From Cyanidioschyzon merolae (taxonomy: Eukaryota): DNA of 64,000 nucleotides. The stretch lies in the NCBI GenBank assembly GCA_000091205.1, contig AP006502.2. One strand, written 5' to 3'. Below, one piece after another: positions 1 through 64,000 of this stretch. The position numbers and the translations under genes were made by a program. The notes below the pieces were generated by a model. That model worked only from the letters and a program-made list of their open reading frames with translations, was not told the origin of the DNA and ran no database searches. How positions within the stretch are numbered: the first letter of the stretch is position 1; the number at the start of each line of letters is the position of its first letter.

Positions 1-304
1 TCTCTATATCTGCGGCTATGCGCGTGAATGTTTTCGTGTAGCCAACTCGATGCAAACGCTCCAAGCCTTGGGCTTTGTGCGCCGCTCGCCTCCATCACAA
101 GCCCACACCTTCCACAGTCGCATCTCGCGCTAGAAAGCCCGAAACTTCATGAAAGGACTACGGTCGCGCTTCGTCGTCTGTACCGTGACGTGCGCTTGCG
201 CATCTGCGGCTCGCCATGTATGGGTTTTTTCGATGACAAAACGTTTAGATTGACCATGGATCCCAGAATTCGGGATGGATAATGGCTTTCGGGCAGAGCC
301 TCCA

Positions 305-510
305 AGATGAAGCACCTACCTTCAAGCTCCATTACCCATACCTCCTCTCGGATATACTGGTCGCTTCGTATGTTCTATAGTGCACCGAGTGCCTGTTTTG
401 AGCACCCGCCTTGACGCTTATACCGCTAAAGCAGATGCCGCACGGAGACAGAACGGCTTTGCCATACCACTGAGGGCGTCGGCTCGAGCGGAGGCGCCAT
501 GTACGTGTGC
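305..510. repeat. dispersed ~200-bp repeat, copy 1 (homologous to 11805-11975)
   Basis: Direct nucleotide alignment with copy 2. The shared blocks are …cccatacctcctctcggatatactggtcgcttcgtatgttctatagtg… and …gacagaacggctttgccataccactgagggcgtcggctcgagcggaggcgcc…. Confidence 0.7.
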
Positions 511-569
511 TGCACCTTCACGCGACACCATGCGTAAACCACGACGCTGGCATAGCGGAACCCAGCGTC

Positions 570-1742
570 TCATGATCCACGCTTCTCCCGCTCGCTTCTG
601 CTGACGTTGCCTCTGGTCGACGTTTCCGTCGACGCGTTCAGGGGCCATTTGGTAAGGCGCATCGTACGCGAGGGCAGTACCCGAACGAGCTCCGCCCGAC
701 GCTTCATGCCCGCTGGGATCGCTAACGCTCGCTCTTCAATATCTCGCGTTACCAGTTCAATCAATTCATGTTTCTTTGGCTTCTTGCCGCCTATGACTTT
801 GCCCAGACGTAACGCTCTTCGCTCTGCACGACATTGTTGTATAAGCTGGTCCATTTCTTTCATCCGCTCAGCGATGAGCGCCTGACGAAACGCTCTCTCT
901 CTTTCCCATTTGTGGCCTTTGCGAAGGTAACGGAGATACATCTCCGCACCAATTTCCTCTAAAGTAGCGACAGATACCGTTTTCGTTCGCGATGACGGCT
1001 CCGACTTCGCCAGCGACTCGGTGTGGATCACGACTCCAAGTTTCTTCCGCGGGATGTCGAAGGGCCACGGAACGCCGCGAAGTAGACACTGACGCCGCAG
1101 GTATGCTCGCTGTCTCGCGGTGACTTTTGGCGGACGCCAGACAACCCGGGTGTTGCTCGTTAGGGCGTCAGTCAGACCACCGACTCGCAACGAGTCCGGC
1201 TGCGCAGAATCGTCCAGCAACCGAGCTTGACGCCATAGCGCTTCCCGCTCTGTCAGTGGTCGTTCTATCACCTGAGGAAGCATACCCGGCGGCAAGCGCT
1301 TTTTTGCCGCCTCAACCGCTTTCACGTTCACTGGCAGCAGTCGGCGGCTGGCATGCGGATGACTCGCAGGCAGCGTTGTGAGCGCAAACAGCTTCCCTGC
1401 AACAACGTCCGCACTGCCGGGCTCCTTCACACCGGCAGCACTTGAGCGTGCTCTCCGGACCAGCAGTCCCCAGACTCGCCCCACGCCTCCCAACATGAAA
1501 CTGACGGCGACTCGCGAGAGTCTGGCGTGGTTTAAGCAGCTGATAGAGAGGCGGAGCGCTGCTTGCTGTAGAGGCGACGCCCGGTGCGCTCGACGGTCGC
1601 AGGGCGACGCATCCATTATACGCGGCTGGGATAGCGGCTTTGGAACGCTGAGATACGTTGACGTTGCAGTTGCGACGACACCTTGAGCCTCATCCTGGCA
1701 CGATGTGTAACGTTCTCTTGTTATGAAGAGAGGTCCGAGCAT
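570..1742 (-). CDS. hypothetical basic protein (possibly an organellar ribosomal-type protein); true start probably an internal ATG
   Basis: 390-aa ORF on the minus strand. Lys/Arg-rich C-terminal half (…LRYLRKGHKWERERAFRQALIAERMKEMDQLIQQ…). It is divergent from the YbeY gene and the two ORFs overlap at their 5' ends, so the listed start is suspect. No firm family match is recognised. Confidence 0.4.
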   Translation of the reverse strand: MLGPLFITRERYTSCQDEAQGVVATATSTYLSVPKPLSQPRIMDASPCDRRAHRASPLQQAALRLSISCLNHARLSRVAVSFMLGGVGRVWGLLVRRARSSAAGVKEPGSADVVAGKLFALTTLPASHPHASRRLLPVNVKAVEAAKKRLPPGMLPQVIERPLTEREALWRQARLLDDSAQPDSLRVGGLTDALTSNTRVVWRPPKVTARQRAYLRRQCLLRGVPWPFDIPRKKLGVVIHTESLAKSEPSSRTKTVSVATLEEIGAEMYLRYLRKGHKWERERAFRQALIAERMKEMDQLIQQCRAERRALRLGKVIGGKKPKKHELIELVTRDIEERALAIPAGMKRRAELVRVLPSRTMRLTKWPLNASTETSTRGNVSRSEREKRGS

Positions 1743-2700
1743 GTTCGTTGGAGCCGTTTTCGGACCGGCGCCGTGTCGTGTCGGTGGACGGTGCAGCTGG
1801 AGTCCGCGATTTAGCCGGGAAGCACAGGAAGTGCAGTTCCCGTGTAGTTTTTCGTCTGGAGTAGCAAAGTGTAGTCCAAACTCATCGTATTACTCAAAAA
1901 CGGCTGAAAAAAGTGCACTTTGGAGGAATGACGCACAGCAACGTGCTTTTGCACGCTGTCTCGCGGACGCCGAACATCGCAGCATCGCTCCTAGGGTGCG
2001 GCGCCAAGCGCGGAGGCCGCGGTTACGAGTGCTGGCGTCGCCCTCGGAGGACCTCTCTCTGGCGCCTGCTGCACTGGAAAGCGTCTTGTCCTGGTGTCGA
2101 AGGGACGCGCGGGATGCCCTACGGGCGGCACTCGCGGTCACGCTGCCGTCGCTGGCGCCGCTATCAGCGAAGGCGGCAACAGCGTGCCCGCAAACGCCGG
2201 AGTTGCACCAGGGACAAAGGCAAGCACTGAGCAGCGGTGTAGTAGGCTCGACTCAGGATTCTTTAGATTCCGAAAGACGCTTCATAGCGCCATTGGAGAA
2301 GGTTTTTATGCAGGAACCAGTCCCGTCGCAAATTGAGTTATCGATTTACCTCTGCACCGACGCGCACATCCAGCTCTTGAACAAGCACTATCGCTCCGTG
2401 GACGCACCGACAGATGTGCTGAGCTTTCCGCAACAACAACTCCGGATACTTGGCGATGTTGTGATTTCGTTAGACACTGCGCAACGGCAGGCGGGCGGAC
2501 GCTTGCGCGATGAGCTACGAACCCTGCTGCTTCATGGCATTCTGCACTTACTGGGATTCGATCACGAAATCGATGAACAGCATCATATCCTTTTTGCGCG
2601 AGCAGAGGAACGGATCACGCAAATGCTCGAGTGGCGTGGCAGGGGCCTCATTGCGATGATCAGCGAACGCGACGACCACGAATCGCACGACGGCCCCTGA
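1723..2700 (+). CDS. ybeY: YbeY-family endoribonuclease (UPF0054) with N-terminal extension, probably organelle-targeted
   Basis: The C-terminal ~150 aa carry the YbeY signature: …VLSFPQQ…, the H3xH5xH zinc motif HGILHLLGFDH, and EIDEQHHILFARAEERI. The ATG at 1723 was checked; the alternative ATG at 1741 avoids overlap with the divergent gene. Confidence 0.75.
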   Translation: MKRGPSMFVGAVFGPAPCRVGGRCSWSPRFSREAQEVQFPCSFSSGVAKCSPNSSYYSKTAEKSALWRNDAQQRAFARCLADAEHRSIAPRVRRQARRPRLRVLASPSEDLSLAPAALESVLSWCRRDARDALRAALAVTLPSLAPLSAKAATACPQTPELHQGQRQALSSGVVGSTQDSLDSERRFIAPLEKVFMQEPVPSQIELSIYLCTDAHIQLLNKHYRSVDAPTDVLSFPQQQLRILGDVVISLDTAQRQAGGRLRDELRTLLLHGILHLLGFDHEIDEQHHILFARAEERITQMLEWRGRGLIAMISERDDHESHDGP

Positions 2701-2720
2701 TGATGATGATGATGATGATG
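2698..2720. repeat. (TGA/ATG)7 trinucleotide microsatellite immediately after the YbeY stop codon
   Basis: The sequence tgatgatgatgatgatgatgatg is seen directly. Confidence 0.9.
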
Positions 2721-3666
2721 AAGGAAGCGCTGATCAACGTTGCGGTTAGAGACGCTACAGACGACGATGCACGCTGGCTACGGACTGGTAACGCCAGCGT
2801 ACAAGGATATGGAGAAGGTGGCCGGTAGCGTCGAGTTGATGCAAAGATCGAATTTACGGCACCGGTTACCAAGCTGCAGACAGAACTCATCCGGTCGACA
2901 GGCGCCCGCTGTGTGGACGCCTGCTCGGCTGTGGCGAGGCCGTCGTTTCGCCTTACGACGTTCGCTGCATTCTCAGCGCGGGGATTTTCGCTCAAGTTAT
3001 CCGGACTCGGTTCTGTTGGAGCATCCTGCACTCGGACTAGAACATGGCTGCGTTCGTGAAAGCAGCGTGAGGTTGCAGGGCCCCGCGACCCGCTGACCTT
3101 CGCGCATCCGACCGACGTTGGTCATATCAGGCGATGTTGCACCCCGCAACTTGTTTCGGGGTAGTGTCGGGAAACACTTGACGCCGGCATGCCCAGCACT
3201 GTTGCATGCGATTCGGGTCGGGATGCGAGGAGAGCTCTTGTGGCGACTTATCCAGTAATCGCAACAGACCGGATCATTTAGGCCATATAAACGTAATGAT
3301 GACGTCGACCGTTGCACAGGGTCATCTGCTCGGGCCTGGATCATGTCGCTCTGCATCGGCAGAATTTCTGCCTCGATCCGCACAACCGATCCAGAGGTAT
3401 CTGCACCGCGGTACTGCGTCCTCGATGGATTGCCCCGTGGGCTGCGTCGACCTGAGCGCTCGTCCTCCGAGGCGTTTGCAGATTACAGGACATATCAAGC
3501 GATACGCATTTGTGCAGTTCACGTTCGTGGGACGAGAACGCAGGCACTGTATGTACAGACAGATGCACACAAAGCGTATCGCTCCCGTTATGGTACCTGG
3601 AATGATGCGGTGCCTGACAGAGCCCAGGCCCGCAAAGATCGAAATCGCTGTGCGGACGTTATTTTT

Positions 3667-3687
3667 CATCATCATCATCATCATCAT
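3667..3687. repeat. (CAT)7 microsatellite, reverse complement of the (ATG)7 tract ~950 bp upstream
   Basis: The sequence catcatcatcatcatcatcat is seen directly. It gives poly-H or poly-M runs in the spurious ORFs that overlap it. Confidence 0.9.
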
Positions 3688-3885
3688 CAATGCGGCATGC
3701 GTCACGTCGCTGCCCCGGATCTGCGAGCACGCCATCCCCGAATCCACCAGCTTCTTCTGGGTGCGAGACCCCGATTCTACTGCTTACGCAATGCGGAGCA
3801 TTCACGCCTATCAAATCGCCATCGCCGCCGCGATCAACAGGAGAAGTGCTGCTCCTGTCCCTCCGGTGTGCTAAGCGCGATGAAC

Positions 3886-5652
3886 TCAGCCATTAGCATC
3901 CTGTTCAATGCGAAGCGCTACCATCGCCTGGTTTGCTTCTGTGTCTCCCGTCGATTGCAGCAATCGGCGTCGCTTGCGGTAGTACCAGAGCCCGAACCAG
4001 AGCGCAACACTTGTGACCAGGAGTGGAACCATAATGAACAAAAGGACATTTGCGTGCTTCCGTATAAAGATGCCTATACTGCCGAAGAGCGTCGTTTCGC
4101 TGCGGTGTCCGCTTGGCGCGGATGATCGAGGTTCGTCTTGATCGCTTGTTGACCCGGAGCCCGTCGGGTGTGTGGTCGTGAAAGGGATGCATCCGCGAGC
4201 CGACTGAAACCCTATCCGTTTGTGTGCTCGATCATACACAGTGAAAAAGTTGCGCAGCCACACGAGACCTAATATCGCTTCGACACCATAGCTGGGCCCG
4301 AGGGACGGCTCCTCCGCGATCCCCATGCAGTAAAATGTTGGTTCTGGTGGATTATCTACCCGAACGAAATACTGTAGCGGAGTCAGCGTCAAGTTCCCAG
4401 CGCCAGCTAGCGTGAATGTTAGGTTGGGAAACTGTCGGACTTCCTCTGGAGAATACGATGCGCACGCAGCGTGATCCAGTATACTCGGTTCTTGGGCATT
4501 ATCCGGACACACATACGGAATATGGCAGTAGTGCGCACGAAGGTAGTCTCGGAACGCCGCAAACGCTCCTGTTGAAAGGGCGATGAGCGTCGTGCCCGAG
4601 TCCACGAATGCGCTGTGCCGATTGGCAATGCCCGCATCGTGTCCATCGATATACACATGCTCTAGCTCTATATCATAAAAAAGATGGTGCACAATTGGCG
4701 TCCACCGGATCTCCATCGGATCCATACGAGAATCCATAGCGCCAAGTACAAGACGCCCTTGCTCGTCGCTCACACAGAGACTGAACACATCTTCAGGGAC
4801 GAGTCGGTGCTGCAAGAGCGTTTCGAAAAACGGTAGCGTGCACAGCGGGTTGCATGACAGCCCCGGATACGCCAGGCCGAGCATCCCTTCAATGCCGCTG
4901 CCGAATACATCGGGACTGCGTCCCTGCGCTGACTCGATACCACCGAATACCATGGGCGCCGCACGGCCCGCTGCACCGACCATTCCCGCAACATAGCGGC
5001 CGTTGAAAGCAGTACCGTCCCCGTAACGGATCTGATAGATGCAATGTCCACGTCCGTCACAGATACCATGCTGATCAGGTTCACAGGAAAAGGTCTCGGG
5101 CGGATCGCCCAGCGGCGCTGTGCGGCTTCCGCAGTGCAGCGTGCGATCCTCGTCGACTTGCAGCCGCCGCTTGCCCGCCGGGCAAGCATCGCACACGCTC
5201 GTGATAACTGCTAACGAGGACGAGCCGGTATCCACTGAAAGGGTGTACGGGGATCCATCAATTTCGATTGTTGTTGCATACATACCGATGTGTACGAGTG
5301 AGCCATAGAGAGGCAGTTCTATTGGCGAGATCTGGGCATGGAGGGCGGCGTTCCCGTTGGGTTCTAGTGCAAGCGGCCGCGACTTGCTGATCGGGACACG
5401 ATAACTGCTGTTCCGTAATTGAAACAACGTTCGCACGTGCATGTGTTGAGCATGAGTAGAAGCACTCTGTCCGCGGATCGTATCCCAGGTCAAAGCTCGT
5501 CGCTGTACGCGTTTCAGCGCGCACACGCGCTTTATGCGGTAAGCGCCTATGCTGCCGATCAGGGCCCCGAGGAAAAACAGCGTTAGCACGAACCCCAGCC
5601 ATGCTGCGCTTGTTCGAATCGTTCGACGCCGCAACTCAGAAGCTCTGTGCAT
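3886..5652 (-). CDS. membrane-anchored pepsin-like (A1 family) aspartic protease
   Basis: Both catalytic motifs are present: LSVDTGSSSLAV and AFVDSGTTLIAL. There is an N-terminal hydrophobic anchor (LGFVLTLFFLGALIGSIGAY) and a C-terminal TM segment (VLLFIMVPLLVTSVALWFGLWYY). The ORF is open up to 5994 but begins with GTG; in-frame ATGs lie at 5799 and 5652 (checked as cat on the + strand). Confidence 0.8.
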   Translation of the reverse strand: MHRASELRRRTIRTSAAWLGFVLTLFFLGALIGSIGAYRIKRVCALKRVQRRALTWDTIRGQSASTHAQHMHVRTLFQLRNSSYRVPISKSRPLALEPNGNAALHAQISPIELPLYGSLVHIGMYATTIEIDGSPYTLSVDTGSSSLAVITSVCDACPAGKRRLQVDEDRTLHCGSRTAPLGDPPETFSCEPDQHGICDGRGHCIYQIRYGDGTAFNGRYVAGMVGAAGRAAPMVFGGIESAQGRSPDVFGSGIEGMLGLAYPGLSCNPLCTLPFFETLLQHRLVPEDVFSLCVSDEQGRLVLGAMDSRMDPMEIRWTPIVHHLFYDIELEHVYIDGHDAGIANRHSAFVDSGTTLIALSTGAFAAFRDYLRAHYCHIPYVCPDNAQEPSILDHAACASYSPEEVRQFPNLTFTLAGAGNLTLTPLQYFVRVDNPPEPTFYCMGIAEEPSLGPSYGVEAILGLVWLRNFFTVYDRAHKRIGFQSARGCIPFTTTHPTGSGSTSDQDEPRSSAPSGHRSETTLFGSIGIFIRKHANVLLFIMVPLLVTSVALWFGLWYYRKRRRLLQSTGDTEANQAMVALRIEQDANG

Positions 5653-6504
5653 CGAAAGAAAAAAAGTGCGGCACGAGTGCGAGGTCCCTCGACACACTCC
5701 ACTCTGGTGTTTCGTGCGGCCTGCGTCTGGACGCTGTACGCCACACTGCACTCGATTTGTGCGCTGCGCGATGGGTACAACGCGAGTCCCTGAGAACATG
5801 TAGATCTCTAGACAAATTTGGAAATAGCCCTTGGACGACACAAATCGATGCGTGCGTGCGTTCTGATGGCAAGCACGCTTACCAACGGGACTTACACTTG
5901 CCACGTGCAGGTAGCCAGAAAGATGGGAGTGGCATTTCGGGGCGGATAAACGCCTGCACTCGACCACTAGTCTTTTCGTTGTTAGCGACTGCACTCGCCT
6001 AGCTGAATGACTGTGATTGGTCTCATCGACCGTTCACCAGAAAACTTGCAAGCAGCTGCAGACAACAGGCGGCACCCTGCGTACTTGCACCGAGCGACAG
6101 CATCGCTGGATCGAGGTCGCTTCGCTTTATGAGAACAAAACTGCTCCGGATCTGGTGCAGCATAGAAATGCATCTAGAGGAACGGCAATCTCCGTCCTTG
6201 TTCCTATTCGCATATGCGGATGGAGGAAAATCTGGGTCGATGCATCGGCTTTTCATCATACGAGAGCGTCGACGCATGCCTATGAATAAACTGTCTCCCT
6301 AGAGACCGTCTCTGCATTCGGCGTGGATACGCATGCAGCACAAGCCCAACGAGTAACGGATATTTACGATGCCCATGCAGTATCCGCGGTTTTCCAGCTT
6401 CACCGCTCGCCCCCCGGACGCAAGCACTAGCGTTGGTCACGTTCAGGCACGCATGATGCAGAGCGAGTAGCGCGTGTACTGAACTGCCATATATCCATCG
6501 TTGT

Positions 6505-9387
6505 TCAATACGTGCAATTGCGTCTGCAACGATGCACACAATCCGCGATCCATTGGGTAAAGTCGCGAGCTTCCAGTAAGGTTTCAATGAAATATGGCAT
6601 GCGCCATCGCCAGCTGCCCTCTTCATAACTGCGACCTGGATAATTGATTTGATCCTTCCGGGGATCAGCGCTTCGGAGAGAACGCCAACAATCCGTGTAG
6701 TCCTGCAGCGGGAGAATAGTCCACATCGATCCCGCGCCGAGATGCTGCTCCACAATCTTCTGACTCATCCATTCGGTGCAGTCCCAGGGCGGGGAACCGC
6801 CCTGTTCACCAAAGAATGACCAAAACATTTCGTGCGCTCGACCCCGATCCTCTTGCCACCACGCGCGCACCGTACTGCAATCGTGGCAGCTTGTCGAAGC
6901 TACGGTAAGGTACGTGTAGGCAGCTGGGGCGCCAAACTTGCCGATACCAGGCCAGCGTTGGATACGCAGGCCCAATATCCCGAGCTCTTCGAGAACCGCA
7001 TAGACCTCGGGTGGCACCATGCCGAGGTCCTCGGCGCAAATCATCATATTCGCCGAGGACTGGAGCGCGCGCAGGTTTCGCAGCCCACACGCACGCCAGT
7101 TCTGCCGGCGAAAGAAGTACTGCTCCCAGACTTGATCTAGGAGTTCCTTGTTCGCAAAGCGCTGATACGACGGCGTCGATTTCATATGGCAGGTCGGAAA
7201 GAAGGCATCGGGACCGGCACCATCGTCGTGAATGAGACACTGGTTCGCTATCAGCGACTGAAGAACTCGAAAGGTGCGCAAACGTGCCTGCTGCTCCGCA
7301 GCCGGTAGCGCGTGCCAAGCGGTGCGATCCTCGCCCGCGATGAGCAGATAGCGCGCGATGGCATCGTCCGTAGCGAGGTGCTTTTTGAAGGTCAACACAT
7401 GGCCGCCTTCGTGTACATCGAAGAACGTGTCCACGATCCGCTGCGATTCGGCGCCGAAACGCTCATCGATCAACCAGCGACGCAGATGCGGTGTGCACAA
7501 GCGGTAATATTCCGAGAGGATCGACCTGATCTCGTGCCGGTGTATGGGACTGGATGGTTCAAAACGCCCCAAGAGCCCCGAATAATTGTGACACGGAATG
7601 GACCAGGCTCGAAACAGACCGAGCACGTGGTCGATACGGAAAGCCTGAAAATACTGTGACATGTGTTGCAGGCGCTGGCGCCACCATCGGTAACCATCAC
7701 GCTCCATCTCATCCCAACGATACACTGGAAAGTCCCAGTTCTGCGCGGATGACATATCGAGCGCTGGAGCTCCGATCGAGCGATCCATACGGAAATACTC
7801 CGGATGTTGCCAGGTGTCCGCCGAGTCCCGAGTTACACCGATCGGAAGATCGCCCTTAAGGATAACTCCACGCATCTTGGCGTAGTCCGAGACACTTTTG
7901 AGTTGAAGATGCAGGTGATACTGAATGAAATAAATCAGCTGGACGCGATCATATGCAGGCGAAGACGGACTGGTCAGCGCAGCCACGAGGGACTGGTCGT
8001 TGCCGCGCTCGGGCCACTTATCGGACGGGAGCCGCTTCATGCCTCCAGCGGGTGCGTGCTTCTCCCGAAGAACCTTGTAGAGCGCATACGAGGTCAACCA
8101 GCTAGTGTTTTCTTTGAACCATACGTCAAAGTCTGGGTTCTGTAAACAGGCGCTACCACCGCTGGATTCATAAACCATCTCGAGAAAACGTAACTTCATT
8201 TCCAATACCTCCGGATACGCCACCTCATAATTCGCGTTCAGGCGTTCTCCATCTTTCACCAGCTCTTGCTGTAGCTTTGCCCTATTCGCAGGGCTGATCG
8301 TCGTCATCGCATCCAGAAGCCACTTCAGGTTCATATAAATCGGATGTATCGCGTGGACAGAAAGTGCCGAGTAAGGCGAAGGCTCCTCGCCGGTATCATG
8401 AATTGGCAGAAGCTGTACAAGTTTCAGGGACGCAGCAGCAACCCAGTCGATGAAGAGCTTCAGGTCGCCGAAATCACCTGCGCCTGCGGAATGACGCGAG
8501 CGCAACGAGATCAGCGGGATCGCGACACCCGCGCCCTTCCACACGGTCGCGTACCGGAAAACGTCATCGACATGAATGAAGCGCGTTTCCGGACAACGCT
8601 GCGGTATTCGAAGCGTGCGATTCGAGCCCTGCTCAGCGCAGATCAAGTTCGGTGGCTCCTGATCTTTCGCGATCACGTAACGGTATTCAAAGGGAATCGC
8701 TGCAACCGGAATCGAGACCATGCTTGCGTAGAGACACGAGCCGATCGGGAACATGGGAATCTGTTTCATGGGATTCCAGGCGCCGAGCGCTTCGGGAGAT
8801 CCCGTCACAAACACCTGATGACCAGCTTCCAAACGAGGTACATAGGACACGAAGCGAACTCGAATGACCGCTTGCGTAGACGTCGGTTCCTGGTGTGCCC
8901 AGCGCATGCGTGCCGCCGCTGCAGTATCCAGTTGCAACCAGGAAGTCGTTTTGGGCACGTTCAACTTTCGAAAAATCACATCCACAAAAGCAGAAGTTGC
9001 AAATACGGAGCTTTGTGCGACACGCCAAGAGTCGTAACAGTAGAGGTGTACGACGCCGGTGCCGGCCTGCTGGAACAGCGTCTCGTCAACGAGCACAGAG
9101 CGAATCGCCTGCGTCGCCTCCATGCGTTGCGAGTCCGCCGCTCCACTTCCAGATACGACAACGTACTTATAGTCGATGCTCACGGGCGTAGAAGCATCCT
9201 CAAGCACCAGGTCACGATCTCGGTCGAAGCACACGGAAGCGTGCCAGTTTCCCTCACCGATCGGATGCAGTGGCAGAGCTCGCGACACATCGCCTCCACC
9301 GAGTAGAGGGTGCGATCCAACAGCAACCAGGTATGCGTCCCCTCTTGTGACGTAGTTTATATGCAGATGAAGCTCTAAGCCCGGCAT
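6505..9387 (-). CDS. DPE2: 4-alpha-glucanotransferase (GH77, DPE2-like disproportionating enzyme) with N-terminal CBM20 starch-binding modules
   Basis: 960-aa ORF whose ATG was verified. Conserved GH77 blocks are present (YSALSVHAIHPIYMNL, DLPIGVTRDSADTW, RIDHVLGLFRAWSIP, MMICAEDLGMVPPEV). The N-terminal Trp-rich repeats are typical of CBM20. Confidence 0.9.
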   Translation of the reverse strand: MPGLELHLHINYVTRGDAYLVAVGSHPLLGGGDVSRALPLHPIGEGNWHASVCFDRDRDLVLEDASTPVSIDYKYVVVSGSGAADSQRMEATQAIRSVLVDETLFQQAGTGVVHLYCYDSWRVAQSSVFATSAFVDVIFRKLNVPKTTSWLQLDTAAAARMRWAHQEPTSTQAVIRVRFVSYVPRLEAGHQVFVTGSPEALGAWNPMKQIPMFPIGSCLYASMVSIPVAAIPFEYRYVIAKDQEPPNLICAEQGSNRTLRIPQRCPETRFIHVDDVFRYATVWKGAGVAIPLISLRSRHSAGAGDFGDLKLFIDWVAAASLKLVQLLPIHDTGEEPSPYSALSVHAIHPIYMNLKWLLDAMTTISPANRAKLQQELVKDGERLNANYEVAYPEVLEMKLRFLEMVYESSGGSACLQNPDFDVWFKENTSWLTSYALYKVLREKHAPAGGMKRLPSDKWPERGNDQSLVAALTSPSSPAYDRVQLIYFIQYHLHLQLKSVSDYAKMRGVILKGDLPIGVTRDSADTWQHPEYFRMDRSIGAPALDMSSAQNWDFPVYRWDEMERDGYRWWRQRLQHMSQYFQAFRIDHVLGLFRAWSIPCHNYSGLLGRFEPSSPIHRHEIRSILSEYYRLCTPHLRRWLIDERFGAESQRIVDTFFDVHEGGHVLTFKKHLATDDAIARYLLIAGEDRTAWHALPAAEQQARLRTFRVLQSLIANQCLIHDDGAGPDAFFPTCHMKSTPSYQRFANKELLDQVWEQYFFRRQNWRACGLRNLRALQSSANMMICAEDLGMVPPEVYAVLEELGILGLRIQRWPGIGKFGAPAAYTYLTVASTSCHDCSTVRAWWQEDRGRAHEMFWSFFGEQGGSPPWDCTEWMSQKIVEQHLGAGSMWTILPLQDYTDCWRSLRSADPRKDQINYPGRSYEEGSWRWRMPYFIETLLEARDFTQWIADCVHRCRRNCTY

Positions 9388-9678
9388 CTGTGAGCGTTGA
9401 GTACTGTCTCCCGCTGGGGAACCCGATAAACGCCCAGCCGGACGTCGCGTTCTCGGGCACGTGTCGCATCGCCTGCATCAGCGCGCTTCTGGTTTTCCAT
9501 TTGGACGACGCCGACGTGGTCAGCGGCTTCGGGGTACAGGCTCGCTCTGTGGAAGAAGGAGCACTCGTCTGCCATTGGCTCGTGATTACAACCAGGCTAC
9601 TAGTGGTGCAACTTGTGTAAATGGCTGCCTGAGCTACTGTCGTTCGAAGGTCTTCAACCGCCTTACGAAGGTTTTGTG

Positions 9679-10701
9679 ATGCAGCAAACCTCGGGCACGA
9701 CTGCCGCGGTACGTGCACTCGGCGCCAACGGCGGCAGCAGCACCGACGCTGTCGATACCACAGAAACGCTCGAACGCAAGTGCGTCGTGTGTCAGTCAAC
9801 CGAAGAGGTGCGTGTTTTTAGTGCAAACTGTGAGCGTTTATGTGTGCCGTGTTTCGTGGAACGTTTTGAGCGCTCCTTCCGGTACGCAGTGCAACGCTGG
9901 TCTATGCTCTCGCACGGAGAGCGCGTTGCTGTTGCGTTGTCCGGAGGTCCAGCCTCGCTTGCGCTTCTTGAGCTTTTGCACGGACTTCGGCGGGGGTTTG
10001 CGCATCACAAGGGTAAGATACGACCCAAGCACTTTGAAATTGTCGTTTTCCATGTTATCGTGCCAGCGGGGTATGGGGGCAATGGGGCCAGCGGCGCTGC
10101 CGCTCTCCAGGCGCTTGTACAGGAGCGCTATGGGCTGACTGTCCACACCGTTGATGAAGCACTGTTTCTTGCCCGCGCAGATGCGCTAGAAATGAGTACT
10201 CGGGATCCGATGGCAACGAATCACCAGCTAGACGTGCTGGATCCGACCATTGCGCCCGCGCTCGTTGCAGGCATTGTAAACGCTCTGCTGGAGCGGATGG
10301 CGGAAGCATACGAGTGCAAGAAACTATTCCTGGGCACAACGGTTACCCGAGCTGCGATCATAACCATCGCACGAGTAGCGACCGGGAATCCGCTACGTCT
10401 TGACGCCGAGATCGGAGTAGACTACCACTCGTCGACCGCAGGCTGCCAGGGATCGGCATACGCCTCAAGTGGTCCTCTTCGCTGGCTCCGCCCGTTGCGA
10501 AATATTTCTCTTCGCGACGTCATTCGATATCTTCGCGCTCGTGGCTGCACTGCGTGGATTACTCCAGCTGAGCCATGGGCACAGGAAAACATAGAAAGCA
10601 CTGCCGAGCGCTTCATATGGCGAGCTCTCGAAACGCGACCTGCAACTTCATTTTCCGTTGTGCATAGCATAGAGCGAGCTTTGAATCTAAGTGCCGACTA
10701 G
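9679..10701 (+). CDS. CTU2: cytoplasmic tRNA 2-thiolation protein 2 (CTU2/NCS2-like, degenerate PP-loop)
   Basis: The N-terminus has a CxxC…CxxCF zinc motif followed by a degenerate PP-loop, ALSGGPASLALLELL. This pattern matches CTU2 rather than TilS/CTU1. The listed ORF start at 9613 is TTG; the first in-frame ATG is at 9679. Confidence 0.55.
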   Translation: MQQTSGTTAAVRALGANGGSSTDAVDTTETLERKCVVCQSTEEVRVFSANCERLCVPCFVERFERSFRYAVQRWSMLSHGERVAVALSGGPASLALLELLHGLRRGFAHHKGKIRPKHFEIVVFHVIVPAGYGGNGASGAAALQALVQERYGLTVHTVDEALFLARADALEMSTRDPMATNHQLDVLDPTIAPALVAGIVNALLERMAEAYECKKLFLGTTVTRAAIITIARVATGNPLRLDAEIGVDYHSSTAGCQGSAYASSGPLRWLRPLRNISLRDVIRYLRARGCTAWITPAEPWAQENIESTAERFIWRALETRPATSFSVVHSIERALNLSAD

Positions 10702-11804
10702 TTTGGTCAGCGACCCTGCATGAGAGTCACACTGCTGCGAAGGGTGTTCTTTTTTGGACGAATATTTCCTCTGTTCTGTGGGTTCGGATGCGACGAGCGA
10801 GCTAATCAAGCACGCGATCGACGTACCGCATGCGAACAAAATGAACTGTTTCTTCATCGGGATGTAGTATACCGGAGAGCGCAAGTTTCTGTATTGGTGG
10901 TATCCTTCATACCGATGAGAGCATCGCCACCAGGGCGCCATTTGGGGCATCTGGATGATGCAAGGCTTCCAGGGTCGTTCCGAATTGCACGTGACTTTCC
11001 CATGGACTTGATGTCCGGAGCACGGTTTTAGCGCAATGTCCTGCACACGCTGGCAGCTGAGCTTCAACGTATCGATCCGGTATTGCAAGCAGGCCCAGTC
11101 GCAGAAAGCACGCCAAGGCTGGAACCGCTGCGCATGGAGCTATTCGCACCCTCTAACCGCTTCCCTCCAGGTATGATGCAGCCATTGGTACGAGGTCTTT
11201 CCAGGAACATTTCGCAGAAAGGCCCGGTCAACCGCATCACACGTGCCGGCCGCTCAGACGCGCGCGGGTACCTTCGCAGGCAATTTTGTCCCAGTTTGCA
11301 AGTCGCCAGCACAAGTGACCCCAAAGACAGCAGCTTCCCTATACTCGCTGTCACAGTGGCTTCTCCATGGTAAAACCCGTGGTTTGGCACGCAAGTTCCT
11401 CGGTAGCAGAGCATCTCAGTCTTTGAAAGCGGGTCTATCGCCGCGTTTGCAGTACGATCGCAACCACAAGAGCATCCAACGCAACACGCAAAAATCAGAA
11501 CGCTCGAAGCGATCCCACAACTCGAGCACGCACCTGCAGCTGCACCATGCCGAATCTGGACAGTGCTCGCATACCTGCACGCACAGAGCTGATACTGCAA
11601 TCCCGCCTTAAATTGACCCTATCTAACCGTTCGAGCTGAACCGAGTATGAGCTGTCCATAGGGAGCACGCATGCCGACACGTGTACGTCCTGGGCAGCAG
11701 CACAGATTTTTTCATTGACAAAACATTTACTTTGGCCAGCGTTCTCCGATTATGCGCATTTTTCTTTTATTTCTTCATGTTTTTTTTTCAGTGCGCGGTG
11801 AAGT

Positions 11805-11975
11805 ATCCATCAAACACCCTGCCTCCAAGTTATATGACCCATACTTCTTCTCGGATATTCTGGTCGTTTCATACGTCCTATCGTGTGTGCCTAGTGCCTG
11901 CCGAAGGCGACAGAACGGCTTTTCTGTACCACACAGAGGGCGTCGGCTCAAGGGGCAGCACCGATGCATGCGCGC
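11805..11975. repeat. dispersed ~200-bp repeat, copy 2 (about a 40-bp deletion relative to copy 1), ~150 bp upstream of the CCT-alpha ATG
   Basis: The shared blocks here read …cccatacttcttctcggatattctggtcgtttcatacgtcctatcgtg… and …gacagaacggcttttctgtaccacacagagggcgtcggctcaaggggcagcacc…. It is in the same orientation as copy 1. Confidence 0.7.
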
Positions 11976-12128
11976 CCGGCGCGCGCGGCTCGACGAGCAC
12001 CGCCGAATCGCTCGGATGCCGTCTCCTGGACGCTTTCGCGGCAGGGCGACGCGTGTCAAGTGCGCAGCGTTCTGTGCGCGCGTTGCGACAAGCGCTTCAA
12101 GCGCTGATCAGAGAGCTCGCTTAGAAGC

Positions 12129-13850
12129 ATGTCGACGCTTGTGCTGGATGGACAACGGACTTCTGGACGGGACGTTCGCACACAGAATGTAAACGCTTGC
12201 CAGGCAGTGGCGAACGTTATAAAATCGTCGCTGGGCCCAGTCGGCCTCGATAAGATGCTCGTCAGCGAGATCGGTGACGTTACGGTGACGAATGACGGCG
12301 CAACGATTTTGAGCCTACTTGAAGTGAAGCATCCTGCTGCAAAGGTACTTGTCGATCTCGCCAAGCAGCAAGATGAGGAGGTTGGTGACGGAACGACGAC
12401 TGTCGTCGTGCTTGCTGCAGAGCTTCTGAAGCGAGGTAACGAACTCGTGAAAGCGGGTGTGCACCCGACTTCAATCATAGCCGGATACAAGCTCGCTGTG
12501 CGTGAAGCTTGCCGGTACATACGTGATCGGCTCGCTGTCCCGGTAGATCGTCTCGGAAGAGAGTGTCTTGTGAACGCTGCGAAGACCTCGCTCCAGAGCA
12601 AGGTACTCGGCGGCGAGGTCATTGAGCACTTTGCTGGACTGGCAGTCGATGCCGTCATGGCGGTGAAAACCCGACGCGACGACGGCGCGAACGCACATCG
12701 CTACCCGATCCAGTCCATCAATATTTTGAAGAGCCACGGGCGCGGTGTTCGCGAGTCGACGCTACTCGGTGGGTACGGATTGAATCTGACGAGAGCCTCG
12801 CGCCTCATGCCGGAGCGCGTCACCAACGCCCGCATTGCATGTCTTGATGTTGATTTGCGTCGCGCAAAGCTACAAATGGGAATTCAGATTCAGAGCGTGG
12901 ATCCGGCGGAGATCGAGAAGATGCAGCAGAAAGAGCTGGACATTACACGGGATCGCATCAACATGATACTGAAAGCGGGCGCGAACGTGATTTTGACCAC
13001 CAAAGGCATTGATGACGCTGCCCTGAAATATATCAGCGATGCGGGTGCGCTTGCCATTCGACGAGTCGCGCCTGCAGATTTGAAGCGCATTGCAAAGTGC
13101 ACGGGTGCAACGATCCAAACCGCCTTTGCGGATCTGACTGGCGAGGAGAGCTTCGACACCTCAGCACTGGGCCAAGCACAGGAAGTTGTCGAGGAAGTAG
13201 TCGCGGATTCGGCCTTCACCTTCATCCGCGGCTGCCGCGACTTCAAAGCCGCAACCATACTCCTTCGAGGACCAAATGAGTTTATGTTGGATGAAATGGA
13301 GCGATCCATACATGATGCGCTCTCAGCGGTTAGGCGAACGCTCGAATCGAACATGGTTGTTGCGGGCGGTGGTGCGACGGAAGCAGCGGTTTCCACTTTC
13401 CTCGAGAGTTTTGCTGCTGCGCTAGGATCGAAAGAACAGTTAGCCGTCGCTGAATTTTCCGATGCGCTCCTGGTGATTCCCAAGACGCTGGCGGTCAACG
13501 CAGCACTGGATGCGACAGACCTGGTCGCCAAGCTCCGAGCGGCACACTTTGCCGCTTTCGCCAGCAACGAAGGCACGCCTGCCATCAACGATACTGCGTC
13601 ACGAGATAACGCTCCAGTAGCAAATGGTGTCCCTAGCACCGACGCCATTCAGCGGAACGAGCTCAAGTTCTGCGGACTCGACCTCATCAAAGGCCGTGTA
13701 CGCAACAGCTTTACCGCAGGTGTACTCGAGCCTGCCATGAGCAAAATCAAGTCCCTGCAGTTCGCAACGGAGGCAGCCATCACGATTCTGCGCATTGATG
13801 ATTCCATCAAGATCACCGAAGCCACAGAACCCGAAGAGCCTTCCTACTGA
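12129..13850 (+). CDS. CCT1: T-complex protein 1 subunit alpha (CCT1/TCP-1 alpha chaperonin)
   Basis: 573 aa in one exon, ATG verified. The N-terminus matches CCT-alpha closely (…NVIKSSLGPVGLDKMLV…ITNDGATIL…HPAAKVL…), and the GDGTTT ATP-binding motif is present. Confidence 0.93.
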   Translation: MSTLVLDGQRTSGRDVRTQNVNACQAVANVIKSSLGPVGLDKMLVSEIGDVTVTNDGATILSLLEVKHPAAKVLVDLAKQQDEEVGDGTTTVVVLAAELLKRGNELVKAGVHPTSIIAGYKLAVREACRYIRDRLAVPVDRLGRECLVNAAKTSLQSKVLGGEVIEHFAGLAVDAVMAVKTRRDDGANAHRYPIQSINILKSHGRGVRESTLLGGYGLNLTRASRLMPERVTNARIACLDVDLRRAKLQMGIQIQSVDPAEIEKMQQKELDITRDRINMILKAGANVILTTKGIDDAALKYISDAGALAIRRVAPADLKRIAKCTGATIQTAFADLTGEESFDTSALGQAQEVVEEVVADSAFTFIRGCRDFKAATILLRGPNEFMLDEMERSIHDALSAVRRTLESNMVVAGGGATEAAVSTFLESFAAALGSKEQLAVAEFSDALLVIPKTLAVNAALDATDLVAKLRAAHFAAFASNEGTPAINDTASRDNAPVANGVPSTDAIQRNELKFCGLDLIKGRVRNSFTAGVLEPAMSKIKSLQFATEAAITILRIDDSIKITEATEPEEPSY

Positions 13851-15439
13851 GCAGCGCTCTGAGGCATGCGTGCATGGCGTCCTCGGGAAACGAGCATAAT
13901 TCGTGACGCGTCACGTCCTAGGAATGTACTTGGTACCCGCTATCCACGGGCTTTACGTTTGACGCCTCAATGGAGTATGGACACGTGCTTTCGAACCTGG
14001 TTGTGAAGCAAGATGCAACATGAAAATTGTTGCCAGGCGCACCGAGTACATGTCTGCATAAAAGGAGCACTCGAGATGCCACACGCATCCATGCCATTGG
14101 ATTTCAAACGACAAAGTGTGGTATATGGGTGCAGGACTCGAACCATCAGCGACTCCCCCGCAGTGACCGTAAAACATCTCGCATTTGTACCATTCAAAAC
14201 GGCGATGGTTTTGCGAATGGATGCAGACATGCGTATGGTGAGCGTTGACATGCCTATGGCGCGACGCCAAGCCGCCGATATCTCCCCGCTGATCGACTCA
14301 TGGCGGTCTGTAGTGAACACATACCCATCGCCTATCATGATGCAGGTTGTGTCTTGGTGAATCTCCAAGCACTTGATCCAATTCGCTTCGAGTAGCGACG
14401 CACGCCGCACCGCATGGCGACCATATATGCCCAGTGACGCCGCCTTTGCCGCCGGACTCGCCGGCATCGTCTCGCTGGTTGCATATCGCTGGTCTTAGCG
14501 CGAACAATAATGATGGTAGTGATAAGTGCGGAACGTGCTTCTGCCCAATTGCGCTCTACATAATCGAAGCTTAAACTTCTTGAGGGCTTCAGGCGATCCG
14601 GATCCAAGCTCGAATGATACAGGCTCTAGCCATGAACACGCGGTTTCGCGCGGGCGAGATCATCGTTCTCTGAGCAGCTTGCTTCGCCCACTGAGGAACC
14701 TGCAACATGGATAACTGTTGGTATCATTTCAATCGAGTAGTACGGAGTTAGCGTGAGGCTTCTGTTCGTGACCCGCACATTGGAGGCGTTTGTTCCAAGC
14801 GAACGCACCGTTCCCAGATGAGAACCTATTCTGGGCACCCGCGCGTGTAGAGCTCGGCCCTGGGTCTTCACCAGCGAGCATACCCACGTACTATGGAGCG
14901 TACGCGGTGGCGGTGGGCGTCCACGCAACCCGAGTGGCGCGTGAACGCATCATTCCGTGCCATCGGCTTCTAAAAGTCGCTGACTCGACCGTTTTTCGCC
15001 CAGTCACCGTAGCGCGTAGGTTCGTAGCCCCTAGGCCCACCGTACTCGGGACCTGCTTGGGCTTCAGGGTTACAAAGGTCTACCAATTCCTCTGCCTCTG
15101 GCAGAGTTTCGGTCGAGTCAGGCTGCTCATCTTCGGGCGCCGGCGGTCGAGGCGGCCGGAACACCTGCGACCCTAGCGGTGGCGGTTGCTTCGGAGGTCG
15201 CAGTGTGCCCTGGTCCAAGTGGATTCGACGTAAGTTATGAAGGATGCGTGACGTCTGCTGTGTAGCCTTTCGAAAGCAAGGTACGTTCCGCATGAACGAG
15301 ACCGTTTTCTCGACCACTGTGAGATGAGCGCCTCTCCTGGGATCCGAATTGTCGATCACATCATGATGCTGCGCGTGCCGTGTTCTCGCGGAGGCGTCCG
15401 GGCGTGATCTTGATGCGCACGCATGCGTGCGGCAGCAAC

Positions 15440-15540
15440 AGGTACAACATATATGATGATAAGTCAATATTGTATCATATGGATTCGCCCATATCGCAAA
15501 ATGTACAATACACGACATTATTATATATTCTTGTAGCTTG
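15440..15540 (+). promoter_or_regulatory. AT-rich island with TATATAT element ~85-100 bp upstream of the succinyl-CoA ligase ATG (putative core promoter)
   Basis: This is the only strongly AT-rich patch in an otherwise GC-rich intergenic region. It contains …attattatatattcttgtag… at about 15515-15535. Confidence 0.25.
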
Positions 15541-15616
15541 TGTCACAGCGCCTCGGTCTCATCGAGCAACCGATCGTTGCAGGCCCGTGAGTCAAGCGCA
15601 CTCGTTTGGCGCTTCT

Positions 15617-17002
15617 ATGAGGCGTCTGCTGCGTGGTCCGCTGGTGGCGGAGCTTGCCTCGCAAGTCTCCAAACTAGGATCCCGCAACCAACACACATGT
15701 AAGCAGTTTCAACAAGTACGTTTCCTCAACATTCACGAATATCAGTCGCAAGCGCTACTGCGTTCCTATGGCGTGCCAGTACCGGCAGGCGAAATGGCAG
15801 CCTCGGTATCGGAGACCGTTGCGGCGGCTCGGCGTCTGCTTCAAAGCCCGCGAGACGACGTTGTGCTCAAGGCGCAAGTTTTGGCTGGAGGTCGAGGTCT
15901 TGGCGTGTTTCAACCGTCTGGATTTCGAGGCGGAGTGCACATCGCAAGTACCGTGGACGAGGTGCAGCAGTTGGCAGGCAAGATGCTCGGCCAGCAGCTG
16001 GTTACGAAGCAGACGGGCGCCAAGGGTCGACCCTGCCAGAAACTACTCGTGGCGAAGCGTGTTTACGCCCGACGCGAAATGTACCTCGCGCTTCTCTACG
16101 ATCGGAAAGTACAGGGGCCGCTGGCGATCGCGAGTCGCCGCGGTGGAACTTCCATAGAGGACATCGCCCGAGACACCCCGGAGAGCATCCAAAGCATACC
16201 GCTTCCGCTGCCAAAGCGCGGAGAAACCATGGACACCGCAACTGCAGCACGAATAGCTGAGTCACTGGGCCTGTCGCGGCAGCGTTCGGAGCGTCTTCAC
16301 GAGGATGGCGTTGCGCTCATTCAGAATCTGTATCGATTGTTTCTCGAAAAGGACTGCACCATGGTCGAAGTGAACCCGCTGACCGAAACCCCCGACGGCG
16401 AAATTCATTGTGTCGATGCGAAAATCAACTTTGATGACAACGCTGCTTTTCGACAGCGTGACATTTTCGCGCTCCGCGATACAACGCAGGAAGACAGCCG
16501 CGAAGTCGACGCTTCGCGGTTCGGTTTGAACTATATCGGCCTAGATGGGAATATTGGCTGCATGGTCAACGGAGCAGGGCTTGCCATGGCAACCATGGAT
16601 ATTATTAAATTGTACGGAGGAAATCCGGCCAACTTCCTGGACGTTGGCGGTGGCGCCACCGTGGAGCAGGTCGGTGAAGCGTTTCGGATCCTCAATCAAG
16701 ACGCCCATGTCGATTCGATTCTGATCAATATTTTCGGAGGCATCATGCGCTGCGATGTCTTAGCGCAAGGTATTGTGGATGCAGCAAAACGTGCGCAAGT
16801 TCGGGTGCCGCTGATTGTTCGGCTCGAAGGCAACAAGGTTGCGGAAGCCAAAGAAATCATGCGTCAGAGCACTGTCAGAATCATACCTGCAGATAACTTG
16901 GATGAGGCAGCACAGCGGGCCGTGAAAATCGCAGATATCGTTGGACGAGCGCGTGACGCAGGCGTGCAGGTTGAGTTTCGCACACTGTCCTCTGGAGCAT
17001 AG
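15617..17002 (+). CDS. SUCLA2: succinyl-CoA ligase (succinate-CoA ligase) beta subunit, mitochondrial
   Basis: The ATP-grasp N-terminus (FLNIHEYQSQALLRSYGVPVP) and the CoA-ligase C-terminus (GNIGCMVNGAGLAMATMDII…GGNPANFLDVGGGA) are both present. The first ATG was chosen at 15617; the presequence MRRLLRGPLVAELAS is basic. Confidence 0.9.
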   Translation: MRRLLRGPLVAELASQVSKLGSRNQHTCKQFQQVRFLNIHEYQSQALLRSYGVPVPAGEMAASVSETVAAARRLLQSPRDDVVLKAQVLAGGRGLGVFQPSGFRGGVHIASTVDEVQQLAGKMLGQQLVTKQTGAKGRPCQKLLVAKRVYARREMYLALLYDRKVQGPLAIASRRGGTSIEDIARDTPESIQSIPLPLPKRGETMDTATAARIAESLGLSRQRSERLHEDGVALIQNLYRLFLEKDCTMVEVNPLTETPDGEIHCVDAKINFDDNAAFRQRDIFALRDTTQEDSREVDASRFGLNYIGLDGNIGCMVNGAGLAMATMDIIKLYGGNPANFLDVGGGATVEQVGEAFRILNQDAHVDSILINIFGGIMRCDVLAQGIVDAAKRAQVRVPLIVRLEGNKVAEAKEIMRQSTVRIIPADNLDEAAQRAVKIADIVGRARDAGVQVEFRTLSSGA

Positions 17003-18263
17003 CTGCTTTGATAAAGCAGCAGCGTAAGATGCGACCTCGAATCCATATGTCCAGTGAGCGCAAGACAATACGCAGGATGAACGAATGACATCGGAAAAGA
17101 CTTCAAATACCTCCAGATTTATGAATAGATGCCACATATGAGGTAAGCATGACGCTGCGGACGCCGTCAGAGCGAACGTGTTGTCTCATACGCGTGCAGT
17201 TCCGCGTCAGGCGAAGCACACGGAAGCTCTGTTCGAGAACGTGCGCATCGCTGGGTCACGGAAACCGTGCCTGTATCATTGGGCGCACGAAACGGATCTC
17301 AAGTGTCGTTGGCTGCGTGCTTTGTGCCTGCCCGACTGCACTGCCGTGAAGCTTTGCGCAATGTGTATGAGCAATGGATTGGCCGAGAATCCTGTAGGTG
17401 CGAAAAAGCCATCGCACAACAGTAAAAGAAGTATGGTTCCTCTTCAGACGCTGCTAGGTTCCGTTGGCCGCAAACGAGTCGTCCGCTTGGAAGCCAGGGC
17501 TTCACTCGACATGTTCTCTGGCGCTGAGCCAATCCCAAGCGCTCGCGATGACGCTGCACGTGCTGCCGTTGTGGTCACACGAGAGAAACAGAACAGTCTC
17601 GCCGTGCCGCTTTGGGCGTCAGCTTGACAGTCCGTGCAGGTACCGTGCAGGTCCCCAGCTCTGCTTCAGAGGAATGAAGCGATGCATGATGCATGTCGTC
17701 ATGAAGACCGTTTATCATTTGCACCACCGGTATCTCAGGTAGATGCTTTGCACATCACCACAACCGACGTGACTTGTCCACCGGACGCTCATGAGGTTCA
17801 AAACGCGTACCCTGAAAGTACACGTGAGCGCTTCCCTGAGGCACCGCCGAAGCGCGAGCACGCCCCGCATCCAATCTTGCTTCAGTTGGGACTTGGGCTG
17901 CTTGCACGGCGCTATGCAGGCGCAGCGACGCGCTTGCGAACATCTGCACTCGCTACCCGTGCGGTGCAGGTGCCGTTTGCGACCCCAGTAATCGCCGATC
18001 ACCGCCATGCTACTCATGATGCTCCTGGAACCGACACATCATCATCTTCTTCATCGTGATCATCCTCTTCATCATCACAAGGATGGAGCCGACCGAACCT
18101 GCATCCACCGATGTACACGTCGCCTCCGCCTACCTGATACGATTGCGCTGTCAATATGCCACCTCAAAACGATCGCCGCCCTGCGATAAGCGTACACGCA
18201 TCTGGATCTCCACCGCGAGGGACGCATCGATTCTCCAAGTCCATGCGAGAGCGTCCAGTGCAA

Positions 18264-19814
18264 TCACACTGGAACTTGAAATCTCTCGCAGAGACTTGCA
18301 AAAGTGTGCGCGCGGATAGCGTCCTGAATTTCATCAAAAAAGGCCAAATATTGCTGAATGTTATGGAGAGAGAGCAGCATTGGTCCGAGCATTTCGTTGA
18401 CCTGAAACAGATGGTACCAGTATGCACGCGTATACGTTCTCCCAATGGTGCAACGGCGCGCGCTCGCTGCTGAGCGGCAAGTTTGGAGTATTGGTCGCGC
18501 GTCGTGTGCCCAGCGGGGGTCACGCACACTCGTGTACAGCAGTGGATCAGAGGCTTCGCTGTCCGCCGCTTGAGACTCGTGGAATAGATCGAGTGCGTAG
18601 CAGCATTCCGCCATCACGAAGGGGTAGCGGCTCTCGAGTACATCGACGCCGCTGGAAACGAGTCCCAGAACGATTGCTGGCGATCCGTCGACAAGCCATG
18701 CAGAGCCGCCAGTGCAGAACACCGGAAGATTCTTCGATGTCGCAGAGCGAAGGTGCTGGACCATCTTAAGGCACTGGCGCAGAACATCGAGCATGGGCGC
18801 TCCACCATTGCCCAAGCCAACCAGATTGAAACCAGCAACCCGGTCGCGGTATGCGTTAGCCAGCTCCAGAGCCCAGCGTGAGGTCCCTCTGTCGAACTCC
18901 TCGGATCTGGAGATCGGAACCGAGAGCAGCGCATGCCCCGGCGTATTGCGAATGGCAGCGCAGCGCAGCGTATGCGTTCCCCATTGCTTCGTGCGCTCTG
19001 CAGGCAGCGTGTCCACAGTGCCAATACGTGGGTGCGCATTGGCGCCAGCGTCGAGCGCGTAACCCGTTGCCTCCAAGAGATCCCTTCTGTCTCGATCAGC
19101 TGGATCGCTACTGTCTGGTTGAGGCCAGCTCGACACCTCATACAGTGTCTCGTACAGGTCACAGCGCATGGCCTGCTGCAGGTCCAGGATGCGCTCCGGC
19201 GTTACTGGCATGCGCGAGCCACGCGTGTCCCCGAAGAGGCCTTCAGCGACGATCCTATGCGCCTCGTTTGCAGGCAAGCGCTTCCGAGTCGACCGATTCT
19301 GGAACTGGACAACCTGCGGATGTCCGTCTTTTTCAAGCATGTCGAAGAGTGCAAGCGCTGATCTCATGGAAAGAACAAGCGGGCCAGGAAACGCCTGCCA
19401 ACTGCATAAATGACGTGCGTCTTTTTCAGCATTCAGCTCCAAAAACTTGGCACCGTCAGGTTCTTCGGTGCCTTTGTAGTTCCAAAAGTCCAGTGCGCTG
19501 ACCCCAACGCAAAACGAGCTCTGAGAGTGGTCATCGTATTCCTGGGCGGCCTCGTTTGAGCCTGTCGATACCGGCACGCGTCCGCAAGTGGCGTGAGCGC
19601 CCGCCCCAGCGACCCGCAAGCAGTACCGCTCCAACAGCGTGTTTGCTATGCCCGGCGTCGACCCGCGTACAGTTGGCAGTACCCAAGTGGGTGTCACAAT
19701 AGAGCTGGTTTCTGGGGTGCCTGTCCCATCTGTAGCTGCTCCGGAACTCCTCGAGAGCACGCCTAGACGCGCTCCGGGAGTACTGTTGTCAGCGGAAAGC
19801 ACCTCGAAGTGCAT
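18264..19814 (-). CDS. QTRT2: queuine tRNA-ribosyltransferase family protein, most like accessory subunit QTRT2 (QTRTD1)
   Basis: TGT-fold blocks match QTRT2: LVGLGNGGAPMLDVLRQCL…PVFCTGGS…GVDVLESRYPF…CYALDLF, and the C-terminal HNIQQYLAFFDEIQDAIR. The ATG at 19814 was verified. Confidence 0.7.
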   Translation of the reverse strand: MHFEVLSADNSTPGARLGVLSRSSGAATDGTGTPETSSIVTPTWVLPTVRGSTPGIANTLLERYCLRVAGAGAHATCGRVPVSTGSNEAAQEYDDHSQSSFCVGVSALDFWNYKGTEEPDGAKFLELNAEKDARHLCSWQAFPGPLVLSMRSALALFDMLEKDGHPQVVQFQNRSTRKRLPANEAHRIVAEGLFGDTRGSRMPVTPERILDLQQAMRCDLYETLYEVSSWPQPDSSDPADRDRRDLLEATGYALDAGANAHPRIGTVDTLPAERTKQWGTHTLRCAAIRNTPGHALLSVPISRSEEFDRGTSRWALELANAYRDRVAGFNLVGLGNGGAPMLDVLRQCLKMVQHLRSATSKNLPVFCTGGSAWLVDGSPAIVLGLVSSGVDVLESRYPFVMAECCYALDLFHESQAADSEASDPLLYTSVRDPRWAHDARPILQTCRSAASARRCTIGRTYTRAYWYHLFQVNEMLGPMLLSLHNIQQYLAFFDEIQDAIRAHTFASLCERFQVPV

Positions 19815-20504
19815 TCGTGTACAATTTGCTTCCGATCAGCTTCTACCAACGCGTTTTAAGGAACCTCAACAGAAAGTCACTATCCTGGAGAAGTATCGCG
19901 CTAGACACGTCATTTTCCTCGCCAGCACTGACTCTGGAAACTGGGTGAATCTCAGGGGAAAGTATGAGTGCTACAAGCTCAGTTTCCAAGGAGCGCTCAA
20001 CCCGCTCTCAACGCTTCTGCACACTGGCGAGGGGTGCCAGCGCGTCCGCGTCGACGCCGCTTCCAGCTGCTGTCCAGCGGTACTTTGGTGCGCGTTCAGT
20101 GCGGCGCAAGCGACGACCCCAAGTCTCTTTGTGCGACGCGGTCGCTGAAGGAATCCCTGTAGACTGTTTTAGTACCTGCTACTGGAGCAGTGCGAACCAG
20201 TCGCATTTGCGTTGTCGTTAGCGTGATCGCTCGATAGGCTGCCGCTGAAGCGCTCAGTGGACGCTTCGGCTCACGGTTACAGGGCTTCTGCGCACCGCAT
20301 CGCACCGCATCAAATCAGGCACTTGCGTTTCCCAGTTGCCAATTCTCGAACCCGAAACCGGTTGTGCTTGTGTGATCAGTGGTCTGTAGGCACGCACCGT
20401 CTTCTGCGAGTGTCAGTGGCCGCCTCGACAGCTGCTCAAGGTGCGCCAAGCAGTATCCAGCCGAGGCTCCGAGACCCGTACCCAGACTCCTCTATTCCAG
20501 GGAC

Positions 20505-21230
20505 ATGTCGCTCGAGAGCGCCTTTCGTAAAGCGTCGCCCAGAAGGACGCACAGGGAACGCGCGCAGCCAAGGGGCCGTGCGAAGCTGGGGTTGCTCGAG
20601 AAACACCGCGACTATGTAGAACGAGCCCGTGCTTACCACTCGAAGCAGCAACGGCTGAAAGCGCTGCAGCAACGTGCAGAGTTCCGCAACCCTGATGAGT
20701 TCTATTTCAAAATGCTCCGACTACCGAGCAGGGACGGAAGGATCTCGGTACCACATCCGAGCAAGTTCCGTGGCGCGGATGCCACCGAGGATAGACGCAT
20801 GCGCCGCCTCGACGCACAGACACTGCACGCGAAACTTGCACACGAACAGGCGGAGTACGATCGACTCGCAGCGGAGTTTCCACTTGCAGCTGCCGAGGTA
20901 CGCGTTTCTGCCAGCACTCGAAACGCTGCGGGAGCCCGTGCTTCACACACTCGTTTTCATCCAATGACTTGTGTGCCGCTCACAGAGCACGGTGACCGAG
21001 GCCGAGCATTCGGCACAGGTCGTGACCCGTCTGCGGGCGATGCAGCGTTACGCGCACAAGTCGTCGAGGATTTAGGGCGCCGTGCTCAACGCATTGAACG
21101 TTTACGTACACTTACGCACCAAGTGTGGATAGAGTGCCAGATTAGGGGCAAGGGTGCCAAGAAGAAAATTCGCGATTACACTGGAAAACGAGCTGCAGTT
21201 TACCGATGGCAACCCGAGCGGAAACGATGA
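20505..21230 (+). CDS. UTP11: U3 snoRNP / SSU processome protein UTP11
   Basis: The N-terminus shows the UTP11 signature FRKASPRRTHRERAQPRGRAKLGLLEKHRDYVERARAYHSKQ…RNPDEFYFKM. The start was moved to the first ATG in frame (the ORF-track start at 20379 is upstream). Confidence 0.75.
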   Translation: MSLESAFRKASPRRTHRERAQPRGRAKLGLLEKHRDYVERARAYHSKQQRLKALQQRAEFRNPDEFYFKMLRLPSRDGRISVPHPSKFRGADATEDRRMRRLDAQTLHAKLAHEQAEYDRLAAEFPLAAAEVRVSASTRNAAGARASHTRFHPMTCVPLTEHGDRGRAFGTGRDPSAGDAALRAQVVEDLGRRAQRIERLRTLTHQVWIECQIRGKGAKKKIRDYTGKRAAVYRWQPERKR

Positions 21231-21508
21231 GAATGCCCAGCAACAGTCTCAAGCCTCCCCAGCCTGTCAAGGTGTCCCTTGAAAACGACGATATGGGGAT
21301 CCACGAACTAGCACGCAGTACGAGCTTCTGCTCACGCAGCAAACAGCCTCTGTCGGTCTAGGCAAACGCAGATATCAGGCAGAAGCACCCATAAAGCTCG
21401 GATTCTACACTAGAAATACGTGGGGTTCCACTTTCCATACGTACGGGCATCAGATGGCGGGCGTTGCGGACGGGCCGCACGAGTGCGGGCAACGCCCTGT
21501 ACGTGTCC

Positions 21509-22153
21509 TCAGCGCCGTTTTCCCACCGGAATCTCTATCTTTGGGGAGCCTATCTCGTTATCTCGTTCGGGCCGTGGTGACTGCGAGCCCACTATGAAAG
21601 TTTCAATCAAATAGGTGAATCCAGCAAACTGGGCGCACCCCGCGAGCATACCTTGTACGCCCTGCTCCCGGCCGAAGACAGCTCCAGAGGCACAGGCCGC
21701 GATCACCGCATTATACTTATCCTGGCGTTGTCGAACCGTGCGAGAGAGACCAAGACCAAGGCTATAAACACCGCCGAATAACCCCCAGGTCATCAGGAAC
21801 TTCCGGCCTTCCGAGCGTGCTCCCTCTAGTGTTCGCCGCGAGAACGCACCGTAGACGAGCCCCGCTAACCCGCCCATAACACCCGAGGCAACACCCTGCG
21901 TGAACGTCTCCACCGCAACAAAAAGGAGCTTCTCACCGATGGGCAGTGCGTCAAAGTCCACGACGGGCGCCGCAGTGGCGGAACTCGGCGCCCTCGTTTC
22001 TTCTGTTGTCTTGGTACTCGACGTCCCGCGACGAGCGACGAGTGACTTTTTCCCCCGGTTTCCAATCGCTCTCATATTCGGCGACATTGCAGTAGCACAT
22101 ACGCCTCGGATCGAGCCAAAGTGACGAACATTGCGACTTGGATGTTGCAACAT
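21509..22153 (-). CDS. Tim17/Tim22/Tim23 (or OEP16) family preprotein translocase subunit
   Basis: The gene has a Gly/Ala-rich four-TM core with GxxxG packing (…GVASGVMGGLAGLVYGAF…GLFGGVYSLGLGLS…AACASGAVFG…MLAGCAQFAGF…). The N-terminal start is uncertain. Confidence 0.6.
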   Translation of the reverse strand: MLQHPSRNVRHFGSIRGVCATAMSPNMRAIGNRGKKSLVARRGTSSTKTTEETRAPSSATAAPVVDFDALPIGEKLLFVAVETFTQGVASGVMGGLAGLVYGAFSRRTLEGARSEGRKFLMTWGLFGGVYSLGLGLSRTVRQRQDKYNAVIAACASGAVFGREQGVQGMLAGCAQFAGFTYLIETFIVGSQSPRPERDNEIGSPKIEIPVGKRR

Positions 22154-22666
22154 GGCCTAGCGTTTGTGGAGGCCTGCAACGCACCCTGGACAATCACAGG
22201 CGCTTGGAAGCACGCCGCGACTAGCAGACAACACACGCCGATGCAGCGTTCTGGTCGAAGCTGGTTGAAGCGGGGCGTGCTCTGGGCCAGTGAGTGTACT
22301 TCGCTGCTGCCGCTGCTGCTAGAGGTTCGGGTGCTCCATTCCCCACCGAAGCGCTTGTCCTGAACGCGAATTCCCATGCAAACCTCGCAGCGTGAAGCAC
22401 AGTGGCTATAATAGCTTGTGGTTGGGTGCTTTCGCGTCGAAGGGCGCGTTCCGGGCGACCGCTGAGGTCTGTCGAAAAGGACACCAGCCCGTGGATGCCT
22501 GACAAAGAAGCGCTGCATCTATGCTCTGAATAGGGTTTCTGGTGTCCCCGAACGCTATAATGGTTGTCTCGCTGTTGTTCGTGTCATAGACAAAACGGCG
22601 AATACTGTGGATGCTGGTTGTGAGGTACAGGTCGTGACGCCTGCACGAGCGCGCGACGCTTCCTTA

Positions 22667-22814
22667 CGATACCCGCTGTCTGGTTCCGAGCGCTCTGCAA
22701 CTGGCTATGGCGACTGTACCACGCTACCCACGGTTCCGTGCGATACCGGGTGTCTGATGCCAAGCGCTCTGCAACAGGCGATACGGCTGCTGCAACGGGC
22801 GCGAGACGGCAATG
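22667..22814. repeat. 74-bp tandem duplication (2 copies) in gene-poor region
   Basis: The unit cgatacc(c/g)g(c/g)tgtctg(g/a)t(t/g)cc(g/a)agcgctctgcaac(t/a)ggc(t/g)at… occurs twice, head to tail. Confidence 0.55.
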
Positions 22815-24130
22815 TCAGATGAGAAAGGAACGCTGAACTGCTCGAATAGTTCCTTCATTGCGATTGGTAACGCAGCTCCTATTAGGTTTACAGCCACGAG
22901 ATTCGAGGAATAGCTGTAAGGACATACGGATTCGTACTTAGGTTAAGGATTCTCGTTGGTTTCTCCGAGGTCGCTCATTCCAATCTATCCGTTGGAATTC
23001 GTTTCGTCACCGGAATCAAGGTGATTCGCGATGCCCACGAACAAGACTCCCTACAATAATGTGTTTTTTACTAAATTTGTACGTTGAAGCCTCCGCTCCT
23101 CTCAGCTCCTTTCGGATAGAACGCTCAGATGACGCATTTTTCAAGTGTTTGATCGTTCTGTTCAGCGGCAACTCGTAGGCACAGCCATGCGCACCACCGG
23201 AATGATGATGAAAGAAATCGATGTCGTTTCTTCTCGACTTGTTCACGAGTTCATGTTGAAAGTTCACTGAAAACGTCATCTCAAATCATCCATTCCGCTC
23301 AGAAGAGAAATCCTCCTCTGTGTCAATCGCCGAAACTACTTGCGACAGCTCAATGATAACTCGCACAAGATACGCCGAAAGCGGATTCCGCCTCCTCTCT
23401 TTGCACGGGAAAGCATTCCGGAGACGTACATTAGTCATCGCAGCGATTGCTTCTGGAGTAGTGAGCGTGATCACCTTGTATGAAGGGCGCGTAAACGGAT
23501 CGACCGTTCTCGACTCGACCTCTAGCCGGCATTTTTCTTACCATTCTTGTTCTATCGTGGATAACATTTCGTTCCACAAATCCTCTATCGAATTGGACGG
23601 CGTGCGCTTGCTCGTGCATCGGTCAGAACACTCGATGCAGAGAGCCCTGGAGAAGCCCGAGATCGTCACAGATCGACAATGAGTGCGAAAAATAAACAAA
23701 ACACACTGAGAGAAGCTCTGTACACCCCGCCGGCGCTTCTATCAAGCGATGGGGCAAGCGTTGACGGGCTCTCACGTGGCCCTCCACAGATGACGTCTAT
23801 TGGGCAAATAGGAACACCTGCGCAAAATCAAGGAGCGTGGGTGCGAAACGCGCATCGAGACTTGATATAAAAGTAAAAAACGTTGCAAGCGAAGCCCAGA
23901 TTGCAGCTTTTGGCAGTGCATCGAATGCGTCGACACCAGCCGAAAGCAGCAAAATCGGGCCCTGAACGCGACTTTCAAAATCCTTCAACTGCGAACATCG
24001 GGAATAGAGTGAAACTAGAGACCAGCGTATACACAGACGGATATGAGAGAGCGGAAACGGAAGTAGTTGAGGAAAAACGCTCCGGAAAGCCACTCTTCAT
24101 GACCTTGGAAACAGACCCAACATTTTGAGT

Positions 24131-24660
24131 CTACATCCGAGGTCGGTGCGCGGATCGACCCATGCCTCGCTCCGCTTCCATTTCATTCATCGATTCTGCG
24201 ATTACGACGATAGCGTGTATGTCGATAAACCGACCTGCAGACGCTTCGCAACCTGTTTTGACCGGTTGCATGGTATCGATTTCAGCTTCTCCTCGTAGAC
24301 TTCGACCCGGAGAGGCTGCCCCATGAAGTTTGCTCGCGCCATCTCCGCAGGTGTCGTCCTCTGCTCCGTAAAACGTCTGATATTTATTGCAGCATTGACG
24401 TCTCGATTCACGAACTCCATGCGTTTTTTTGCATCTGGTCGAACTCACCTATGCAAGGATAGCGGAAACTCGCGCCACCTGTCTCGTCTTCGTCCTGATG
24501 ACGACGTACTTTTCTCACCTATGTTTGCTCTTCTTCTTAGATCCATGGTCGGCGAGAAGAGGATTATTTCCGTTACTTCTTCCAGCCGACGACACCGAGC
24601 CTCCAGACTCCTCTACCTAGATGTCCATCACTTTCCTGTTTTAATTCCAAAACGAACCCA
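24131..24660 (-). mobile_element. 5'-truncated fragment A of a Fanzor/TnpB-like (RuvC-fold, OMEGA-family) transposon-encoded nuclease gene. It keeps RuvC-III and the C-terminal tail.
   Basis: The minus-strand ORF 24202..24420 encodes KKRMEFVNRDVNAAINIRRFTEQ…NFMGQPLRVEVYEEKL. The nucleotide block tgatatttattgcagcattgacgtctcgattcacgaa (24377-24413) aligns with the copies at 34781-34817 and 60888-60924. Upstream homology runs to about 24650, then is lost. Confidence 0.6.
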
Positions 24661-26394
24661 CGTGGAGCGCTTCTGTTATAAACCGCTAAAAAGCACTTGA
24701 ATACGCTCACATGTGGGTTGAAACACAAACGAACGTAAAATCTATCATTTGCTCTGACTTCAACGCAAAAACATCGTGTACGTTCGAGCAGTACGCTAAT
24801 GAACAGGATCGTGTTTCCCCGCGACGGCGAGATGCACGTCCTCTCTCATGCCTGCCAGATATGGAGGTGCGCGTATCGAGTGCGCTATATAGAAAAAAGA
24901 ACAGAAACGAACCAGTAATTAGCACGAAATATCGATTTCTTTCCTCCTCAGAGCCAAGCGTTAAACGGGGAAAATTGTCCATGTTGCCAAGAGTTTATCT
25001 TATAGGCGGCAAGTCCCGCGACCTGGACGCTTCTGTCGGGCCGGTGATTCATGCTCCCACCAGTGGCGGGTGCAGTGGCGAGATCTGCGCAGCTCGTCCG
25101 CAACGCCGTTTATTCGGGGATTAGGGGCAGATCGGCAGCGTCTGCGCATCGCCCTGGTCGCTGTGGACTCCTAGTATGTCGTTTCGGGTTACTGCAGACA
25201 GTAGGTCTGTCTGCGAAGCTGACAGGCTCCCAGCATGAGGATGGACGCCAACTCCACGTCAGGTGAAGCATTCCGCGATCCGACACCCTCAGTGGTGAGG
25301 CGAAGCCGTTCCATCCCCGTGTGATGCATCCGCATCAGCGGTTGAGACGTTGCGGCGGGTGCCTCACACAGGTACTCGGCGCACGATAGAACGTACCATA
25401 CGACCAGTGCATCCGAAAGGAAGCATCCATGATGGAACATGGAGCTAGAGTGAAGAGCATTGAGCGTTATCATTTATTTCCATGCATATCCCGCGACCTG
25501 GGATCTCCATCGTCGACGCATGCGTTTTTCCAACGGAACATCGATTCGCAGCATCTATGTGGACTTTGCTATCCATAAATCAACAACTATGGGCAGCATC
25601 GAGAGCCGCCCCCGTGGACGCGCAGCGGTGCGTCAGCGTCGTCGTCACCGAAATCAGCGGAGGATCCAGCGCGGCTCCGCCCAGATACATCCCCCGAAAC
25701 CTGCCAGGGACGCGTCGATCCTGAGCACCAGTGCCTCTTCAGGGCGCGTTGCTATCTGGTAGACGTCGGTGCCAGTTCGCACGAGCCTTCTGGAAGCACG
25801 CTTATCCGTACACCGAATATACGGGAAGCCGGTGGCGGATGTATACGCGCTTCTTCCTGTGTGGCAACAGGCTTCACTGACACACGGGCGCTGTGTGGAA
25901 CGAGGATCAACAGCGGCGGCGGCAGGGTGTGTGACTAGCGCACCGCTGCCAGCAGCAGCTTTTCCTGCAGCCGCTCGGCAGTGGGGTCCTAATTGGGGTA
26001 TCGCTAAGCAGCGCTTTCCAGGAATCTCTGAATCGACGATCATATTTCTGTCGCTCCCGAACGTTCGCGAAGCAACCCGAGCACGTAGCGGCCGCAACGA
26101 GCGCAGAAGCGCAAGCGGCAGCTTTTTGACAGATTTCGGGACCTCTGCGTCGGTTGTGCGCCGTACATAGGTCGTCATTAAGTATTACGTGTGACAGAAA
26201 AGTCAACTTTAGAGGTGAAAAACCTCCAAACGACACAGACACACACAGACAGACGTCGAAGCACTGTTAAGACTGGTGTCTTCACTTGGCGGACTGGGCT
26301 CCCGAGTGAAACATCGGGTAACAGCCAATTTTTCACGGACACAAGTGCACGACACTCTTAACCGCTGCGACTTGGACCAGTGTTGCGACCGTAA

Positions 26395-29124
26395 ATGGTG
26401 CCAAACCAGGCACCAGCGTTACACTGGCCACCGCGAACCATCGACGCGTCCGCACCGTCTTCTTTCGTGTTCGAGACGAACCCTGCGGGAGTCAGCTCCG
26501 TGAGCGACCTTTTCACCAGCGATCATGATGTCCCGTTCCCCGATGGATCGGGATTTCTCTTCCCCAAGACGCTGCATTCGGCGAGTACCGAGAAAATACT
26601 CGAGCCGCTGACACAGCTACACCCGACAGGGCAGAGAATGCCGAACGAAGTACCTCTTCGATCTGCATCCGCTGACGGCGGTGTTTTCCCGGGCAATGAG
26701 CTGTTTATAGCGGCAACAGATGGTAGGGAGCTTCCGTCGGTGCCTGGTCGTCGACGCCTCGAATCTGAAGTGGACGAGCTTGCGCAGTTGATCAAGCTCA
26801 GCAACGAGGAGCATCGATCGGTGCAGCAGCTGCTCCAAGCGGAGCCGTTTATGGGCAGCACATGCGCTCTCGCCGAGGCAGATGATACCACCGCCGATGA
26901 CCATGCAGGTTTTCTGATCAAGAATCACGGGTCGGACTCGACGTCTGACTTGTCGGCGCTGCTGCTGACACCCGCTCGCGGGACAAGAGCGCCCACCATG
27001 GCTAGCCCTGGCACGCCGAGTCCACAATCGCCGCGCAAGTCGCATGCGCTGGCATCGCCAGCAGCCAAGGAGCAGGTCACCGCGTCGCCGCAGGCATTTG
27101 CACCGAGTCAGGGGTATCTAGGGACGTCCGCTGCGGCCCGTGTGAGAAGCAACCAGCGTCCCGATGCCAGTCGCACATCTGCAGCACGCAGCGTCGAGGG
27201 CCAGCACCGCGTCGAGCCCCAGAACGAGTCCACTGCGAAAGCACGCCCACGCAAGTCACAGACAGAGACGCGTTTTGTTCACCCAGAGGTGCATCTACCA
27301 AATTCGGGCTTAACGACGCCACCGGAATCTCCCGGAGCGAGCCCGAGTCAAGTACCGGGCGTTCGTGCAGCGTCCGGCAAGAACGCGCTGACATTGCCAG
27401 CGGAGAGCGTGCCCTCGAAGCGTTCCGAGTCGCCGAGTAGCGAGCAGAAATCACCTTCACCAAAGTCGGATGGAGCTGGTACCAACGGTGCAGCGGCTTC
27501 CGTTGATGAATATACGCTACGCAAACGGGAAACACACAACTTGCATACTCGCGTCTCGCGGAAGAAAGTCTCGCAATGCTTCGAGCGACTCGTGACCGTG
27601 CTCACTGCCGATTGTGCAGTTGAGGAATCCGAGTTCATTATTTGCAATGAACTGGACGGAGCCTGCATCCCGGAACAAAGCATGATCTGCGCCTGCTGTG
27701 GACTTGACGGCTGCATGCGTCAGGATTGCAGGCAGTGCAAAGCGCCCACAAATACGTCCACAACTAACACCAATAACCAGCACGCAGCGCCTGCCTCGGG
27801 AGTAGACACACCGCCCAGTGTCGCTGCCGGTGACGTGTCGGCGGATAACGCGGACCCGAAAGCGCTCCTCACTGCGCCCGGTACCTGTTGTGGCTGGCGT
27901 GACCGTTTCATGCCACGTCGGGAGCGAGCCAGGGCGCTTCGAGCGCGTCTCCGTCATCGCGCAGAGACGCTCCAGTACGCAACACAGACCATTGTGCTGC
28001 TGCGTCGACAGCGTCGCTCCCTGGAACTTCTCCTGCTCCACGAATCGGAGTCGTTTCGGCGGCTCTGGGTGCAGCATCTGGTGGAACAAGTCCAGGGTGG
28101 TCAGCAGAAACCTCAGGATGAGCAAGTCGTCATTACAGAATGCTGCAAGTCAGTGGTACGCGCGGTGCTCGAGCAGTTTCACTGGCCATTTGGGGAGCTT
28201 TGGATGCTTGGTCTTCCGCCGCCGTCGACCGACACCGACAACGACAACGAGAAGGAGGCCTGCGCGGAACAACCCTGCGTTCGTGAGGGTACCGCGTCAG
28301 CGTCGCAGCGTCGGCAATGCTCCTGGGATACACTCCAGCATCAAGCGACGCTGATCGTGCCGCCACCTGCCGAAGAAACCGGGTATCTGGATCCATACTG
28401 GATGCTAGCGCTCCGTCCAGACAAAGCGCAAGCGACAGATCCACCTCTGCCCGATCTACTTGAGCGTCCCAGTGCCGTTTCCGAGGCGCGACTCGGTACC
28501 GAGCGTGATCCAGCCGCTCCTCCCGTTCGTGGAGATTGCCCAGCCGACTCACCAAGCACACTCCTGTCCTCTAGCGGGGTATCGAGTTGCAATGCCGCAG
28601 ACGATCCACAACCGATGGCAACGAGTAGCAGCCGCTGCGCTGGCGGCTGCTCGGAATCGCTGACGAAACGCGAGCCCAATCCTGAACTGGACCAGAGCGC
28701 AGCACTGCTCACTGATCTGGAGTGCTTTGCTACTGAGAGCAAGCAGGTCCTTGCCCATCCATCGACGACGGATATCCAGAACCTGGTGCTTCGAGATCAG
28801 CGAGCTATTGGTGCCCGTCTCCGGGCCGGTGCGTTTGTGGAGTTCGACCCCCGGAGCGGCTCGGAGCGCACGTCCATCGCTTTCGAGAGAGCGCCGCTCG
28901 CACGGAGACACAACTTGCGTTGTCTGGTGGCGATACCGCTGCTGACCCCGGTTCACAGCGCACCGGACAAGCGTCCGCGTCTTTCCAGCGCCTCCGAGTC
29001 ATCGACCAGTATCCGGGGCGTCGCGGTACTGGGTCACGTCGAAGCGGATGCCGCTGTGCAGCCACTGCTCCAGACACTGGAGAGCCTCTGGCAACATCTC
29101 ATGGCGACGTTGGCTCGTGACTAA
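26395..29124 (+). CDS. hypothetical low-complexity Ser/Pro/Ala-rich protein with a central Cys cluster and coiled-coil segment
   Basis: 909-aa ORF whose ATG was verified, the only long frame in a 2.7-kb stretch. No recognised domain; the Cys cluster is MICACCGLDGCMRQDCRQC. Overlapping antisense ORFs are treated as GC artefacts. Confidence 0.4.
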   Translation: MVPNQAPALHWPPRTIDASAPSSFVFETNPAGVSSVSDLFTSDHDVPFPDGSGFLFPKTLHSASTEKILEPLTQLHPTGQRMPNEVPLRSASADGGVFPGNELFIAATDGRELPSVPGRRRLESEVDELAQLIKLSNEEHRSVQQLLQAEPFMGSTCALAEADDTTADDHAGFLIKNHGSDSTSDLSALLLTPARGTRAPTMASPGTPSPQSPRKSHALASPAAKEQVTASPQAFAPSQGYLGTSAAARVRSNQRPDASRTSAARSVEGQHRVEPQNESTAKARPRKSQTETRFVHPEVHLPNSGLTTPPESPGASPSQVPGVRAASGKNALTLPAESVPSKRSESPSSEQKSPSPKSDGAGTNGAAASVDEYTLRKRETHNLHTRVSRKKVSQCFERLVTVLTADCAVEESEFIICNELDGACIPEQSMICACCGLDGCMRQDCRQCKAPTNTSTTNTNNQHAAPASGVDTPPSVAAGDVSADNADPKALLTAPGTCCGWRDRFMPRRERARALRARLRHRAETLQYATQTIVLLRRQRRSLELLLLHESESFRRLWVQHLVEQVQGGQQKPQDEQVVITECCKSVVRAVLEQFHWPFGELWMLGLPPPSTDTDNDNEKEACAEQPCVREGTASASQRRQCSWDTLQHQATLIVPPPAEETGYLDPYWMLALRPDKAQATDPPLPDLLERPSAVSEARLGTERDPAAPPVRGDCPADSPSTLLSSSGVSSCNAADDPQPMATSSSRCAGGCSESLTKREPNPELDQSAALLTDLECFATESKQVLAHPSTTDIQNLVLRDQRAIGARLRAGAFVEFDPRSGSERTSIAFERAPLARRHNLRCLVAIPLLTPVHSAPDKRPRLSSASESSTSIRGVAVLGHVEADAAVQPLLQTLESLWQHLMATLARD

Positions 29125-29512
29125 AGCGAGCGTCCATTTATGAAAAACTCGTCACAAGCATGACGAGTAGCGCGGATCGCGAACATAACAGGAAAAGCGG
29201 TTCACATTGTGGTCGAGACTGCGTCCAGGTTGATCCACAACAGACCTCGGCTCTCTCGCTTGCTTCTGGTGCGGTTCCGAGTGCTCCGAACGGCGACTCG
29301 CTGGGCAGCTGTGGTAATCGAGTGAACGAGCGAGCGTATCCACCGCCGTTGCACCAGAGCGTTGCCATTCGCACCCGGTGTACCTTGGTGTCGAAATACG
29401 GTTGCTTTCTGGAGGCGTCCAAACGTGCACCGCAAGCGCAAACCGCCGTGCCAGCGCTCCATGTCACCACACCCAGTCGAGGTTTTATGGATGTTCAGTG
29501 CTGCCCACGGAT

Positions 29513-31546
29513 TCAGGACGCTGCGCTGCTTCTTCGGCGTACCAGGCGGCGGGTACGTCCCGGTTCAAGTCGAATCAGCACCGGTTCATCGGCTTCGACG
29601 CTATCCAGACGTGGCGACGAGGCCGTGAAGTCTGCTGGCTTGGGTGCTGGTTCGGCAACATGCTCTGACGAGGAGCCTGCGCCAGTTCGACGGCCTTGTC
29701 GCTGGCGTTTCGAAGCAGTCTCCGGTGAAGATTCCTCTACAGTTCGCGATGTCGACGCCTTGGTCGTTGTGTTGCTCTCGGGCAATACGCGGAGCTTACA
29801 AACAAAGAAACCATCCATGTTATGCACATGTGGATAATAGCGCCGTGCCTCCGCGAGGCTCGGGTGAAAGCGTTTCTCCCGAAAGCGGATGAAACCTGGT
29901 AAGCCGAACGGGATACCTGTTGAGACCACTTTCACCCGGGAACCCAGTTTGCGCAAAACATAATCGACTACTTCCTCATTTTCGTCGACAAGGATGCTGC
30001 ACGTCGAATAGACAACAACGGCTCCCGTCTCACTGCGTGGGTTGCACGCATCGACCGCTGCAAGCAGAAGTTGTTTCTGGAGGTAAACGCAACGTCGAAT
30101 GCTCGCTTCATCCCGTGTGTGTTTGATGGATGCATCATGTGCGATGACCCCAGTACCGGTACACGGTGCGTCCAGCAGCACTCGATCGAAAAAGTGACGG
30201 AATCCGCCGTGCTCAGACGGGCTCCCATTCGCCGACTTTGAGAGCGTCCTTCCGTCCAGGCTCATCACGACTGCATTCGGTACACCGAGACGTTGGAGGT
30301 TCGCAACGAGCGCTTTGCAGCGTTCCCGATTCACGTCGTTGGCAAAAAGCAACCCCGTACCTTTCATAAGCTGCGCGATATAGGTGGCCTTGCCGCCCGG
30401 TGCTGCCGCCATATCCAGAATCCGTTCGTGCTCGCGCGGTGCGAGTGCCATAACGGGTAGGAAACTCGCAGCCGCTTGAATCATGTAGTAGCCGGCCAAA
30501 TATTCCGGTGTTGCGCCTACCGGTACTTCGCTCTGGTAAACAGTGAGCCCGACAGGCGACCAGGAGCCGACGGGATCTACATTCATGCCGCGAGCAATGA
30601 GCGCCATTGCGAGCCGCTGTCGCCGCACTTTCAGCGTGTTGGTGCGAATGACCAGGGGTCGGGGCGACTCGTTCGCCTCTATAAATGCAAGCAGCTCCGT
30701 AGGCGGGAAGAGTTCCGCAAAACGCTGTGCTAGAGAAGGCAGGTAATCGTACGCTGCGCAGATCATTTCCAATAGCTCGGTAACCAGCTCTGATCTACTT
30801 CGTGCGCCTTTCCGCTGGGGTGCGGGTTCGCTCAGCTCTTGAACGCGATTCTGAATCGCTTGTTTCAGTTCCTCGAGGTGTCCTGGACGCATTGCTGCTG
30901 GTGCTGCACCTGACGTCCACGCAGCAGCATCGTTCGCATCGAGATCGTGCTCAGGTTCCTGTGGAGAGGCCTTCGATGCGGCATCTGTGGCAGCGTCAGC
31001 GACCGCAAGCGGCTGCGTGGCCGCATACTGCCGCATGTGCCTCGCCAGGTACTCGTCTTCGTCTTCAGAAGTACTGACTCCATCATCTGTAGCATCACTG
31101 AGGTGCGTTACTGGAAACGCGTACCGCTCGACGTCCTCGGAGTCGGTCGACGCGTGGAACGGCTCCGGCGCCACCGTCGACGCGTCGAATGACCCTTCTT
31201 GGTTGAACGCGAGCCTATCATCGTTTTGAGGCTTCCGTTGAAAGATCGACATATCCTCTGAGTCTGAATCGGTTTGATTCGGGTGCGCTGTTTCCGACGC
31301 AGCTGCTTTTCGCTTCGCGGTATGAGCAGGCAGCTGCTCGCGAGAGGCGTCGCGCAGTTTTTCGTCTGGTTTGCTTCGAGATGGAGCGCGCAGCTTCCGA
31401 TCTGCACCGCTTGGTACTTGAGAAACTTGCTTGATCTCATGACGCTTCTGTTTCTGCCCCAGACGGAGTGCAGACGCTGACTGAACGCCCGAAGCGCCGC
31501 GTCGCCCCGCGGTGCGCTTCACTCCCGTAGAGAGGCGCCGAACCAT
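29513..31546 (-). CDS. NOP2: NOP2/Sun-family 25S/28S rRNA (cytosine-C5)-methyltransferase (nucleolar protein NOP2)
   Basis: The SAM-binding motif DMAAAPGGKATY is present, as are motif IV with catalytic Cys (LLDAPCTGTGV) and motif VI (VYSTCS). The gene has an acidic/Lys-rich N-terminal nucleolar region. The ATG at 31546 was verified. Confidence 0.9.
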   Translation of the reverse strand: MVRRLSTGVKRTAGRRGASGVQSASALRLGQKQKRHEIKQVSQVPSGADRKLRAPSRSKPDEKLRDASREQLPAHTAKRKAAASETAHPNQTDSDSEDMSIFQRKPQNDDRLAFNQEGSFDASTVAPEPFHASTDSEDVERYAFPVTHLSDATDDGVSTSEDEDEYLARHMRQYAATQPLAVADAATDAASKASPQEPEHDLDANDAAAWTSGAAPAAMRPGHLEELKQAIQNRVQELSEPAPQRKGARSRSELVTELLEMICAAYDYLPSLAQRFAELFPPTELLAFIEANESPRPLVIRTNTLKVRRQRLAMALIARGMNVDPVGSWSPVGLTVYQSEVPVGATPEYLAGYYMIQAAASFLPVMALAPREHERILDMAAAPGGKATYIAQLMKGTGLLFANDVNRERCKALVANLQRLGVPNAVVMSLDGRTLSKSANGSPSEHGGFRHFFDRVLLDAPCTGTGVIAHDASIKHTRDEASIRRCVYLQKQLLLAAVDACNPRSETGAVVVYSTCSILVDENEEVVDYVLRKLGSRVKVVSTGIPFGLPGFIRFREKRFHPSLAEARRYYPHVHNMDGFFVCKLRVLPESNTTTKASTSRTVEESSPETASKRQRQGRRTGAGSSSEHVAEPAPKPADFTASSPRLDSVEADEPVLIRLEPGRTRRLVRRRSSAAS

Positions 31547-32199
31547 GCCGTGTGCGAGTTGAACAAAGCGGAGACCAGTTGAAACCTGGAAACCCTTTCG
31601 GAAACTCTAGTGAGAAGCGTGCGTGCTCGCCAGCGCACGCCGATCGGTTCCTGGTTAGAAGCGCGTCGCTCAAGCGGTTATAATGGAGCGGCGAAGGAGC
31701 CGCAGGTCTGAGCGCCACCCCTGGGTCCCGTTTCGAGTGAAAAGCGTGCAGTGCTCTGCGCTACCTTGACAGCAAACGAGTAGCTTTTCAACGGAGGGCA
31801 ACGAATCGTTTTCGGTGCTTCAGAGCTCCCTCGAAAGACTATCACGAACCGGCACCAGTGCAGTGCGGTACACGGCGGATACAGTTCCATAGAGCGACAC
31901 CGTAGCGGACGCCGGCGGTGCCCCCCGGCCGTCGTGGCATGTTTCAACGAGGTCCGAGTAGAAACGACCTCTTTTTTGACTAGTGCTGCACGTTTCCCGG
32001 AAGTTTCGGGGGGAAAAGTCAAAGTCAGTGTTCTGATTACTGAGGATCGCTTCGGATAGACGTCGTCAGAAAAGCTAAGCTGTACCTTTTGGGTATCTGT
32101 AACGTTCTCACCTTCCGAAGTGTCCAGTACGACGTTGCAGTCCTAGACTTGAAAGAAACCGCTTTCGATCTCGGCTTGCTCTGCAACGATCGCCGGCGG

Positions 32200-33729
32200 A
32201 TGATTACCACTCTGTTTTGGGTACCCCGCGGGACAGCAGCAGCTGCTGCTTCTGTGCCTCTGGAGACTGCAAGTGAACCTGACGACGCCGCATCGCACTC
32301 GTCTGAGGACTGCTCAGACGGAGAGCGCACCAGCGATGCTGCGGAAGTGGGCCTTGAGCAGGTGCTCACGCTTCCAGACGACTTTTGGGAGACTAGTGAT
32401 CCAAACTTGCACAAGCACAAGCTCGACTGGGAGCAACAGGACATTGAAGATGAACGCTTTCAGCAAGAAGACTGGGTTCTGTTTGCGGGGCGTCTCTACG
32501 AGGACGACAGTTGCGGCTTTGAGGTATGCGTCGTGGAGCGCCCTGATGTCGAGTGCTGCGCGAAGCCGCTCTCATGGGAGGCGATCGATACCAATATTTA
32601 CGTCCATCATGATGGCATTCTCGCAGCACCACCGCTGAGCAGCGCATACACGGACTATGATGGACGTTGCCTTGCGGCAGTTGGCACATTTGCACCCACT
32701 GTAGAGCTCTGGGATCTCGTTCAAATGAATGCAGTAGAGCCGTTGATGATTCTGGACACCGTGGCTGCCGCTCAAACGAGCCCCTCTCTTGGACACAATG
32801 CCGCAGTAAAGCAGCGAACGCGAAACGCACAGCATCGCTTGACCCGGGATCTCCAACGAAAACGAAAGCGGCCCAGTGGAGATCGTAGCCAAGGCGGCAG
32901 CACCGCCGCTTCTGCATCTGGAGTGCTTTGTCTGGGCTTTCATCCCCGAGAGAGATGGATGCTCGCTGCCGGCTCTGCGACTGGTCATATCCATTTCTGG
33001 GACATTCGCGACGGAGCCTGTGTGGTGACGCTCCCCGACCTGCATCGCGACAAGCCACAGGCGCTGGCGTGGCACCCGCTACAGCACAGTCTTCTACTCA
33101 CCGCCGGTTTCGATCGACGAGCTTGTCTGGTGGATTTACGAGCGCATTCACTGCATTCAGCGGCTTCGGGAGAGATCCAGCTGACTCGAGACCCCGAGCA
33201 GGTACTCTGGCGCTCCGAAAACCAATGCCTGCTCAGTGACGAGGGCGGCTCCATTAGCGCCTTCGACATTCGCCGGATCGGGAAGACGGAAACCGCACTG
33301 CTCTGGAGCTTTCAAGCTTGTCGAGATCGGCCAGCATTGATGACACTTGCACCAACGGTTCCGGATATGTTGGTGGTCGGCTCCACGGATGGCCATTTGC
33401 GGGTCTATGATCTCTCGATGCTGGAGCATTGCGGTGGTGTCTCGGCTACAGAGGCCTCCAAGGCACCGCAGTGGACGCCACTCGCTCAGGTGAACGCACA
33501 TGCAGGCGCTCTGTTCGCGGTGGAGTCTTGTCCAGATGAGGTTTTCGGCTTCGGGGTGGCGTGCGGGGGCTCCAAGGGCATCTTGACAGTTGTCGATGTC
33601 GCTGAGAGCGCTCCGCAAGTTCTCCAGCACTTTCGTGGGCGCGCCTCAAGATCCGCTGCTGAAGTAGGTGCTCGTCTAGCTTGCATCGATTCGCTGGAAG
33701 AATCCGGTTCACTTGACGTCGACAAGTGA
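32200..33729 (+). CDS. PWP1: periodic tryptophan protein 1 (PWP1) homologue, WD40 repeat protein
   Basis: Blocks match PWP1: IYVHHDGILAAPPLSSAY…VELWDLVQMNAVEPLM and the WD repeats (…GHIHFWDIRDG…, …GHLRVYDLS…). The N-terminus MITTLFWVPRG resembles PWP1 M..VTCVAWVRCG. The ORF-track start at 32089 is TTG. Confidence 0.7.
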   Translation: MITTLFWVPRGTAAAAASVPLETASEPDDAASHSSEDCSDGERTSDAAEVGLEQVLTLPDDFWETSDPNLHKHKLDWEQQDIEDERFQQEDWVLFAGRLYEDDSCGFEVCVVERPDVECCAKPLSWEAIDTNIYVHHDGILAAPPLSSAYTDYDGRCLAAVGTFAPTVELWDLVQMNAVEPLMILDTVAAAQTSPSLGHNAAVKQRTRNAQHRLTRDLQRKRKRPSGDRSQGGSTAASASGVLCLGFHPRERWMLAAGSATGHIHFWDIRDGACVVTLPDLHRDKPQALAWHPLQHSLLLTAGFDRRACLVDLRAHSLHSAASGEIQLTRDPEQVLWRSENQCLLSDEGGSISAFDIRRIGKTETALLWSFQACRDRPALMTLAPTVPDMLVVGSTDGHLRVYDLSMLEHCGGVSATEASKAPQWTPLAQVNAHAGALFAVESCPDEVFGFGVACGGSKGILTVVDVAESAPQVLQHFRGRASRSAAEVGARLACIDSLEESGSLDVDK

Positions 33730-34579
33730 CCGAGGGAGGCAGCGCTCAGCGCACAGCAGGTGCGTTTGCATACTGCGATCAGGGCCGCGATGTCTATAAC
33801 TGCACTACTGGCGCTTGCTCCGTTTGCGATCAGTGTATCCGAATCGCACTGGTATACCTGTGTATTGAGAGGCTCGACGGTCATCGTAGCGTATCACGAG
33901 CACATATGCTACTCGTCGAAAGCTGCAAACTCGTGATTTATGCGTCGTGCGCGTGTATCCTTCGCTACTGGCATGAGGCTCGTCTTCAAGCGCTGACGCT
34001 AGGGCTTTTGACGCATTCAGCGTTCTGGAGATACCGCCTGATAGCGTGCGTGCCGCTGGCAACGTAGTCCCTGTTGCCACCCGTAGGCGGTTGGGTTCCT
34101 CGAACTCGCTCAGGCATCCGAGCTGGCGATCATTGTCGATTGTTACCGACGCTACGCATGGGAAAAGCCGACCAAAGGCTGGTGCCAAGAACCAAATCGT
34201 TGCGAACGGGGAGTGCTATTCGCCCAGACAGCATCACAATCGGAAGCACCAGCAACACCGGCACCTGAAGGCATTTCGTGTTCCAGGAAAGCCATCTGGG
34301 TGCGTGTTTGTTCGAGTTCCTGGCCAGCAGCTTTGCTTTATCGGTTTTCCGGGCAGCCGCAAGCCTACCAAAATACGGGTTGAGCTCGCTCTGGGGCGAT
34401 CCGCTACGCTGCAGCCTTGCGAGCTGCAGGAATCCGTTTGAAGACGCAAGCGCTACCAGCCACAGACGGAGGAAGCGGTGTGAAGCGCTGCACGTGCACC
34501 GCTCCTAACGCCCAGGAGCACAAGGCCGTGGAACAAGCCTTCCGTCCTGTCCCTGCAGTACGAGCGAGCGTTCGGCAAT

Positions 34580-35012
34580 ACACGTCAACAGAAGGATAAA
34601 TGTTTCAAAACCATGACGAGTAAATCTATATACCCATGCGCTGACGCCTCCCGGAACTTTTTGACCAGCCGCCTGCTATCGGTCTCAGTTTCTCCTTGGA
34701 CACTTCGAGACTTCGAGGCTGTCCGAGAACGTTCACCTGCGTCAGCTCCGCGGGTCTTTTCATGAGCTCGGCACATCGTCTGATATTGATGGCGGCATTA
34801 AGGTCTCGGTTCGAAAAGCCCATGCGCCTATCGCCTCTGCTTGAAGTCACCCAGGCAGGGATTCCCAGAACTCGTGCCCGCCGTTCCATTTGATGCTCTG
34901 TCAGCGCTCCCTGCTTTTCTATCGCCGAAACGCTTCGCTGCCTTTTCTCCATATCGACCTTCTGAAATCTACATCTCAGCTCATCCCTTAATTTCTCTTA
35001 AATGAACGCACT
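34580..35012 (-). mobile_element. 5'-truncated fragment B of the same Fanzor/TnpB-like element family (RuvC-III plus tail)
   Basis: The minus ORF 34626..34952 encodes DELRCRFQKVDMEKRQRS…LTEHQMERRARVLG…RMGFSNRDLNAAINIRRCAEL…NVLGQPRSLEVSKEKL. This is colinear with copy C (HELGCTLQRVEMEKCQRS…LTEERMERRAKFRG…RMEFRNRDFNAAINIR). The nucleotide block 34781-34817 matches A and C. Homology ends at an in-frame TAA near 35010. Confidence 0.6.
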
Positions 35013-36333
35013 TGTTCTTTAGATACCCAAGTGGGAACCTTCCCTGATCGACACGGATATGCAGAAGAGGGGCGAGGTGTGCCCCGGTGTGTCAACGTTT
35101 GCTGAACGCTTCAGCGATTCGTCCAGAAGAGCGATGATTACGTTTCGCAATAGAAGACACTCCTTCGAAGCGGTTCATCCGTGGACAGTGCGGAGTAATG
35201 GAAAGCAGCTCTATTTCGACCGAATCGGGAAAAGCGAAAACTCAAGCGGAACGGTGAAGTGCCACGTTGGTCAATGGAAGGACGTCTACAGATTTCACGG
35301 GAAAAGTCTTCAATGATTCGATCAAGTGGTTGGTTCTGTTGTATGTGCCTGCTGCATGAGCGGAACTGAGGCCGCCGAATGCATCCACCGCAGCTAGAAC
35401 AGACGATCATGGCCTCGTTCTCTTCGAGTTCGATCCTACATACAACAGGTTCGTTCTCCGCCAATGCCGATATACGCCCCGACCGCTTCATCCGGAGGAA
35501 CTCTCATCGACTGGAAAAACAAACCGACTGGCCTGTGCTTTATGCCGATAGCGGGTTCCAGGAATTCTGCTGTTGCGATTTCGTTCTAAGTTGGTCGTGC
35601 GTAAACTAGGACTTTTTTGCGACTGTATCCCGATGTTTTCAGGACCACACGAATTAGCTGGTGACAAACAGAGACGCCCTTGGCGGCGACGATCTTCGGT
35701 TTTGCCTTCCGCAAAAGGGGATCAACGGGTTGTTTTTGAAGCATCGACCGCAAGCAGTCTCTGAAAATATCGGTTTCTGGCGCGAAGCGCATCTATTGCT
35801 TTGTTTCAGTGTTCCTCAAACGTCTGCCTACTGCGGTATTTCTGAGCGCAATAAGGGATGCAGTCCTCGTTACACTGTTCAGTAAATATTATATCCTACA
35901 GACAACTCGTCTACAATCCATAAACTATATCGCATCGTGATTTCGATCCTCTGCTATCCATTGCGGCCGGCGGGTGCAACAAAATCGTCATGAAATACTG
36001 CAATGCTGAACGTGTCCGAGTACTGTCCTTATCAAGGCGGAATTGGACGCATCTCAGTCGGCTTTGTCGACGCTTGTTCACACTGATGACGAGCATACCT
36101 TTCGCTGCAGTGACGAGCGAGCGCAGCGCGTGCCCGCGGTGCTTGTCAACTGGGGCTCCGTGGCACGCGCTGACACCGGCATCGCTTTCATTGTCCACAT
36201 GCGACAAATCCTTCATCGCAACGATCTCATCGAGTCAAGGGATCGAATGTCTCCGTTTACCGTAACGCAGAACGTTGTCTCCAGATCCAGTACTGCTTTA
36301 CGGGGGCGTCGAATTCTAAGGCAAGCATCTCCC

Positions 36334-37812
36334 CTAGATGCGCTGCTGGGGTGCTGCGGCATGCTCCTGCAGCATATGCACGTCGAGGCGCTGCTGGACG
36401 GCATCGATAAACTCCTCTGTATTGAGGTAGTTTTCCCGTTTGCTGCCCTGTTCCGTCCCGTACACTGCAATCGAGAGGTCCTTTGTCATCTTACCATCCA
36501 GGATTGTCTCGATACAGGACCGCTCCAACGCCTCAGCGAAATGTGCAACATCCGGGGTTCCGTCGAGTGTCGCCCGATGGGCCAGGCCTCGTGCCCATGC
36601 CACAATACTAGCAACGGAATTGGTACTCGTTTCCTTTCCCTGCTGATGGAGTCGGAAATGTCGCGTCACTGTGCCGTGAGCCGCCTCCGCCAACAGCGTC
36701 TTGCCGTCCGGCGTAAGCAGGACGCTGCTCATGAGTCCCAACGAACCGTAGCCCTGTGCTATAATGTCAGACTGCACATCTCCATCATAATTCTTGCAAG
36801 CCCATAAAAACCCACCCGATGACTTTAACGCTTGAGCAACCATATCGTCAATGAGGCGGTGCTCATACCAGAGCGCGGCCCGAGTGAAGCGTTCCCGATA
36901 ATCCCTTTCGTACAGTTCCTGGAAAATGTCCCGCCAACGTCCATCGTACACTTTGAGAATCGTATTTTTCGTGCTCAAGTACATTGGCAGCTTCCTCCTT
37001 AACGCAAACTCGAAGCAAGAGCGGGCGAAGTTTCGAATGCTTTCGTCTGTATTGAACATGCCGAGAGCGACGCCGCCGCCGTCGGTGCTCGACGCGAACT
37101 GGTGCACCTGGCGACGCTCGAGCTCCATGCCTTGGGCATCCAAAACTCGCAGCTCAACGCGACATGCTGGCGGCACCCGCAAGTCCTGTGCTTTGTACTG
37201 GTCTCCGAAGCCGTGGCGAGCGATGACGATCGGTTGCTTCCAGCCTGGCACAAGGCGCGGAATATTCTCAACCAGGATCGGTTCGCGAAACACAGTACCG
37301 TTTAAGACGTTCCGCAAGGTACCGTTCGGCGACGGGTACATGCGCTTGAGATGAAACTCCTCGACACGTGCCTCGTCTGGTGTTATGGTAGCAGCCTTAA
37401 CCGCTGCGTGATGCTGTTGTACCGCTCGTGCTGCTTCCAGGGTAACGCCGTCGTCCGTAGCGTCTCGAACGGGTAAACCCAGGTCGAAATAAACGATGTC
37501 CAGATTGAGGTACGGAAGAATGAGTTTGTTCTTGATCAGGTGCCAGATGACACGCGCTTGTTCGTCTCCATCAAGCTCGACTATCGGATTTCGCACTCTG
37601 ATTTTGGAAAAAGCAGGTACGTTCGACATGTTTGCACAAAGGCTTCGTCCTGTTGTTCGCCTCAAAAACTTGGGAAAGCAGTGACCCCGTCTTCGATTAC
37701 AACAACAATTTCCCAAGGACCGGCACGGTGCAAAACCTGTTCGTTTCCACGAGCCCCCGTGGCTAAGAAAAGCACTCGAAAGCGCGCAGCAAGCCTTCCT
37801 GAGCACAAGCAT
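36334..37812 (-). CDS. IDH: NADP-dependent isocitrate dehydrogenase (eukaryotic IDH1/IDH2 type) with an Arg-rich presequence
   Basis: Near-colinear match to IDH1/2, including [41 protein letters not shown]…, …[12 protein letters not shown]…[19 protein letters not shown]… and …[14 protein letters not shown]…[17 protein letters not shown]…. The ORF is open to 38088 (GTG). In-frame ATGs lie at 37812 (presequence form) and 37629 (MSNVP, cytosolic-type start); both were verified as cat on the + strand. Confidence 0.9.
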
Positions 37813-37952
37813 CGATGATGGACGAGTGAGTCTGGCGGGTTCGAGAGATCGCTGCCGCGCCGGCTTGTGTTCGCTGGAGATCAAGCGCGCAGCAGGCTGC
37901 TGCTTATGGGGTGGTGGTATGGTTGAAACGGGGTTTCGGATAAGTGTGGCAG

Positions 37953-37972
37953 TGATGATGATGATGATGGTG
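37953..37972. repeat. (GAT)n microsatellite upstream of, or in the extended frame of, IDH
   Basis: The sequence gatgatgatgatgatggtgatgg is seen directly. It is translated as poly-I in the extended minus frame. Confidence 0.8.
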
Positions 37973-38993
37973 ATGGTATACCAGCTTTCATTGGACACTT
38001 GGCCAAAGCACCGGACTATGATGCAGCGACGGGATTCGCATGTATTTCGTAGCGTGCACTCAAGTGGAGAAATTTTGTTTTGTTGCACTGGATCGGAGAA
38101 GGGGTTTCAACGGCCTTGGTGATCTGATGAACCGATACGAGTCGGATCTCGGCTTGCGAACCTATCGGTGGATAGGCAGCTCACTGCACCGTGCTGCAGC
38201 ATACGAAAGGAGCGTGCTAGAGCGTCCAAAATCGGATGACGCTGAACCCATGTCAGACTGGAATAGAGCGGGTCGACACGAGCGACCTGGGCGTACACCA
38301 TAGATACTTGATTTCATTCGATTCTCATCAACACCAGCTTTTGCGAACCTTTTTCGTGCGACTGCTTCCTTTTTCTTTTTCATGTGGATTGCTCCAACTA
38401 CGCAGGTACTTTTCGTATCGAACGCTTGCTTGTCAGCATACGCAGCTTCGCGATGCAAGGACAAGTCCCGACTTGGCCGCTTCAGGCTCTAATTGACGTC
38501 CTCGAAGCAAAGACGGTCGTTGCGATCGATGTTTCGCTTGACAATTGCATTTTTATTTGTGTACAACCTGGGTGCAAGCTTCACAGCAGCGACACTTGGC
38601 AGTGCGCAGGCATTCTATACGTATATCGAGGCTTCTCACGCGCCGATGGCTGCCTCTTGGCACGGGCAGGCGTGCTTCATTGCTCGGAACATGACCTGGA
38701 CAGGTACAGAGGGCTCTTCTCAATGCCTTTTCACGTTTCCGTGGCTGGCCCTGAAACCCACAATCACCGGCGTGCTCTGGGCGATGCTCGCTGCGAGCAC
38801 GTCGCTCCATTCCATAAAGGATACATGGAACGCTAGCTTGTCCATGATGGAACATTTCATGGAAAGACAATACTGGTTCGCAAATGAGTTGAGAAACTTT
38901 GATCCGTCTACGTCCCTTCGTGCAAAACGGTGGACTACGCCCCACTGGAAGCGATCGCTGTAATCACTCTAGTCCCAGTGCATGAAGCTTGTA

Positions 38994-39053
38994 GTCTTTC
39001 GAGTCGGTGATATTCCACGCACCTGGGTCTGGAATATCACCGACTCGAAAGAC
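38994..39053. repeat. perfect 24-bp inverted repeat separated by a 12-nt spacer (60-bp hairpin-forming palindrome) in the IDH/RabGGT intergenic region
   Basis: Left arm gtctttcgagtcggtgatattcca, spacer cgcacctgggtc, right arm tggaatatcaccgactcgaaagac. The right arm is the exact reverse complement of the left (read directly). Confidence 0.8.
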
Positions 39054-39504
39054 GATAGTGCTGCGGGATCGATGACCGAAAACCCAGCCGCCCAAATGTG
39101 CAAACCTGGTCGATTATTCGAACATGAACCTCACTCTTCCACTGCGACTTGAAAGCTGCATACGTCCCAGGTCACCGGACGAGTGCAGAGGTCGCATACT
39201 GTCGTACCAGAGACGCAAACTCGACAAGCCCAGGCGCCCTGCACATGCACTGTGGAACGCAACATCGCCAGAGCTCCAAACGTCAAACTTTAGCCATTTG
39301 CGTTCCTTTTACTGCTCAAGTTCGACACCACGGGGAACTCGTCGCCTAATCGGCACTCTGTTAGCGTTCGTCTATTGCACGTGAACTTGCCCTAGCGCAA
39401 TAAACGGTCCCCGAGTGCGACCTTCGAAGCTCGGCTTGTGGGCAATGCGCTTGCTTGCTCCGATTGCACTGGAGTAGAGGCGGTACAACAGCTTCGTCGT
39501 GCCC

Positions 39505-40602
39505 ATGACATCACCAGCGCTGCCGCTGCAGCTCCCGCGCTCCGAGCACATCGCTTTTTTGGGCCAGTACGTAAACCGGGACGTCAGGGCTTTGCCATCT
39601 ACCTTTGAGCTTTGGGTCACGGAGCATAAGAAACTCTCTGCCGCCTACTGGACGGTCGTTGCACTAGCGCTGCTGGACGCCCTGGATCTGGTGCCACGCG
39701 AGCGTTTGCGAGACTGGGTGCTGGAGTGTCGAGACCCGTGTGGCGGGTTTGGCGGCGACGTTGGACAGGACCCGCATCTGCTCTATACGTTATCAGCGGT
39801 CCAGATCCTTTTCTTACTGGGAGAAGAGGCGCGCCTGGACCGGTCATCCATCATAGCATATGTGGCAAGCCTTCAGCAACCTGACGGATCTTTCGCAGGC
39901 GATACCTGGGGCGAGATCGACACCCGCTTCTGCTTCTGTGCGGCGCTTACGCTCGCCATACTTGGTGTTCCATTGCAACAACGCGAGCATTCTCGGAATT
40001 CTCCAGAAAAGACGAACGAAATCGAACGTCCCATTCGCACCGATGCCCTAGTAGACTACATCATGCGATGCGAAAACGATGACGGAGGCTTTGGTGTTAT
40101 CCCCGGCGCAGAATCCCATGCTGGTCAGGTTTTCTGCTGTGTCGGCACGCTGGCGTTGTGTGGAGCTCTCTATCGGCTTCGAGACGGCGGCAATAGGCTG
40201 GCTCGTTGGCTCGCGTATCGCCAACTTCGAAACGGAGGTTTCAATGGTCGTCCCGATAAGTTACCGGACGTTTGCTACAGCTGGTGGGTACTGGCCTCGC
40301 TTAAAATCATCGCAAAGGACCATTGGATCTCTGCTGACGCTCTTGAGCGTTTCATCTTCTCCTGTCATGCGCAGAGAGAGAGTCAGAACACATACGCTGG
40401 CGGCATTGCAGACCGACCAGGTGACGAGCCGGATGTCTTCCATACCTTTTTTGGCCTGGCTGGTCTGTCGCTGCTCGAGAGGCAGCAGCTGATCGCCATT
40501 GATCCTGTCTACGCTCTTCCGTGTGCGCTTGTGAAACGCATTCATGCCGCCAACCCCAAAGCGGAACTCGTGGACACAACCGAAGGGGTGTCACAAGTTT
40601 GA
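39505..40602 (+). CDS. RABGGTB: Rab geranylgeranyltransferase (type II) beta subunit
   Basis: Prenyltransferase alpha-alpha toroid repeats are present, with GGFGG, DGSFAG, DGGFG, NGGFNGR and YSWWVLASL. The start was moved to the ATG at 39505; the listed 39499 is GTG. Confidence 0.85.
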   Translation: MTSPALPLQLPRSEHIAFLGQYVNRDVRALPSTFELWVTEHKKLSAAYWTVVALALLDALDLVPRERLRDWVLECRDPCGGFGGDVGQDPHLLYTLSAVQILFLLGEEARLDRSSIIAYVASLQQPDGSFAGDTWGEIDTRFCFCAALTLAILGVPLQQREHSRNSPEKTNEIERPIRTDALVDYIMRCENDDGGFGVIPGAESHAGQVFCCVGTLALCGALYRLRDGGNRLARWLAYRQLRNGGFNGRPDKLPDVCYSWWVLASLKIIAKDHWISADALERFIFSCHAQRESQNTYAGGIADRPGDEPDVFHTFFGLAGLSLLERQQLIAIDPVYALPCALVKRIHAANPKAELVDTTEGVSQV

Positions 40603-41567
40603 ATGCGATATCCATTTACGGATGAGAGACGTATCCTTCGCAGTTCCGATACACAATGCGCAAATCCTGGTGTGTGCTGGTGCTCGTGACACAGTGACCG
40701 GGAAAACAAGGACGCTTTTTTCACCAATTGGACAAGATTTTGCGGTGCGCCGTTAACTAACAACGTGCTTGTTGCATGTATGCACGGCTCGAGTTTCAGA
40801 AGCAACGGGATCACGTCTCTTTTCCTGCTAGCGCTCCCTGTCGTTGACTGTGCTCATCTTCTACGACAGCGCACAAGCGTTGCAGCGCTCAAAAAATTCA
40901 TGGAAATACGCACGCGCAAACCAGAGCAATGCGCCCCCATCCTTTCTGTGGATATTAATGTATCTATTTTCACGTGCTCATCGAAGTCGTAACGTGTAGG
41001 AATTCGCCGATCCGACCAATAAATCAAATGCGCTTGCTGGTTGCTACCCCAGAGCGAGTCCCTGCCAGCGCAGCGCAGACACGCTTCATTACCGTTCGGT
41101 TCCGCGTTCGCGTACACCATGACATGGGCCATCATTCTGGTACGAGAGCGCGCAGCATCCACGAGGCCTGCCCCAGCCTCCCGGTCACTGGCACCGTGAT
41201 TCAATCCCGCTAAGCCAGTCGCTTACGGATTCGCATACCAGCCTTGGGGCGGAGACGGTGCTCGAATGAGGAGAGCGACCTGCAACGCGCCCAGCGAGCG
41301 CACTACAGGCAAGCTCTTCGCACCCATACGTTGCCGCGTTCGCACGAGTGTGCCTCGGTGATCCGTACAAGGCAACAAAAGGCAGATGCGCTGGTGCGTC
41401 CTGATCATGGACCCGGGCTCGTGATCGCATTAGCAGCGCTCGCTCGATAGCGTCGATGCAACGCTCCTCAATACACTGATCGGCATCAAGCAGGCGGGGA
41501 TCGCCCATTCGGTGCATCGATCCTACACCAGGAAGAAAATAGCGACAATGCGGGTGCGCTACTCGCC

Positions 41568-42524
41568 TCAGTCTGTCAGTGAGCGCAGTCCTCGGGTTTC
41601 CTGGATGAAATCGGCGATAGCCTGATAGTAACGCTCACCACCTCGATACCAAGTGTCATTATGTGTTCCATCAGGAATGTATACCATTCGAGCAAGCATG
41701 CAGGAACCCGCTCGAGCAGCGTTGTACAGAGCATCCATATGCGATGGAGGTACGAGTTCATCTTGCCGACCGCTGATAAACAGAATCGGAGACCGGATCT
41801 TGCCGACCAGGGCCAGGGAATTCCACGGGTTACGATTCAGTCGCTTGAGCCAGCGCAGGCCTCGTGGAAAAACCACGTCAATCATGTCGCCGATACAAGT
41901 AAATGTATTCTCCACGATGACGCCGCGGAGTTTGGAACCGTACTTGCGACCGAGCCAGAGCGCTACGGCACCGCCAATCGAACGCCCGAATACATAGAGG
42001 AGGTCGCTTTCGATCAGACGGGCTGACGGTACCCGACCTGCCGCTGTGGATGTTCCGCTATCATCCGCTGCGGCATGTTTTCCGGCGTTCAAACAGAACT
42101 CCATCGCTGCTGAAGCGTCGAGCTTGAAACCCTGCTCCGATGGCGTGCCAGACGACTCTCCATAGCCGCGATAGCTGACCATCAGAACATTGCACTGACA
42201 TGTTGCGATTAGGTTGCGCACGTCTTGCAGGCGGTGTGACAGGTTGCCTGCGTTGCCGTGGAAGTAGATGATCGTAACCCGCGGCCTTTGACCTGTTTCA
42301 CTTCGTACTGGAAACACAAGCCACGCATGAATTCGTGTACCGTCGACAGCTCGCAGCGCAACGTCCTCATACGCGAGACCCTCGAACTGGTCAGGGTACG
42401 CATCGTAGTGTCGTGAAGGTATCTGCGGCAGATAGAGAAGCTTCTCCTGCTTGAGGTACAGCGCGCCGCCCAGAAGCCCAACAGCACCGAGCGCTACACC
42501 TAGTATGGGCACGATCGCTGCCAT
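41568..42524 (-). CDS. alpha/beta-hydrolase of the BEM46/ABHD13 family, N-terminally membrane-anchored
   Basis: The N-terminal TM is MAAIVPILGVALGAVGLLGG. The nucleophile elbow is GRSIGGAVALWLG (GxSxG), with HGNAGN and downstream Asp/His blocks. The ORF is open to 42539 (GTG); the first ATG at 42524 was verified. Confidence 0.8.
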   Translation of the reverse strand: MAAIVPILGVALGAVGLLGGALYLKQEKLLYLPQIPSRHYDAYPDQFEGLAYEDVALRAVDGTRIHAWLVFPVRSETGQRPRVTIIYFHGNAGNLSHRLQDVRNLIATCQCNVLMVSYRGYGESSGTPSEQGFKLDASAAMEFCLNAGKHAAADDSGTSTAAGRVPSARLIESDLLYVFGRSIGGAVALWLGRKYGSKLRGVIVENTFTCIGDMIDVVFPRGLRWLKRLNRNPWNSLALVGKIRSPILFISGRQDELVPPSHMDALYNAARAGSCMLARMVYIPDGTHNDTWYRGGERYYQAIADFIQETRGLRSLTD

Positions 42525-43166
42525 TGCTCGCGAAGACACCGCACTGGTACCGCGTTATGCGTCCCCAAACGTTACAGGTCGAGAGCGTACGCCCGCACCT
42601 GAGAGCGCAGCCATTGGCTGCTCGTGAGAAGCCACCACGCATCGCGCTGGGCAGATCCAGTGCGGTGCCTCTTCTGGAGGTGTTGCTTCCCAGAAGCACG
42701 TTTTTGCCGTTATCGCGAAGTTAATGACGACAATGAATCAGTCTCGCGACTATGCGCGATACCGCAAGGCATTTGGAAATGGATAGCGCTTGCTTTCGGG
42801 AAACTGAGGGGGTTTTATCGCTGGTTGTCACCGGGTAGCGCACCGGAGTTGTCGTAGTGCGTATAACGTGGTGTGCAGGTGCCGGCTGCAGGTACGTGTC
42901 AAGAAGGAGCGCTGCAGCTGCTCCCTGCAAACTGCCTACTTTCGCCTGATGGTAGCGATTGAACGGTCATTTCCAGATTTTCACACCAAGTCTATCTTGC
43001 ATCGGAAGCACGTAGGACAAGCACGTTTCGTATGCGCGTTGGAAACGTTCCGCACAATGCAACGCCGTGTCGAAGGTTGGGGCGTGCCGTCGGTTGCAGC
43101 GCGACTCTTGGAGGATCAAGTTACGTACCTGTTGGGGTAACGACTTCTGCTGTTGCGAGCATTTTC

Positions 43167-43937
43167 TCAACGTTTGCGTATCAAAGTGGCCTTGTGGAAG
43201 GAAGCATCGAGATCTAAAAGTTTGCGAATGCCTCCCGCTCGCAAGCACCCGGTGAACCTGCGCTGCATTGAGATGGTGCGTGCTCGTTCATGACGCGGTT
43301 GCTCCTGTTGACATGCACCCGGCAAAGCGTTTTCTTCTAAAATCCTTGCATATCCGTACTTCATCGAGAGACTCGTGTTTCCATCCATTTTAGGTCGTTC
43401 GTCTGCTGTGGAGCAGTTGGGATCCAATACCAGTGAAACCAGCACATTTTCAAGCATCTCTGGGCAAGATGCTGTCATCTCGGAGACCAAGCGCTTATGC
43501 ACTCGAGCACGGACTCGTTTCCAAGCAGTTGGGACGCACAGCTGACGAAGGATACAGCGGGTCTCTGAAGTCATCGAAAGATCCAGGATTCCGTTCCTTG
43601 GAACCATAGGCGATCGTCGCATGAGCTGGGACGCAGCTCGAAACGTGGCTGTCGCTGCCAATGCCAGCTGTTGGACGCTTTCATGACGTGTGTACACAGC
43701 GACCGCAGTCCAGCTACGACCAGGCGAATGATGTACTAGTGTCTCTGGCGGTCTATGGAGTATCCATGAGGAAGACCGGGTTGCGCGCTGCCTACCTTTG
43801 CATGCTTTTGAACGCGTACACCGCAAGTTCAAGCCATCGACGCTGCACGATGAGAGGCATCCAGAGGCAAACTTGCGGTGCTGAACGGGCGAAGCCGGCA
43901 CACGTCCGCGTGTCTGAGCGTAGGCACCGAGCGGCAC
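43167..43937 (-). CDS. hypothetical protein (no recognisable domain; may be spurious)
   Basis: 256-aa ORF in a 2-kb gap between confidently called genes. There is no conserved motif. Confidence 0.2.
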   Translation of the reverse strand: MPLGAYAQTRGRVPASPVQHRKFASGCLSSCSVDGLNLRCTRSKACKGRQRATRSSSWILHRPPETLVHHSPGRSWTAVAVYTRHESVQQLALAATATFRAASQLMRRSPMVPRNGILDLSMTSETRCILRQLCVPTAWKRVRARVHKRLVSEMTASCPEMLENVLVSLVLDPNCSTADERPKMDGNTSLSMKYGYARILEENALPGACQQEQPRHERARTISMQRRFTGCLRAGGIRKLLDLDASFHKATLIRKR

Positions 43938-44515
43938 GGCAGACGCTCAGGGCAGCTTCAACACCCGTGCTGTGTCTGCGTTTTCTAGCTCCTATTTCCG
44001 ACAGGAAAACGCCACCGAGCATGCTGGATCCTTGACGCGATCCCGGTGACCACTAGAGTCCCGTCTCTTGTCACTGGCTGCAGCTACGCATCTTCAGGAG
44101 TCAACACCAAAGCATGGATCGCGCTTCAGGCGCAAACATTGCGGAATCCAGTGCGCTACGAACAACCGCAGTGCTTTCTGTGCAGAAACCCCAGCGGGTT
44201 GTACGCCACGCGATCGCTACGTACCTCAACGCCGATTACGCAGGTACCAGCAACAATGCCCATGATTTGATTCATCACGCATCCATAGTCAATGCACTGC
44301 CGCACTAGATGTGTTCTGAGTGCGTCTATGCACTCGTGCAGACGTCCAGCTGGATGCCCCATCGTGCATAGGCAAGTCTCCGGCGACACGTCGCTGCGGT
44401 CGGCGCTCGTCGACGGCCCTGCAGCGCACATCCAGCACCCACGATCCCGGCCTGGTACTGGTATCTGCAACGTCGTTGCGCTCAGCAGTTGGACTCTGTT
44501 TCTAGCAACTCGACA

Positions 44516-45727
44516 ATGGTGACTCCGGGTTTCATCAGTAGTACAGTCGGTGCACGCGGTATGTCGTCGCGTTCCTGCAAAGCACTGGCGCTGAGCAGGA
44601 TTCCTGTACTAGTTACCTGGCGGCGGACTCGGCTGAACGCTGCGAAGCACCGCGGTGGCTTGCGCCTCTCCCAAAAAGCCGACGACCAGGCTTCACCTTC
44701 GGAATCAAAGCAAAAGTCTGAACAGAGCGGTGCGTTAGATGGGAAACAGCAGACAACGGGTGTGAACGACTCGGAGCAGTCGCTTCGGCAACTGCTTGGG
44801 ATGCGAGGCGCCAGCAAAGAAACGAACAAGTGGCGAATTCGCCTGCAGCTTATGAAGCCTATCACCTGGATTCCACTAGTCTGGGGAGTTGGCTGCGGTG
44901 CAGCTGCCTCCGGGCAATACCAATGGAACGATCCACAGGACATTGCAAAGCTATTGCTCTGCATGATCCTGTCGGGTCCGGTGTTGGCTGGCTTCACCCA
45001 GACGCTCAACGACTGGTTCGATCGCGAGATCGACGCTGTGAACGAGCCCTATCGGCCGATACCATCCGGAGCTATTTCCGAAGGTGAAGTCGTTGCGCAA
45101 ATATGGGCGCTTCTCTTCGCCGGACTCGGCTTGGCATACGGTCTCGACCTGTGGCAGGGGCACCAGTTTCCCCGGGTGCTTGCTGTAGCGTTGTTTGGAA
45201 CCTTCCTTGCATACATCTACTCAGCGCCGCCTCTGAAGCTGAAAAAGAACGGATGGCTAGGGAATTATGCACTCGGAGCATCGTATATTTCACTGCCGTG
45301 GTGGGCGGGCCAGTCGCTCTTCAGCGACAACCCGTTAGACTGGAAAATCATCGCACTAACGCTTCTCTATTCTTTTGCTGGGCTTGGCATAGCGGTTATT
45401 AATGATTTTAAATCCATCGAGGGTGACAGAAGACTGGGGCTAGCCAGCTTGCCCGTGATGTACGGTGTGGACACAGCCAAGTGGTTGAGTGTAGGCCTCA
45501 TCGATATTTTCCAGGCGCTGGTAGCGGCCTACTTGGCGCTTGTTGGCGAGACGGGGTATGCACTAGCGCTCGTTGCGATGATTCTGCCGCAAGTGTACCT
45601 GCAGTGGAAAATATTTTTACCGGACCCGATGCAGAACGACGTCAAGTACCAGGGTGCTGCCCAGCCGTTTCTAGTTTTTGGGATTTTGATCACCGCGCTG
45701 GCGATTGGTCATCATGGACAATTGTAG
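44516..45727 (+). CDS. chlG: chlorophyll synthase (chlorophyll a synthase ChlG, UbiA prenyltransferase superfamily) with plastid transit-like N-terminus
   Basis: The UbiA active-site motif NDWFDREIDAVNEPYRPIPSG is present, with a second Asp-rich region and a multi-TM profile. Identity to ChlG is high throughout (…MKPITWIPLVWGVGCGAAASG…). The first ATG is at 44516; the ORF-track start at 44489 is TTG. Confidence 0.9.
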   Translation: MVTPGFISSTVGARGMSSRSCKALALSRIPVLVTWRRTRLNAAKHRGGLRLSQKADDQASPSESKQKSEQSGALDGKQQTTGVNDSEQSLRQLLGMRGASKETNKWRIRLQLMKPITWIPLVWGVGCGAAASGQYQWNDPQDIAKLLLCMILSGPVLAGFTQTLNDWFDREIDAVNEPYRPIPSGAISEGEVVAQIWALLFAGLGLAYGLDLWQGHQFPRVLAVALFGTFLAYIYSAPPLKLKKNGWLGNYALGASYISLPWWAGQSLFSDNPLDWKIIALTLLYSFAGLGIAVINDFKSIEGDRRLGLASLPVMYGVDTAKWLSVGLIDIFQALVAAYLALVGETGYALALVAMILPQVYLQWKIFLPDPMQNDVKYQGAAQPFLVFGILITALAIGHHGQL

Positions 45728-46421
45728 AGTCGCTGGACGCAGCCCTGTGGAGACGGTCACACATGCGAGCACCGATAGCTGGCTGAGCGCTTCAGGAATA
45801 AGGAAATGTCCTGACGCTTCTCAACTGGATGCTGGTGGATAATGTTGTCGTGCTCACTGAGCTGCATCGCGTGCTCGAACGAAACACACGGGTTGCAATG
45901 CGCAGACGAACCGAAAGTTCTCGGCTATAGAATGCGTAATGAAGCGCGCTGCGGCAGGCACTTTGTTTCTCGGTGCAGTGAACACGGGTGAACCAGCTGT
46001 GAATCAACGGCCGTGTCCACGACAACACTCGTTGCACATTTGCTGCTCGCAACAAGCGCGAGCAGCTCGAATTGCGCATCAGCATGCCACTGCATCTTGA
46101 ACGATTACCGGAACTGAGGCCGTGGTACATTGCCGTGCTGCATTGTTCTGGCCCAAAACGTACCCGTGCAGGGGTGAACCTCACAGACAGCCTGTTGGAA
46201 CGCGCTGTGGACACGGAGATCTCGATGCTCGATGCTGCTTGCGGTACAAGGAATTGTACCCAAATGCTCTTTCCCCTCAGTTGGTCTCATCGAATAGACC
46301 GATAACGGTCTCTACGCAGAGAAATGCATCATCCTTGGAGCGGTATGGCCTGCTGCATTGCCGAGTAGGCGATTTCGAGCGAGCGAGGCCATCGCGACCC
46401 TGCTGGCAGTGCACACGAAAA

Positions 46422-46745
46422 GCGCTCACTTTCACCAACAGACAGGTAGGTAGCTTGAAAGGCAAGGAGGTCGCACTGCAGCAACCATTCCCCCTGATTG
46501 CCTGATTGATATCGCTTTGCGAGCCGGCAGCGCTCACTTTCACCAACAGACAGGTAGGTAGCTTGAAAGGCAAGGAGGTCGCACTGCAGCAACCATGCCC
46601 CCTGATTGCCTGATTGATATCGCCTTGCGAGCCGGCAGCGCTCACTTTCACCAACAGACAGGTAGGTAGCTTGAAAGGCAAGGAGGTCGCGCTGCAGCAA
46701 CCATGCCCCCTGATTGCCTGAACGATATCGCCTCGTTAACCCGCT
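46422..46745. repeat. 108-bp tandem minisatellite, 3 full copies (units start at 46422, 46530 and 46638), with a degenerate partial copy near 46800
   Basis: The unit is gcgctcactttcaccaacagacaggtaggtagcttgaaaggcaaggaggtcgc(a/g)ctgcagcaaccat(t/g)ccccctgattgcctga(t/a)(t/c)gatatcgc(t/c)t(t/c)gcgagccggca, with more than 95% identity between units. The spurious minus-strand ORFs here show the identical 36-aa repeats expected from 108 = 36 x 3. Confidence 0.85.
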
Positions 46746-47300
46746 AGCCTGCCCGATAGAAACTGCACCTGCACAGTCACGCACGGTGCACCTCTCATGC
46801 CGTTCAGGCCGGCAGCGCTGACAAACACCACGCGCTCATCCGTAGATTTCTCCGGAAACCTTGCCCCGATATCCCTCGCAATAGTAGCGCCCGCGGTATG
46901 AACAAAAACCTCGTTCTCCGCGGTGACGACTCCAAGACGCCTTGCATCATCACCGCTACACTGGACGATGCGCGCTCCCATGCCGAAGCCACACCCAAGC
47001 TCGCTCGCTGGCCTCAAACAGCACCAACACCGCTACCAACACCACATTATGTCTCCAACTGCAAGTGCAGCAATGCAGCAGTAGCCCAGCTATATGGATG
47101 CATCCCAGGCGCCTAGACCGGCGATCCGCTACGCAACACGCTGCCTGGGCCTGTGTAGACGCTGCGGCGCTGGCGCTTCGCGAAACCAGACATACCCGCG
47201 CATACCGCTTCACACCGAAAACTTTTTGGTGCTTTTTGTTTTCGTATTGTTTCGTTGCTTGGAACGGTCCACGTACCTGCCGCACGAACTCAGCTCATTC

Positions 47301-48389
47301 ATGGCCAAGCGGCCGCGTCCAAGTGCCTCACAAGAGGATCTCCAAGAAAGGGATGAAGCGATTGACGGGAAATTGTTGCGCTATCAAATAGCACAGCTTG
47401 GTGCTTCCTTGCAAGCTCGACAGGAGGAGCTGCAGAGGCTGCAGAGCCGGGTGGAAACCCTAGAGCGGGAACTGGCAGAGCATGATGTTGCGCAAAAGCC
47501 CGAGCTTCGGCCCGAATGGGAGCCTCTTGTCCAGGCTGCAGTGGCTGCGAGGAAGGTAGAGCGTCTCGAGCAGGACCTCGAGGACGCCCGCCAACAGCTC
47601 ACGCAACAGCGGCGTCTTCTCGTTCGTTTAGAGTGCGGAGTCTCTGTTACCGGTACCAGCACTGCGACTGATCAAGCACCTGTTCCCAAGCCAGACTCGT
47701 CACCTGCTTCGGAGCAGTCGTCAGCGCCGGAACGCAACGATACGCTAGCGGGCACTGCGGCCGCAGAGGCGCCATCGTCGACCTCCGCTGGGCCTCAGCA
47801 AGTCGACACAAAGCAGGTATCCGTCCTACAGTCCCAGGTAAATGAACTGGAAACAAGGATTAGTCTTTTGGCAGAGGAACTCGCACAGGAGCGTGAACTC
47901 GCTCGAGCCGTTCGCGAACAACTCGAGAGCAGCGCGCGGGAGAAAGCGGAACTAGCGAGTGCACTCCAGGTCGCCCAGGAGCAGGCACAGAACCCAGAGC
48001 CAGAGGTTATTCGGGCGTCGGCCACCTACAAGAGCATGGAGGCCCATTTACTGATTCTTCTGCGGGCTGAACAGAAATGGAGTCAGGATCGGGAAGCGCT
48101 TGTCCGCGAACGCGATGAGCTCTTGATTCGCGCTAACCAGGAACAAACAGTCGAGAAGCGAGAGCTCCTTAGCGAGATCGAGAAGCTCAAAGCAAAAATA
48201 AATGAGAAGAACACGGAAACGGAATGGCTGAAGGAGAATGTAGCCAAACTACAGATGATGTACGAGGAGAAGAAAAAAGTCGCTGTTGATCCCGTGGTTC
48301 TAGACGAGACCAGCAGAGCTGTACGCCAACTGCAGGAACGGAACGCGGATCTCAGCACGAAATTACAGAGCATACGGACAGCCGAAGCG
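47301..48389 (+). CDS. BRE1: E3 ubiquitin-protein ligase BRE1 (H2B monoubiquitin ligase), exon 1 (coiled-coil region)
   Basis: A long coiled coil starts at MAKRPRPSASQEDLQERDEAIDGKLLRYQIAQL (an upstream in-frame ATG at 47094 is also possible). The exon ends in phase 0 directly before GTAAGT at 48390. Confidence 0.7.
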
Positions 48390-48773
48390 GTAAGTTTATA
48401 CAGTTACTGACGTAGCGGAAAGCGCCTCGCGTTGCTTCTCCTGGATGCACGGGCGCTTTCATAGAGCTCGACTCCATTCAGTCAGTCAGTCAGTCAGTCA
48501 GTCTGACTGACTGTCTGTCTGTCAGTTTGTGTGCATGTGTTTGTATGCACATGACCAGCACCCATCGTTGACGTTCTTTGGCGAACACTGGCGTCATCTG
48601 GTGATATGCGAAGCCACAAGGCGACGCAAGCGATACGAGCGCCCGTACCGCCGTCGACGCCATGCAGCGGGTGCCGGTGACCACACGGGTATAGCGTTGC
48701 CGGCTGACTCGGGCCCAAGACTACCACACGCTTATCGAACCGAACAGAGCACTAACCGATTCTCATCAACCAG
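48390..48773 (+). other. spliceosomal intron of BRE1 (384 nt, GT…AG, phase 0) containing a palindromic (CAGT)6/(ACTG)n microsatellite
   Basis: The donor is gcg|gtaagtttat. The intron has an in-frame stop. A pyrimidine tract …ccgattctcatcaaccag| precedes the acceptor at 48772-48773. The downstream exon continues in frame (DVQSASEDASEYLAEIETL…). The microsatellite cagtcagtcagtcagtcagtcagtctgactgactg lies at about 48478-48515. Confidence 0.65.
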
Positions 48774-49580
48774 GATGTACAGAGCGCTTCTGAAGACGCA
48801 TCGGAGTATTTGGCAGAGATCGAGACCTTGTCGTCCAGCTTGACCAAGGCGGAGGCCTCCATCGCACAACTCACGGAACGCCTTATCGAGAAAGAAGCAA
48901 CCCTAGGCAAAGTGCTCGCGGAAAGGCTCAAATACATTCAGCAGCAACTGACGTTAAAGGAGCAGCTGAAAGTGGAAGCGAATCGCGCCGAGAAAGAACA
49001 CGAGCTCTCGCAACAAATCAGCCATGCATTGACTGCAGCACGGAATCAGGTGTCCGAGCTGCAGAGCCAGTTGGAGAAAATGAGTAGCGAAATGCGTATT
49101 GTTCGCAAGCAAGCCGACATCGCCCGCCTCGGCGCCGAAAAGAGCGCGGCGGAAGCGTATACCCAGCGGCAGTTTGCCGAGTCCGCCCAATCGCAGGTAA
49201 GACGCCTCAGTGGAGAACTGGCTCAGCTTCGTGGTCAGATCGAACAGCAAACAGAGGCGCTGCGTGCTGCAGACGAAGCGAAAACGCGTAGCGAACGACG
49301 CGTGTCGCGGCTGGAGCACGAGCTCGAACTATTACGCAAGCGCAACGCTGCAACGAGCGCTAGCGATGTCGACTGGCAACACGAAATGATCGAAGATATG
49401 CGACGCAAGCTCTACTGCACCGTCTGCAAAGCTCAGGAGAAACAGGTTACACTGCTTCGCTGTTTTCACATGTTCTGTCGGGATTGCATTCAAACGAATA
49501 TCGCGAATCGAAATCGCAAATGCCCGTTATGTGGCGAAAAATTCGGCACCGACGATGTGAAACCGATCTTTTTCGTCTGA
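48774..49580 (+). CDS. BRE1: BRE1 exon 2 (coiled coil plus C-terminal C3HC4 RING finger)
   Basis: The C-terminal RING is CTVCKAQEKQVTLLRCFHMFCRDCIQTNIANRNRKCPLCGEKFGTDDVKPIFFV, which matches the BRE1/RNF20 RING consensus. Confidence 0.75.
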   Translation, partial: DVQSASEDASEYLAEIETLSSSLTKAEASIAQLTERLIEKEATLGKVLAERLKYIQQQLTLKEQLKVEANRAEKEHELSQQISHALTAARNQVSELQSQLEKMSSEMRIVRKQADIARLGAEKSAAEAYTQRQFAESAQSQVRRLSGELAQLRGQIEQQTEALRAADEAKTRSERRVSRLEHELELLRKRNAATSASDVDWQHEMIEDMRRKLYCTVCKAQEKQVTLLRCFHMFCRDCIQTNIANRNRKCPLCGEKFGTDDVKPIFFV

Positions 49581-50115
49581 GCGACTCGCGAATGCCAGGA
49601 GTACGGTTTGCTCCACGTAATGAGCGTCCACGCTTGCGAGCATGAATGTATGGATGTGTGTGCGGGCGTTCATATGCACGTGGCTTTTAACGAGATCATG
49701 TAGGTACGAGCGAGGATGTGTGGATTTGGCACAAGTCTCGCCAGGGCGCCTGGTACACCAGCACCACCAGCATCACATGAGCGATTGACGCCTGCAGCTG
49801 CCTCCTCTGCGCTGACCCTTAAACGATTCAAACGATTATCAAAGGGCGTACCTGCAGCGCATTCGAATGATTTCCAAGGGCAAACACCCGACGCGTCTGC
49901 TACGTGTTTTGGACACGAGCTCGCCTTTGCTCCTGGTCACCATTCATCGGATGCGAGATTTGCCAGATACTGCCGATGCAGCAGTCCTCCAGGTAGATGC
50001 GTTAAAGACGCGGTACCATGCAGCCTCCGAGGCAGCGGCGACGACGTGGTATTCGGGCGCTCGTCCAACAACTGTTGGGATTCAGCTGCGTTGGGCTACT
50101 CGGGCAAGGGCGCAC

Positions 50116-51078
50116 TCACCCGCGCTCAGCTTCCGACTGACGCTGCTCCTGTTGTTGTTGTTGTTGTTGTTGCTGCTGCTGCGACCTCGATAGCGGATGC
50201 ATCACAAAGTCCAGCGTCCGTCGCGTCACTGGCGCTGAGGGCGATGCATCCGCAATGCCTGGTGCGCTGCTGCCCAGCGCCCCGGGTTGGGTTTCAGGCT
50301 CCGTCTCAACGCCTGACTCGAAGAAACTCCCCGGTTGTATCTGACCAATGTCAGCGAGTGCGTCGCGGGCCTGCACCAACAGCGTCTCTGCTTCCTGTTG
50401 CTTCCGTCCGTGTCCGCGGCGGAAGAGGATATACACCCGCACACGCAAGCCGCGCATGAGGAACTCGCGAGCGCGGCGCATTTTCAGCGCAAAGTCGTGA
50501 CTCTGTGTCACTGGCGAGAGACGAATCTCCTTGGTGACTTGTTGGCGTGTTTTCCGTGCTGCTTTCACCATATTCCGCTTGGCTTTGGCGGATCTCGTCG
50601 ATAGTACGTCACGTGCGGACGTAACGAGTCGACAGACCGGCAAAGGGCGTGCTTTGGGCGCCACTTCGACCAGATCGAGTCCACGGCTCGATGCCTTCTG
50701 CAGCGCATCTGCCACAGAGAAGGTGCCCAGTGCCTCACCGTTGGTATCCACAAGCAGACACTGCATCGTAGAGGGAATTTCATCGTTCACACGAAGACGT
50801 GCTTTCTCTACCATGCGGGGCTTGACCTGCGATGCAGCCGCAACTACAAAGCTTCTCCGGGCCGTCGATGCAACCTCCACTGCAACTAGGCTTGCGCAGC
50901 TCGCCTTGCTGTACTTTGCTGCAGTCGCTGTTACACCGTACAATGCCGACTGCACATGTCCAAGCACCCGGGTGTAACCAGTGTCTGCAGCAGCTCCCGG
51001 CAGTCGACGGCTTTGTGTGCTAGTCCGGGACAGCGTCTCGTGCGAGAAGCGCATGCCAAACGCATCCCTACGAGGCAT
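50116..51078 (-). CDS. infC: organellar (plastid or mitochondrial) translation initiation factor IF-3 with transit-like presequence and C-terminal poly-Q tail
   Basis: The IF3 N- and C-domains are present: RVNDEIPSTMQCLLVDTNGEALGTFSVADALQKASSRGLDLVEVAPKARPLPVCRLV…KEIRLSPVTQSHDFALKMRRAREFLMRGLRVRVYILFRRGHG…. The ORF is open up to 51789 (GTG). The start was set at an in-frame ATG preceding a Ser/Thr/Arg-rich presequence, but it is uncertain. The Q11 tail is encoded by a (CAG/CAA)n repeat at about 50150-50185. Confidence 0.6.
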   Translation of the reverse strand: MPRRDAFGMRFSHETLSRTSTQSRRLPGAAADTGYTRVLGHVQSALYGVTATAAKYSKASCASLVAVEVASTARRSFVVAAASQVKPRMVEKARLRVNDEIPSTMQCLLVDTNGEALGTFSVADALQKASSRGLDLVEVAPKARPLPVCRLVTSARDVLSTRSAKAKRNMVKAARKTRQQVTKEIRLSPVTQSHDFALKMRRAREFLMRGLRVRVYILFRRGHGRKQQEAETLLVQARDALADIGQIQPGSFFESGVETEPETQPGALGSSAPGIADASPSAPVTRRTLDFVMHPLSRSQQQQQQQQQQQEQRQSEAERG

Positions 51079-52044
51079 GTATCCGTGGTTGTCGTTCCAG
51101 CGGGTTACGGAGCGTCGTATCCAGCATGACAGGCGATGCAGTACACGAGCGGATTCTGGCATGAGAAGAGGGTCAAGGCGACAGCGCTGTTCTGGCGCTG
51201 ACGTCTGCACACCCCGACTCGCGGTCTGTTCACGACGACGACGACGACTACTGTGAGGAGCAGGAGGAGAAGAAAAAGAAGTGATGCGCCTCATATGCAA
51301 GACGCTGCTCGCGGTGGACGCTTTGCACGCTGGTACAGCGTGTGCTCTACTGTACGCCGTTGCTGTCGCCACCCGAGTCGACGTCTCCGCTACGGGACCG
51401 AACGCCCGAATGAAGCCCAGATGCTGACAAAAGCGGTCCCAGCGGCACCGCTTTCGCCAAGACTCATACGTGAGAAGCGGTGTGCGCACCAGCGTCGCGG
51501 TACTCGCAGGGCAGCCTTCCTGGGCGAGGCCGTGTTGCGCGTGTGCCGACGCCAAGCCACGAAGCCAAACAGAACACCAGTCCCCGCTGTGTCTGGTGCG
51601 CATGAAACTCTCCTCGAGTCTTGAGTCCGGTACTCGTAGGTCACCCGTCGAAAGCAGCGCCGACCCACACAACAGCCAGCACCGGTGATGCGCACCCGTT
51701 GCCTGCCAGTCCCGCGTGAACGCAGTCGTACACCAGTGCTGCTCCGCTGACAAGCGCACACGCTCTGTAAACCTCGGGGCTTCCTCCACTGCACCTCGTG
51801 TAGCTCCTGGAGACGACGTTCGTGTTTCGTGCCAGCCAGCGAGCGCTGGCCTGCGACCAAGAAACGTCCAAGAAGCTCACCGTTCGCAGCAGCAGCAGCA
51901 TCGCACGAGGAGGATGCGCAAGTCTCGTTTGGCGACCGCGACTGGTACGCCCTTTGTCTCTGCAACTGCCTGTCGCTGTCGTGCGTTGCCTGCAAGCGCT
52001 TTCGGAAACGCATCGAGTGGACAAGTCTGAGGTGTGGTGGCGGT

Positions 52045-53559
52045 ATGGTCATCGTTCAGATAAAATGGAATAAACAGGTCTTCCCTACAGAGGTGTCTGA
52101 GGACGAGACGGCGCGTTCACTCATGGAGCGTTTACAGAAACTCACCGGGGTACCGTCCGAGCGCCTGACGCTGCTGGGCCTCAAGCGCGGGGCAGTGCGT
52201 GTCCACACTGCCGGTACGCTTGCTGCACTCGGCCTTCAGGACGGGTGTACGGTGATGCTGCTTGGAACGCCTGTGTCAGCGGGTGCGGCTGCTGTCAGCC
52301 AAGCGGTAGCGAATAGCCCGCTGTCGCCCGAGAAGGCTGGTGCTGGGGTCACAGGGACAACTGCCTCGGGTGCGTCTGCAACTCCCCCGCTGAAGCATGT
52401 GCGGCGGGGGCTTGCGAACCTCGGCAATAGCTGCTACGCGAACGCTACGATTCAGTGTTTATTGCAGGTGCCTGAGCTGCGCGACTACCTCAGATCTCGC
52501 GTTCAGAGCAGCGCTTCGTTGGCACCAGCGGTGACGACTGCTGACGCGGAGCACCGAGTTGTCATGGCGCTTGCAGCACTTGCAGAGACGCTTTCATCAC
52601 CGAACGCAGTCCAAGGCTCGTCTGATAATCCCGAGCGCTTCTATCCACAGGTGGTCATGGCTGCTCTGCGGAGCGCGTATCCCCAGTTCGCACAACGTGA
52701 CAATCACGGTATGTATATGCAGCAGGATGCGGAGGAGTGTCTTTCACAGATTCTCGGCGCTCTGGCGCGCATGGAGCCACCTACAACCGGAACAAATTGG
52801 GTAGATGCCACTTTCGGAACGCTGATTGCCTCAACCGACCGCTGTGACGAACCGAATGAAGTATCCACGGCGTGCACGCCCGTTGTCAGTCACGAGTGTT
52901 TACGACTGCTGCCGTGTCATATCAGCAAGCAGGTGAATCATCTGTCGGAGGGCATCCGCGAAGGCCTCGAAGGCTCCATCGAGCGATACGTGGACTCGCT
53001 GGGTCGAACCCTGAACTGGAAGCGGGAATCCCGAATCGAGCGGTTACCACCGTACCTCATTGTGCATTTCGTGCGTTTCTTCTGGAAACCGGTTGAGAAA
53101 GTGAAAGCCAAGGTTTTGCGCAAAGTCGTGTTTCCGCTGATACTCGATACGTTGCCATTCTGTACGGACAGCTTGCAGGATGCCCTCCGAGCAGCTCGAA
53201 CGCCAACCGCCACGACAGAAGCAGACGCGGAGGGTGCCCTTCAAGACGCTCAGGTCGGTGGTAGCAGCAGCAGCAGCAGTAGCAGCAGTGGAAAACCCGA
53301 CACACCGTCCGGACTGTATGAATTGTTTGCTGTGCTCACGCATCAAGGACGAACTGCGGACTCGGGCCATTACGTCGCATGGGTACGTGATCCCGAGCAA
53401 CCCCTGGATCGCAGTGTTTGGCTCAAGTACGACGATGATCGTGTTGAGACTGTTACCGAGGACCAGATTCTTCGACTCTGTGGAGGCGGCGACTGGCACA
53501 TGGCCTACATATGTTTTTATCGAATGAGGCCTGGACCAGGCACCAATGAAAAACGCTAG
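52045..53559 (+). CDS. USP14: ubiquitin carboxyl-terminal hydrolase 14 (USP14/Ubp6-type deubiquitinase with N-terminal ubiquitin-like domain)
   Basis: The Ubl N-terminus is MVIVQIKWNKQVFPTEV…TLLGLKRG. The Cys box is GLANLGNSCYANATIQCL and the His box is YELFAVLTHQGRTADSGHYVAWV. The first ATG at 52045 was verified; the ORF-track start at 51829 lies upstream. Confidence 0.85.
   Translation: MVIVQIKWNKQVFPTEVSEDETARSLMERLQKLTGVPSERLTLLGLKRGAVRVHTAGTLAALGLQDGCTVMLLGTPVSAGAAAVSQAVANSPLSPEKAGAGVTGTTASGASATPPLKHVRRGLANLGNSCYANATIQCLLQVPELRDYLRSRVQSSASLAPAVTTADAEHRVVMALAALAETLSSPNAVQGSSDNPERFYPQVVMAALRSAYPQFAQRDNHGMYMQQDAEECLSQILGALARMEPPTTGTNWVDATFGTLIASTDRCDEPNEVSTACTPVVSHECLRLLPCHISKQVNHLSEGIREGLEGSIERYVDSLGRTLNWKRESRIERLPPYLIVHFVRFFWKPVEKVKAKVLRKVVFPLILDTLPFCTDSLQDALRAARTPTATTEADAEGALQDAQVGGSSSSSSSSSGKPDTPSGLYELFAVLTHQGRTADSGHYVAWVRDPEQPLDRSVWLKYDDDRVETVTEDQILRLCGGGDWHMAYICFYRMRPGPGTNEKR
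53262..53290. repeat. (CAG)n microsatellite inside the USP14 coding sequence (poly-Ser SSSSSSSSS insert)
   Basis: The sequence agcagcagcagcagcagtagcagcag is seen directly. Confidence 0.8.
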
Positions 53560-55490
53560 CATTTGTTTCAGCTAAATGAGCTTGATGGCGAAAGCAGCGC
53601 GGAAACGTGCACGTCAGTTGTGACTGCTTCTGAATCAAGCACCGATGAACGAGGATCAGTGTGTTCGCTCCCCGAAAGCCTCATATCAGCAACACGAGCA
53701 GATCACTGGACCCCTGTGAACGCTCTATGGACAGACGCGCGTCCAAGCGCCATTTCCTGAACACCAGGCCACAGCTTCCAAGACCGTGAACATCTCACAA
53801 TGCGTTCACGAGGTGGTTACGAGCGCCTTCGCGAAATGCAACCTGCAGCATCCGCAGGTGAACGAGAAGCTTTTCATAACAATGGCTAGCGTTCAGCACG
53901 ACGCTCATCGCTGCGTATGAATCAGCGGATAGATTTCTTCATGGTGTATCGTCGTTGTCCGCGGACTGATGGATGTGCATTCTCGATCGAGGCGGGAACA
54001 CGAGCGTCATCCGCGAGTCCAATGAAGCGCTGAACCGGGACTAGGTCGTCATGATCGCATCCCAGTCGCGCGGATGTGCTGCGGTAACACCGCGAACGAA
54101 GGCAATGAAAAGCACACATAGGACGACGCGCTCATTTCGGTGCTTTCCTTTCACGGACTGCATATCTATGCGCACCAAGGCGCCAATGAAGCACGGTGTA
54201 TGCCGGGCAAGCACGTCTCAAGGGCGTCGACATCTAAGGCACGCGGTTGGGCGGCGTAGCGCAGGTCACGGTGAACGCTCTGGGAGCGCTCTGAAAACAT
54301 CTGGGTGCGTTTCGCAGGATGACGAGCACCTAGGAGCCTCGAAAGTACCGCCGCTCCTTGCATCGCTATGTCCACGACATTGTCTTACGGGGCGACGTTC
54401 GCAAAGGCGCCACATCGAGCGAGTCTCTCTGCAGAAGCGAGCAGTTTCGCAGCAAGCGTGGCGGTATATACCACCACCGCTCGCACCTATGGCGCTACTG
54501 GTTCAACATCAGTGACATGGACAGTGTTTTCCGCATCCCAGAGCGTCCGATTCGATGCACCCAAGCGCAGTTAATGAATGGGAAAAAGGAAACGGGGCGA
54601 GGCGGAAGCATTCGAGAACCCGTTCTCGTGTGTTGCCGTGGACATTGTCGCCTTTATAACGATGCATCGGAAGGACACAGTTAACAGGATGTCTTCTTAT
54701 CCACAAAAATAACGTTCAAAACTTTGCCCATGAACATGATGCATACGCACAGCACCGGTTTCTGGTGCTCGTTGCGCTGGTGCTCGCCTCCGCGCAACAG
54801 CAGGTGTTTCCGTGCAGGCCAGTGCCACTTGTGCCGCCAGTTTCCGTTTCCGCACAGAGCACGCATCGCATAGTGCTTGCTCTCTGAACACAATCAAATC
54901 CAATAGTGTCCACAGCCGTGAAGATCACAAACTTGTAGCGTGTACTCTGTTACGGACGCGTGCTCCAGTGCGCACCACATGCTCGGGCGCGCTAGATCAG
55001 TAAAACGAGTACCCAATGACTATGATGAAGGCGCTATCCAGCCACAGACTCTAATATCTTTTCACTGCCCTTCGAAGAGATTTCGACGTGATGGAAAGGG
55101 TCAAGCTGTTGCGGCACTGCACAACCAGATACGTCAGTGTCTCGACTGCGACACCACGTGCTACCAGTAACGCGGGCAAAGCTGGTCTACCACAAACCAA
55201 CCAGTGCCTGAAAGTATCACATCATTTTTACAACGAGCTGCAGCAGCGGTGATACCGAAACGTCCAGAACAAACACCACTGAATACGTTCACGGCCAAAG
55301 GTTCCGTGTGAACGACTACGCTCGCAGTGTGGCACTTCTGGCGAGAACGCTACGCACATGACGTTGAGCAAAGCCTGAGCTTGAGGCGGCAACCTCGACA
55401 CCGGCTTTGACGCGTTGACTTGCAAGTCTCTACCTGGTCGCGCTACAGGCGGTGCCTCGAGTGGCCTCAAACACGAAGAAGCTGCCTAGG

Positions 55491-57092
55491 ATGAGTAGAA
55501 AGCAAAGCTTGCGCCTTGGAAGCCTATGTTTCACATCAGTGCCGTCCGACCTGGGCTGTGTGAGGCGACACCTCCAGTGTGCCCAGCGGTCATGGTCACA
55601 ACCCGCTACGCAGCACAAGGCCAGATTTTGCACCCTGTTGCGAAGTTCCGCAGTCGATCGCCGAGTTCAACGAAAGCAAGACTGCTCTGTTCTCGGAGAG
55701 CCAAGCGGTAACGCTTGCAGCAACTCCACGCCCAGCGCTGCGAGCGCTCACCTAGCGCGACTGCTGGTGCACTTCAGTAAGAGAACGGGAGCCAGTATGC
55801 TCGGTATCCTCGGGGCGTTGCTCTTCTCTACAACCGCGACGCTAGAGAGCGATACGCGGGTCCAGCTGCCTCCCAGTCATCAGCTCATGATAGCGGGTCC
55901 AGTTCAGGCACTCACGGATGAGCAGTTTATCGTGGCGGAGGCGTGGCACCTCGTTGATCGCAAGTTCGTCGACCACGCACAAATTCAAAACGACTGGAAC
56001 AAACTGCGGTTAAAATACCTGCGTCGATCGTACCGCAGTATGGACGATGCACACCAAGCGATCCGCGACATGCTTCGAACGCTTGGTGATCCCTATACGC
56101 GCTTCCTCAGCCCAGCAGAGTACAATAGCTTACTTGCCGCAGCGCGTGGCGAGTTGGTCGGCATTGGTATTGAGCTCGCACCTCCACGTATCGACAACAG
56201 TGAGGATAAGCAGCATGCTACCGGCACATCGAAGGAGGCCGCACCACCCGGACGCGTCTCGGTGGCAGCGGTGCTCGATGCCTCGCCTGCTGCCCTGGCA
56301 GGCATCCGACCCGATGATGAGATTTTGCTGGTCGACGGAGAGGAGACAGGCGGTCTCTCACCTGATGAAGTCGCAGCGCGGATTCGGGGTGAAGCCGACT
56401 CTTTCGTGCGCTTGCGGATACACCGCAGAGGCGAGCGCGAGCCGCGCGATCTCGTTATCAAGCGCACACCGCTCCGGCTGGATGCGTTGTTGGCACGCGG
56501 CCCTGATCCAGAAGGTGTCGCTTACATCAGGATTCGCCAGTTCAACGAGAATACGGCTGAGGAGCTACGAGCTGCGGTCGAGAGAATGGCAGCGAACCGG
56601 AGTGCACCGCTGCAGCTCGTGGTCGATCTGCGCAGCAACCCCGGAGGCTACTTTCCTGATGGTGTCGATGCGGCGCGACTTTTCCTACCAAAAGATCGAA
56701 CAGTAGTCTACACCGTTGACGCCAAGGATCGCGTGAAGGAGCTTCGTGCTCAAGAGGACGGACCACTGCTCCGAATGGTACAATCACCGGTTTGGGTACT
56801 GATCGACCGCGGCACTGCGAGCGCGAGCGAGATATTCGCCGTCGCATTACATGACAATGGTGAGGCGAAACTCATCGGTTCGTGCAGCTTTGGAAAAGGT
56901 GTCATTCAGACTGTTCAAGGGCTTCGTGATGGAAGCGCCGTCGCGATCACAACTGCCCGATACGAGACACCGAAGCATGAGAACATCAACAAAAGAGGAG
57001 TGTGTCCGGATATTGTGGCGACTTGCAAGGCACCGCCTCTCAACTCCGAGACAGCAAGTATACGCGACGCGCTTGCCTGCCTTCCGCGTTAA
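55491..57092 (+). CDS. ctpA: carboxyl-terminal processing protease (S41 family, CtpA-like D1-processing / tail-specific protease) with PDZ domain
   Basis: The PDZ domain is …VGIGIELAP…AVLDASPAALAGIRPDDEILLVDGE…. The S41 catalytic region includes LVVDLRSNPGGYF and GTASASEIFAVAL. The long N-terminus is transit-like; the first ATG was chosen because the ORF-track start is GTG. Confidence 0.85.
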   Translation: MSRKQSLRLGSLCFTSVPSDLGCVRRHLQCAQRSWSQPATQHKARFCTLLRSSAVDRRVQRKQDCSVLGEPSGNACSNSTPSAASAHLARLLVHFSKRTGASMLGILGALLFSTTATLESDTRVQLPPSHQLMIAGPVQALTDEQFIVAEAWHLVDRKFVDHAQIQNDWNKLRLKYLRRSYRSMDDAHQAIRDMLRTLGDPYTRFLSPAEYNSLLAAARGELVGIGIELAPPRIDNSEDKQHATGTSKEAAPPGRVSVAAVLDASPAALAGIRPDDEILLVDGEETGGLSPDEVAARIRGEADSFVRLRIHRRGEREPRDLVIKRTPLRLDALLARGPDPEGVAYIRIRQFNENTAEELRAAVERMAANRSAPLQLVVDLRSNPGGYFPDGVDAARLFLPKDRTVVYTVDAKDRVKELRAQEDGPLLRMVQSPVWVLIDRGTASASEIFAVALHDNGEAKLIGSCSFGKGVIQTVQGLRDGSAVAITTARYETPKHENINKRGVCPDIVATCKAPPLNSETASIRDALACLPR

Positions 57093-57112
57093 GCGCATAT
57101 AGGGTAGACTAG

Positions 57113-57150
57113 GAAGGGGAGGAGGAGGAGGAGGAGGAGGAGGCGGCGGC
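57113..57150. repeat. (GGA)8(GGC)4 trinucleotide repeat just 3' of ctpA
   Basis: The sequence ggaggaggaggaggaggaggaggcggcggcggc is seen directly. Confidence 0.85.
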
Positions 57151-57514
57151 GGCAGAAACATCTGTATCCCAGTCCCTGCGATCCGTGGTGGGTGCGCGTA
57201 TTCCAGTGCCTGACGAGGCACCACCTGGAGACGCTCGAGCCGTACCACACGTAGCAATGGTTTCGGGCGAGGCCCTGCCCAGGATCTCCCACGATCAAGC
57301 ATTCTCTACCGCGATGAGCATCTTCGAGGGGCATAAACCTGGCACAAAAAGGTTCTTTGGCCACAAAATGTGCCAGTTTCAGCGGCGAGTTGCTCAGGTG
57401 CGCTCCAAAGCTCCAATGCAGGAATCCGGGTGCTCGTCTGCGTCTCGAAGAAATGACGTTCAGAATCGATGCTGGATACTGCTCACTCTACTGCAATCGG
57501 ATTTCAGCGCGGCG

Positions 57515-60508
57515 CTAGGCAGGCCGCGAAGCAGACCCCCTGACATGATCATCAGCATCATCAGCATTGCTCGCGGGGAGGAATTTCAACAGCCACGCGA
57601 GGCACTGGATCCAAGCGTCATCGAAACTGGGCGAATCCTCAATCGCATGATTGCTGCGTGGATAGAAGAGTACCCGGAGCGCTTCAGCCTGGGTACGAAT
57701 CGCACGTGCCCATTGAAAACCCTGCGAACACGGGACGCGTTGGTCTTGTCCACCGATCTGCAACAGGGTCGCTGCTCGAACTCGATCCGCATGCGATATG
57801 GGTGAACACAAACGCATACGTTCCAGCTCGGCGAGTTGCGGCACTCGATGAATGTTGCCTGGCGTACTCGACGCAGATGCATCTCCAATGCCGTCGTTGC
57901 TGTCGGACGTCGAGCGCTCGACGCCTCTTTCGAGCCCTATCTCGATGCCGCATTCGTGATAGCACCAGTCTGCAATATCCGTCTGCGACACCATTGTGGC
58001 AATATCGACGACAGGATTACGCAGGACAACCGCACGCACGACTGAAGGGCGCACGGCGCTGAGGTGCGCCCCCAGGAAACCCCCATGACTCCCGCCGACA
58101 ACACCGACGCGCCTGCGATCAATAGCGCTCCACTGGGGGTACCAGCGTCCCGAACTTGTGCCGCTGCCGTCGTTTTCGTTGTCAGAGCGACCCCCGTCGC
58201 CTAGTGGCTGGTGCTCGCCTCGGAACCAGCGCCAAAAATCAGCGTTCTCCAGTGCGCATTCCATGGACAATACACATTCTTGAACGTCTTGCTCGCCAAT
58301 CTTACCGAGCAGGGAGCGAAGTCGAGCCTCGCCCTGTCCCAGTGAACCGCGGTAGTTCGGCAGCAACAGCACGCAACCCAGTCGAGCGAGTACCGCCACA
58401 CCCGGATTCCACACGTTTGCCAGGTAGCACGCGTGCGGGCCACCGTGCAGCACCAGTACCAGCGGTACACGGCCGTGCGCATCAAGCAGCGCGCCCCGGT
58501 TCGGTGCCACCACGATCGCCTCGAATCGATCCGGGGGATTCGTCGACACAGACGAGAGCCAGCCGCCCGCTGACAGCGCCAACGACGCGATACCAATGCG
58601 GTAGGCCTGGTTTGCAGCCCCGTAACCCAGCGTGACGGTGCCGAGACTTGCTTCGGTGTTGCACCATTGCATCCGGTGACACTGGTCGCTGGGTGCAAAG
58701 CACCACTCGCTCACGCACTGAACCGTGCGAGTAGTCCCCGAGTCCGCAGCATCCTCCTTGATCAGCCGGGCGGCGAGCTCAATCGTCGGCGCCGTCAACA
58801 ACGTCATGCTGGTACCGACCACGATGTCCAGAGCCAGACGCTGCGGATGTGGCTGCGGCTGCGCTTCCCCATCCGTAGGAGGCTCCGGTAGCCAGCTGCG
58901 CTTCACTGCCAGCACCTGATCCATGCGCTGGTAGCACGCGTGCTCAGACTCACCGATGAACGCGAGCGCTCCAGTGCGGCGATCGAGCAGGACAGGTCGC
59001 GCTCGGCTGCCGACGACTGCGTTCAACACAATCCATTCGGAGCCAAAGCATCCGTCTGCGCCCTCAAGCAGCACCCGAGCTGGATTTAACGGATAAAACC
59101 CGCCGGGCCATTCGCCAAAACGAGGCCACGTTTCCCCGTTCGGAGCCAGAAAGCGACGACATGGACCAAGGCGAAGCGTGCGTTTCGGTTCATCGATGAG
59201 CAGCAGCGGCGCCTCTATGATCCAGTGCGCAGTGCAATGCGGTGCATCGCAGGGTGCCTCCGCCCACACCAGCAGCGCATCGCTGTGCAATCGTGGACAC
59301 GTTCGACTGTAGTACCAGGGCGCGTCTGCATCGGCACCAATGACCACCTGTACATGAGCGACGAGCGCAGATCCGTCTGCATCAGATTCACTTTCCTCGA
59401 TTGGACGACGTTCCAGCAGAGCAACAACGATCACGCTCGGACGATTGGTACAGTACACGTGTCCGCGCGGCACATCCGTGCGCCGTTGCCGCGCGATCCA
59501 GACGAGCACATCGCCGCGGCACTGCGGATCCGCGGCATCGGCATCGGCGATCGCGGGCGCAGCCCCGGTGATCCGCAGCGCACGCACGCGCCATGTCGCC
59601 GGTTGATCGGCAGCTGCGTGCAGCAGCGCTTCGAGCGTGTACAGGCGCGGGGCGCGCTTGCCGACAAACTGCTCTCCGTAGTCGTCGATATGTCGGAACG
59701 CCGAATAGCTGGGCCACGGCGTGTTCTGCTCTGGGCTGGTTTTTGTTGTCAGGGAATTAATGTGTGGTTGATCTGAGAGCGCTGGGTTCGGATGCGTTGG
59801 TTGCAATTGCTCCGCCACGTAGAAGAAGGCCATTTGTGTTGCGCTGTATGCACAGCCTCCGAATAGCGCATCGCTGTAGACGTCGCCATGAACCCTGTCG
59901 GTCGGGATGCAGCGTACCAGGTGTGGTGCGCTCGGGTTTCCGTTCGCGAGCTGCTGGCGCTGCCAAACTTCTATACGTGCTGCATGCGGCGAGGATTTTG
60001 ATGTGTTGGCGGACGTGTCCTTATCCTTGTCGCGAAAAAAGAGCAGTCGGTACGCCACCTCATCTGAGTCAAATTTGAGTACGTGTTGCGTCTCCTGCGC
60101 GGCAGCCGCTGGTGGCGTTATTCGCTCGATCTGGAGGAGAGGCATAGCGGCGTTTCGTTTCGAGCCGCTGACGGGTATGGAAGGTGGCTGGTTTGCCCTG
60201 ATCAGGAACTGTTCCCAGTGCGTGTATCGGTACTGGTGTCCGATGCGCGGCTCTCTTTGCTGCCGTTCTATTTCAACTGTGACCAGCAGACACGGCGTCT
60301 GTGGGCTCTTTGGAGGCGCTTGAAGCGCTGCATCGCGGGGCTGGCTAGCCGTATCCGCTGTCTCCAACGAGGGTGGCGGTGCGCGCGTCCAGAACCAGGA
60401 CGTCGACAGCGCTGCCGACACTGGCGTCGAAGTTTCTCGAGTAAAGTTCTCGAAAATCTTCGCAGCGAGTTCCTCTTCTTCCAGAGTGTTAGGGTCCTCG
60501 CCAGCCAT
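57515..60508 (-). CDS. S9-family serine peptidase (acylaminoacyl-peptidase / prolyl oligopeptidase-like) with long N-terminal beta-propeller region
   Basis: The C-terminal alpha/beta-hydrolase catalytic domain has VLVLHGGPHA, the nucleophile GGSHGGFLG, and downstream Asp/His. The ORF is open to 60673 (TTG); the first in-frame ATG (MAGEDPNTLEEEE) is at 60508 and was verified. Confidence 0.8.
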   Translation of the reverse strand: MAGEDPNTLEEEELAAKIFENFTRETSTPVSAALSTSWFWTRAPPPSLETADTASQPRDAALQAPPKSPQTPCLLVTVEIERQQREPRIGHQYRYTHWEQFLIRANQPPSIPVSGSKRNAAMPLLQIERITPPAAAAQETQHVLKFDSDEVAYRLLFFRDKDKDTSANTSKSSPHAARIEVWQRQQLANGNPSAPHLVRCIPTDRVHGDVYSDALFGGCAYSATQMAFFYVAEQLQPTHPNPALSDQPHINSLTTKTSPEQNTPWPSYSAFRHIDDYGEQFVGKRAPRLYTLEALLHAAADQPATWRVRALRITGAAPAIADADAADPQCRGDVLVWIARQRRTDVPRGHVYCTNRPSVIVVALLERRPIEESESDADGSALVAHVQVVIGADADAPWYYSRTCPRLHSDALLVWAEAPCDAPHCTAHWIIEAPLLLIDEPKRTLRLGPCRRFLAPNGETWPRFGEWPGGFYPLNPARVLLEGADGCFGSEWIVLNAVVGSRARPVLLDRRTGALAFIGESEHACYQRMDQVLAVKRSWLPEPPTDGEAQPQPHPQRLALDIVVGTSMTLLTAPTIELAARLIKEDAADSGTTRTVQCVSEWCFAPSDQCHRMQWCNTEASLGTVTLGYGAANQAYRIGIASLALSAGGWLSSVSTNPPDRFEAIVVAPNRGALLDAHGRVPLVLVLHGGPHACYLANVWNPGVAVLARLGCVLLLPNYRGSLGQGEARLRSLLGKIGEQDVQECVLSMECALENADFWRWFRGEHQPLGDGGRSDNENDGSGTSSGRWYPQWSAIDRRRVGVVGGSHGGFLGAHLSAVRPSVVRAVVLRNPVVDIATMVSQTDIADWCYHECGIEIGLERGVERSTSDSNDGIGDASASSTPGNIHRVPQLAELERMRLCSPISHADRVRAATLLQIGGQDQRVPCSQGFQWARAIRTQAEALRVLFYPRSNHAIEDSPSFDDAWIQCLAWLLKFLPASNADDADDHVRGSASRPA

Positions 60509-60739
60509 TTTCGCTGCAGACAGCGGAATCCAGTTGCACAGGTCGCTCACGAGCAGAGGGACCCTGTTCGTGAGGAATGGCGCGCCCAAGTGCCGGCGCC
60601 CGAGCAGACGCTGACGAGGCGGTGATCCCAGCGGCTTTGCCAGCTGGCACCAGCAACAAGAAACGCCTTTCAAAAGAAAAACGTTGTCGTCGGTGGTGTA
60701 CAGTAGTGGCGACCAGCGCCCTAGACAAGAAGTCTCTAA

Positions 60740-62900
60740 CTAACGTGCAGACGCCTCCCTCTCTTTTTGGACCGGCCACCTACTGCTACTTCCAATTTTT
60801 TCTCATATGATTCAACCTTAAGAGGTTGGCCCACAAAATTCTCTATTGTCACCTCCGGAGGTCTCTGATCCATCACCGCGCATCACCTAATGTTGATTGC
60901 GGCGTTAAAATCTCGGTTTCGAAACTCCATCCGTTTCTTTCCATTGATTGTACTTACTAATGCAAGCAGTCCTCGAAATTTTGCTCTCCTTTCCATTCGC
61001 TCTTCTGTCAGCGGTCCGTACTTTGCTCTGTTCTCAGGGCTCCTCTGGCACTTTTCCATCTCCACTCTCTGAAGTGTACACCCCAGCTCATGGTAGGTAT
61101 ACAACGTTCGAAACTCATCTACAGGTATCGTAGCGAAACGCCGTGCACACTCCTTGTACGCTCTCGTCGTTGGAGCTGGCGTGGTCGCTTTCTTGGGCGC
61201 CTAGCGCCCTGCTCCGTATGCCACTACGAGCCTCTGACTTTCATTCTACTCGAGGGCGCTCAACTGGCTGAAAAAGATCGCGAATGCATGCTGCTTCCCA
61301 CAGTATAGATGCATTCGCAGAGGAGCCCACCGGGACTTTGTATACTCTTTCCGCAGCGCCTCCCAATATGCAACACGAACTTTCATGAATTTCCGAAAAG
61401 CTTCAAATTCCGCTCCTCGGCTAGTCACCTCGCTCAAAAATTCCAGGTGCTCTTTCAATCCTGCATTCCACGTCTCAATTTTCTTCCTTGCGTTTATCAT
61501 ACCGGATTCTCGATAGTATCTCGCTCTCGAGAATCTCAACAGACGCATGTCCTTCTGACGTAAGTTGCCGTCGTTACCATCTTCCCCACGCTTCGGTGCT
61601 GTGATGGTGATGATATTTGTGTGGCCGGGGTCCGCGCCAACGATAAAATCGTTCTCATGCACTTTCTGCATCGCAGGATTCGCCTCCTTCTCATCTTCAT
61701 GCTTCGTCACGGCCGCAGCCGAAGGCGGAACTGGACGATCTGCCTGCAACCGCCGATAGTGAACACACTTGGATACTTCATTAGTTTCGATCACCCCCAG
61801 TAAATACCTTTTGTTTGCTGATTTTGAGACGTTTGAAATCGAAGATATTCCCCCAGTACGTCTCCCGGTTTTCGCCGGAGAATTCCCCCCTGCTAACACT
61901 GAACTCGGGACTGATCTCCTTCATGATGCCAGGAAGGACGCCGGAGTCGATAGTCACGAAATGTGACTTGATATTGCACAACGAAACCACGTTGAAGCGC
62001 TTCCCCATTAGGACAGCCTTCCGTCTCTCCCACTCTTCATTTGTCTCTTCACTCAACTTCATTTCCGCCTTGCGTTCGAGCTCTCGGTCCAGAAACACGA
62101 AATAGCGCAGGACGAGGCAATAGTATCTTTCCTTCTCTTTTTTCAACGCTAATATCTTGTCTGTTGGATTTGCCAGCCCCAGTACGGCACGGTGCTCTCG
62201 TATAACCGCACGGATTAGAGAAGCTTCATTCGTGCTCCTGCGTGATGTCTTCTCTCCGACGAATTCGATCTGATCTTCATGCTTGCGATCGTTCGTGATG
62301 CCATTGATAATCGCCCATTTTCCATTGCGAGAGATGCTCGGGTAGAGCGCAAACACGGCGCGTATCATGAAACGTTCGAGGTTTACGATCAGATGGTTCT
62401 TAGGGTTCGCGGGGTACTTTTTTTACACCGTATTCGTAAATGCGCCAGTCACTCCTGTATCGAGCACAGCTGAAGGGTATTCAACCTAACTTTCGTGGAG
62501 GCGTGCACGAGGTCATTCCTCCTTGACGTTTCCCCTGTGTCAAACATCAGGTGACGAATAGAGGTCCTGGTGAAAAATTCTTCCCGATCTTCGACTCTTT
62601 TGAGGTCTGTTACGTCTTCGTACAGCTCTTTCTCCAAATGCATCAGTCCTGAGGAAGCGTTACAGACGCTGCTGGAGTACGTCTCGATACGGTTTCTGAT
62701 GGCCTCTTGCAACTTTAGCTCGTACGCCTCTTTGGTATGCTGAGAATGTCTCCTGGGCTTATGCTTCACGCTCTCCCCAGTGGCAGGTGCTTTAGAAAGA
62801 TCTGGGCAGCAACACGTCCGCAACGCAATTCATTCTGCGACTAGGGGCAGTTAACCCGCGTCCGGGCGTCGCTCTAGTCGCAGTGGACTTCTATAACAAC
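60740..62900 (-). mobile_element. near-full-length but pseudogenized Fanzor/TnpB-like (OMEGA-family, RuvC-fold RNA-guided nuclease homologue) gene of a eukaryotic transposon. It spans about 690 codons across at least 3 reading frames and carries 3 in-frame stops in the C-terminal half.
   Basis: RuvC-I is ENDFIVGADPGHTNIITI (ORF 61246..61899). The conserved block RAYKECARRFATIPVDEFRTLYTYHELGC matches the TnpB Y-K-x-x-x-G…V-D-x-x-Y-T-S-x-x-C zinc-finger region. RuvC-III is RMEFRNRDFNAAINIR at 60886-60930, followed by a TGA stop and then a still-conserved tail (ENFVGQPLKVESYEKKL). In-frame TAG stops lie between the blocks (…SALE*NESQRLVVAYGAGR*APKK…). The upstream ORFs 61781..62368 and 62449..62823 are in other frames. 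Confidence 0.65.
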
Positions 62901-64000
62901 GCTTCGCGTTGTTGTGGGCAGTAATTCTATCAGCACAATTTGCTAGTTCCTGGAATGATTATGCGCCCGACCCCTTCTCAGATGAAGCATTCCTCGTTCC
63001 GACGCCCTCATTGACACAGTAAAAGCCGTTCTGTCTCCGTGATGCATCTGCACCAGCGGTATAACTGCTACTGCGGGTGCAGCCAGGCAAGCACTCGGCA
63101 CACGAGAGAATACACGAAACAACCAGTACATCCGAAAGAAAGCATAACTAATGGAACCTGGAGGTACGTTGCAGCATGACGGATGATTTTTCCATTCCGA
63201 ATGCCCATCCATGCCGCAATCCGGCATCCACGGTCGATGGAAACGTTCTGTCATCGGAAAACAAAACTCAGCTACAGCGTGTCGGGTACCGGGCATCCCC
63301 GTACGGCCAGCAGCGGGGCTTCCGACGCTGCAGGGGGCGCGATCGTCGTCGCGTTCCCGCGAATCCCCGATGAAAGGCGCGAGGCCACCTCAGCCGCCAA
63401 TTGACATCCAGCGGATGATGCGCGACGGCGGCACTAGGGGATCGTTTCTTGAACATTTTCAAGCCACTGGGCGCCAGCGACGGGAACGCTAGGCGAAGCA
63501 CTCGTAGGCGCTTGTTGAATCGGTGCGTCTTGGGTGAACGGCGCATACTTGCAGGTAATCGGACTGCACAGAGAGCGCAAGACGCTTGGACTCGAGCAGC
63601 AGCATCGAGGCACGTTTCTCCAGCTGTGTCGAAGAACGGGGTTCGACGGGGCGTTTGAGGCTCACTGCTGCACGCCCACTATTTTATTTGATTGCGCTGT
63701 TTCCATAAAAGTTGCTTTTGGCACAGCGTTGGGTGTCGGCGAGCACCAGAAGAGGGCTTTCGTCGAGATAGAAGCGGGGCTATTAGCGAGCTCGTGAAGT
63801 TTGCGCGTTCAGTTCGCGACGCGGGCGACGTTGCCTCGCCATGGTGTCCAACCTTCTACCTGTGCCTGCTCCGAGCCAGGCACACGCACCATCGATGCAT
63901 CTTACTTTAATGGAGCGGTTCTGGCGCGTTTGCTTTCTCGTTCGATGTTTCTTCAACAGCGTAAGAGAGCGAGGATTATACACCACATCGCGGGTACGGC

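Follow-up and report, generated by a model that had tools for sequence, protein, structure and literature searches.

The window analysed here, a 64,000-nucleotide stretch of Cyanidioschyzon merolae contig AP006502.2, contains at least five pieces of one dispersed C. merolae transposable element family, published as CMe-1A/TE-N2_CMe. Two of them, copies A and B, lie in the same orientation about 11.5 kb apart. Copy A is located 66 bp past the stop codon (at 570) of a minus-strand gene encoding an mL59-like mitoribosomal protein. Copy B ends 175 bp before the ATG (12129) of the CCT-alpha gene; an earlier note on this DNA had correctly placed one copy 3' of a gene and the other about 150 bp upstream of CCT-alpha. 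The CCT-alpha protein encoded in the window is identical to BAM83196.1/XP_005539232.1 of C. merolae 10D, so the host is the one from which CMe-1A was described. The CMe-1A consensus (3,169 bp, supplementary file 2 of PMC3627910) served as the reference, and consensus coordinates carry the prefix c. The pieces and their flanking duplications are the following:

212..220: left target-site duplication of A, CGCCATGTA; with 2 mismatches it is 13 nt long and reaches the T-run
225..494, plus strand: copy A; T-run at 225-230, CMe-1A c1-255 at 231-488, then six bases
495..503: right target-site duplication of A, CGCCATGTA; the exact 9-mer repeated (null p about 0.01)
11697..11706: left target-site duplication of B, GCAGCACAGA; adjoins the T-run, nine of ten bases equal to 11955-11964
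11707..11954, plus strand: copy B; T-run at 11707-11712, then CMe-1A about c1-258; subfamily 2
11955..11964: right target-site duplication of B, GCAGCACCGA
24197..25538, minus strand: copy C; internally deleted CMe-1A with c1-967 (25535 to 24567), c2801-3093 (24515 to 24228) and about 31 nt more
24188-24196 and 25539-25547: 9-bp target-site duplication of C, CATCGATTC on the plus strand
34640..34984, minus strand: fragment E; solo 3' piece, c2737-3084
60664..63266, minus strand: copy D; nearly full-length CMe-1A with c1-499 (63256 to 62748) and c1089-3169 (62739 to 60664)
60724-62739: Fanzor1 pseudogene in D, without the first 61 codons and split over three frames

The homology of A and B was reproduced by alignment. 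The global alignment of 225-494 with 11707-11954 displayed 76% identity over 222 aligned bases, and the repeat search returned three blocks of 68 nt (79%), 27 nt (85%) and 31 nt (81%). The local alignment score was 66.7, compared with 10.2 +/- 1.4 for shuffled sequences; the similarity is therefore far above chance. The earlier note had estimated about 80% over about 200 bp. Its starts of 305 and 11805 were misplaced, the true starts (225 and 11707) being about 80 bp further 5'. The deletion of about 40 bp that it described inside the second copy was recovered as about 46 nt present in A and missing from B, and a T-rich insertion of about 25-30 nt in B relative to A had been overlooked. The repeat had also been considered to be present twice in an otherwise repeat-poor region. 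Two more copies on the minus strand (25535 to 24197 and 63266 to 60664) and a 3' fragment (34640-34984) were detected, bringing the family to five pieces in 64 kb.

Comparison with the consensus by blastn identified A as c1-255 (87% over 258 bp, E = 5e-74), and B matched c60-166 at 78% and c209-256 at 82%. Profile HMMs separated A and B into different subfamilies. B belongs to a divergent subfamily 2, which displays the T-rich insertion near c47-60, and has lost about 46 nt around c167-208 through a deletion private to it; the subfamily-2 HMM matched it at 11709-11955 with E = 1.9e-60. No extension of A or B beyond c255 was found, and both subfamily HMMs stopped at 488 and 11955. A and B each represent only the first 255-260 bp or so of the consensus, at the far end from the Fanzor gene. 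By blastn, C matched the consensus over 975 bp (78%) and 294 bp (68%), D at 77% (c1-499) and 86% over 2,084 bp (c1089-3169), and E at 70% over 348 bp; tblastn additionally placed the Fanzor1 C-terminus in E at 57%. A, B, C and D are thereby at about the level of similarity published for CMe-1A members (about 80%).

The ORF of the consensus (c906-3110) encodes a Fanzor1 of 734 aa and is carried by D and L088. In D, the main segments of Fanzor1, in frames -2, -1, -2 and -3, share 65-82% amino acid identity with the consensus protein (tblastn). The assignment to Fanzor1 follows from the published consensus together with the RuvC motif NRDxNAAxN, present in the Fanzor1 of the element, and a weak match (E = 0.08) to SpuFz1 as the best solved structure; Pfam returned no match for the element ORF. 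No transposase ORF was found in the CMe-1A consensus, which encodes Fanzor1 only. An antisense LINE-like ORF was also looked for in the consensus and rejected, no antisense ORF exceeding 197 codons.

CMe-1A was described as the Fanzor1 element of C. merolae, with a consensus of 3,169 bp and about 150 copies, and its relative TE-N2_CMe (635 bp) with about 70 copies (Bao and Jurka, 2013, Mob DNA 4:12; PMC3627910). These authors reported that CMe-1A lacks inverted terminal repeats, that its target-site duplications could not be determined and that its class was left unclassified; Fanzor1 elements were treated as riding in DNA transposons, and CMe-1A was said to keep intact ORFs (PMC3627910). A 3.2-kb interspersed element with 253 copies, accounting for about 5% of the C. 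merolae genome and carrying an ORF weakly similar to WSV486 of WSSV, was reported by Nozaki et al. (2007, BMC Biol 5:28; PMC1955436). CMe-1A is very probably this repeat. The two are equated by description, as the Nozaki paper gives no sequence: genome, size and dispersal are the same, and the WSV486-like ORF fits the white spot syndrome virus Fanzor1 in the list of Bao and Jurka (PMC3627910). The copies analyzed here agree with CMe-1A/TE-N2_CMe in host, in the length classes of about 3.2 kb and 635 bp, in the Fanzor1 ORF and in the lack of inverted terminal repeats. The repeat is thus an already known, published transposable element family, and the increment over the literature is the end structure of its short copies. 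They differ from the account of Bao and Jurka in showing, beside a T-run, variable duplications of 8-15 bp. Nor does that account mention the subfamily with the T-rich insertion or a class of about 255-270 bp (A, B, L031, L109 and L024).

Beyond the window, a pattern scan and nhmmer returned 56 matches in related metagenome contigs, which represent 28 distinct copies. The copies point either way, and their placement with respect to genes is arbitrary. A search for insertion polymorphism that would supply empty sites found none, the same insertions being present in all metagenome strains. Six copies (L027, L053, L098, L116, L121 and L048) end at c636 and correspond to the TE-N2_CMe class, that is, the first 635 bp or so. 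This end was fixed by flanking duplications in three of the four copies tested (L027, L116 and L098), and L053 has a candidate duplication of at most 6 bp.

The short copies share a sharp end at c1, which is preceded by 2-9 T-rich bases, and their opposite ends vary (c256-272, c534, about c615-641 and about c3125). Target-site duplications of variable length (8-15 bp) bracket short copies, A, B and C among them. Nine of the 20 testable distinct copies scored at least 8, compared with 4.2% of mismatched flank pairs (binomial tail 4.6e-8), and perfect duplications were found in L027 (13/13), L031 (14/14), L050 (12/12) and L068 (13/13). For B, an exact 8-mer, GGGCAGCA, provides an alternative duplication (p = 0.04). 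In the nine clearest cases, the 5' copy of the duplication adjoins the T-run or lies at most 4 nt away. Wherever the duplication is clear, a T-run of 2-9 nt separates it from c1; the run is nearly constant at about 6 nt and possibly templated. The four longest copies (D, L088, L028 and L020) were searched as well, and none had a target-site duplication; D, whose flanks yielded none, carries a run of T-rich sequence at 63257-63266. On the opposite strand, c1-60 reads ...AACGTTTTGTCATCG(A)n.

Two other origins of these structures were rejected. Splicing does not account for the internal deletions, with no GT..AG at the junctions in either orientation. The 255-bp unit is not an empty target site of the Fanzor element either, as the sequence following c255 in the solo copies differs from the 3' flank of the full-length copies.

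Since A and B each have their own T-run and their own duplication of host sequence, they are separate insertions and not products of a segmental duplication. Taken overall, we are confident that insertion of CMe-1A/TE-N2_CMe members at two sites best explains A and B, whatever the mechanism. The common orientation and the 11.5-kb spacing had left room for a local segmental duplication, and the earlier note had named two copies inside a larger duplicated segment as the finding that would overturn its reading. This origin has virtually no probability left and is refuted: the homology stops at the element boundaries, the flanks are unrelated, each copy has a different duplication, A and B come from different subfamilies and dozens of copies exist elsewhere. 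Each copy having its own target-site duplication also means that each arrived by insertion, which argues against a cis-regulatory module shared between genes and recruited beside them as a promoter or terminator. The positions of A beyond the mitoribosomal protein gene and of B before CCT-alpha would suit such a role, and the interval from 11782 through the end of B to 12057 is identical in three strains; however, fewer than two SNPs are expected in 256 bp at 0.7% divergence, so that zero SNPs are uninformative. The orientations and gene-relative positions of the copies are arbitrary, and the unit is conserved no better than the rest of the element (identity to the consensus 79% for c1-255 and 78% for c256-636), which speaks against extra constraint on c1-255. 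We consider the regulatory module, as suggested in the note, very improbable. The SNP density between strains in the long copies C and D was 2-4 times that of their flanks, again with no sign of constraint, a comparison for which A and B are of insufficient length. A scan of A for bacterial-type promoters and terminators returned no sites. A hidden short protein, in the frame reading ..FLSDxLVVSYVLSC.. in six-frame translations, was dismissed, as stops and frame shifts differ between the copies.

A family of small non-coding RNA genes, for example Fanzor guide (omega) RNAs as stand-alone copies, is slightly more improbable still. It is true that Fanzor/TnpB systems have a guide RNA gene at a transposon end (PMC10432273), and the 255-bp unit has a sharp boundary and an 8+4-bp hairpin paired in 79% of cells. 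However, the omega RNA is encoded at the right end, where it overlaps the 3' end of the ORF or follows it, and the guide runs past the element boundary (PMC10432273). The unit c1-255 occupies the other end, 650 bp before the start of the Fanzor1 ORF, the 3' end of which is at c3110. A guide RNA of CMe-1A would be expected at about c2950-3190. The covariance-model search that the note had proposed connected the repeat with no RNA family: Rfam 15 gave nothing at the gathering score over the whole window and no match to the unit at E<=10, a cutoff at which A and C gave nothing or chance-level matches (those over C). ARAGORN found no tRNA. RNAalifold, applied to four and then 28 copies on both strands, detected almost no conserved fold (28 copies: -5.06 kcal/mol and 8 pairs on the plus strand, 0 kcal/mol and 0 pairs on the minus strand). 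The hairpin, defined by hand at c168-205, is inherited from the consensus and wholly lost in B. Its covariation is marginal, as 4 of 500 shuffles reached the observed score, which is within the stated false-positive range of the tool for related sequences. A and B resemble the Fanzor omega-RNA modules and SpuFz1 'ghost' loci (Saito et al., 2023; PMC10432273) in that short non-coding derivatives outnumber or accompany coding copies. In the ghost loci, both inverted repeats are preserved together with the guide RNA region of the right end, while A and B keep the left end only and have neither inverted repeats nor a conserved fold. A and B are most likely inert relics, to judge from a sequence with no coding capacity and no RNA structure signal; B may have been exapted as part of the CCT-alpha upstream region.

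The mechanism of insertion is a separate matter. A and B could be remnants of a DNA transposon, that is, one-sided truncations or deletion derivatives from cut-and-paste or gap repair, with duplications made by a putative transposase. The filing of Fanzor1 carriers as riding in DNA transposons, with CMe-1A itself unclassified (PMC3627910), would favor this, as would the internal deletions of C and D with both ends kept, as in non-autonomous DNA elements, the recurrent breakpoints at c255-272 and the nearly constant T-run. Against it, terminal inverted repeats are absent (repeat search; PMC3627910), the consensus has no transposase ORF and the short copies keep one element end only. DDE transposases produce target-site duplications of fixed length, and those found here range over 8-15 bp. 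We regard this origin as rather unlikely. The repeat search found no terminal inverted repeats between the ends of A or B, as the note had observed. Like miniature inverted-repeat elements (MITEs), A and B are short, non-coding, dispersed, gene-adjacent and flanked by duplications, but they have neither terminal inverted repeats nor a fixed duplication length and retain one parent end only. A SINE/MITE-like element was the closest of the four proposals of the note, as the segments have target-site duplications and are short insertions of transposable element origin that do not code for protein. It was only partly right, since the hallmarks of MITEs are missing, the family was already published and the segments correspond to a single end of a 3.2-kb element encoding Fanzor1. 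Its solo terminal repeat, in the LTR sense, does not hold, the sequence being found at one end only of the full element.

Target-primed reverse transcription by LINE enzymes leaves an A-tail, 5' truncation and duplications of variable length. For L1-like enzymes, poly(A) on the RNA is sufficient. The sharp c1 end with its T-run, the variable far ends and the 8-15-bp duplications suggest retroposition of this type for the short copies, to which we give about an even chance. The RNA would be antisense to the Fanzor gene; viewed on the opposite strand, each insertion would be an RNA-derived copy ending in a short A-tail and truncated on its 5' side. The broader proposal, that LINE-type copying of a transcript antisense to Fanzor1 spreads the CMe-1A/TE-N2_CMe family, or at any rate its short forms, is more tentative, somewhat short of even. 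Reverse transcriptase might be supplied by the 26 non-LTR retrotransposons of C. merolae, three of which have an intact enzyme (PMC1955436). Like LINE-dependent retroposons (SINEs, SVA and processed pseudogenes), the short copies display variable duplications, a possible A-rich tail adjoining the duplication (on the opposite strand), a fixed 3' end, variable 5' ends and no coding capacity, in a host with non-LTR elements that have an intact reverse transcriptase. They differ in the short tail (2-9 nt), in their clustered 5' ends and in the absence of a tRNA, 7SL or 5S head, and the longest CMe-1A members carry an antisense protein gene. Several observations speak against retroposition. The far ends cluster at c256-272 and c636 and are not random, the short and fairly constant T-run of about 6 nt could be templated and not a poly(A) tail, the longest copies (D, L088, L028 and L020) have no duplications, and no pol III or tRNA-, 7SL- or 5S-derived head was found by ARAGORN or Rfam. 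An RNA antisense to the Fanzor ORF would also be unexpected in an element whose ORFs are described as remaining intact (PMC3627910).

The genome is very poor in repeats apart from one abundant transposable element family, known from papers of 2007 and 2013, and the repeat is debris of that family. If LINE-type retroposition is true, the gene of the Fanzor RNA-guided nuclease would be located within a retroposon or next to one, and not in a DNA transposon, and the perfect 12-14-bp duplications on copies diverged by about 20% would reflect many long-lived source copies and not old insertions. If a genome-wide census confirms the end structure, a family whose class has been 'unknown' since 2013 would gain one. 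Confirmation would link a Fanzor nuclease gene to RNA-mediated spread, which bears on how eukaryotic RNA-guided nucleases propagate.

Repeat finding on positions 1-13000 recovered the same-orientation blocks 315-382 with 11818-11885 (79%), 444-470 with 11906-11932 (85%) and 468-498 with 11932-11962 (81%), as well as a 5' block missing from the earlier note, 225-267 with 11707-11749 (74%). Global alignment of 225-494 (copy A) with 11707-11954 (copy B) gave 76% identity over 222 aligned bases, and their local score was 66.7 compared with 10.2 ± 1.4 for shuffles. These blocks and scores indicate that the repeat is real, although its 5' limits had been placed about 80 bp too short. The internal deletion attributed to the second copy was borne out, B lacking about 46 nt present in A, and B carried a T-rich insertion absent from A. 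Sensitive blastn of A and B against the window identified two further minus-strand copies, near 25276-25538 and 62993-63261, confirmed by nhmmer with a four-copy profile (E-values 1e-53 to 1e-83). Therefore, the statements that the repeat is present twice and that the region is otherwise repeat-poor were wrong. A weak partial likeness to the profile at 17512-17626 (+) (nhmmer E=0.24; blastn E=0.009) is probably due to chance.

The copies were compared by blastn with the consensus of CMe-1A, the Fanzor1 element of C. merolae, as printed in supplementary file 2 of Bao and Jurka (2013; PMC3627910). Positions in this consensus are prefixed with c.

225-494 (+): copy A, c1-255, 87%
11707-11954 (+): copy B, c60-166 and c209-256, 78-82%
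24197-25538 (-): copy C, c1-967 and c2801-3093
60664-63266 (-): copy D, c1-499 and c1089-3169 at 86%, nearly full-length without c500-1088
34640-34984 (-): fragment E, c2737-3084, solo, 70% DNA identity and as protein 57% identical to the C-terminus of Fanzor1

The Fanzor1 pseudogene in D is frameshifted across three reading frames and truncated at its N-terminus. The c3169 end of D lies at most 10 bp from the upstream end (60673) of ORF 57515-60673, which encodes a prolyl-oligopeptidase-family protein. CMe-1A was described with about 150 copies, each about 80% identical to the 3-kb consensus, and its first 635 bp equal TE-N2_CMe, a second element of about 70 copies; neither had inverted terminal repeats, and for both the target-site duplications were not determined and the class was unknown (PMC3627910). 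A transcribed 3.2-kb interspersed element of 253 copies, about 5% of the C. merolae genome, had been reported previously (Nozaki et al., 2007; PMC1955436). The consensus match and these descriptions show that the family was already known; the earlier note had rightly recognised a dispersed repeat, which belongs to a published transposable-element family.

A single scan of the metagenome collection with a pattern matched by all four copies, followed by nhmmer, gave 56 hits, which clustered into 28 distinct copies. Copies aligned with their flanks shared the sharp boundary TTTTTT-CGATGACAAAAC, and in most of them homology ran on past the 3' limit in the earlier note. By pairwise extension, the copies fell into discrete classes with lengths of about 270, 520-660, 900-970, 1,130, 1,700 and about 3,000-3,100 bp. 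The CMe-1A length classes recurred across the fetched loci, six copies ending at c636 as TE-N2_CMe. Profile HMMs of both subfamilies stopped at 488 (A) and 11955 (B), thus A and B truly end near c256-259. A breakpoint at c255-272 recurred in six distinct copies of both subfamilies (window 488 and 11955; metagenome loci L024, L031 and L109; L008, as c255 joined to c789), a clustering too tight for random truncation. In the long copies, the encoded protein (about 700 aa) contains a RuvC-III-like motif, NRDxNAAxN; it had no match in Pfam, and its best solved-structure relative was the Spizellomyces Fanzor SpuFz1, weakly (E=0.08). A divergent short family (c~789-1037 plus c~2840-3093; L008, L009, L018, L053, L123, L125) suggests a second non-autonomous derivative keeping the 3' end of the ORF.

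The CCT-alpha protein (12129-13850) was identical to BAM83196.1/XP_005539232.1 of C. merolae 10D and was also encoded on metagenome contigs in JGI and ENA assemblies. In one of these loci (L003:1-1925, JGI 3300050370 contig), B is replaced by a low-GC gene similar to a GalNAc-transferase carrying a ricin-lectin domain, the join falling 45 nt before the CCT-alpha ATG; this chimeric junction is an assembly artefact and not an empty site of B. Spurious long ORFs run through the repeat copies:

11681-12124 (+): spurious ORF
11752-12192 (+): spurious ORF
25189-25473 (-): spurious ORF
62943-63296 (-): spurious ORF

Some such ORFs were annotated as genes by prokaryotic callers on metagenome contigs (e.g., L001 9538-9996). 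Elsewhere, a (TGA)8 run (2698-2722) and a (TCA)8 run (3665-3689), 942 nt apart and within or beside ORFs, form a perfect 25-nt inverted pair.

The small ncRNA family proposed in the earlier note found no support, Rfam giving no matches even at E<=10, and no tRNA was found. RNAalifold on the 28 distinct copies predicted 8 pairs (-5 kcal/mol) on the plus strand and 0 pairs on the minus strand. At an imperfect palindrome (c168-205), 79% of cells were paired and covariation was marginal (observed score reached by 4 of 500 shuffles); the palindrome is deleted in B. The c1-255 segment was conserved to the same degree (79%, leaving out the bases of the metagenome scan pattern) as c256-636 (78%). Differences between 10D and the metagenome strains amounted to 1.1-1.7% in C and D and to 0.4-0.5% in the sequence flanking them; A and B are too short for this comparison. 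Guide RNAs known from Fanzors map to the right end, beyond the ORF (PMC10432273), opposite to the end represented by A and B. At c3111-3169 (window ~60664-60723, -), a GC-rich hairpin, GCCGCCA...TGGCGGC, follows the Fanzor1 stop codon and precedes a T-run, and four full-length copies (L008, L009, L088, L125) have 3' flanking sequences that are alike over about 17-30 nt. The arrangement in other Fanzors would, by analogy, place a guide RNA here; alternatively, the published consensus may be slightly short.

Duplications flank several short copies:

212-220 and 495-503: A, CGCCATGTA
11697-11706 and 11955-11964: B, GCAGCAC(A/C)GA
24188-24196 and 25539-25547: C, CATCGATTC
L027: 13 bp, perfect
L068: 13 bp, perfect
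L116: 13 bp, one mismatch
L031: 14 bp
L109: 15 bp, one mismatch
L050: 12 bp

A duplication score of at least 8 occurred in 9 of the 20 testable distinct copies versus 4.2% of mismatched flank pairs (binomial tail 4.6e-8). In copies with duplications, a T-rich run of 2-9 nt separates the duplication from c1, and inserts differ in their far ends (c256-272, c534, about c615-641, about c3125). The duplication end beside the T-run is often ...CGATG, ...TCGAT or ...GTGAT(G), resembling the element's first bases, CGATGAC (window 212-230 and 25539-25547; L027, L050, L068, L098, L109, L116), which could reflect junction microhomology or target preference. Perfect duplications, of 12-14 bp in L027, L031, L050 and L068 and also present at A and C in the window, surround inserts about 20% diverged from the consensus, indicating that most divergence arose before insertion, among source copies, and not by later decay.

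Target-primed reverse transcription is recognised by a fixed end with a tail, a variable opposite end and variable-length duplications. On the opposite strand, the fixed end with its short T-run, the variable far end and the variable duplications would fit this process, and the candidate LINE enzymes would be the host's own non-LTR retrotransposons, of which C. merolae has 26, three with intact reverse transcriptase (Nozaki et al., 2007; PMC1955436). On these grounds, we consider the chances about even that an RNA antisense to the Fanzor gene gave rise to the short copies, A and B among them, by retro-copying. The main rival is a DNA-level mechanism. Against retro-copying, the tail is short and of near-constant length, the far ends are clustered, and the four longest copies had no duplication even with 600-nt search windows. 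Furthermore, no pol III head was found on the copies, no antisense ORF of >197 codons in the consensus and no splice signals at the deletion junctions.

The best reading of A and B is as short, inert insertions of the published family, each retaining one end. The T-run and the target-site duplications add a little to what could be determined in 2013 (PMC3627910).

Follow-up and report, generated by a model that had tools for sequence, protein, structure and literature searches.

The window analysed here, 64,000 nucleotides of Cyanidioschyzon merolae (contig AP006502.2, chromosome 20), contains a Fanzor-like gene at 60.7-63.3 kb and, near 24 and 35 kb, two fragments that share its 3' end. Why should this end have been kept at two further loci? 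The explanations weighed below include ordinary 5' truncation, retention of an omegaRNA-like unit and deletion from within the element. As shorthand, 24.2-24.5 kb is referred to as locus A, 34.6-35.0 kb as locus B and 60.7-61.1 kb as element C.

Comparison of the window with itself (BLASTN) aligned A 24207-24476 with B 34610-34878 (68% identity, E 7e-32), B 34615-34984 with C 60724-61091 (64%, E 5e-34) and A 24228-24457 with C 60738-60966 (63%, E 8e-17). Together with a three-way alignment these matches bear out the proposal, made in a sequence-only reading of the window, that an alignable block is common to the three loci: identity is 63-68%, far above chance, and the sequence is not of low complexity. 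The minus strands encode NRDxNAAINIR, as that reading held, followed by a GQP...EKL tail: A translates as MEFVNRDVNAAINIR...NFMGQPLRVEVYEEKL, B as MEKRQRS...NRDLNAAINIR...NVLGQPRSLEVSKEKL and C as MEKCQRS...NRDFNAAINIR*...NFVGQPLKVESYEKKL. Equally sound was the view that A and B are pieces of genes from the Fanzor-like family to which the 60.7-63.3 kb element belongs, alike through RuvC-III and the C-terminal tail. The upstream homology around MEKxQRS was drawn too widely: it holds for B and C, but not for A, where 3' homology begins ~30 codons before the motif. A and B do occupy the two largest gene-poor gaps; these ORF-poor gaps (22.2-26.4 kb and 33.7-36.3 kb) are repeat islands. The elements have T-rich flanks.

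Family assignment made use of the CMe-1A consensus (3169 bp) and the CMe-1 protein, both from the supplements of PMC3627910; the window's own ORF at 29513-31546 (minus strand), NOP2, is identical to XP_005539239.1 of C. merolae 10D. On their sequences A, B and C are members of CMe-1A, a Fanzor1 family of C. merolae 10D, for which the original description gives ~150 copies, ~80% identity to the consensus and neither TIRs nor TSDs, the family being left unassigned to a superfamily (Bao & Jurka 2013, Mobile DNA 4:12; PMC3627910). C and the 5' part of A stand at the family's copy-to-consensus level (~80%) within C. merolae; A and C also carry the TE-N2-like 5' module published (as TE-N2_CMe) from the same genome, and the protein tail agrees with the published CMe-1 sequence. 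The 3' parts of A and B, in contrast, reach only 68-70% identity with the consensus and have a shorter and different post-stop tail, which points to an older or divergent lineage (a subfamily). The features are as follows (consensus refers to CMe-1A).

24567..25535, minus strand: 5' part of locus A, consensus 1-967 (BLASTN, 78.5% over 975 columns, E = 0), comprising a TE-N2_CMe-like module (1-635), the leader and the first ~20 codons, with an ATG and a stop three codons later; contiguous with many metagenome copies.
24516..24566, minus strand: degenerate N-terminal coding remnant and deletion junction of locus A, consensus ~1030-1075 joined to ~2800-2815 (alignment through the junction, consensus mapping).
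24202..24515, minus strand: 3' ORF remnant of locus A, consensus 2801-3093 (BLASTN, 68%, E 2e-34), with stop TAA at 24204-24202, RuvC-III NRDVNAAINIR at codons 24413-24377, and one in-frame TAG and one frameshift, upstream of MEF.
34985..35983, minus strand: 5' module X of locus B, a non-coding repeat with the native CMe-1 leader at its end (alignments); the leader, 35014-34986 (~consensus 870-898), is joined directly to consensus 2737.
34599..34984, minus strand: 3' ORF remnant of locus B, consensus 2737-3084 (BLASTN, 70%, E 1e-51), with an open 108-codon frame at 34952-34626 (MEKRQRS...RMGI*), RuvC-III NRDLNAAINIR at codons 34817-34781 and a short subfamily-specific tail that ends ...GGTTTTGAAACAT at ~34599.
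60664..62739, minus strand: Fanzor1 pseudogene of element C, consensus 1089-3169 (BLASTN, 86% over 2084 columns), with two frameshifts, four in-frame stops, RuvC-I (GADPGHTN) at ~61640, RuvC-II (VDEFRT) at ~61110 and RuvC-III at 60924-60888.
60664..60720, minus strand: post-stop terminal module of element C, main family (alignments; nhmmer E 2.8e-15), with a GGCG...CGCC stem, a conserved CCGCCACTACTGTACAC block and the terminal hairpin CGTTTTTCTTTTGAAAGGCG.
62748..63256, minus strand: TE-N2_CMe-like 5' module of element C, consensus 1-499 (BLASTN, 76.6%, E 8e-103); consensus 500-1088 is deleted, start codon included.
231..488, plus strand: solo TE-N2_CMe-like 5'-module fragment, consensus 1-255 (87%, E 5e-74).
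11796..11953, plus strand: solo 5'-module fragment, consensus 60-256 (BLASTN).

Element C and the family consensus carry the RuvC-I D, RuvC-II E and RuvC-III D motifs in order (GADPG, VDEFRT, NRDFNAAINI); A and B retain RuvC-III only and are therefore fragments of genes rather than Fanzor genes. A profile of the family protein matches Parasitella parasitica Fanzor1 (PDB 9cf0, E 5.6e-14) across RuvC-I and RuvC-II/III; the profile was needed, a PDB search with the single family protein having given no match. When the conceptual protein and the peptides of A and B were scanned with Pfam and NCBIfam, no significant family was returned: PF07282 touches the NRD motif below threshold in the Pfam scan and is present in the distant relatives P0104-P0106. 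The CxxC...CxxC zinc finger between RuvC-II and RuvC-III is absent from CMe-1 and the motif is degenerate family-wide (CMe-1 reads TSYTHHELGC...C...ALVSTTSDGKK, against TSKCCASCG...RRCDSTDC in relatives such as P0104), a matter that is relevant to nuclease competence and not to homology. Reassignment of a stop codon, suggested by a TAA at the Q of GQPL in L001 and L002, was considered and rejected, because each in-frame stop of C is one base away from the sense codon of its relatives and because host ORFs read in the standard code.

What, then, adjoins the conserved ends? A and B had been described as 3' ends alone, 400-500 bp of the gene. The ORF segment is in fact shorter – ~290 bp in A and ~350 bp in B – and both loci hold a 5' module and leader besides, so that each measures 1.3-1.4 kb: ~1 kb of 5' non-coding module, the native leader and the last 290-350 bp of the ORF. 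In B the leader, AAGTGCGTTC.TTT..A.AAAT.AA, adjoins the junction, and upstream of it lies module X. This module aligns at 68.5% over 908 columns with L077 943-1837, in which a full-length Fanzor ORF follows it; it also matches L024 112-672. A check of modules X and Y for coding capacity found none in either. A 5' module and leader, broken just before or after the start codon and fused to the tail of the ORF, is the signature of internal deletion. Under 5' truncation A and B would be dead-on-arrival or later-truncated copies of which nothing but the final few hundred bp had survived. The ORF tail is indeed all that can be recognised inside the limits that the sequence-only reading set for the two loci, and a solo 97-bp 3' end (consensus 3073-3169) exists in L012/L029; the junction alignments nonetheless contradict this explanation, for the family's 5' leader is fused to the tail, with ~1 kb of 5' module upstream, and the 3' pieces do not abut unrelated flanking DNA at a unique breakpoint but share their junctions with other loci. 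We regard truncation as very unlikely.

The recurrence of the junctions bears on how the deleted forms spread. The A-type junction is present also in L033/L057, L076, L031 and L024 and the B-type junction in L014/L022, all metagenome contigs, and no flank homology was found among the copies that share a junction. Since the A and B junctions recur at unrelated loci in related contigs, the deleted forms spread after the deletion. Breakpoints of the deletion lineages fall at consensus 2506, 2665, 2737 and ~2815, and each lineage keeps at least ~290 bp of 3' ORF, within a metagenome census that was anchored on the RuvC-III peptide and is blind to copies lacking the 3' end. Hits in the metagenomes number at least 495. 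Retention of the 3' end across several independent deletion lineages is compatible with a cis-acting requirement there.

Taken together, these data make it probable that A and B are decayed, non-functional, internally deleted and non-autonomous derivatives of CMe-1A. One deletion per type would have taken most of the ORF (~consensus 1075-2815 for the A type, ~898-2737 for the B type), so that what remained was the final 290-350 bp of the gene, attached to the 5' non-coding module and the leader. These shortened elements would then have reached other loci, presumably mobilised in trans by the mover of the full-length copies – we know of no transposase for CMe-1A – and would have drifted neutrally after the spread. 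Three observations count against this account. One is the retention, noted above, of at least ~290 bp of 3' ORF in several independent lineages. Another is that the modules upstream of the A-type junction differ: A has the TE-N2-like module and L024 has X, while L033, L076 and L031 have neither; the history of the A type may have involved a single deletion together with exchange of modules or recombination. The third is the uninterrupted 108-codon frame of B directly behind the leader, which could be chance or a hint at a mini-protein.

The latter would make B a domesticated 108-aa protein, with a RuvC-III motif and basic tail, expressed from the native Fanzor leader. Its frame (34952-34626) is unbroken in the reference as well as in three strains, and its ATG is the first after the retained leader. 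The paralogous copy L014, on the other hand, has lost the ATG and gained an in-frame stop; dN/dS between B and L014 is 0.66; changes between strains in the B ORF are four non-synonymous to three synonymous, one of them an A>V replacement within the conserved NAAIN motif; and B, having neither RuvC-I nor RuvC-II, cannot be a nuclease. A mini-protein at B is thus extremely improbable.

The block is conserved because it was once coding: measured against the family consensus, dN/dS comes to 0.26 (A), 0.20 (B) and 0.15 (C). Comparison of the derivatives with one another gives 0.41-1.33, with changes even across codon positions. The remnants of A and B are moreover among the most polymorphic segments between strains, with 22.7 variable sites per kb in the 3' part of A and 20.8 in that of B (from small counts of 7 and 8 sites), against 1-6 per kb in genes, in three strains 99.5% identical to the window; in the tail of A five of the five strain changes are non-synonymous. 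A and B are under no present constraint: they are dead relics of a known family. The three-way similarity would accordingly date from purifying selection that acted on the Fanzor protein until the deletions occurred, not from selection on RNA.

Selection on RNA is what the third explanation requires. In this explanation the derivatives spread by keeping a guide-RNA gene or right-end signals, A and B are guide-RNA loci now or were so once, and the unit would extend into the last ~100 codons. There is a precedent in the 134 ORF-less 'ghost' Spu-1 loci of S. punctatus, which have an omegaRNA region (PMC10432273), and at least four independent deletion lineages of CMe-1A keep at least 290 bp of 3' ORF. 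Four-fold-site divergence is lowest at consensus 2946-3065 (0.128 vs 0.216 elsewhere, p = 0.04, in a window chosen post hoc), and the terminal hairpin of the main family exists in two mutually compensated versions. Synonymous-site constraint across consensus 2737-3107 is, however, not significant (p = 0.3), and the hairpin belongs to a part missing from both loci. In the main family the stop is followed by a conserved 62-nt module with hairpins (alignments, folding), the profile of which matches C alone in the window (nhmmer, E 2.8e-15); a longer profile meets A and B at coding positions only (E 0.1 and 0.5). The 3' tails of A and B are short, that of A diverging a few nt before the subfamily end.

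Searches for structure were likewise negative or weak. Rfam gave no match at E <= 1 on 22.0-36.5 kb, which takes in A and B, or on 60.3-63.4 kb. The fold z-scores of A and B are -0.4 to -0.5, and for A, B, C, the consensus and mini-element tails together MFE z-scores of -0.03 to -1.5 show no excess stability. Covariation, a search for which had been proposed with the original reading, does not exceed shuffle controls even in 40 main-family 3' ends: RNAalifold recovered only a 4-bp invariant stem, and two hand-drawn structures of three to four hairpins, derived from the consensus itself, gave 74-76% pairing and covariation no better than shuffles. Add to this that A and B have the highest strain polymorphism of the region, and retention of an omegaRNA unit at these loci finds no support; we consider it improbable. 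The premise that the scaffold overlaps exactly this 3' end of the ORF was also too strong, not being general for Fanzor1. The likeliest candidate for an omegaRNA scaffold, or for a cis-acting end, is the post-stop module of C.

The discovery value of these loci is small, since family, host, copy number, decay and the TE-N2-like 5' module were published in 2013; the passages of PMC3627910 used here make no mention of internal-deletion derivatives, an alternative 5' module X or shared junctions. What changes is the interpretation: the fragments are probably internal-deletion derivatives and not truncations, and the conserved block reflects inherited coding constraint and not an RNA signal. A Fanzor1 omegaRNA is to be sought after the stop codon, where C has a conserved module and A and B have none. 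The alternative 5' modules, the shared junctions, the two compensated hairpin versions and the T-rich flanks could guide a search for the CMe-1 guide RNA and for the mechanism of mobilisation.

Among known systems the ghost Spu-1 loci of Spizellomyces punctatus are well conserved, with 30-nt inverted repeats and a 75-nt omegaRNA region resembling the one in the full element (Saito et al. 2023, PMC10432273). A and B resemble them in being ORF-less, non-autonomous relatives of Fanzor1, present at several loci with both ends of the element kept; they differ in being 30-35% diverged from their relatives and in lacking inverted repeats and the main-family post-stop module, so that the omegaRNA or right-end region of the full-length element is not retained. 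The CMe-1 deletion derivatives might still be fossil ghosts, improbable as we think this, with a part needed in cis that reaches ~300 bp into the ORF – a guide-RNA gene, the promoter or processing site of such a gene, or signals for transposition at the right end – which would account for every independent amplified deletion lineage having kept that much. Were it so, C. merolae, a genetically tractable alga, would offer a natural deletion series for the cis-requirements of Fanzor1.

Other parallels are the non-autonomous DNA transposons that arise by internal deletion: Ds from Ac, deleted P elements and the precursors of MITEs. Here too the 5' and 3' ends remain, the coding middle is gone, and amplification followed. 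Unlike Ds and deleted P elements, CMe-1A has no known transposase, TIRs or TSDs, and mobilisation in trans is presumed. The MCi-2 Fanzor1 families of Mucor circinelloides (PMC3627910) likewise combine a constant Fanzor-bearing 3' region with variable 5' regions, the counterparts in C. merolae being the TE-N2-like module and X; the MCi-2 copies, 99% identical, are recent, whereas those of C. merolae are old.

Element C, on the minus strand at 60.7-63.3 kb (63256-60664), is a gene with frameshifts and stops, in which the motifs RuvC-I (GADPGHTN), RuvC-II (VDEFRT) and RuvC-III (NRDFNAAINIR) can be read. More than 100 close relatives were found by homology search, nearly all of them from JGI metagenomes and with DUF8286 as sole annotation; a few distant relatives carry a Cas12f1-like TNB domain, and the family profile matched the Parasitella parasitica Fanzor1 structure (9cf0; E 5.6e-14) over RuvC-I and RuvC-II/III. 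One Fanzor1 family of Cyanidioschyzon merolae, CMe-1A, is described by Bao & Jurka (2013; PMC3627910), whose account gives ~150 copies with ~80% identity to a 3169-bp consensus, reports TIRs and TSDs as absent, and equates the 5' 635 bp with another repeat (TE-N2_CMe). The end of the published CMe-1 protein (...MEKCQRSPEDIEKYGALTEEQMERRAKVRG...NRDFNAAINIRRCAVLEKRPPELTRENFVGQPLKVELYEKKLEAVVGGRSKKTGRRLHVSWRRFV; PMC3627910 supplement) is the tail found in the window; since the ORF at 29513-31546 (minus strand) is identical to XP_005539239.1 of C. merolae 10D, the window belongs to the genome in which CMe-1A was described.

Between RuvC-II and RuvC-III lies a CxxC...CxxC zinc finger that is degenerate across the CMe-1 family (SYTHHELGC...C, second Cys pair missing; window ~61100-60960) and kept in more distant relatives (protein P0104): nuclease activity of CMe-1 is therefore in question. 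Directly before RuvC-I, most full-length metagenome copies (e.g. locus L001, 6146-6450) have a 75-bp in-frame tandem repeat of variable copy number (four units in P0001, one in the 10D consensus) encoding ...KHE(E/D)KKEA.PATQEV.DNDF.VD. In several otherwise intact metagenome copies (L001 ~7258-7260; L002 ~5832-5834) TAA takes the place of CAA/CAG, the codon for Gln in the GQPL tail; proteins called from these copies (P0001-P0003) stop at ...NF(I/F)G, and the 'tail' sequence downstream is still well conserved.

A three-way minus-strand alignment and BLASTN of the window against itself bear out the block common to C and loci A and B: A 24207-24476 matches B 34610-34878 (68%, E 7e-32), B 34615-34984 matches C 60724-61091 (64%, E 5e-34), and A 24228-24457 matches C 60738-60966 (63%, E 8e-17). 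The NRD(V/L/F)NAAINIR motif and GQP...E.KL tail claimed at all three are present in the translations; the upstream MEKxQRS homology holds for B and C and fails for A, the stretch being found only in B and C. The sequence-only reading was thus right to see here two additional pieces of a Fanzor1 family that is already known. Against the CMe-1A consensus (ORF 906-3110) the pieces are as follows.

63256-62748, minus strand: C, 5' piece, consensus 1-499
62739-60664, minus strand: C, main piece, consensus 1089-3169 (86%)
25535-24567, minus strand: A, 5' piece, consensus 1-967 (78.5%)
24515-24228, minus strand: A, 3' piece, consensus 2801-3093 (68%)
34984-34640, minus strand: B, 3' piece, consensus 2737-3084 (70%)
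35983-34985, minus strand: B, upstream module X (~1 kb), a non-coding repeat
231-488, plus strand: solo 5'-module piece, TE-N2_CMe-like
11796-11953, plus strand: solo 5'-module piece, TE-N2_CMe-like

Locus A joins consensus 1-967 to 2801-3093 and is therefore an internal-deletion copy (~1.33 kb). In the consensus the native leader AAGTGCGTTC.TTT..A.AAAT.AA stands before the ATG; when B, L014 and L077 are aligned with the consensus, this leader accounts for the final ~30 nt ahead of the B junction and is joined directly to consensus position 2737 in both B and L014. B (~1.38 kb) is therefore also an internal-deletion copy, and its parent element carried X as an alternative 5' module. The earlier proposal of 5' truncation, with only the 3' end and 400-500 bp of ORF kept, does not survive this comparison: ~290 bp (A) and ~350 bp (B) of ORF are retained, further element-derived sequence lies at both loci, and 5' sequence or leader is fused to the ORF tail. 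Both loci are internally deleted derivatives in a state of decay rather than truncated copies; in A, a stop follows the ATG after three codons, and the sequence shortly before MEF contains both an in-frame TAG and a frameshift.

Because both solo 5'-module pieces end at about consensus 255, they suggest a discrete ~255-bp sub-unit of the 5' module, found alone also in L001, L004, L017, L028 and others. Module X stands directly before a full-length Fanzor ORF at L077 943-1837 (start near consensus 876), upstream of an A-type mini element at L024 112-672, and before B in the window (34985-35983, minus strand): 5' modules (TE-N2-like or X) are therefore either interchangeable, or separate elements landing beside the Fanzor unit. 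A further dispersed non-coding repeat, Y (~57-60% identity), in which a long ORF was not found, occurs in opposite orientations at 22813-24163, adjoining the 3' end of A, and 38245-38985; at least 10 metagenome loci also have it close to Fanzor copies (e.g. L053 6141-7485, L007 3634-5003, L056 858-2010). A 60-bp near-perfect palindrome (87% self-complementary; 38994-39053) lies beside the second Y copy, and an intergenic 108-bp unit is present in three tandem copies (91-95% identity) at 46421-46744.

Scanning metagenomes for the C-terminal peptide gave at least 495 matches, and 79 loci were fetched for comparison. The A-type junction (N-terminal ~35-55 codons plus last ~95 codons) aligns uninterrupted through L033/L057, L076, L031 and L024, and the B-type junction recurs in L014/L022. 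Further lineages have the leader joined to consensus 2665 (L024/L082) or are defined by the 3' part alone, beginning at 2506 (L074/L076); L012/L029 hold a solo 97-bp end (3073-3169). Flank homology among deletion copies was absent, except for one 29-bp match and for module X, which precedes B as well as L024. Every amplified deletion lineage keeps at least ~290 bp of 3' ORF, a weak pattern confounded by ascertainment of loci; that a cis-requirement explains it is very doubtful.

The rival reading is that A and B hold a retained guide-RNA unit. The GtFz1 omegaRNA overlaps the ORF by 17 codons, the guide reaches 14-15 nt beyond the end, and ORF-less "ghost" loci of S. punctatus retain the omegaRNA region (PMC10432273; see also PMC10530073). 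In the main CMe-1A family, C and dozens of metagenome copies share ~62 nt past the stop, comprising a GGCG...CGCC stem, a block of very high conservation (CCGCCACTACTGTACAC) and a terminal hairpin (consensus 3150-3169; window 60664-60684; L053 ~4378-4398). The hairpin has two versions, CGTTTTTC-TTTT-GAAAGGCG and GTTCGA-CTT-TCGAAC, which differ at 5 positions, each internally consistent with a clean stem; the second type (GTTCGA/TCGAAC) has a palindrome, CGACGTCG, just upstream. This module is the natural, if weakly supported, scaffold candidate: RNAalifold returned an invariant 4-bp stem only, covariation in explicit structures did not exceed shuffles, fold z-scores were unremarkable, and Rfam gave no match. 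Against the rival reading, the module is missing from A and B: its nhmmer profile matches C alone in the window (E 2.8e-15), and with a longer profile A and B match in the coding part only (E 0.1 and 0.5). They bear a shorter subfamily-specific tail (...CTATGGTCGTGAAACATTT), complete in B and departed from in A a few nt before its end; any likeness between this tail and the main module (TAC...TACA, TGAAA) is too slight to be judged.

Nor do substitutions favor a retained unit. Measured against the consensus, dN/dS is 0.26 for the tail of A, 0.20 for that of B and 0.15 for that of C, and third positions are in excess, which reflects purifying selection at the protein level in their ancestors; the shared block looks conserved for this reason. 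Among deletion derivatives dN/dS is 0.41-1.33 with changes even over codon positions, so that evolution after deletion was roughly neutral. Four-fold divergence from the consensus does not differ significantly between the retained region 2737-3107 (0.183) and elsewhere (0.216; p = 0.3); the lowest 120-nt window (2946-3065; 0.128, p = 0.04) was picked post hoc, and other windows are similar. Contigs L083-L085 (JGI 3300005573, 3300050356; ENA ERZ27247235) are collinear with window 19.5-41.5 kb at 99.5% identity: near-clonal C. merolae 10D relatives are present in public metagenomes, which makes polymorphism tests possible. Variable sites per kb are 22.7 and 20.8 in the 3' parts of A and B, 9-21 in other repeat-rich or intergenic stretches and 1-6 in genes; the "conserved" motif itself varies (in B, for example, NAAIN has an A>V change), none of the five changes in the tail of A is synonymous, and the B ORF has four non-synonymous and three synonymous. 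These counts, though small, point to no constraint on the A and B tails. The proposed omegaRNA-like unit in A and B is thus supported by none of the tests (covariation, z-scores, Rfam, synonymous sites, polymorphism).

Flanks are T-rich on both sides of C, with ...(G)ATTTTGTTTC / CGATGAC at the 5' end (63257-63270) and GAAAGGCG / TTTGTTG(G/C)TG at the 3' end (60650-60663), a pattern seen at many loci; it could stem from a preference for certain target sites, from a duplication that has degenerated, or from the element being ~10 nt longer. T-rich tetranucleotide targets are described for Helitron-related CRe Fanzor1 families (Bao & Jurka, PMC3627910).

A and B add two pieces to a family already described in the same genome (Bao & Jurka 2013). 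The simplest reading of their deleted forms is that internal deletions recurred and that the resulting non-autonomous forms were then amplified, presumably through mobilization. Internal deletion with amplification of non-autonomous forms, as proposed for the CMe-1A derivatives, is the pattern of classical DNA transposons.

Follow-up and report, generated by a model that had tools for sequence, protein, structure and literature searches.

The stretch of Cyanidioschyzon merolae DNA analyzed here (64,000 nucleotides of contig AP006502.2, referred to below as the window) carries a perfect inverted repeat in the spacer between the genes for IDH and RabGGTB. The question raised by this locus is how an exact palindrome of such length came to be there, and whether it serves the cell. 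The hairpin probably represents an inverted duplication, young and present in one copy, that was produced by one replication or repair event and is now neutral; we infer the template-switch mechanism and the neutrality themselves. There is probably no dedicated function of the hairpin.

Genomic setting of the hairpin

The inverted repeat and the genes that surround it are arranged as follows.

37812, minus strand: ATG of IDH (BAM83205.1), named 'cytosolic' in the C. merolae 10D annotation
37813-39504 (1,692 bp), no strand: non-coding spacer from the IDH start codon to the RabGGTB start codon
38994-39017, no strand: left arm of the inverted repeat (24 nt), GTCTTTCGAGTCGGTGATATTCCA, 24/24 complementary to 39030-39053
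39018-39029, no strand: loop (12-nt spacer) between the arms, CGCACCTGGGTC
39030-39053, no strand: right arm of the inverted repeat (24 nt), TGGAATATCACCGACTCGAAAGAC, complement of the left arm
39505-40602, plus strand: RabGGTB (BAM83206.1 / XP_005539242.1), protein identical to the C. merolae 10D entry
next gene after RabGGTB: Bem46 (BAM83207.1)

The chromosome of C. merolae 10D that carries RabGGTB is 1.62 Mb in length. The accessions BAM83205.1 and BAM83206.1 are consecutive, which means that the annotation has no gene between the two loci. The preliminary description correctly placed IDH on the minus strand and the start of RabGGTB at 39505 on the plus strand. However, it took the two genes to be convergent, and they are in fact divergent, arranged head to head with IDH reading from 37812 on the minus strand. 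The spacer that holds the hairpin is thus upstream of both genes and is not flanked by their 3' ends; the distance from the hairpin to the start codon is 452 nt on the RabGGTB side and 1,182 nt on the IDH side.

Several other features of the region were recorded. The IDH start in the reference annotation gives the protein a 61-residue N-terminal extension (MLVLRKACC..., 37630-37812, minus strand) that is outside the Pfam domain, and all metagenome gene callers place the start at 37629 instead (431 aa). The spacer also contains an ATG/ATC-rich simple tract at 37949-37975, upstream of the annotated IDH start by 140-160 nt, whose length varies by 1-2 nt between wild contigs. A 108-bp tandem repeat at 46421-46733 is present in different copy numbers in strain 10D and in wild metagenome contigs; the wild contigs align to the window with differing offsets of about 108 bp.

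The inverted repeat is exact and not due to chance

An exact 24/24 palindrome with a 12-nt loop had been reported at 38994-39053. Re-examination of the arms, a check that the preliminary description itself had named, found them to be reverse complements at all 24 pairs, and the sequence and coordinates were as given there. The accompanying claim that the palindrome is very unlikely by chance in 64 kb is borne out by the analytic expectation for a stem of at least 24 bp, which is 6e-9 per 64-kb window and 1.5e-6 per 16.5-Mb genome. The perfect inverted repeats of the window were counted exhaustively with loops of 3-20 nt. This hairpin is the sole long one and every other perfect stem has 11 bp or fewer. 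The next longest, three cases of 11 bp, are all in a CAGT microsatellite, and the longest stem in Markov-simulated sequence (30 simulations) was 9-12 bp. The microsatellite, at 48479-48521, consists of (CAGT)n adjoining (CTGA/CTGT)n and is an imperfect palindrome; it is the window's only other source of 11-bp perfect stems.

Folding was predicted for both nucleic acids. In a 120-nt context, the predicted RNA fold was -56.9 kcal/mol on the plus strand (z = -7.4) and -52.9 kcal/mol on the minus strand (z = -5.9), while the 60-mer as DNA gave a predicted -26.6 kcal/mol (z = -11.3). These energies are extreme for RNA and DNA alike, consistent with the proposal that the sequence could form a stable RNA hairpin or a DNA cruciform.

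Wild relatives of the window were sampled by exact-protein look-ups, which returned 31 loci corresponding to 25 non-redundant contigs, C. merolae-like and about 99.5% identical to 10D. Logan assemblies were also searched for transcripts, and every contig retrieved is genomic. The hairpin is not a sequencing or assembly artefact, since it was found in 23 independently assembled metagenome contigs.

Copy number, foreign matches and known RNA families

Apart from the hairpin itself, the arm does not recur in the 64-kb window, even with up to 3 mismatches allowed. An arm 20-mer searched against the JGI metagenome collection, which includes 34-kb and 128-kb contigs of C. merolae, matched this locus only, in three contigs that each contain both arms. 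A 23-mer had 0 matches among 185,579 prokaryotic genomes. Beyond the window these scans cover exact 20-23-mers in partial collections, and diverged copies elsewhere in the 16.5-Mb genome would escape them. The existence of many copies, which would have identified the sequence as an ordinary MITE family, had been named as grounds for setting the hairpin aside; no multi-copy family is present in the window or in the collections scanned.

The possibility of a foreign, viral origin was considered and rejected. Two IMG/VR contigs (L026:3637-3658 and L027:3268-3289) have in common a 22-mer, AGGAATATCACCGACTCGAAAA, and 20 nt of it belong to the hairpin arm. These matches were judged to be coincidence because each is a single occurrence in unrelated coding sequence (EYHRLEK), with no inverted partner and no similarity in the flanks. 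The prokaryote scan was empty. An insert derived from an organelle is also unlikely, the arm 20-mer having no other contig match in metagenomes that contain this alga.

When Rfam was searched at a permissive E-value, mir-36 scored 28.2 and 27.2 bits on the two strands versus a gathering score of 48, and mir-344 scored 19.2 bits versus 52.5. The mir-36 matches are taken as a generic hairpin signal because they are below threshold and occur on both strands. A tRNA or permuted tRNA was considered and no tRNA was found, and a search of the literature on hairpins or palindromes in C. merolae returned nothing specific.

The open reading frames of the spacer do not behave like genes

It was considered that the hairpin may be a 3' UTR element of an unannotated gene, since an ORF of 144/156 residues ends 30 nt upstream, but this ORF lacks gene-like behaviour. 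Its codon-usage score is 0.124 versus 0.165-0.244 in six confirmed genes, and resembles that of the antisense frames of those genes. Its SNPs comprise 7 nonsynonymous and 2 synonymous changes versus 19 and 31 in confirmed genes (Fisher p = 0.035), and SNP density is at the level of the spacer. The ORF is not annotated, and no homologues were found outside the same locus. A 56-residue ORF that spans the hairpin has lost its ATG in 5 wild contigs (38983 T>A), and an antisense ORF of 130 residues in the spacer has a nonsense allele among the wild contigs. With an excess of nonsynonymous changes, a nonsense variant or the loss of a start codon, the ORFs within the spacer do not behave like genes.

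Variation of the hairpin in wild populations

The hairpin was kept in 23/23 wild contigs that cover the whole of it. The sole polymorphism of the arms is 39015 C>G in the left arm, present in 5 of these 23 contigs. The substitution breaks a C-G pair at stem position 22 of 24, beside the loop, at a cost of about 3-4 kcal/mol, and is uncompensated. In the loop a single position varies (39028 T>C, seen in 3 wild contigs). The right arm (39030-39053) has no polymorphism in the 23 contigs, nor in an additional contig (L024) that contains the right arm only. The number of segregating sites per 100 bp was compared between classes of sequence.

confirmed genes: 0.62
other spacers: 0.73-1.57
IDH-RabGGTB spacer: 2.08
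hairpin: 3.3 (2 sites in 60 bp)

The spacer mean is 1.26 segregating sites per 60 bp versus 2 in the hairpin. Since 41% of the 60-bp windows of the spacer also hold at least 2 sites, the hairpin is not depleted of variation. Neither a compensatory change nor a deficit of variation was seen in the stem among the wild contigs, a test of low power with 2 sites. Neutrality predicts about 1 arm SNP and 1 was seen. Because the power is low and a mismatch near the loop is cheap, a weakly selected structure would look alike. The operator-like and pause-site roles that had been proposed for the palindrome are neither supported nor contradicted, but the population data reveal no constraint on the stem.

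Four sites distinguish 10D from every wild contig. The perfect allele is common to 10D and the commonest wild haplotypes, so by parsimony the perfect stem is ancestral and 39015 C>G is derived. The stem is already decaying, as indicated by this derived, uncompensated mismatch in five contigs.

The densest cluster of segregating sites in the spacer is at 38963-39028, where 6 sites fall in 66 bp versus a mean of 1.4, a density equalled by 0.06% of windows. The cluster covers the end of an adjacent repeat fragment, described below, together with the left arm and the loop. It is possible that the palindrome is mutagenic for the adjoining sites. A template-switch origin of the flanking cluster itself was examined and rejected, as the variants have no reverse-complement source longer than 7 nt. 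In the flanks, the variant 38969 C>A falls on a predicted flank pair, and the right flank (39054-39136) has no variants.

Two wild contigs have ends at the hairpin or near it. The Logan contig L024 (SRR29605747) begins at 39029, inside the loop, and the JGI contig L025 begins at 39090, 37 nt past the hairpin. The ends of these two independent assemblies suggest that the palindrome causes breaks in coverage or assembly and is awkward for polymerases; they fit this explanation and are not proof of it.

Comparison with relatives

The nearest other lineages, by identity of the RabGGTB protein, are Cyanidiococcus yangmingshanensis (72%) and GCA_041825655.1 (74%), and there are no database relatives between 74% and 99% identity. 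The divergent IDH/RabGGTB pair is kept in Cyanidiococcus, with a spacer of 817 bp that is not alignable to that of C. merolae. Orthologous spacers were therefore rejected as outgroups in spite of the retained synteny. No comparable inverted repeat is present in the 817-bp spacer of Cyanidiococcus or in the upstream region of GCA_041825655.1. Because the corresponding regions of the relatives have no such structure, the hairpin is specific to the C. merolae lineage.

The adjacent repeat fragment

The sequence adjoining the hairpin derives from a dispersed repeat; this fragment is old and diverged and is one of several such pieces in the window.

225-488: dispersed repeat piece
11665-11975: dispersed repeat piece
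23427-25675: dispersed repeat piece
34403-35030: dispersed repeat piece
38241-38975, minus strand: dispersed repeat piece, designated piece A, an inverted copy of 23427-24200
60493-61132: dispersed repeat piece
62749-63384: dispersed repeat piece

The pieces are about 70% identical and are located in intergenic spacers, separate from one another and differently oriented, on both sides of IDH. The fullest copy is at about 23.4-25.7 kb. The repeat may be the 253-copy, roughly 3.2-kb interspersed element of Nozaki et al. 2007 (PMC1955436). By nhmmer, piece A aligns to 23427-24200 with reversed orientation (E = 1.7e-33 to 8.3e-34), with 70% identity over aligned pairs and a Jukes-Cantor distance of 0.39.

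The possibility was considered that the hairpin is a by-product or terminus of this neighbouring fragment, either a palindrome formed at its junction by FoSTeS/MMBIR template switches or a hairpin-capped break, or the terminal hairpin of the element. The position of the hairpin suggests such a connection. Detectable homology of piece A to its sister copy stops at 38974-38990, the left arm begins 4-20 nt further on at 38994, and the homology does not resume past the hairpin. The extra length of the C. merolae spacer (about 1.7-1.9 kb versus 0.8 kb in Cyanidiococcus) approximates to the fragment plus the hairpin, and the densest SNP cluster of the spacer is at this junction. However, the ages do not agree. 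The perfect arms indicate less than about 6% divergence since their origin (95% bound), and with arm divergence below about 0.06 versus a Jukes-Cantor distance of 0.39 between the repeat copies, the hairpin is several-fold younger than piece A. It therefore was not made when the fragment arrived, unless the arms have been continually homogenized. Moreover, the sister copy at 23427-24200 lacks a hairpin and anything comparable to either arm at the equivalent end, in a comparison of two copies whose true terminus is undefined, and the arm word is single-copy. The fragment is thus unlikely to be the source of the hairpin. The sister copy was also tried as a paralogous outgroup and rejected: its homology ends before the hairpin and the arms align to the sister terminus at shuffle level (Smith-Waterman).

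Probable origin by template switching

A mechanism that acts in one event is needed, since a 24/24 stem is not attainable base by base, given an expectation of 6e-9 per window and a next-longest stem of 11 bp. Template switching is reported by Löytynoja and Goldman (2017, PMC5453318) to give perfect reverse-complement repeats in one replication event. In the present case, a polymerase would have copied about 24 nt of adjoining sequence as its reverse complement, by template switching or fold-back priming, leaving a 12-nt spacer. The event would have taken place in the fast-evolving, non-coding IDH/RabGGTB spacer, beside the end of a much older repeat fragment, and before strain 10D and the sampled wild populations separated. 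Neutral drift and the onset of decay would have followed. This reading, the most economical one, is not among the candidate roles of the preliminary description.

The observations that support this reading are that the hairpin is single-copy, has no target-site duplication, is lineage-specific and young, shows no constraint and has an arm SNP that is uncompensated. The arms are adjacent exact reverse complements, too long for chance when the null maximum is 9-12 bp, and they are locally unique and outside repeat families in the exact 20-23-mer scans of partial collections. Furthermore, there is no alternative carrier, whether an Rfam family, a tRNA, a constrained ORF or an annotated gene, and the RNAi machinery is reported absent. 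Other observations count against it. Among database relatives nothing falls between strains at about 99.5% DNA identity and lineages at 72-74% protein identity, so that a one-armed ancestor, the diagnostic sign of a template switch, is unobservable. Additionally, the position at the boundary of a repeat fragment, for which a rough estimate of chance occurrence is 2-4%, and beside the SNP peak would not be predicted by a purely random event.

A single template switch is documented to yield a perfect stem of some tens of bases (PMC8794818; PMC10710096). Like the hairpins of template-switch mutations (Mönttinen & Löytynoja 2022, PMC8794818; Mönttinen et al. 2023, PMC10710096), the C. merolae hairpin has a perfect stem of tens of bases with a short spacer, and is single-copy, lineage-specific and non-coding. 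It was perfect at birth and acquired mismatches later, as described for young hairpins. In those studies the event is shown by an outgroup that has the source arm alone, whereas no outgroup can be aligned here and membership in the class is assigned by exclusion. Recruitment as a miRNA gene, the fate stressed in those studies, is closed in C. merolae, where the miRNA pathway is absent.

The hairpin also resembles the quasipalindromes and cruciform-forming palindromes of yeast and bacteria (PMC7999016; PMC3855049) in being a short, closely spaced perfect inverted repeat, with a local excess of SNPs beside it (6 in 66 bp) and a contig, L024, that breaks inside it. However, arms of 24 bp and a 12-nt spacer are far under the sizes of ~100 bp or more that are tied to strong fragility, and no rearrangement or deletion allele of the hairpin was found among the 23 wild contigs.

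Functional readings of the hairpin

None of the functional readings has positive evidence. The first is a DNA cis-element. Divergent transcription creates negative supercoiling (twin-domain model), which between these two genes might extrude a cruciform to absorb supercoils, bind protein or form a boundary between the promoters. Such a role would be consistent with the location of the hairpin in the shared upstream region of a head-to-head pair, with the very stable DNA hairpin that is predicted (z = -11) and with its retention in all the covering wild contigs. However, retention among strains that are 99.5% identical is expected without selection, and there is neither a polymorphism deficit relative to the spacer nor compensation of the arm SNP in 5/23 contigs. 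Cyanidiococcus, with the same conserved gene pair, has no equivalent structure, and 24-nt arms far exceed the site of any dimeric transcription factor. A cruciform element is thus quite unlikely.

Alternatively, the stem may act in RNA, where it would serve as a signal for stability, termination or processing by RNase III (Rnt1-type). The transcript could be a non-coding RNA (upstream or antisense), an extended 5' leader of RabGGTB, or the product of transcription running on from the repeat fragment. The RNA structure predicted on both strands is very strong. Nozaki et al. 2007 (PMC1955436) report the 253-copy interspersed elements to be transcriptionally active, and the repeat fragment next to the hairpin may be one of them. 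However, no Rfam family scores above threshold, there is no covariation or compensation, and the sole arm SNP breaks a pair. Pairing of the flanks is not conserved, as indicated by 38969 C>A on a predicted flank pair and by the invariant right flank (39054-39136), and the relatives have no conserved counterpart. Nor is the 144/156-residue ORF located 30 nt upstream a constrained gene to which the stem might belong (7 versus 2 SNPs, p = 0.035, no homologues). We regard a functional RNA hairpin as improbable.

It would be more far-reaching if the hairpin were a functional structure-forming element, kept across geographically separate populations in the bidirectional promoter region of an RNAi-less, transposon-poor eukaryote. 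It might be a cruciform that buffers or insulates supercoiling, or else a hairpin RNA that is processed by an RNase III other than Dicer. In either case template switching at the border of a repeat fragment would have generated it, and exaptation would be just starting. This scenario is a long shot.

Small-RNA and transposon readings

The preliminary description also listed a miRNA-like or small hairpin RNA precursor and a MITE remnant as candidates, and the evidence is against both. A stem of 24 bp with a 12-nt loop is superficially like the short pre-miRNAs, and the mir-36 matches of 28.2 and 27.2 bits point in the same direction. Pre-miRNA hairpins, of which mir-36 is the best Rfam match although below threshold, are likewise simple stem-loops of about 60-100 nt. 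Unlike them, the C. merolae hairpin is under the gathering score of 48 on both strands and has a stem that is perfect and short. Moreover, DCL1 and AGO1 are reported to have been lost in all Cyanidiophyceae (Cho et al. 2023, PMC9812998), so a miRNA-like role would be without its machinery in a lineage that has no Dicer or Argonaute.

In principle the arms could be what is left of an element that collapsed down to its terminal inverted repeats. As in MITE or TIR remnants, an intergenic region holds a closely spaced pair of inverted arms, and their 24 nt is typical of TIRs. However, the arm has no second copy in any collection searched, and the arm ends have no target-site duplication: the left arm is preceded by GAAGCTTGTA and the right arm is followed by GATAGTGCTG, and these flanks share no direct repeat of 2-10 nt where they meet the arms. 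The genome of C. merolae is nearly transposon-free, with a reported content of about 0.7% transposable elements and no MITEs (PMC1955436). The terminal hairpin of a Helitron, which is found ~10-12 nt upstream of a CTRR 3' end inserted before T in a multi-copy element, was also rejected; the sequence is single-copy and neither strand has CTRR followed by T at the right distance. A small-RNA precursor or a solo-TIR or MITE remnant has close to negligible probability.

Significance

The favoured reading is a neutral inverted duplication made by template switching, and the biology is likely to be ordinary: one more perfect short hairpin of a known type, scattered by replication template switching in a compact, transposon-poor, RNAi-less alga. 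Its value is that of a clean natural specimen, single-copy in an organism whose genome is 100% complete and in which homologous recombination is tractable. The wild variants show the first step of decay, and the locus could serve to measure the decay rate or the mutagenicity of a palindrome at 42-50 °C and low pH. If there are many such hairpins genome-wide, especially at the ends of the 253-copy element, they would provide new insight into the spread of that enigmatic element.

Follow-up and report, generated by a model that had tools for sequence, protein, structure and literature searches.

A position-conserved intron with a length-polymorphic inverted microsatellite in a BRE1-like gene of Cyanidioschyzon merolae

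Introns of Cyanidioschyzon merolae can yield RNAs of their own. Stable RNAs have been reported from 23 of 39 introns, 11 of these 23 RNAs being unclassified species (sieRNAs) described as highly structured, and 11 of the 39 introns host C/D snoRNAs (Geertz et al., bioRxiv 10.1101/2025.12.01.691491). A published account (PMC11376382) describes the organism as devoid of RNA interference machinery. Splicing in C. merolae is inefficient and condition-responsive, with published efficiencies of 42-50%. The introns of these algae are yeast-like: the published Cyanidiophyceae consensus reads GUAAGU at the 5′ splice site, ACUAACC at the branch site and AG at the 3′ splice site, 85% of introns of this type contain an early in-frame stop, and phase 2 is the commonest phase.

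The intron described here lies in a 64,000-nucleotide stretch of contig AP006502.2 (hereafter, the window), which matches C. merolae 10D. It matches all three consensus elements exactly and, like most introns of this type, meets an in-frame stop early on; its phase is 0 rather than 2. With the sieRNA and box C/D snoRNA introns it shares the genome, the retained-intron class and a hairpin-rich predicted fold; unlike them, it has no snoRNA boxes that we could find and an interior without sequence constraint. The microsatellite that it carries has the perfect 4-nt units, whole-unit allele steps and degenerate flanks (TCTG, ACTG) of other polymorphic compound tetranucleotide arrays. Unlike those, it continues in the complementary motif without changing strand, making an inverted repeat prone to form a hairpin or cruciform.

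Altogether, this is very probably an ordinary, known intron with a young, variable repeat and no detectable function. The region would be the one intron, canonical, yeast-like and of U2 type, that interrupts the C. merolae gene for a BRE1-family E3 ligase, presumably one of the few dozen introns surviving in this genome. An intron would already have occupied this position in the ancestor common to Cyanidioschyzon, Cyanidiococcus and a GC-rich lineage more distant from them, and the inverted compound microsatellite, (TCAG)n/(CTGA)m, would be a young, C. merolae-specific, hairpin-capable product of replication slippage. On this evidence the repeat appears to be neutral; if the intron has a role, it would lie in splicing-dependent expression.

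Gene identity and splicing evidence

Members of the BRE1 family (yeast Bre1, human RNF20/RNF40, plant HUB1/HUB2) have in common a long coiled coil and a C3HC4 RING finger at the extreme C-terminus. The C. merolae protein, 628 residues as compared with about 700-1000 in the family, is built likewise (Table 1). A Pfam search with a 631-residue query placed PF13920 and PF00097 at residues 576-619, and the RING finger can be aligned with those of BRE1A, BRE1B and yeast Bre1. These three proteins also provide the best matches among solved structures (BRE1A, E = 2.8e-12; BRE1B, E = 6.5e-12; yeast Bre1, E = 4.5e-10 and 6.1e-10), with RING2 and other RING proteins scoring below them. The alignment with human BRE1B covers residues 238-626, spanning the exon junction and reaching into the coiled coil. 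The Pfam BRE1 domain, PF08647, was not reported in the C. merolae protein at E values up to 0.01, a weak negative given the divergence of the coiled coil; the domain is present in the remote matches P0008-P0010. The name BRE1, given in the initial annotation, thus agrees with the structural matches, and assignment to the BRE1 family of RING E3 ligases holds at the level of sequence; the corresponding putative activity would be Rad6-dependent monoubiquitination of histone H2B. The N-terminal sequence MAKRPRP of exon 1 is found in all orthologues, and the gene order UbiA / BRE1 / IF3 is common to C. merolae and the orthologous loci.

Splicing is documented by three contigs (L001, L015 and L016) from three sequencing runs and independent assemblies, in which position 48389 is joined directly to 48783 (GAAGCG/AGCGCT) and which encode an uninterrupted protein of 628 residues. 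The intron is present in the genomic or unspliced contigs L006-L014, L017 and L019. The intron-less contigs measure about 3 kb, as against 23-128 kb for the long genomic contigs bearing the intron, and their exon-1 haplotypes are nested among those of the intron-bearing contigs, from the nearest of which they differ at 1-3 positions in 1089 nt. From their size, bounds and nested haplotypes, we infer that they derive from RNA. The possibility that they represent a genomic intron-loss allele is unlikely, in view of the nested haplotypes and the transcript-like size. Two further contigs (L009 and L010) have bounds similar to those of the intron-less ones, yet retain the intron, which fits the splicing efficiency published for this organism.

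Table 1. Features of the BRE1-like gene and its intron (positions in the window)
Feature	Position	Strand	Remarks
Exon 1	47301..48389	+	363 complete codons, coiled-coil part; contigs L001, L015 and L016 collinear to 48389
Spliceosomal intron	48390..48782	+	Phase 0, 393 nt, GT...AG; exactly missing from L001, L015 and L016
5′ splice site GTAAGT	48390..48395	+	Matches published Cyanidiophyceae consensus GUAAGU
First in-frame stop, TGA	48408..48410	+	Six codons into the intron
(TCAG)6.5 microsatellite, 5′ arm of hairpin	48478..48503	+	Identified by TRF
Inverted arm CTGACTGACTGTCTGTCTG	48503..48521	+	(CTGA)2 degenerating into (CTGT)
GT-rich palindrome GTGTGCAT...ATGCAC	48528..48549	+	Predicted second hairpin, 8 bp
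Branch site ACTAACC	48751..48757	+	Sole ACTAACC in the window; inferred branch A at 48755
Proximal in-frame AG	48772..48773	+	18 nt from branch A; unused in assembled transcripts
3′ splice site AG in use	48781..48782	+	Junction in three intron-less contigs
AG implied by GenBank model	48817..48818	+	BAM83209.1, 616 aa
Exon 2	48783..49580	+	265 codons and stop; coiled coil, then C-terminal RING
C3HC4 RING finger	49410..49541	+	Residues 573-616 of the 628-aa protein; Pfam PF13920, PF00097, PF13923

The end of exon 1 at gcg/GTAAGT, proposed from the window alone, proved correct. Seven in-frame stops occur within the intron; the TAA noticed at the outset is one of these and falls inside the branch site. 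A transcript retaining the intron is predicted to give a 369-residue product lacking the RING domain, and prokaryote-style gene calls of 369 residues are found on many contigs. Scanning both strands of the window identified the full signature GTAAGT...ACTAACC...AG in this one place only, in agreement with the initial view that no other gene in the window is clearly spliced. Two weak intron candidates, at 10013 (plus strand) and 2551 (minus strand), were rejected, as one falls within an open reading frame and the other is antisense to a YbeY gene.

The inverted microsatellite and the evolution of the intron

The repeat described initially, a run of cagtcagtcagtcagtcagtcagtc followed by tgactgactg, is present and is the sole (TCAG)/(CTGA) run of three or more units in the window. 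Its hairpin-prone nature was likewise supported: its inverted arms, one at 48479-48497 and the other at 48503-48521, have 19 nt each and show 89% complementarity, and the predicted fold of the 81-nt segment has a free energy of -35.8 kcal/mol (z = -5.07), none of 200 shuffled sequences being as stable. The neighbouring GT-rich stretch, also noted at the outset, forms the second hairpin of Table 1. For the intron as a whole, folding predicts a succession of hairpins, somewhat more stable than shuffled sequences (z = -2.21; 1 of 100 shuffles as stable).

The array is polymorphic among environmental contigs about 99% identical to one another, with (TCAG)n at n = 4, 5, 6, 7 or 10 and a (CTGA) arm of one to three copies. 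Intron lengths range from 381 to 409 nt among these near-identical contigs and alleles differ by multiples of 4 nt. The inverted arrangement is retained in all near-identical alleles, something that can be due to simple common descent. Relatives that keep the intron have no such microsatellite in it. As a multi-allelic tetranucleotide marker, the array could serve to tell apart C. merolae-like populations sampled from hot springs.

Comparison with orthologues, suggested in the initial annotation, showed that Cyanidiococcus yangmingshanensis (L002), L003, L004 and L005 all have an intron at this codon boundary. The 5′ splice hexamer is GTAAGT in L002, L003 and L004 and GTAAGA in L005. Depending on the lineage, the intron measures 156 to 409 nt, that of C. 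merolae being about 95 nt longer than those of Cyanidiococcus and L005. When metagenomes were scanned for orthologues of greater divergence, all loci recovered were near-identical and C. merolae-like.

Between species the interior of the intron is unalignable, local alignment scores being equal to the shuffle mean, and no stretch as long as a guide (12 nt or more) was conserved above chance. A likeness perceived by eye between C. merolae and Cyanidiococcus (GTGATATG...GGCGACGC) received no support from local alignment against shuffled sequences. The intron contains 1.53 SNPs per 100 nt, and the third codon positions of the exons contain 8 in 629 (about 1.3 per 100). L002 and L004 differ at 5.70% of intron positions and 5.66% of exon-2 third positions, with an even distribution of the differences (P = 0.93). 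The interior thus evolves at about the synonymous rate, in what amounts to roughly neutral drift. Visible constraint is confined to the splicing signals: GTAAGT, the 10 nt or so that precede the branch site together with ACTAACCGA, and the AG about 27 nt downstream. The BRE1 intron therefore provides a useful negative example for the study of intron survival, with a conserved position and an apparently unconstrained interior; beyond housekeeping, its importance is small.

Alternative roles for the intron

The initial annotation had suggested that the intron or its microsatellite might specify a snoRNA or some other regulatory RNA. Searches with non-coding RNA models gave no encouragement to this idea. 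Rfam reported no family at gathering score anywhere in the window; at E values up to 10 in the interval 48300-48880 it returned only sub-threshold, miRNA-like and other matches on the repeat hairpin, taken as chance, the best miRNA match being mir-341 (20.6 bits versus a gathering score of 90). The form of this proposal deserving most attention is that the intron has been retained as host of a stable non-coding RNA of the sieRNA type, whose fold would comprise a stem at 48418-48460, the microsatellite and the downstream hairpins. The published frequency of stable and structured intronic RNAs in this genome, the hairpin series predicted here and the conservation of intron position in relatives all speak for it. 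Nonetheless, we consider it unlikely: an interior that cannot be aligned between species, accumulates evenly spread changes at the synonymous rate and varies in overall length as widely as stated above shows none of the restraint expected here, the most stable element is the very repeat that is polymorphic in length and missing in relatives, and neither of two published papers on C. merolae introns mentions the BRE1 gene in its text. The predicted folding does weigh somewhat against the reading of an ordinary intron, since structure is present even if the repeat itself accounts for it. Hosting of a box C/D or H/ACA snoRNA, as in 11 other C. merolae introns, is highly improbable. Box D-like CUGA tetramers do occur, four on the sense strand, but two of the four belong to the inverted arm of the repeat; no box C (RUGAUGA) is found on the intron sense strand even with one mismatch allowed, no Rfam snoRNA model matches at E values up to 10, and the species have no block of 12 nt or more in common.

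A different possibility is that the microsatellite hairpin regulates splicing, so that allele length tunes BRE1 expression. Its strong predicted stability (-28 to -44 kcal/mol across alleles), the extra length of the C. merolae intron relative to those of Cyanidiococcus and L005, and the inefficient, condition-responsive splicing of this organism are compatible with such a role. It is nevertheless quite improbable, as no other lineage that keeps the intron has the element, the arms vary freely in length with predicted stability spanning 16 kcal/mol between alleles, and in a published analysis splicing efficiency was not predicted by any feature of the introns. Lastly, prokaryote-style callers divide the locus into products of 369 and 256 residues, as would be expected if splicing did not occur and the region contained two separate genes, one for a coiled-coil protein and one for a RING protein, or a pseudogene. 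This reading, mentioned in the initial annotation along with an assembly error, can practically be dismissed: the three spliced contigs encode one continuous protein, the BRE1B alignment crosses the junction, the splicing signals conform to the canonical pattern, the residues flanking the junction are conserved in the orthologues, and four orthologous loci have the intron too. The same evidence upholds the original proposal of one gene split by an intron. An ordinary intron of a BRE1-like gene, with a repeat of recent origin, remains the interpretation that we favor.

Competing acceptors and the public gene model

The initial annotation had placed the acceptor at AG/gat (48773/48774), for an intron of 384 nt (48390-48773). 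This AG exists and is in frame; it is not the acceptor, since the three spliced contigs resume at 48783. The junction that they contain sets the intron at 48390-48782, that is 393 nt, and removes residues DVQ from the mRNA. Splicing thus skips an in-frame CAG lying 18 nt from the branch A and takes the AG at 27 nt. The spacing in orthologues, where branch-to-AG distances are 26, 26, 28 and 34 nt, agrees with the acceptor at 48782, and every orthologue has seven residues between the junction and EYLAEIE.

A spliced model of the gene already exists in public databases, where the 10D protein is entered as an "unknown ring-finger protein" (BAM83209.1 / XP_005539245.1 / UniProt M1VCH3). As the coding sequence of BAM83209.1 is already spliced, the intron is known and would count among the previously annotated introns of the genome. 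The annotated intron belongs to the same gene and uses the same 5′ splice site; joining exon 1 to 48819-49580 reproduces the BAM83209.1 translation exactly. This model drops EYLAE, a motif that three species share without change, and because of this loss its acceptor (exon 2 from 48819) is probably misannotated. Moving the acceptor to 48782, 36 nt upstream, restores 12 residues (SASEDASEYLAE), EYLAE included; the corrected BRE1 structure yields the 628-residue product, the public 616-residue model being short by these 12. One misannotated C. merolae intron was reported by Slat et al. (bioRxiv 10.64898/2026.05.17.725761); it may be the intron described here or another. The same study counts three genes with alternative 3′ splice sites.

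We would give only a slim chance to more elaborate scenarios, in which a stable lineage-specific sieRNA is built around a variable (TCAG)n/(CTGA)m hairpin core, or condition-dependent use of acceptors 48773 and 48782 yields BRE1 isoforms with and without DVQ. The proximal AG at 48773 may serve a minor isoform.

The acceptors at 48773 and 48782 are both in frame, nine nucleotides apart.

Structure of the BRE1 gene and position of its 3′ splice site

The first BRE1 ORF ends at a GTAAGT hexamer (see table). Reading through past 48389 in frame yields VSLYSY followed by a TGA (48408-48410); six more in-frame stops lie beyond it, including a TAA inside the branch site. Thus, the in-frame TAA reported in the initial annotation is present, as one of seven. 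The second ORF shares the frame of exon 1, ends at 49580 and encodes a C-terminal C3HC4 RING. The closest database relatives of the protein are cyanidiophycean. Its top matches among solved structures are human BRE1A (E = 2.8e-12), BRE1B (E = 6.5e-12; alignment over residues 238-626, spanning the exon junction) and yeast Bre1, with RING2 and other RING proteins ranking below. The Pfam BRE1 domain was not detected in the window protein. Judged by these similarities, the protein belongs with BRE1, as originally proposed.

Features of the BRE1 locus
Feature	Position	Strand	Remarks
BRE1 exon 1 ORF	47301 (ATG)-48389	+	363 complete codons, then GTAAGT
(TCAG)6.5	48478-48503		TRF, 100% matches
Inverted arms, 19 nt	48479-48497 / 48503-48521		repeat finder, 89% complementarity
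Branch site ACTAACC	48751	+	sole copy of the heptamer in the window, both strands

An uninterrupted 628-aa ORF is found on three intron-less contigs from separate runs, L001 (SRR29605865), L015 (SRR29605874) and L016 (SRR29605741). All three are collinear with the window to 48389 and restart at 48783 (junction GAAGCG/AGCGCT); therefore, the intron spans 48390-48782 (393 nt, phase 0). The donor initially proposed (GTAAGT at 48390) is confirmed, whereas the acceptor shifts slightly, from 48773 to 48782. The intron-less contigs measure about 3 kb, while every long genomic contig (23-128 kb) is intron-bearing. The exon-1 haplotypes of the intron-less contigs nest within the intron-bearing set, 1-3 differences from the nearest member, and two further contigs, L009 and L010, retain the intron despite having similar bounds. 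Based on size, haplotypes and the intron-retaining pair, we infer a transcript origin for the intron-less contigs and consider an intron-loss allele unlikely. L009 and L010 (window 46692-50178) are about 3.4 kb long with ends nearly those of the spliced contigs. They probably represent unspliced transcripts, in keeping with the inefficient splicing that has been reported; such molecules are expected given the published efficiency of 42-50% (Slat et al., bioRxiv 10.64898/2026.05.17.725761).

Three in-frame AGs lie 3′ of the branch site, at 48772-73, 48781-82 and 48817-18. Use of the first would add three residues (DVQ); use of the last would remove SASEDASEYLAE. The last is the GenBank choice: BAM83209.1 (C. 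merolae 10D, "unknown ring-finger protein", 616 aa, 1.62-Mb record) is the exact product of exon 1 plus 48819-49580. The window is accordingly 10D itself or a sequence that cannot be told apart from it. The gene is therefore already modelled as spliced in public annotation, with an acceptor 36 nt downstream of that of the assembled transcripts (48817-48819 vs 48781-48783). The GenBank protein is 12 residues short; the missing stretch contains EYLAE, a motif unchanged across three species, and the 3′ splice site of this model is probably misannotated. Orthologue spacing decides the acceptor choice independently of the intron-less contigs. Comparison with related species, suggested in the initial annotation, identified an intron at the same codon boundary in L002 (Cyanidiococcus yangmingshanensis), L004, L005 and the GC-rich L003. 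In each, exactly seven residues separate the junction from an invariant EYLAEIE, and the branch A lies 26, 26, 28 or 34 nt from the AG, to be compared in C. merolae with 27 nt for 48782 and 18 nt for 48773. No orthologue has an AG between branch site and acceptor.

None of the three spliced contigs uses the in-frame CAG at 48772-48773, only 18 nt from the branch A; all use the CAG at 27 nt. In the predicted whole-intron fold, the proximal AG falls in a loop closed by a small CAUC/GAUG stem. The L003 intron (4093-4248; protein identity 47%) is 156 nt long, divisible by three and free of in-frame stops. As a result, gene callers read through it (681-aa protein P0004); its retention would add 52 residues without truncation.

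Microsatellite and intron interior

TRF, inverted arms and folding agree that the inverted repeat and GT-rich stretch noted initially are real. An 81-nt segment folds into a predicted hairpin of -35.8 kcal/mol (z = -5.07; 0 of 200 shuffles as stable), and the GT-rich stretch 3′ of the repeat is predicted to form its own 8-bp hairpin. This is the only (TCAG)/(CTGA) run of at least three units in the 64 kb, and none of the four orthologous introns contains it. Near-identical contigs carry (TCAG)4, 5, 6, 7 or 10, with CTGA x1-3 and CTGT x1-2. The resulting introns are 381, 389, 393, 397 or 409 nt long, and their hairpins are predicted to range between -28 and -44 kcal/mol. In 4-nt register the array reads TCAG x6, TCTG, ACTG, ACTG, TCTG, TCTG, TCAG, TTTG..., that is, a compound, degenerating tetranucleotide repeat switching by chance to the complementary motif. 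This polymorphic, lineage-specific microsatellite behaves as neutral and slippage-prone, the hairpin being a by-product.

Stable RNAs occur in 23 of 39 C. merolae introns: 11 box C/D snoRNAs, RNase MRP RNA and 11 "sieRNAs" (Geertz et al., bioRxiv 10.1101/2025.12.01.691491). The suggestion that the BRE1 intron may harbor a snoRNA found no support. Across the whole window, no Rfam family attained its gathering score. A search of 48300-48880 for ncRNA models at E up to 10 returned only weak miRNA-type matches on the repeat hairpin (best, 20.6 bits, where the gathering score is 90); RNAi machinery is described as absent from C. merolae in at least one account (PMC11376382). The intron sense strand has no box C, even with one mismatch allowed, and the interior does not align between species (local scores, 12-21; shuffle means, 16-18). 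Apart from the 5′ splice site, the species have in common only CGAACAG..ACTAACCGA at the branch site. A comparison of eight C. merolae-like sequences of ~99% identity gave 6 SNPs over the 393-nt intron (1.53/100 nt), compared to ~1.3/100 at exon third codon positions and 2.04/100 in the 5′ flank. Two Cyanidiococcus-type loci diverge by 5.70% in the intron and 5.66% at exon-2 third positions, their 17 intron differences being evenly spread (longest clean run P = 0.93). The sequence pattern is that of an unconstrained interior and argues against a constrained stable RNA.

About 10 nt 5′ of the branch site are kept in C. merolae (48741-48759), L002 (about 4359-4379) and L005 (about 4356-4375), the rest of the intron being randomised beyond CGAACAG..ACTAACCGA, which L003 lacks. 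This element may be an extended branch-region signal.

Introns and repeats around BRE1

A both-strand scan for GTAAG[TA], then [AT]CTAAC, then AG matched the BRE1 locus and two weaker candidates, both rejected (one within an open ORF, the other antisense to a YbeY gene). BRE1 thus remains the only full match, in line with its description as the only clearly spliced gene here; with 39 introns genome-wide, one in 64 kb is already above expectation. Slat et al. find 26 of these 39 annotated correctly and 1 misannotated, the other 12 being new, with consensus GUAAGU / ACUAACC / AG, early in-frame stops in 85% and alternative 3′ sites in three genes. The main texts of Slat et al. and Geertz et al. 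do not name the BRE1 gene. The BRE1 intron is real, ordinary and already annotated.

Between the UbiA gene and BRE1 lies a 108-bp tandem repeat (46421-46733; 2.9 copies, 97% matches). Spliced and unspliced contigs all begin inside it, placing the repeat in or beside a 5′ leader of 600 nt or more. The environmental contig L006 is one unit short; hence, copy number varies. On the other side, the gene for an IF3-domain protein (minus strand) is convergent with BRE1. One of the spliced contigs, L015, terminates at 50083 and so does not quite reach the IF3 stop (50116); contigs that retain the intron pass this stop and continue to about 50178. A (TGT)/(CTGTTG) repeat at 50150-50181 encodes a polyglutamine run near the IF3 C-terminus.

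Follow-up and report, generated by a model that had tools for sequence, protein, structure and literature searches.

The minus-strand open reading frames (ORFs) near the right-hand end of a 64-kb stretch of DNA from Cyanidioschyzon merolae (the window) raise the question of what they once encoded, to which mobile element they belonged and whether any protein could still be made from them. A first-pass annotation, based on the letters alone, had placed a degenerate Fanzor/TnpB-like RuvC nuclease gene at 60740-62900. Alignment (blastn) to the published 3169-bp consensus of CMe-1A, taken from the supplement of PMC3627910, revealed two matching blocks, consensus 1-499 at 63256-62748 with 76.6% identity and consensus 1089-3169 at 62739-60664 with 85.8% DNA identity over 2084 columns. 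To judge from the sequence, the segment 63256-60664 (-) is almost certainly a single old insertion of CMe-1A that has been inactivated, in DNA between genes; CMe-1A is a published transposable element of C. merolae that carries Fanzor1. The annotated span covers the ORF remnant, but the whole element is larger. The insertion is intergenic on chromosome 20 of C. merolae 10D, just upstream of a peptidase-like gene, and six ORFs of the window match C. merolae 10D proteins (BAM83191-BAM83203) exactly, CMT213C among them.

CMe-1A has been described as a Fanzor1 element of 3169 bp with ~150 copies at ~80% identity to the consensus (PMC3627910), without TIRs and with its 5' 635 bp common to TE-N2_CMe (Bao & Jurka 2013, Mob DNA 4:12; PMC3627910). 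Its transposon type is given as 'unknown' in the published classification (PMC3627910), and some copies keep intact protein-coding capacity (Bao & Jurka 2013, PMC3627910). The name Fanzor was defined in 2013 by the same paper that lists CMe-1A as Fanzor1 (PMC3627910). The published traits (copies, no TIRs, the TE-N2_CMe 5' part) agree with the independent results obtained here. No inverted repeat was found between the two ends of 63256-60664. Short hairpin-capable sequences lie near both ends, and Helitron2-type ends were considered; in the element taken by itself no ATIR pairing of the Helitron2 type was found. The proposal of a new family in this lineage has to be given up, CMe-1A of C. merolae having been published in 2013 as Fanzor1 (PMC3627910). 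The family, its host, copy number and Fanzor1 nature were already known from that year and, because CMe-1A was described and catalogued then, the find at 63256-60664 is not new.

The window copy comprises the following features, all on the minus strand.

62748-63256 (-): 5' non-coding module of CMe-1A; consensus 1-499, the part common to TE-N2_CMe; 76.6% identity
62739-62748 (-): junction of the 589-bp internal deletion; consensus 500-1088 is absent, the consensus stopping at 62748 and resuming with 1089 at 62739
60721-62739 (-): Fanzor1 (CMe-1) ORF remnant, consensus codons 62-734
~62502 (-1), ~62476 (-1) and ~62427 (+1), (-): three single-base indels, from global alignment to the consensus and three-frame translation
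62425-62423 (-): premature TAA, common to the orthologue L054
61794-61798 (-): +1 insertion in the G run of the WED motif KVFTG-(L/M/V)IETDGV, from the consensus alignment
61647-61603 (-): RuvC-I motif FIVGADPGHTNIITI; catalytic Asp codon 61632-61630, equivalent to family D375 and SpuFz1 D383
61248-61246 (-): premature TAG; consensus GAG (Glu)
61203-61201 (-): premature TAG in the AYGAGRW block; consensus TGG (Trp)
~61155-61080 (-): YKEC...IPVDEF...YTYHELGC block, from translation
61108-61122 (-): VDEFR block with the relocated RuvC-II Glu; Glu codon 61116-61114, equivalent to family E545 and SpuFz1 E541
60918-60886 (-): RuvC-III motif NRDFNAAINIR; Asp codon 60912-60910, equivalent to family D585 and the NRD of Fanzor1 structures
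60885-60883 (-): premature TGA; consensus AGA, with CGA and CGT in two other window fragments
60738-60736 (-): premature TAG; consensus TGG (Trp), five codons ahead of the natural stop
60723-60721 (-): natural stop of the CMe-1 ORF, from family comparison
60664-60720 (-): conserved 3' non-coding tail of ~57-59 nt, ending ...GAAAGGCG(TT); the consensus ends at 60664

The window copy of CMe-1A is a non-functional pseudogene. The lesions named in the first-pass annotation are real, but there are more of them, including loss of the start codon: besides a 589-bp deletion there is an in-frame one of 3 bp, and the ORF has four frameshifting indels and five premature stops. The consensus alignment shows that the 589-bp deletion took the 5' UTR, the ATG (consensus 906) and codons 1-61, and a full-length metagenome element (L038) shows the same gap relative to the window copy. 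The N-terminal part is indeed split over three frames, with indels relative to the consensus at ~62502, ~62476, ~62427 and ~61798; those at 62427-62502 carry the reading through all three frames, and the +1 at ~61798 brings it back to the original one. The three nonsense codons reported in the C-terminal half all exist, but that list was incomplete, a TAA at 62425-62423 and a TAG at 60738-60736 also being present. At the TGA codon, the paralogues at 34984-34626 (-) and 24459-24226 (-) have CGA and CGT as stated, but the proposed CpG origin (CGA to TGA) is not established, AGA standing in both the published and the metagenomic consensus. The metagenomic orthologue L054 is 98.6% identical to the window copy and has all five stops in common with it; the two differ by 1.76% within the element and by 0.85% in the flanks. 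Stripped of its promoter-proximal region, ATG and 61 codons, the copy is inactive and drifting neutrally.

The three catalytic codons (Asp, Glu, Asp) are nonetheless unbroken in the window copy, and intact-protein copies of CMe-1A were noted by Bao & Jurka (PMC3627910), both of which could speak for a gene that still works and makes a Fanzor, its frameshifts and stops being circumvented by programmed frameshifting, by read-through, by introns or by RNA editing. Such recoding must, however, overcome four frameshifting indels, five stops and the 589-bp deletion of the ATG and 61 codons; moreover, the divergence of the element from L054 is ~2 times that of the flanks, and splice-like structure flanks none of the lesions. 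Introns are almost lacking in C. merolae. A recoded functional gene at 62739-60721 is effectively refuted by the number of lesions and the L054 divergence, and practically no credence is left to it.

What the pseudogene once encoded can still be read. The peptides quoted in support of a Fanzor/TnpB protein (FIVGADPGHTNIITI, YKEC...IPVDEF...YTYHELGC and NRDFNAAINIR) are all present on the minus strand, and by its profile-to-PDB matches, a modelled fold match and the CMe-1A consensus alignment the ORF remnant at 62739-60721 (-) is a Fanzor1 gene; these lines of evidence bear out the annotation of a pseudogenised Fanzor/TnpB-like RuvC nuclease from a eukaryotic mobile element, and no observation spoke against the identification. 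The frame-corrected translation matched a family HMM of 92 sequences, from which the close relative P0001 was left out, with E = 7.6e-123. Even the raw, uncorrected ORFs matched the family profile (E = 6.8e-41, 3.7e-20 and 2.7e-5), and the signal is far beyond chance. The reconstructed translation matched 49 proteins, and its identity to 46 metagenomic proteins ranges from 55 to 78%.

A profile of 93 diverse members, which came from a search of 1.8 billion proteins, matched the PDB chains of PpFz1 (9cf0, E = 4.5e-24), SpuFz1 (8gkh, 2.2e-18) and GtFz1 (9cer, 2.3e-14), with the match to the Fanzor1 structures spanning WED, RuvC-I, RuvC-II and RuvC-III. The same search of the PDB returned no family other than Fanzor1 and no TnpB chain at E <= 10. 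A shallow profile made from close relatives alone found neither Fanzor nor TnpB in the PDB, and the Fanzor1 match was obtained only after the 93 diverse members had replaced the shallow alignment. Since the broken window copy is unable to fold, the fold test used P0047, a member 33% identical to the window translation. Its AlphaFold model reached a pLDDT of 93.1 and a pTM of 0.91; an AlphaFold run on a 7-sequence alignment (pLDDT 36.8) was discarded. Foldseek comparison of the P0047 model with the PDB gave SpuFz, PpFz and GtFz as the best matches (E = 3.7e-19 to 2.9e-14, TM 0.53-0.66), the top seven all being Fanzor1, followed by Cas12 proteins at ~1e-4. D375, E545 and D585 are invariant in the 93 sequences and align with SpuFz1 D383, E541 and D606. 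The CMe-1 family has a RuvC D...E...D triad with a relocated Glu, whose (V/I)DE(F/Y)xT[ST] position is a described Fanzor trait (PMC10530073).

Scans of the window translation and six relatives against Pfam-A and NCBIfam, TnpB and OrfB models included, gave no significant hit; the sole Pfam match was Cas12f1-like_TNB (E = 0.23), at the NRDFNAAINIR block of P0001. The precomputed annotation of the family is DUF8286 only, and a literature search on DUF8286 found no paper. The lack of significant model hits and the bare DUF8286 annotation, together with a missing C4 zinc finger, might suggest that the motifs belong to an unrelated family, Pfam DUF8286, and merely mimic TnpB/Fanzor blocks. In contrast, the catalytic residues correspond exactly where the deep profile aligns with three Fanzor1 proteins of solved structure, the fold match is full-length (TM ~0.6), and the authors who defined Fanzor list CMe-1A as Fanzor1 (PMC3627910). 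An unrelated DUF8286 family is refuted by the PDB profile matches and the Foldseek match, and its probability is minute. A significant profile match to the TnpB/Fanzor RuvC domain does exist, through the 93-member profile against Fanzor1 PDB chains, not through Pfam or NCBIfam; a motif-only reading of raw sequence had correctly picked out a TnpB-type nuclease that is highly diverged and that the Pfam and NCBIfam models missed. The single 734-aa ORF of an intact CMe-1A encodes a Fanzor1 protein, a eukaryotic TnpB homologue with WED, REC and RuvC and with its Glu at the relocated position in VDEF(R)T(S). Its homology to SpuFz1 and to further Fanzors with tested activity predicts that the intact CMe-1 protein would bind a guide RNA transcribed from the 3' end of the element and cut matching dsDNA.

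The YKEC...YTYHELGC block had been taken as the one that precedes the TnpB zinc finger, a reading that fails, as no C4 zinc ribbon follows it in the CMe-1 clade. The C4 zinc finger (OrfB_Zn_ribbon) was not found between [TS][TS] and RD in this clade, which also gave no hit above threshold to Pfam PF07282. The clade consensus, VDEFRTTK........L..V........VRGLLWC.ST.....KFVNRD, holds one Cys only, and the CMe-1 segment reads TSYTHHELGCTL...KCQR...RGLLALVST. The Fanzor motif of 2013, D-X-[TS][TS]-X-X-[C4]-X-RD, includes the C4 zinc finger (PMC3627910). Since the authors of the family count CMe-1 as Fanzor1, the absence of the ribbon is treated here as a lineage-specific loss that does not exclude the clade from Fanzor1. 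The clade-wide absence of the canonical zinc ribbon could interest specialists.

Downstream of the ORF, conservation among ~60 copies breaks off sharply at ~60662-60664, and the 3' tail at 60664-60720 is a candidate site for the end of an omegaRNA/fRNA scaffold. Three short hairpins, drawn by hand on the aligned copies, are compatible with 77-81% of cells, with covariation no better than in shuffled controls. RNAalifold on the 3' 100 nt of 27 copies gave -0.85 kcal/mol and no convincing consensus. Because the hairpin covariation does not exceed that of the shuffles, no omegaRNA is claimed for CMe-1A. Neither Rfam at its gathering thresholds nor a tRNA scan gave a hit in the window.

Copies were compared across the 64-kb window and metagenome contigs. 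The window holds five CMe-1A fragments, and 71 related loci were found in hot-spring-type metagenome contigs. Besides the insertion at 63256-60664, the window fragments are the following.

24228-25448 (-): second CMe-1A copy, internally deleted, with consensus 85-951 and 2862-3093 retained
34626-34984 (-): third CMe-1A fragment, 3' ORF end only, consensus ~2737-3100
231-488 (+): solo 5' module, TE-N2_CMe-like, consensus 1-255, 87% identity
11818-11953 (+): solo 5' module, a recurrence of the CMe-1A 5' module

The ORF fragment at 24459-24226 (-) belongs to the second copy, whose 5' module lies at 25448-24583 (-). In many metagenome loci the 5' module also stands upstream of Fanzor ORFs; at many loci it occurs without an adjacent ORF. 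CMe-1A is a multicopy mobile element carrying Fanzor1. An intact metagenomic relative, P0001, is 752 aa long.

For annotation, 63256-60664 and the four other window fragments should be recorded as CMe-1A/TE-N2_CMe repeats, not genes. The value as a discovery is small, the family having been published in 2013 and the window copy being dead. That environmental relatives of a thermoacidophile carry circulating intact copies could interest specialists. It is conceivable, if on balance doubtful, that the CMe-1 lineage and the wider family (>3000 clusters, Pfam DUF8286) constitute a zinc-finger-less Fanzor1 branch in which intact hot-spring Cyanidioschyzon members such as P0001 are active heat- and acid-adapted omegaRNA-guided nucleases, with the guide read from the last 60-130 nt into the flank. 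Such an active branch, if real, concerns relatives of the window copy and not the window copy itself.

Among known systems, bacterial TnpB (IS200/IS605, IS607) and Cas12f have the RuvC fold and the NRD..NA..NI RuvC-III in common with CMe-1, whereas CMe-1 is ~300 aa longer than bacterial TnpB, has its Glu relocated as in Fanzors and has no TnpA partner. Fanzors descend from TnpB, and the RuvC-III block is weakly like the Cas12f1-like TNB model (E = 0.23); a bacterial TnpB/IS605-type insertion acquired through recent horizontal transfer or assembly contamination, instead of a eukaryotic Fanzor, is nevertheless scarcely credible, being refuted by flanks that are C. merolae nuclear genes, the same insertion on an independent metagenome contig, matches to three Fanzor1 PDB chains and to no TnpB chain at E <= 10, a protein of ~730 aa versus ~400 aa for TnpB, and no TnpA/transposase ORF nearby.

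Compared with published CMe-1A, the Fanzor1 insertion in the window is of the same family and host, likewise has no TIRs, a 5' module shared with TE-N2_CMe and an ORF of ~734 aa, but is a degraded member (deletion, indels, stops). SpuFz1 of Spizellomyces punctatus (PDB 8GKH, 9CEU-9CEZ; Saito et al. 2023) is homologous to the CMe-1 family over WED, REC and RuvC, with a Foldseek E of 3.7e-19 and TM of 0.63-0.66 to the P0047 model at ~15% identity. The SpuFz1 and CMe-1A elements both have a single ORF, a length of 2-3 kb and many copies, and in both a short conserved non-coding tail follows the stop (75 nt in SpuFz1, ~57-59 nt in CMe-1A); an omegaRNA is demonstrated for SpuFz1, whereas the CMe-1A tail is only a candidate. 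SpuFz1 also has a CCCC zinc finger in its NUC domain and 30-nt inverted repeats, both absent from the CMe-1 clade, and its 'ghost' elements have the 3' omegaRNA end in common with it, whereas TE-N2_CMe has the 5' end in common with CMe-1A. PpFz1 of Parasitella parasitica (PDB 9CF0-3), the best profile match (4.5e-24), and GtFz1 of Guillardia theta (PDB 9CER-T; 2.3e-14) keep zinc-ribbon Cys pairs in the aligned segment, unlike the CMe-1 clade, and at 13-15% identity both have the same fold as the CMe-1 family.

Three-frame reading of the minus strand over 63000-60600 revealed a long coding remnant broken by stops and frame changes. The three peptides on which the first-pass annotation had based a Fanzor/TnpB-like RuvC nuclease were all found there: the RuvC-I-like FIVGADPGHTNIITI at 61647-61603, the YKEC...IPVDEF...YTYHELGC block at ~61155-61080, and NRDFNAAINIR at 60918-60886. 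Its three nonsense codons are also present (TAG 61248-61246, TAG 61203-61201, and TGA 60885-60883), together with two more, TAA 62425-62423 and TAG 60738-60736, the latter five codons short of the family's natural stop at 60723-60721. The remnant is followed directly, on the same strand, by a 1052-codon peptidase-like ORF. Annotated chromosome 20 proteins of C. merolae strain 10D, including 4-alpha-glucanotransferase (BAM83193), TCP1-alpha (BAM83196), and CMT213C (BAM83202), match six long window ORFs at every residue, which places the window in the nuclear genome of this thermoacidophilic red alga.

Pfam-A and NCBIfam gave no significant match for the window translation or six relatives. The frameshift-corrected 692-aa translation matched 49 proteins, all metagenomic, 46 at 55-78% identity and three at ~33%, with PF26935 (DUF8286) as the sole precomputed tag. 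Searching 1.84 billion representatives exhaustively by HMM showed the family to be very large, with 3222 clusters at E <= 1e-3, 433 of them at E <= 1e-30, and members typically 600-650 aa long. Alignment of 93 full-length members revealed three invariant acidic residues (numbered as in P0047, a relative 33% identical to the window translation), Asp375 in G-x-D-P-G, Glu545 in V-D-E-F-R-T, and Asp585 in N-R-D-x-N-A-A. A PDB profile search with the close relatives alone produced nothing; the 93-member profile matched the solved Fanzor1 proteins of Parasitella parasitica (9cf0, E = 4.5e-24), Spizellomyces punctatus (8gkh, E = 2.2e-18), and Guillardia theta (9cer, E = 2.3e-14), and no other family. 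In the alignment to the S. punctatus protein (SpuFz1), two of the invariant residues fall at chain positions 777 and 935, corresponding to Asp383 and Glu541 when counted along the printed alignment and corrected by the 394-residue offset (MBP fusion) implied by the same count. PMC10432273 names Asp383, Glu541, and Asp606 as the catalytic, metal-binding residues of SpuFz1; Asp606 lies in the NRD block. The invariant Glu occupies the "relocated" position characteristic of Fanzor (PMC10530073).

A confident AlphaFold2 model of P0047, built from the 93-sequence alignment (pLDDT 93.1, pTM 0.91), was compared with the PDB using Foldseek; the best seven matches were all Fanzor1 (E = 3.7e-19 to 2.9e-14, TM 0.53-0.66), followed by the Cas12 family at E ~1e-4. 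Against a family HMM built without the close relative P0001, the corrected window translation scored E = 7.6e-123 and the raw, uncorrected ORFs 6.8e-41, 3.7e-20, and 2.7e-5. Taken together, the profile, catalytic-residue, fold, and HMM matches make the Fanzor1 assignment secure, bearing out the original RuvC identification.

The suggestion of a new family in this lineage does not hold, as the work that defined Fanzor had already described one C. merolae Fanzor1 family, CMe-1A (Bao & Jurka, Mob DNA 2013; PMC3627910). Its 3169-bp consensus encodes a single-exon protein of 734 aa; the ~150 copies, some still intact, are each ~80% identical to the consensus, lack TIRs, and have no determinable TSDs, and the 5' 635 bp are 95% identical to a short element of ~70 copies, TE-N2_CMe (PMC3627910). 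Alignment to the consensus, taken from the supplement of PMC3627910, placed positions 1-499 at window 63256-62748 (76.6% identity) and 1089-3169 at 62739-60664 (85.8% over 2084 columns). The feature is a degraded copy of this published element family. The anatomy derived independently from 71 related metagenome loci agrees: a full length of ~3.16 kb, a ~500-bp 5' module also found by itself, a 3' end sharply defined after ...GAAAGGCG(TT), and ~80% identity between copies. No inverted repeat joining the two ends was found.

The following lesions (minus strand) were identified by alignment to the consensus.
Consensus 500-1088: 589-bp deletion, with loss of the 5' UTR, the start codon (ATG, consensus 906), and the first 61 codons
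~62502 (-1), 62476 (-1), and 62427 (+1): single-base indels
~61798: +1 indel in the G run of the KVFTG/IETDGV motif of the WED domain
~60945: 3-bp in-frame deletion

With its start codon and 61 codons deleted, four frameshifting indels, and five premature stops, the copy is a pseudogene, as first proposed, and the reported splitting of its N-terminal part over three frames is seen both in three-frame translation and in these indels. The three catalytic codons are still present, but irrelevant. Substitutions relative to the consensus number 284 in 2072 aligned positions (86.3% identity), 172 of them transitions. At 60885-60883, where this copy has TGA, the fragments at 34.8 and 24.4 kb do carry CGA and CGT, respectively; because the codon is AGA in both the published and the metagenome consensus, the proposed CpG transition is one possibility only. 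An orthologous locus on a metagenome contig (L054, Ga0209012_1002818; 2739-7237 versus window 64000-59500) is 98.6% identical over 4.5 kb with both flanks and has the same insertion and all five stops, indicating close relatives of strain 10D in the sampled metagenome. Divergence is 1.76% inside the element versus 0.85% in the flanks, consistent with neutral drift in a copy that was already a pseudogene before the two strains split.

The paralogous fragments reported near 34.8 and 24.4 kb were recovered by tblastx against the window (~34.6-35.0 and 24.2-24.4 kb), as was a separate DNA repeat immediately upstream of the ORF that recurs at ~25.0-25.4 and 0.3-0.5 kb. With these paralogues included, the window has four CMe-1A/TE-N2_CMe fragments besides the copy at 63256-60664, all intergenic among densely packed intronless genes.
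25448-24583 and 24457-24228, minus: internally deleted CMe-1A copy keeping consensus 85-951 and 2862-3093
34984-34626, minus: CMe-1A 3' ORF fragment, covered over 34984-34640 by the consensus alignment
231-488, plus: TE-N2_CMe-like 5' module alone, from consensus alignment
11818-11953, plus: TE-N2_CMe-like 5' module alone, from consensus alignment

A conserved tail of ~57-59 nt, the candidate position of an omegaRNA scaffold end, follows the natural stop of CMe-1A, and conservation stops abruptly at 60664-60662. RNAalifold, run on the terminal 100 nt of 27 distinct copies, gave essentially no consensus structure (-0.85 kcal/mol). Three short candidate hairpins, drawn by eye, were formed in 77-81% of cells versus 34-63% with the 3' partners slid; their covariation across the 27 copies was not above shuffled controls, and Rfam had no match in the window.

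Short hairpin-capable sequences occur near both element ends (~63230-63200 and 60690-60662). The 5' sequence is ATCCC-AGATTGC-GGGAT, altered on both sides in the window (ATGCC...GGCAT), and the 3' sequence is CGTTCGA-CTT-TCGAACG in some copies and, in a different register, CGTTTTTC-TTTT-GAAAGGCG in others. These sequences, and a GACAA(AA)CGTTT motif near both ends, could bear on the mechanism of CMe-1A transposition. Just outside the published 5' end, a T-rich stretch (TTTTGTTTTC, 63257-63285) is shared with several other copies; CMe-1A may start a few bases before the consensus start, or may prefer T-rich targets.

Immediately ahead of the RuvC-I motif, an in-frame tandem repeat of a 75-bp (25-aa) unit varies in copy number, with one unit in the window copy (61711-61633) and the published consensus, four in P0001 and its locus L001 (7149-7449), and more in another relative, P0011. 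P0001 is an apparently intact 752-aa ORF in a cluster of 22 sequences, and long, apparently intact ORFs of the family are found on L001, L002, and other contigs of up to ~160 kb from the same metagenomes, raising the possibility of continuing activity of the CMe-1 family in environmental Cyanidioschyzon relatives.

CMe-1A departs from canonical Fanzor1 in lacking IRs, and its short companion element has the 5' end, not the putative omegaRNA end, in common with it. The C4 zinc ribbon of the 2013 motif definition is absent between the DEFRT[ST] block and NRD throughout the CMe-1/DUF8286 clade (family alignment A3), whereas SpuFz1, PpFz1, and GtFz1, the solved Fanzor1 proteins, possess it and keep both Cys pairs in the aligned segment; in place of these pairs, CMe-1 copies carry THHELGC...KC (window segment 61110-60915).
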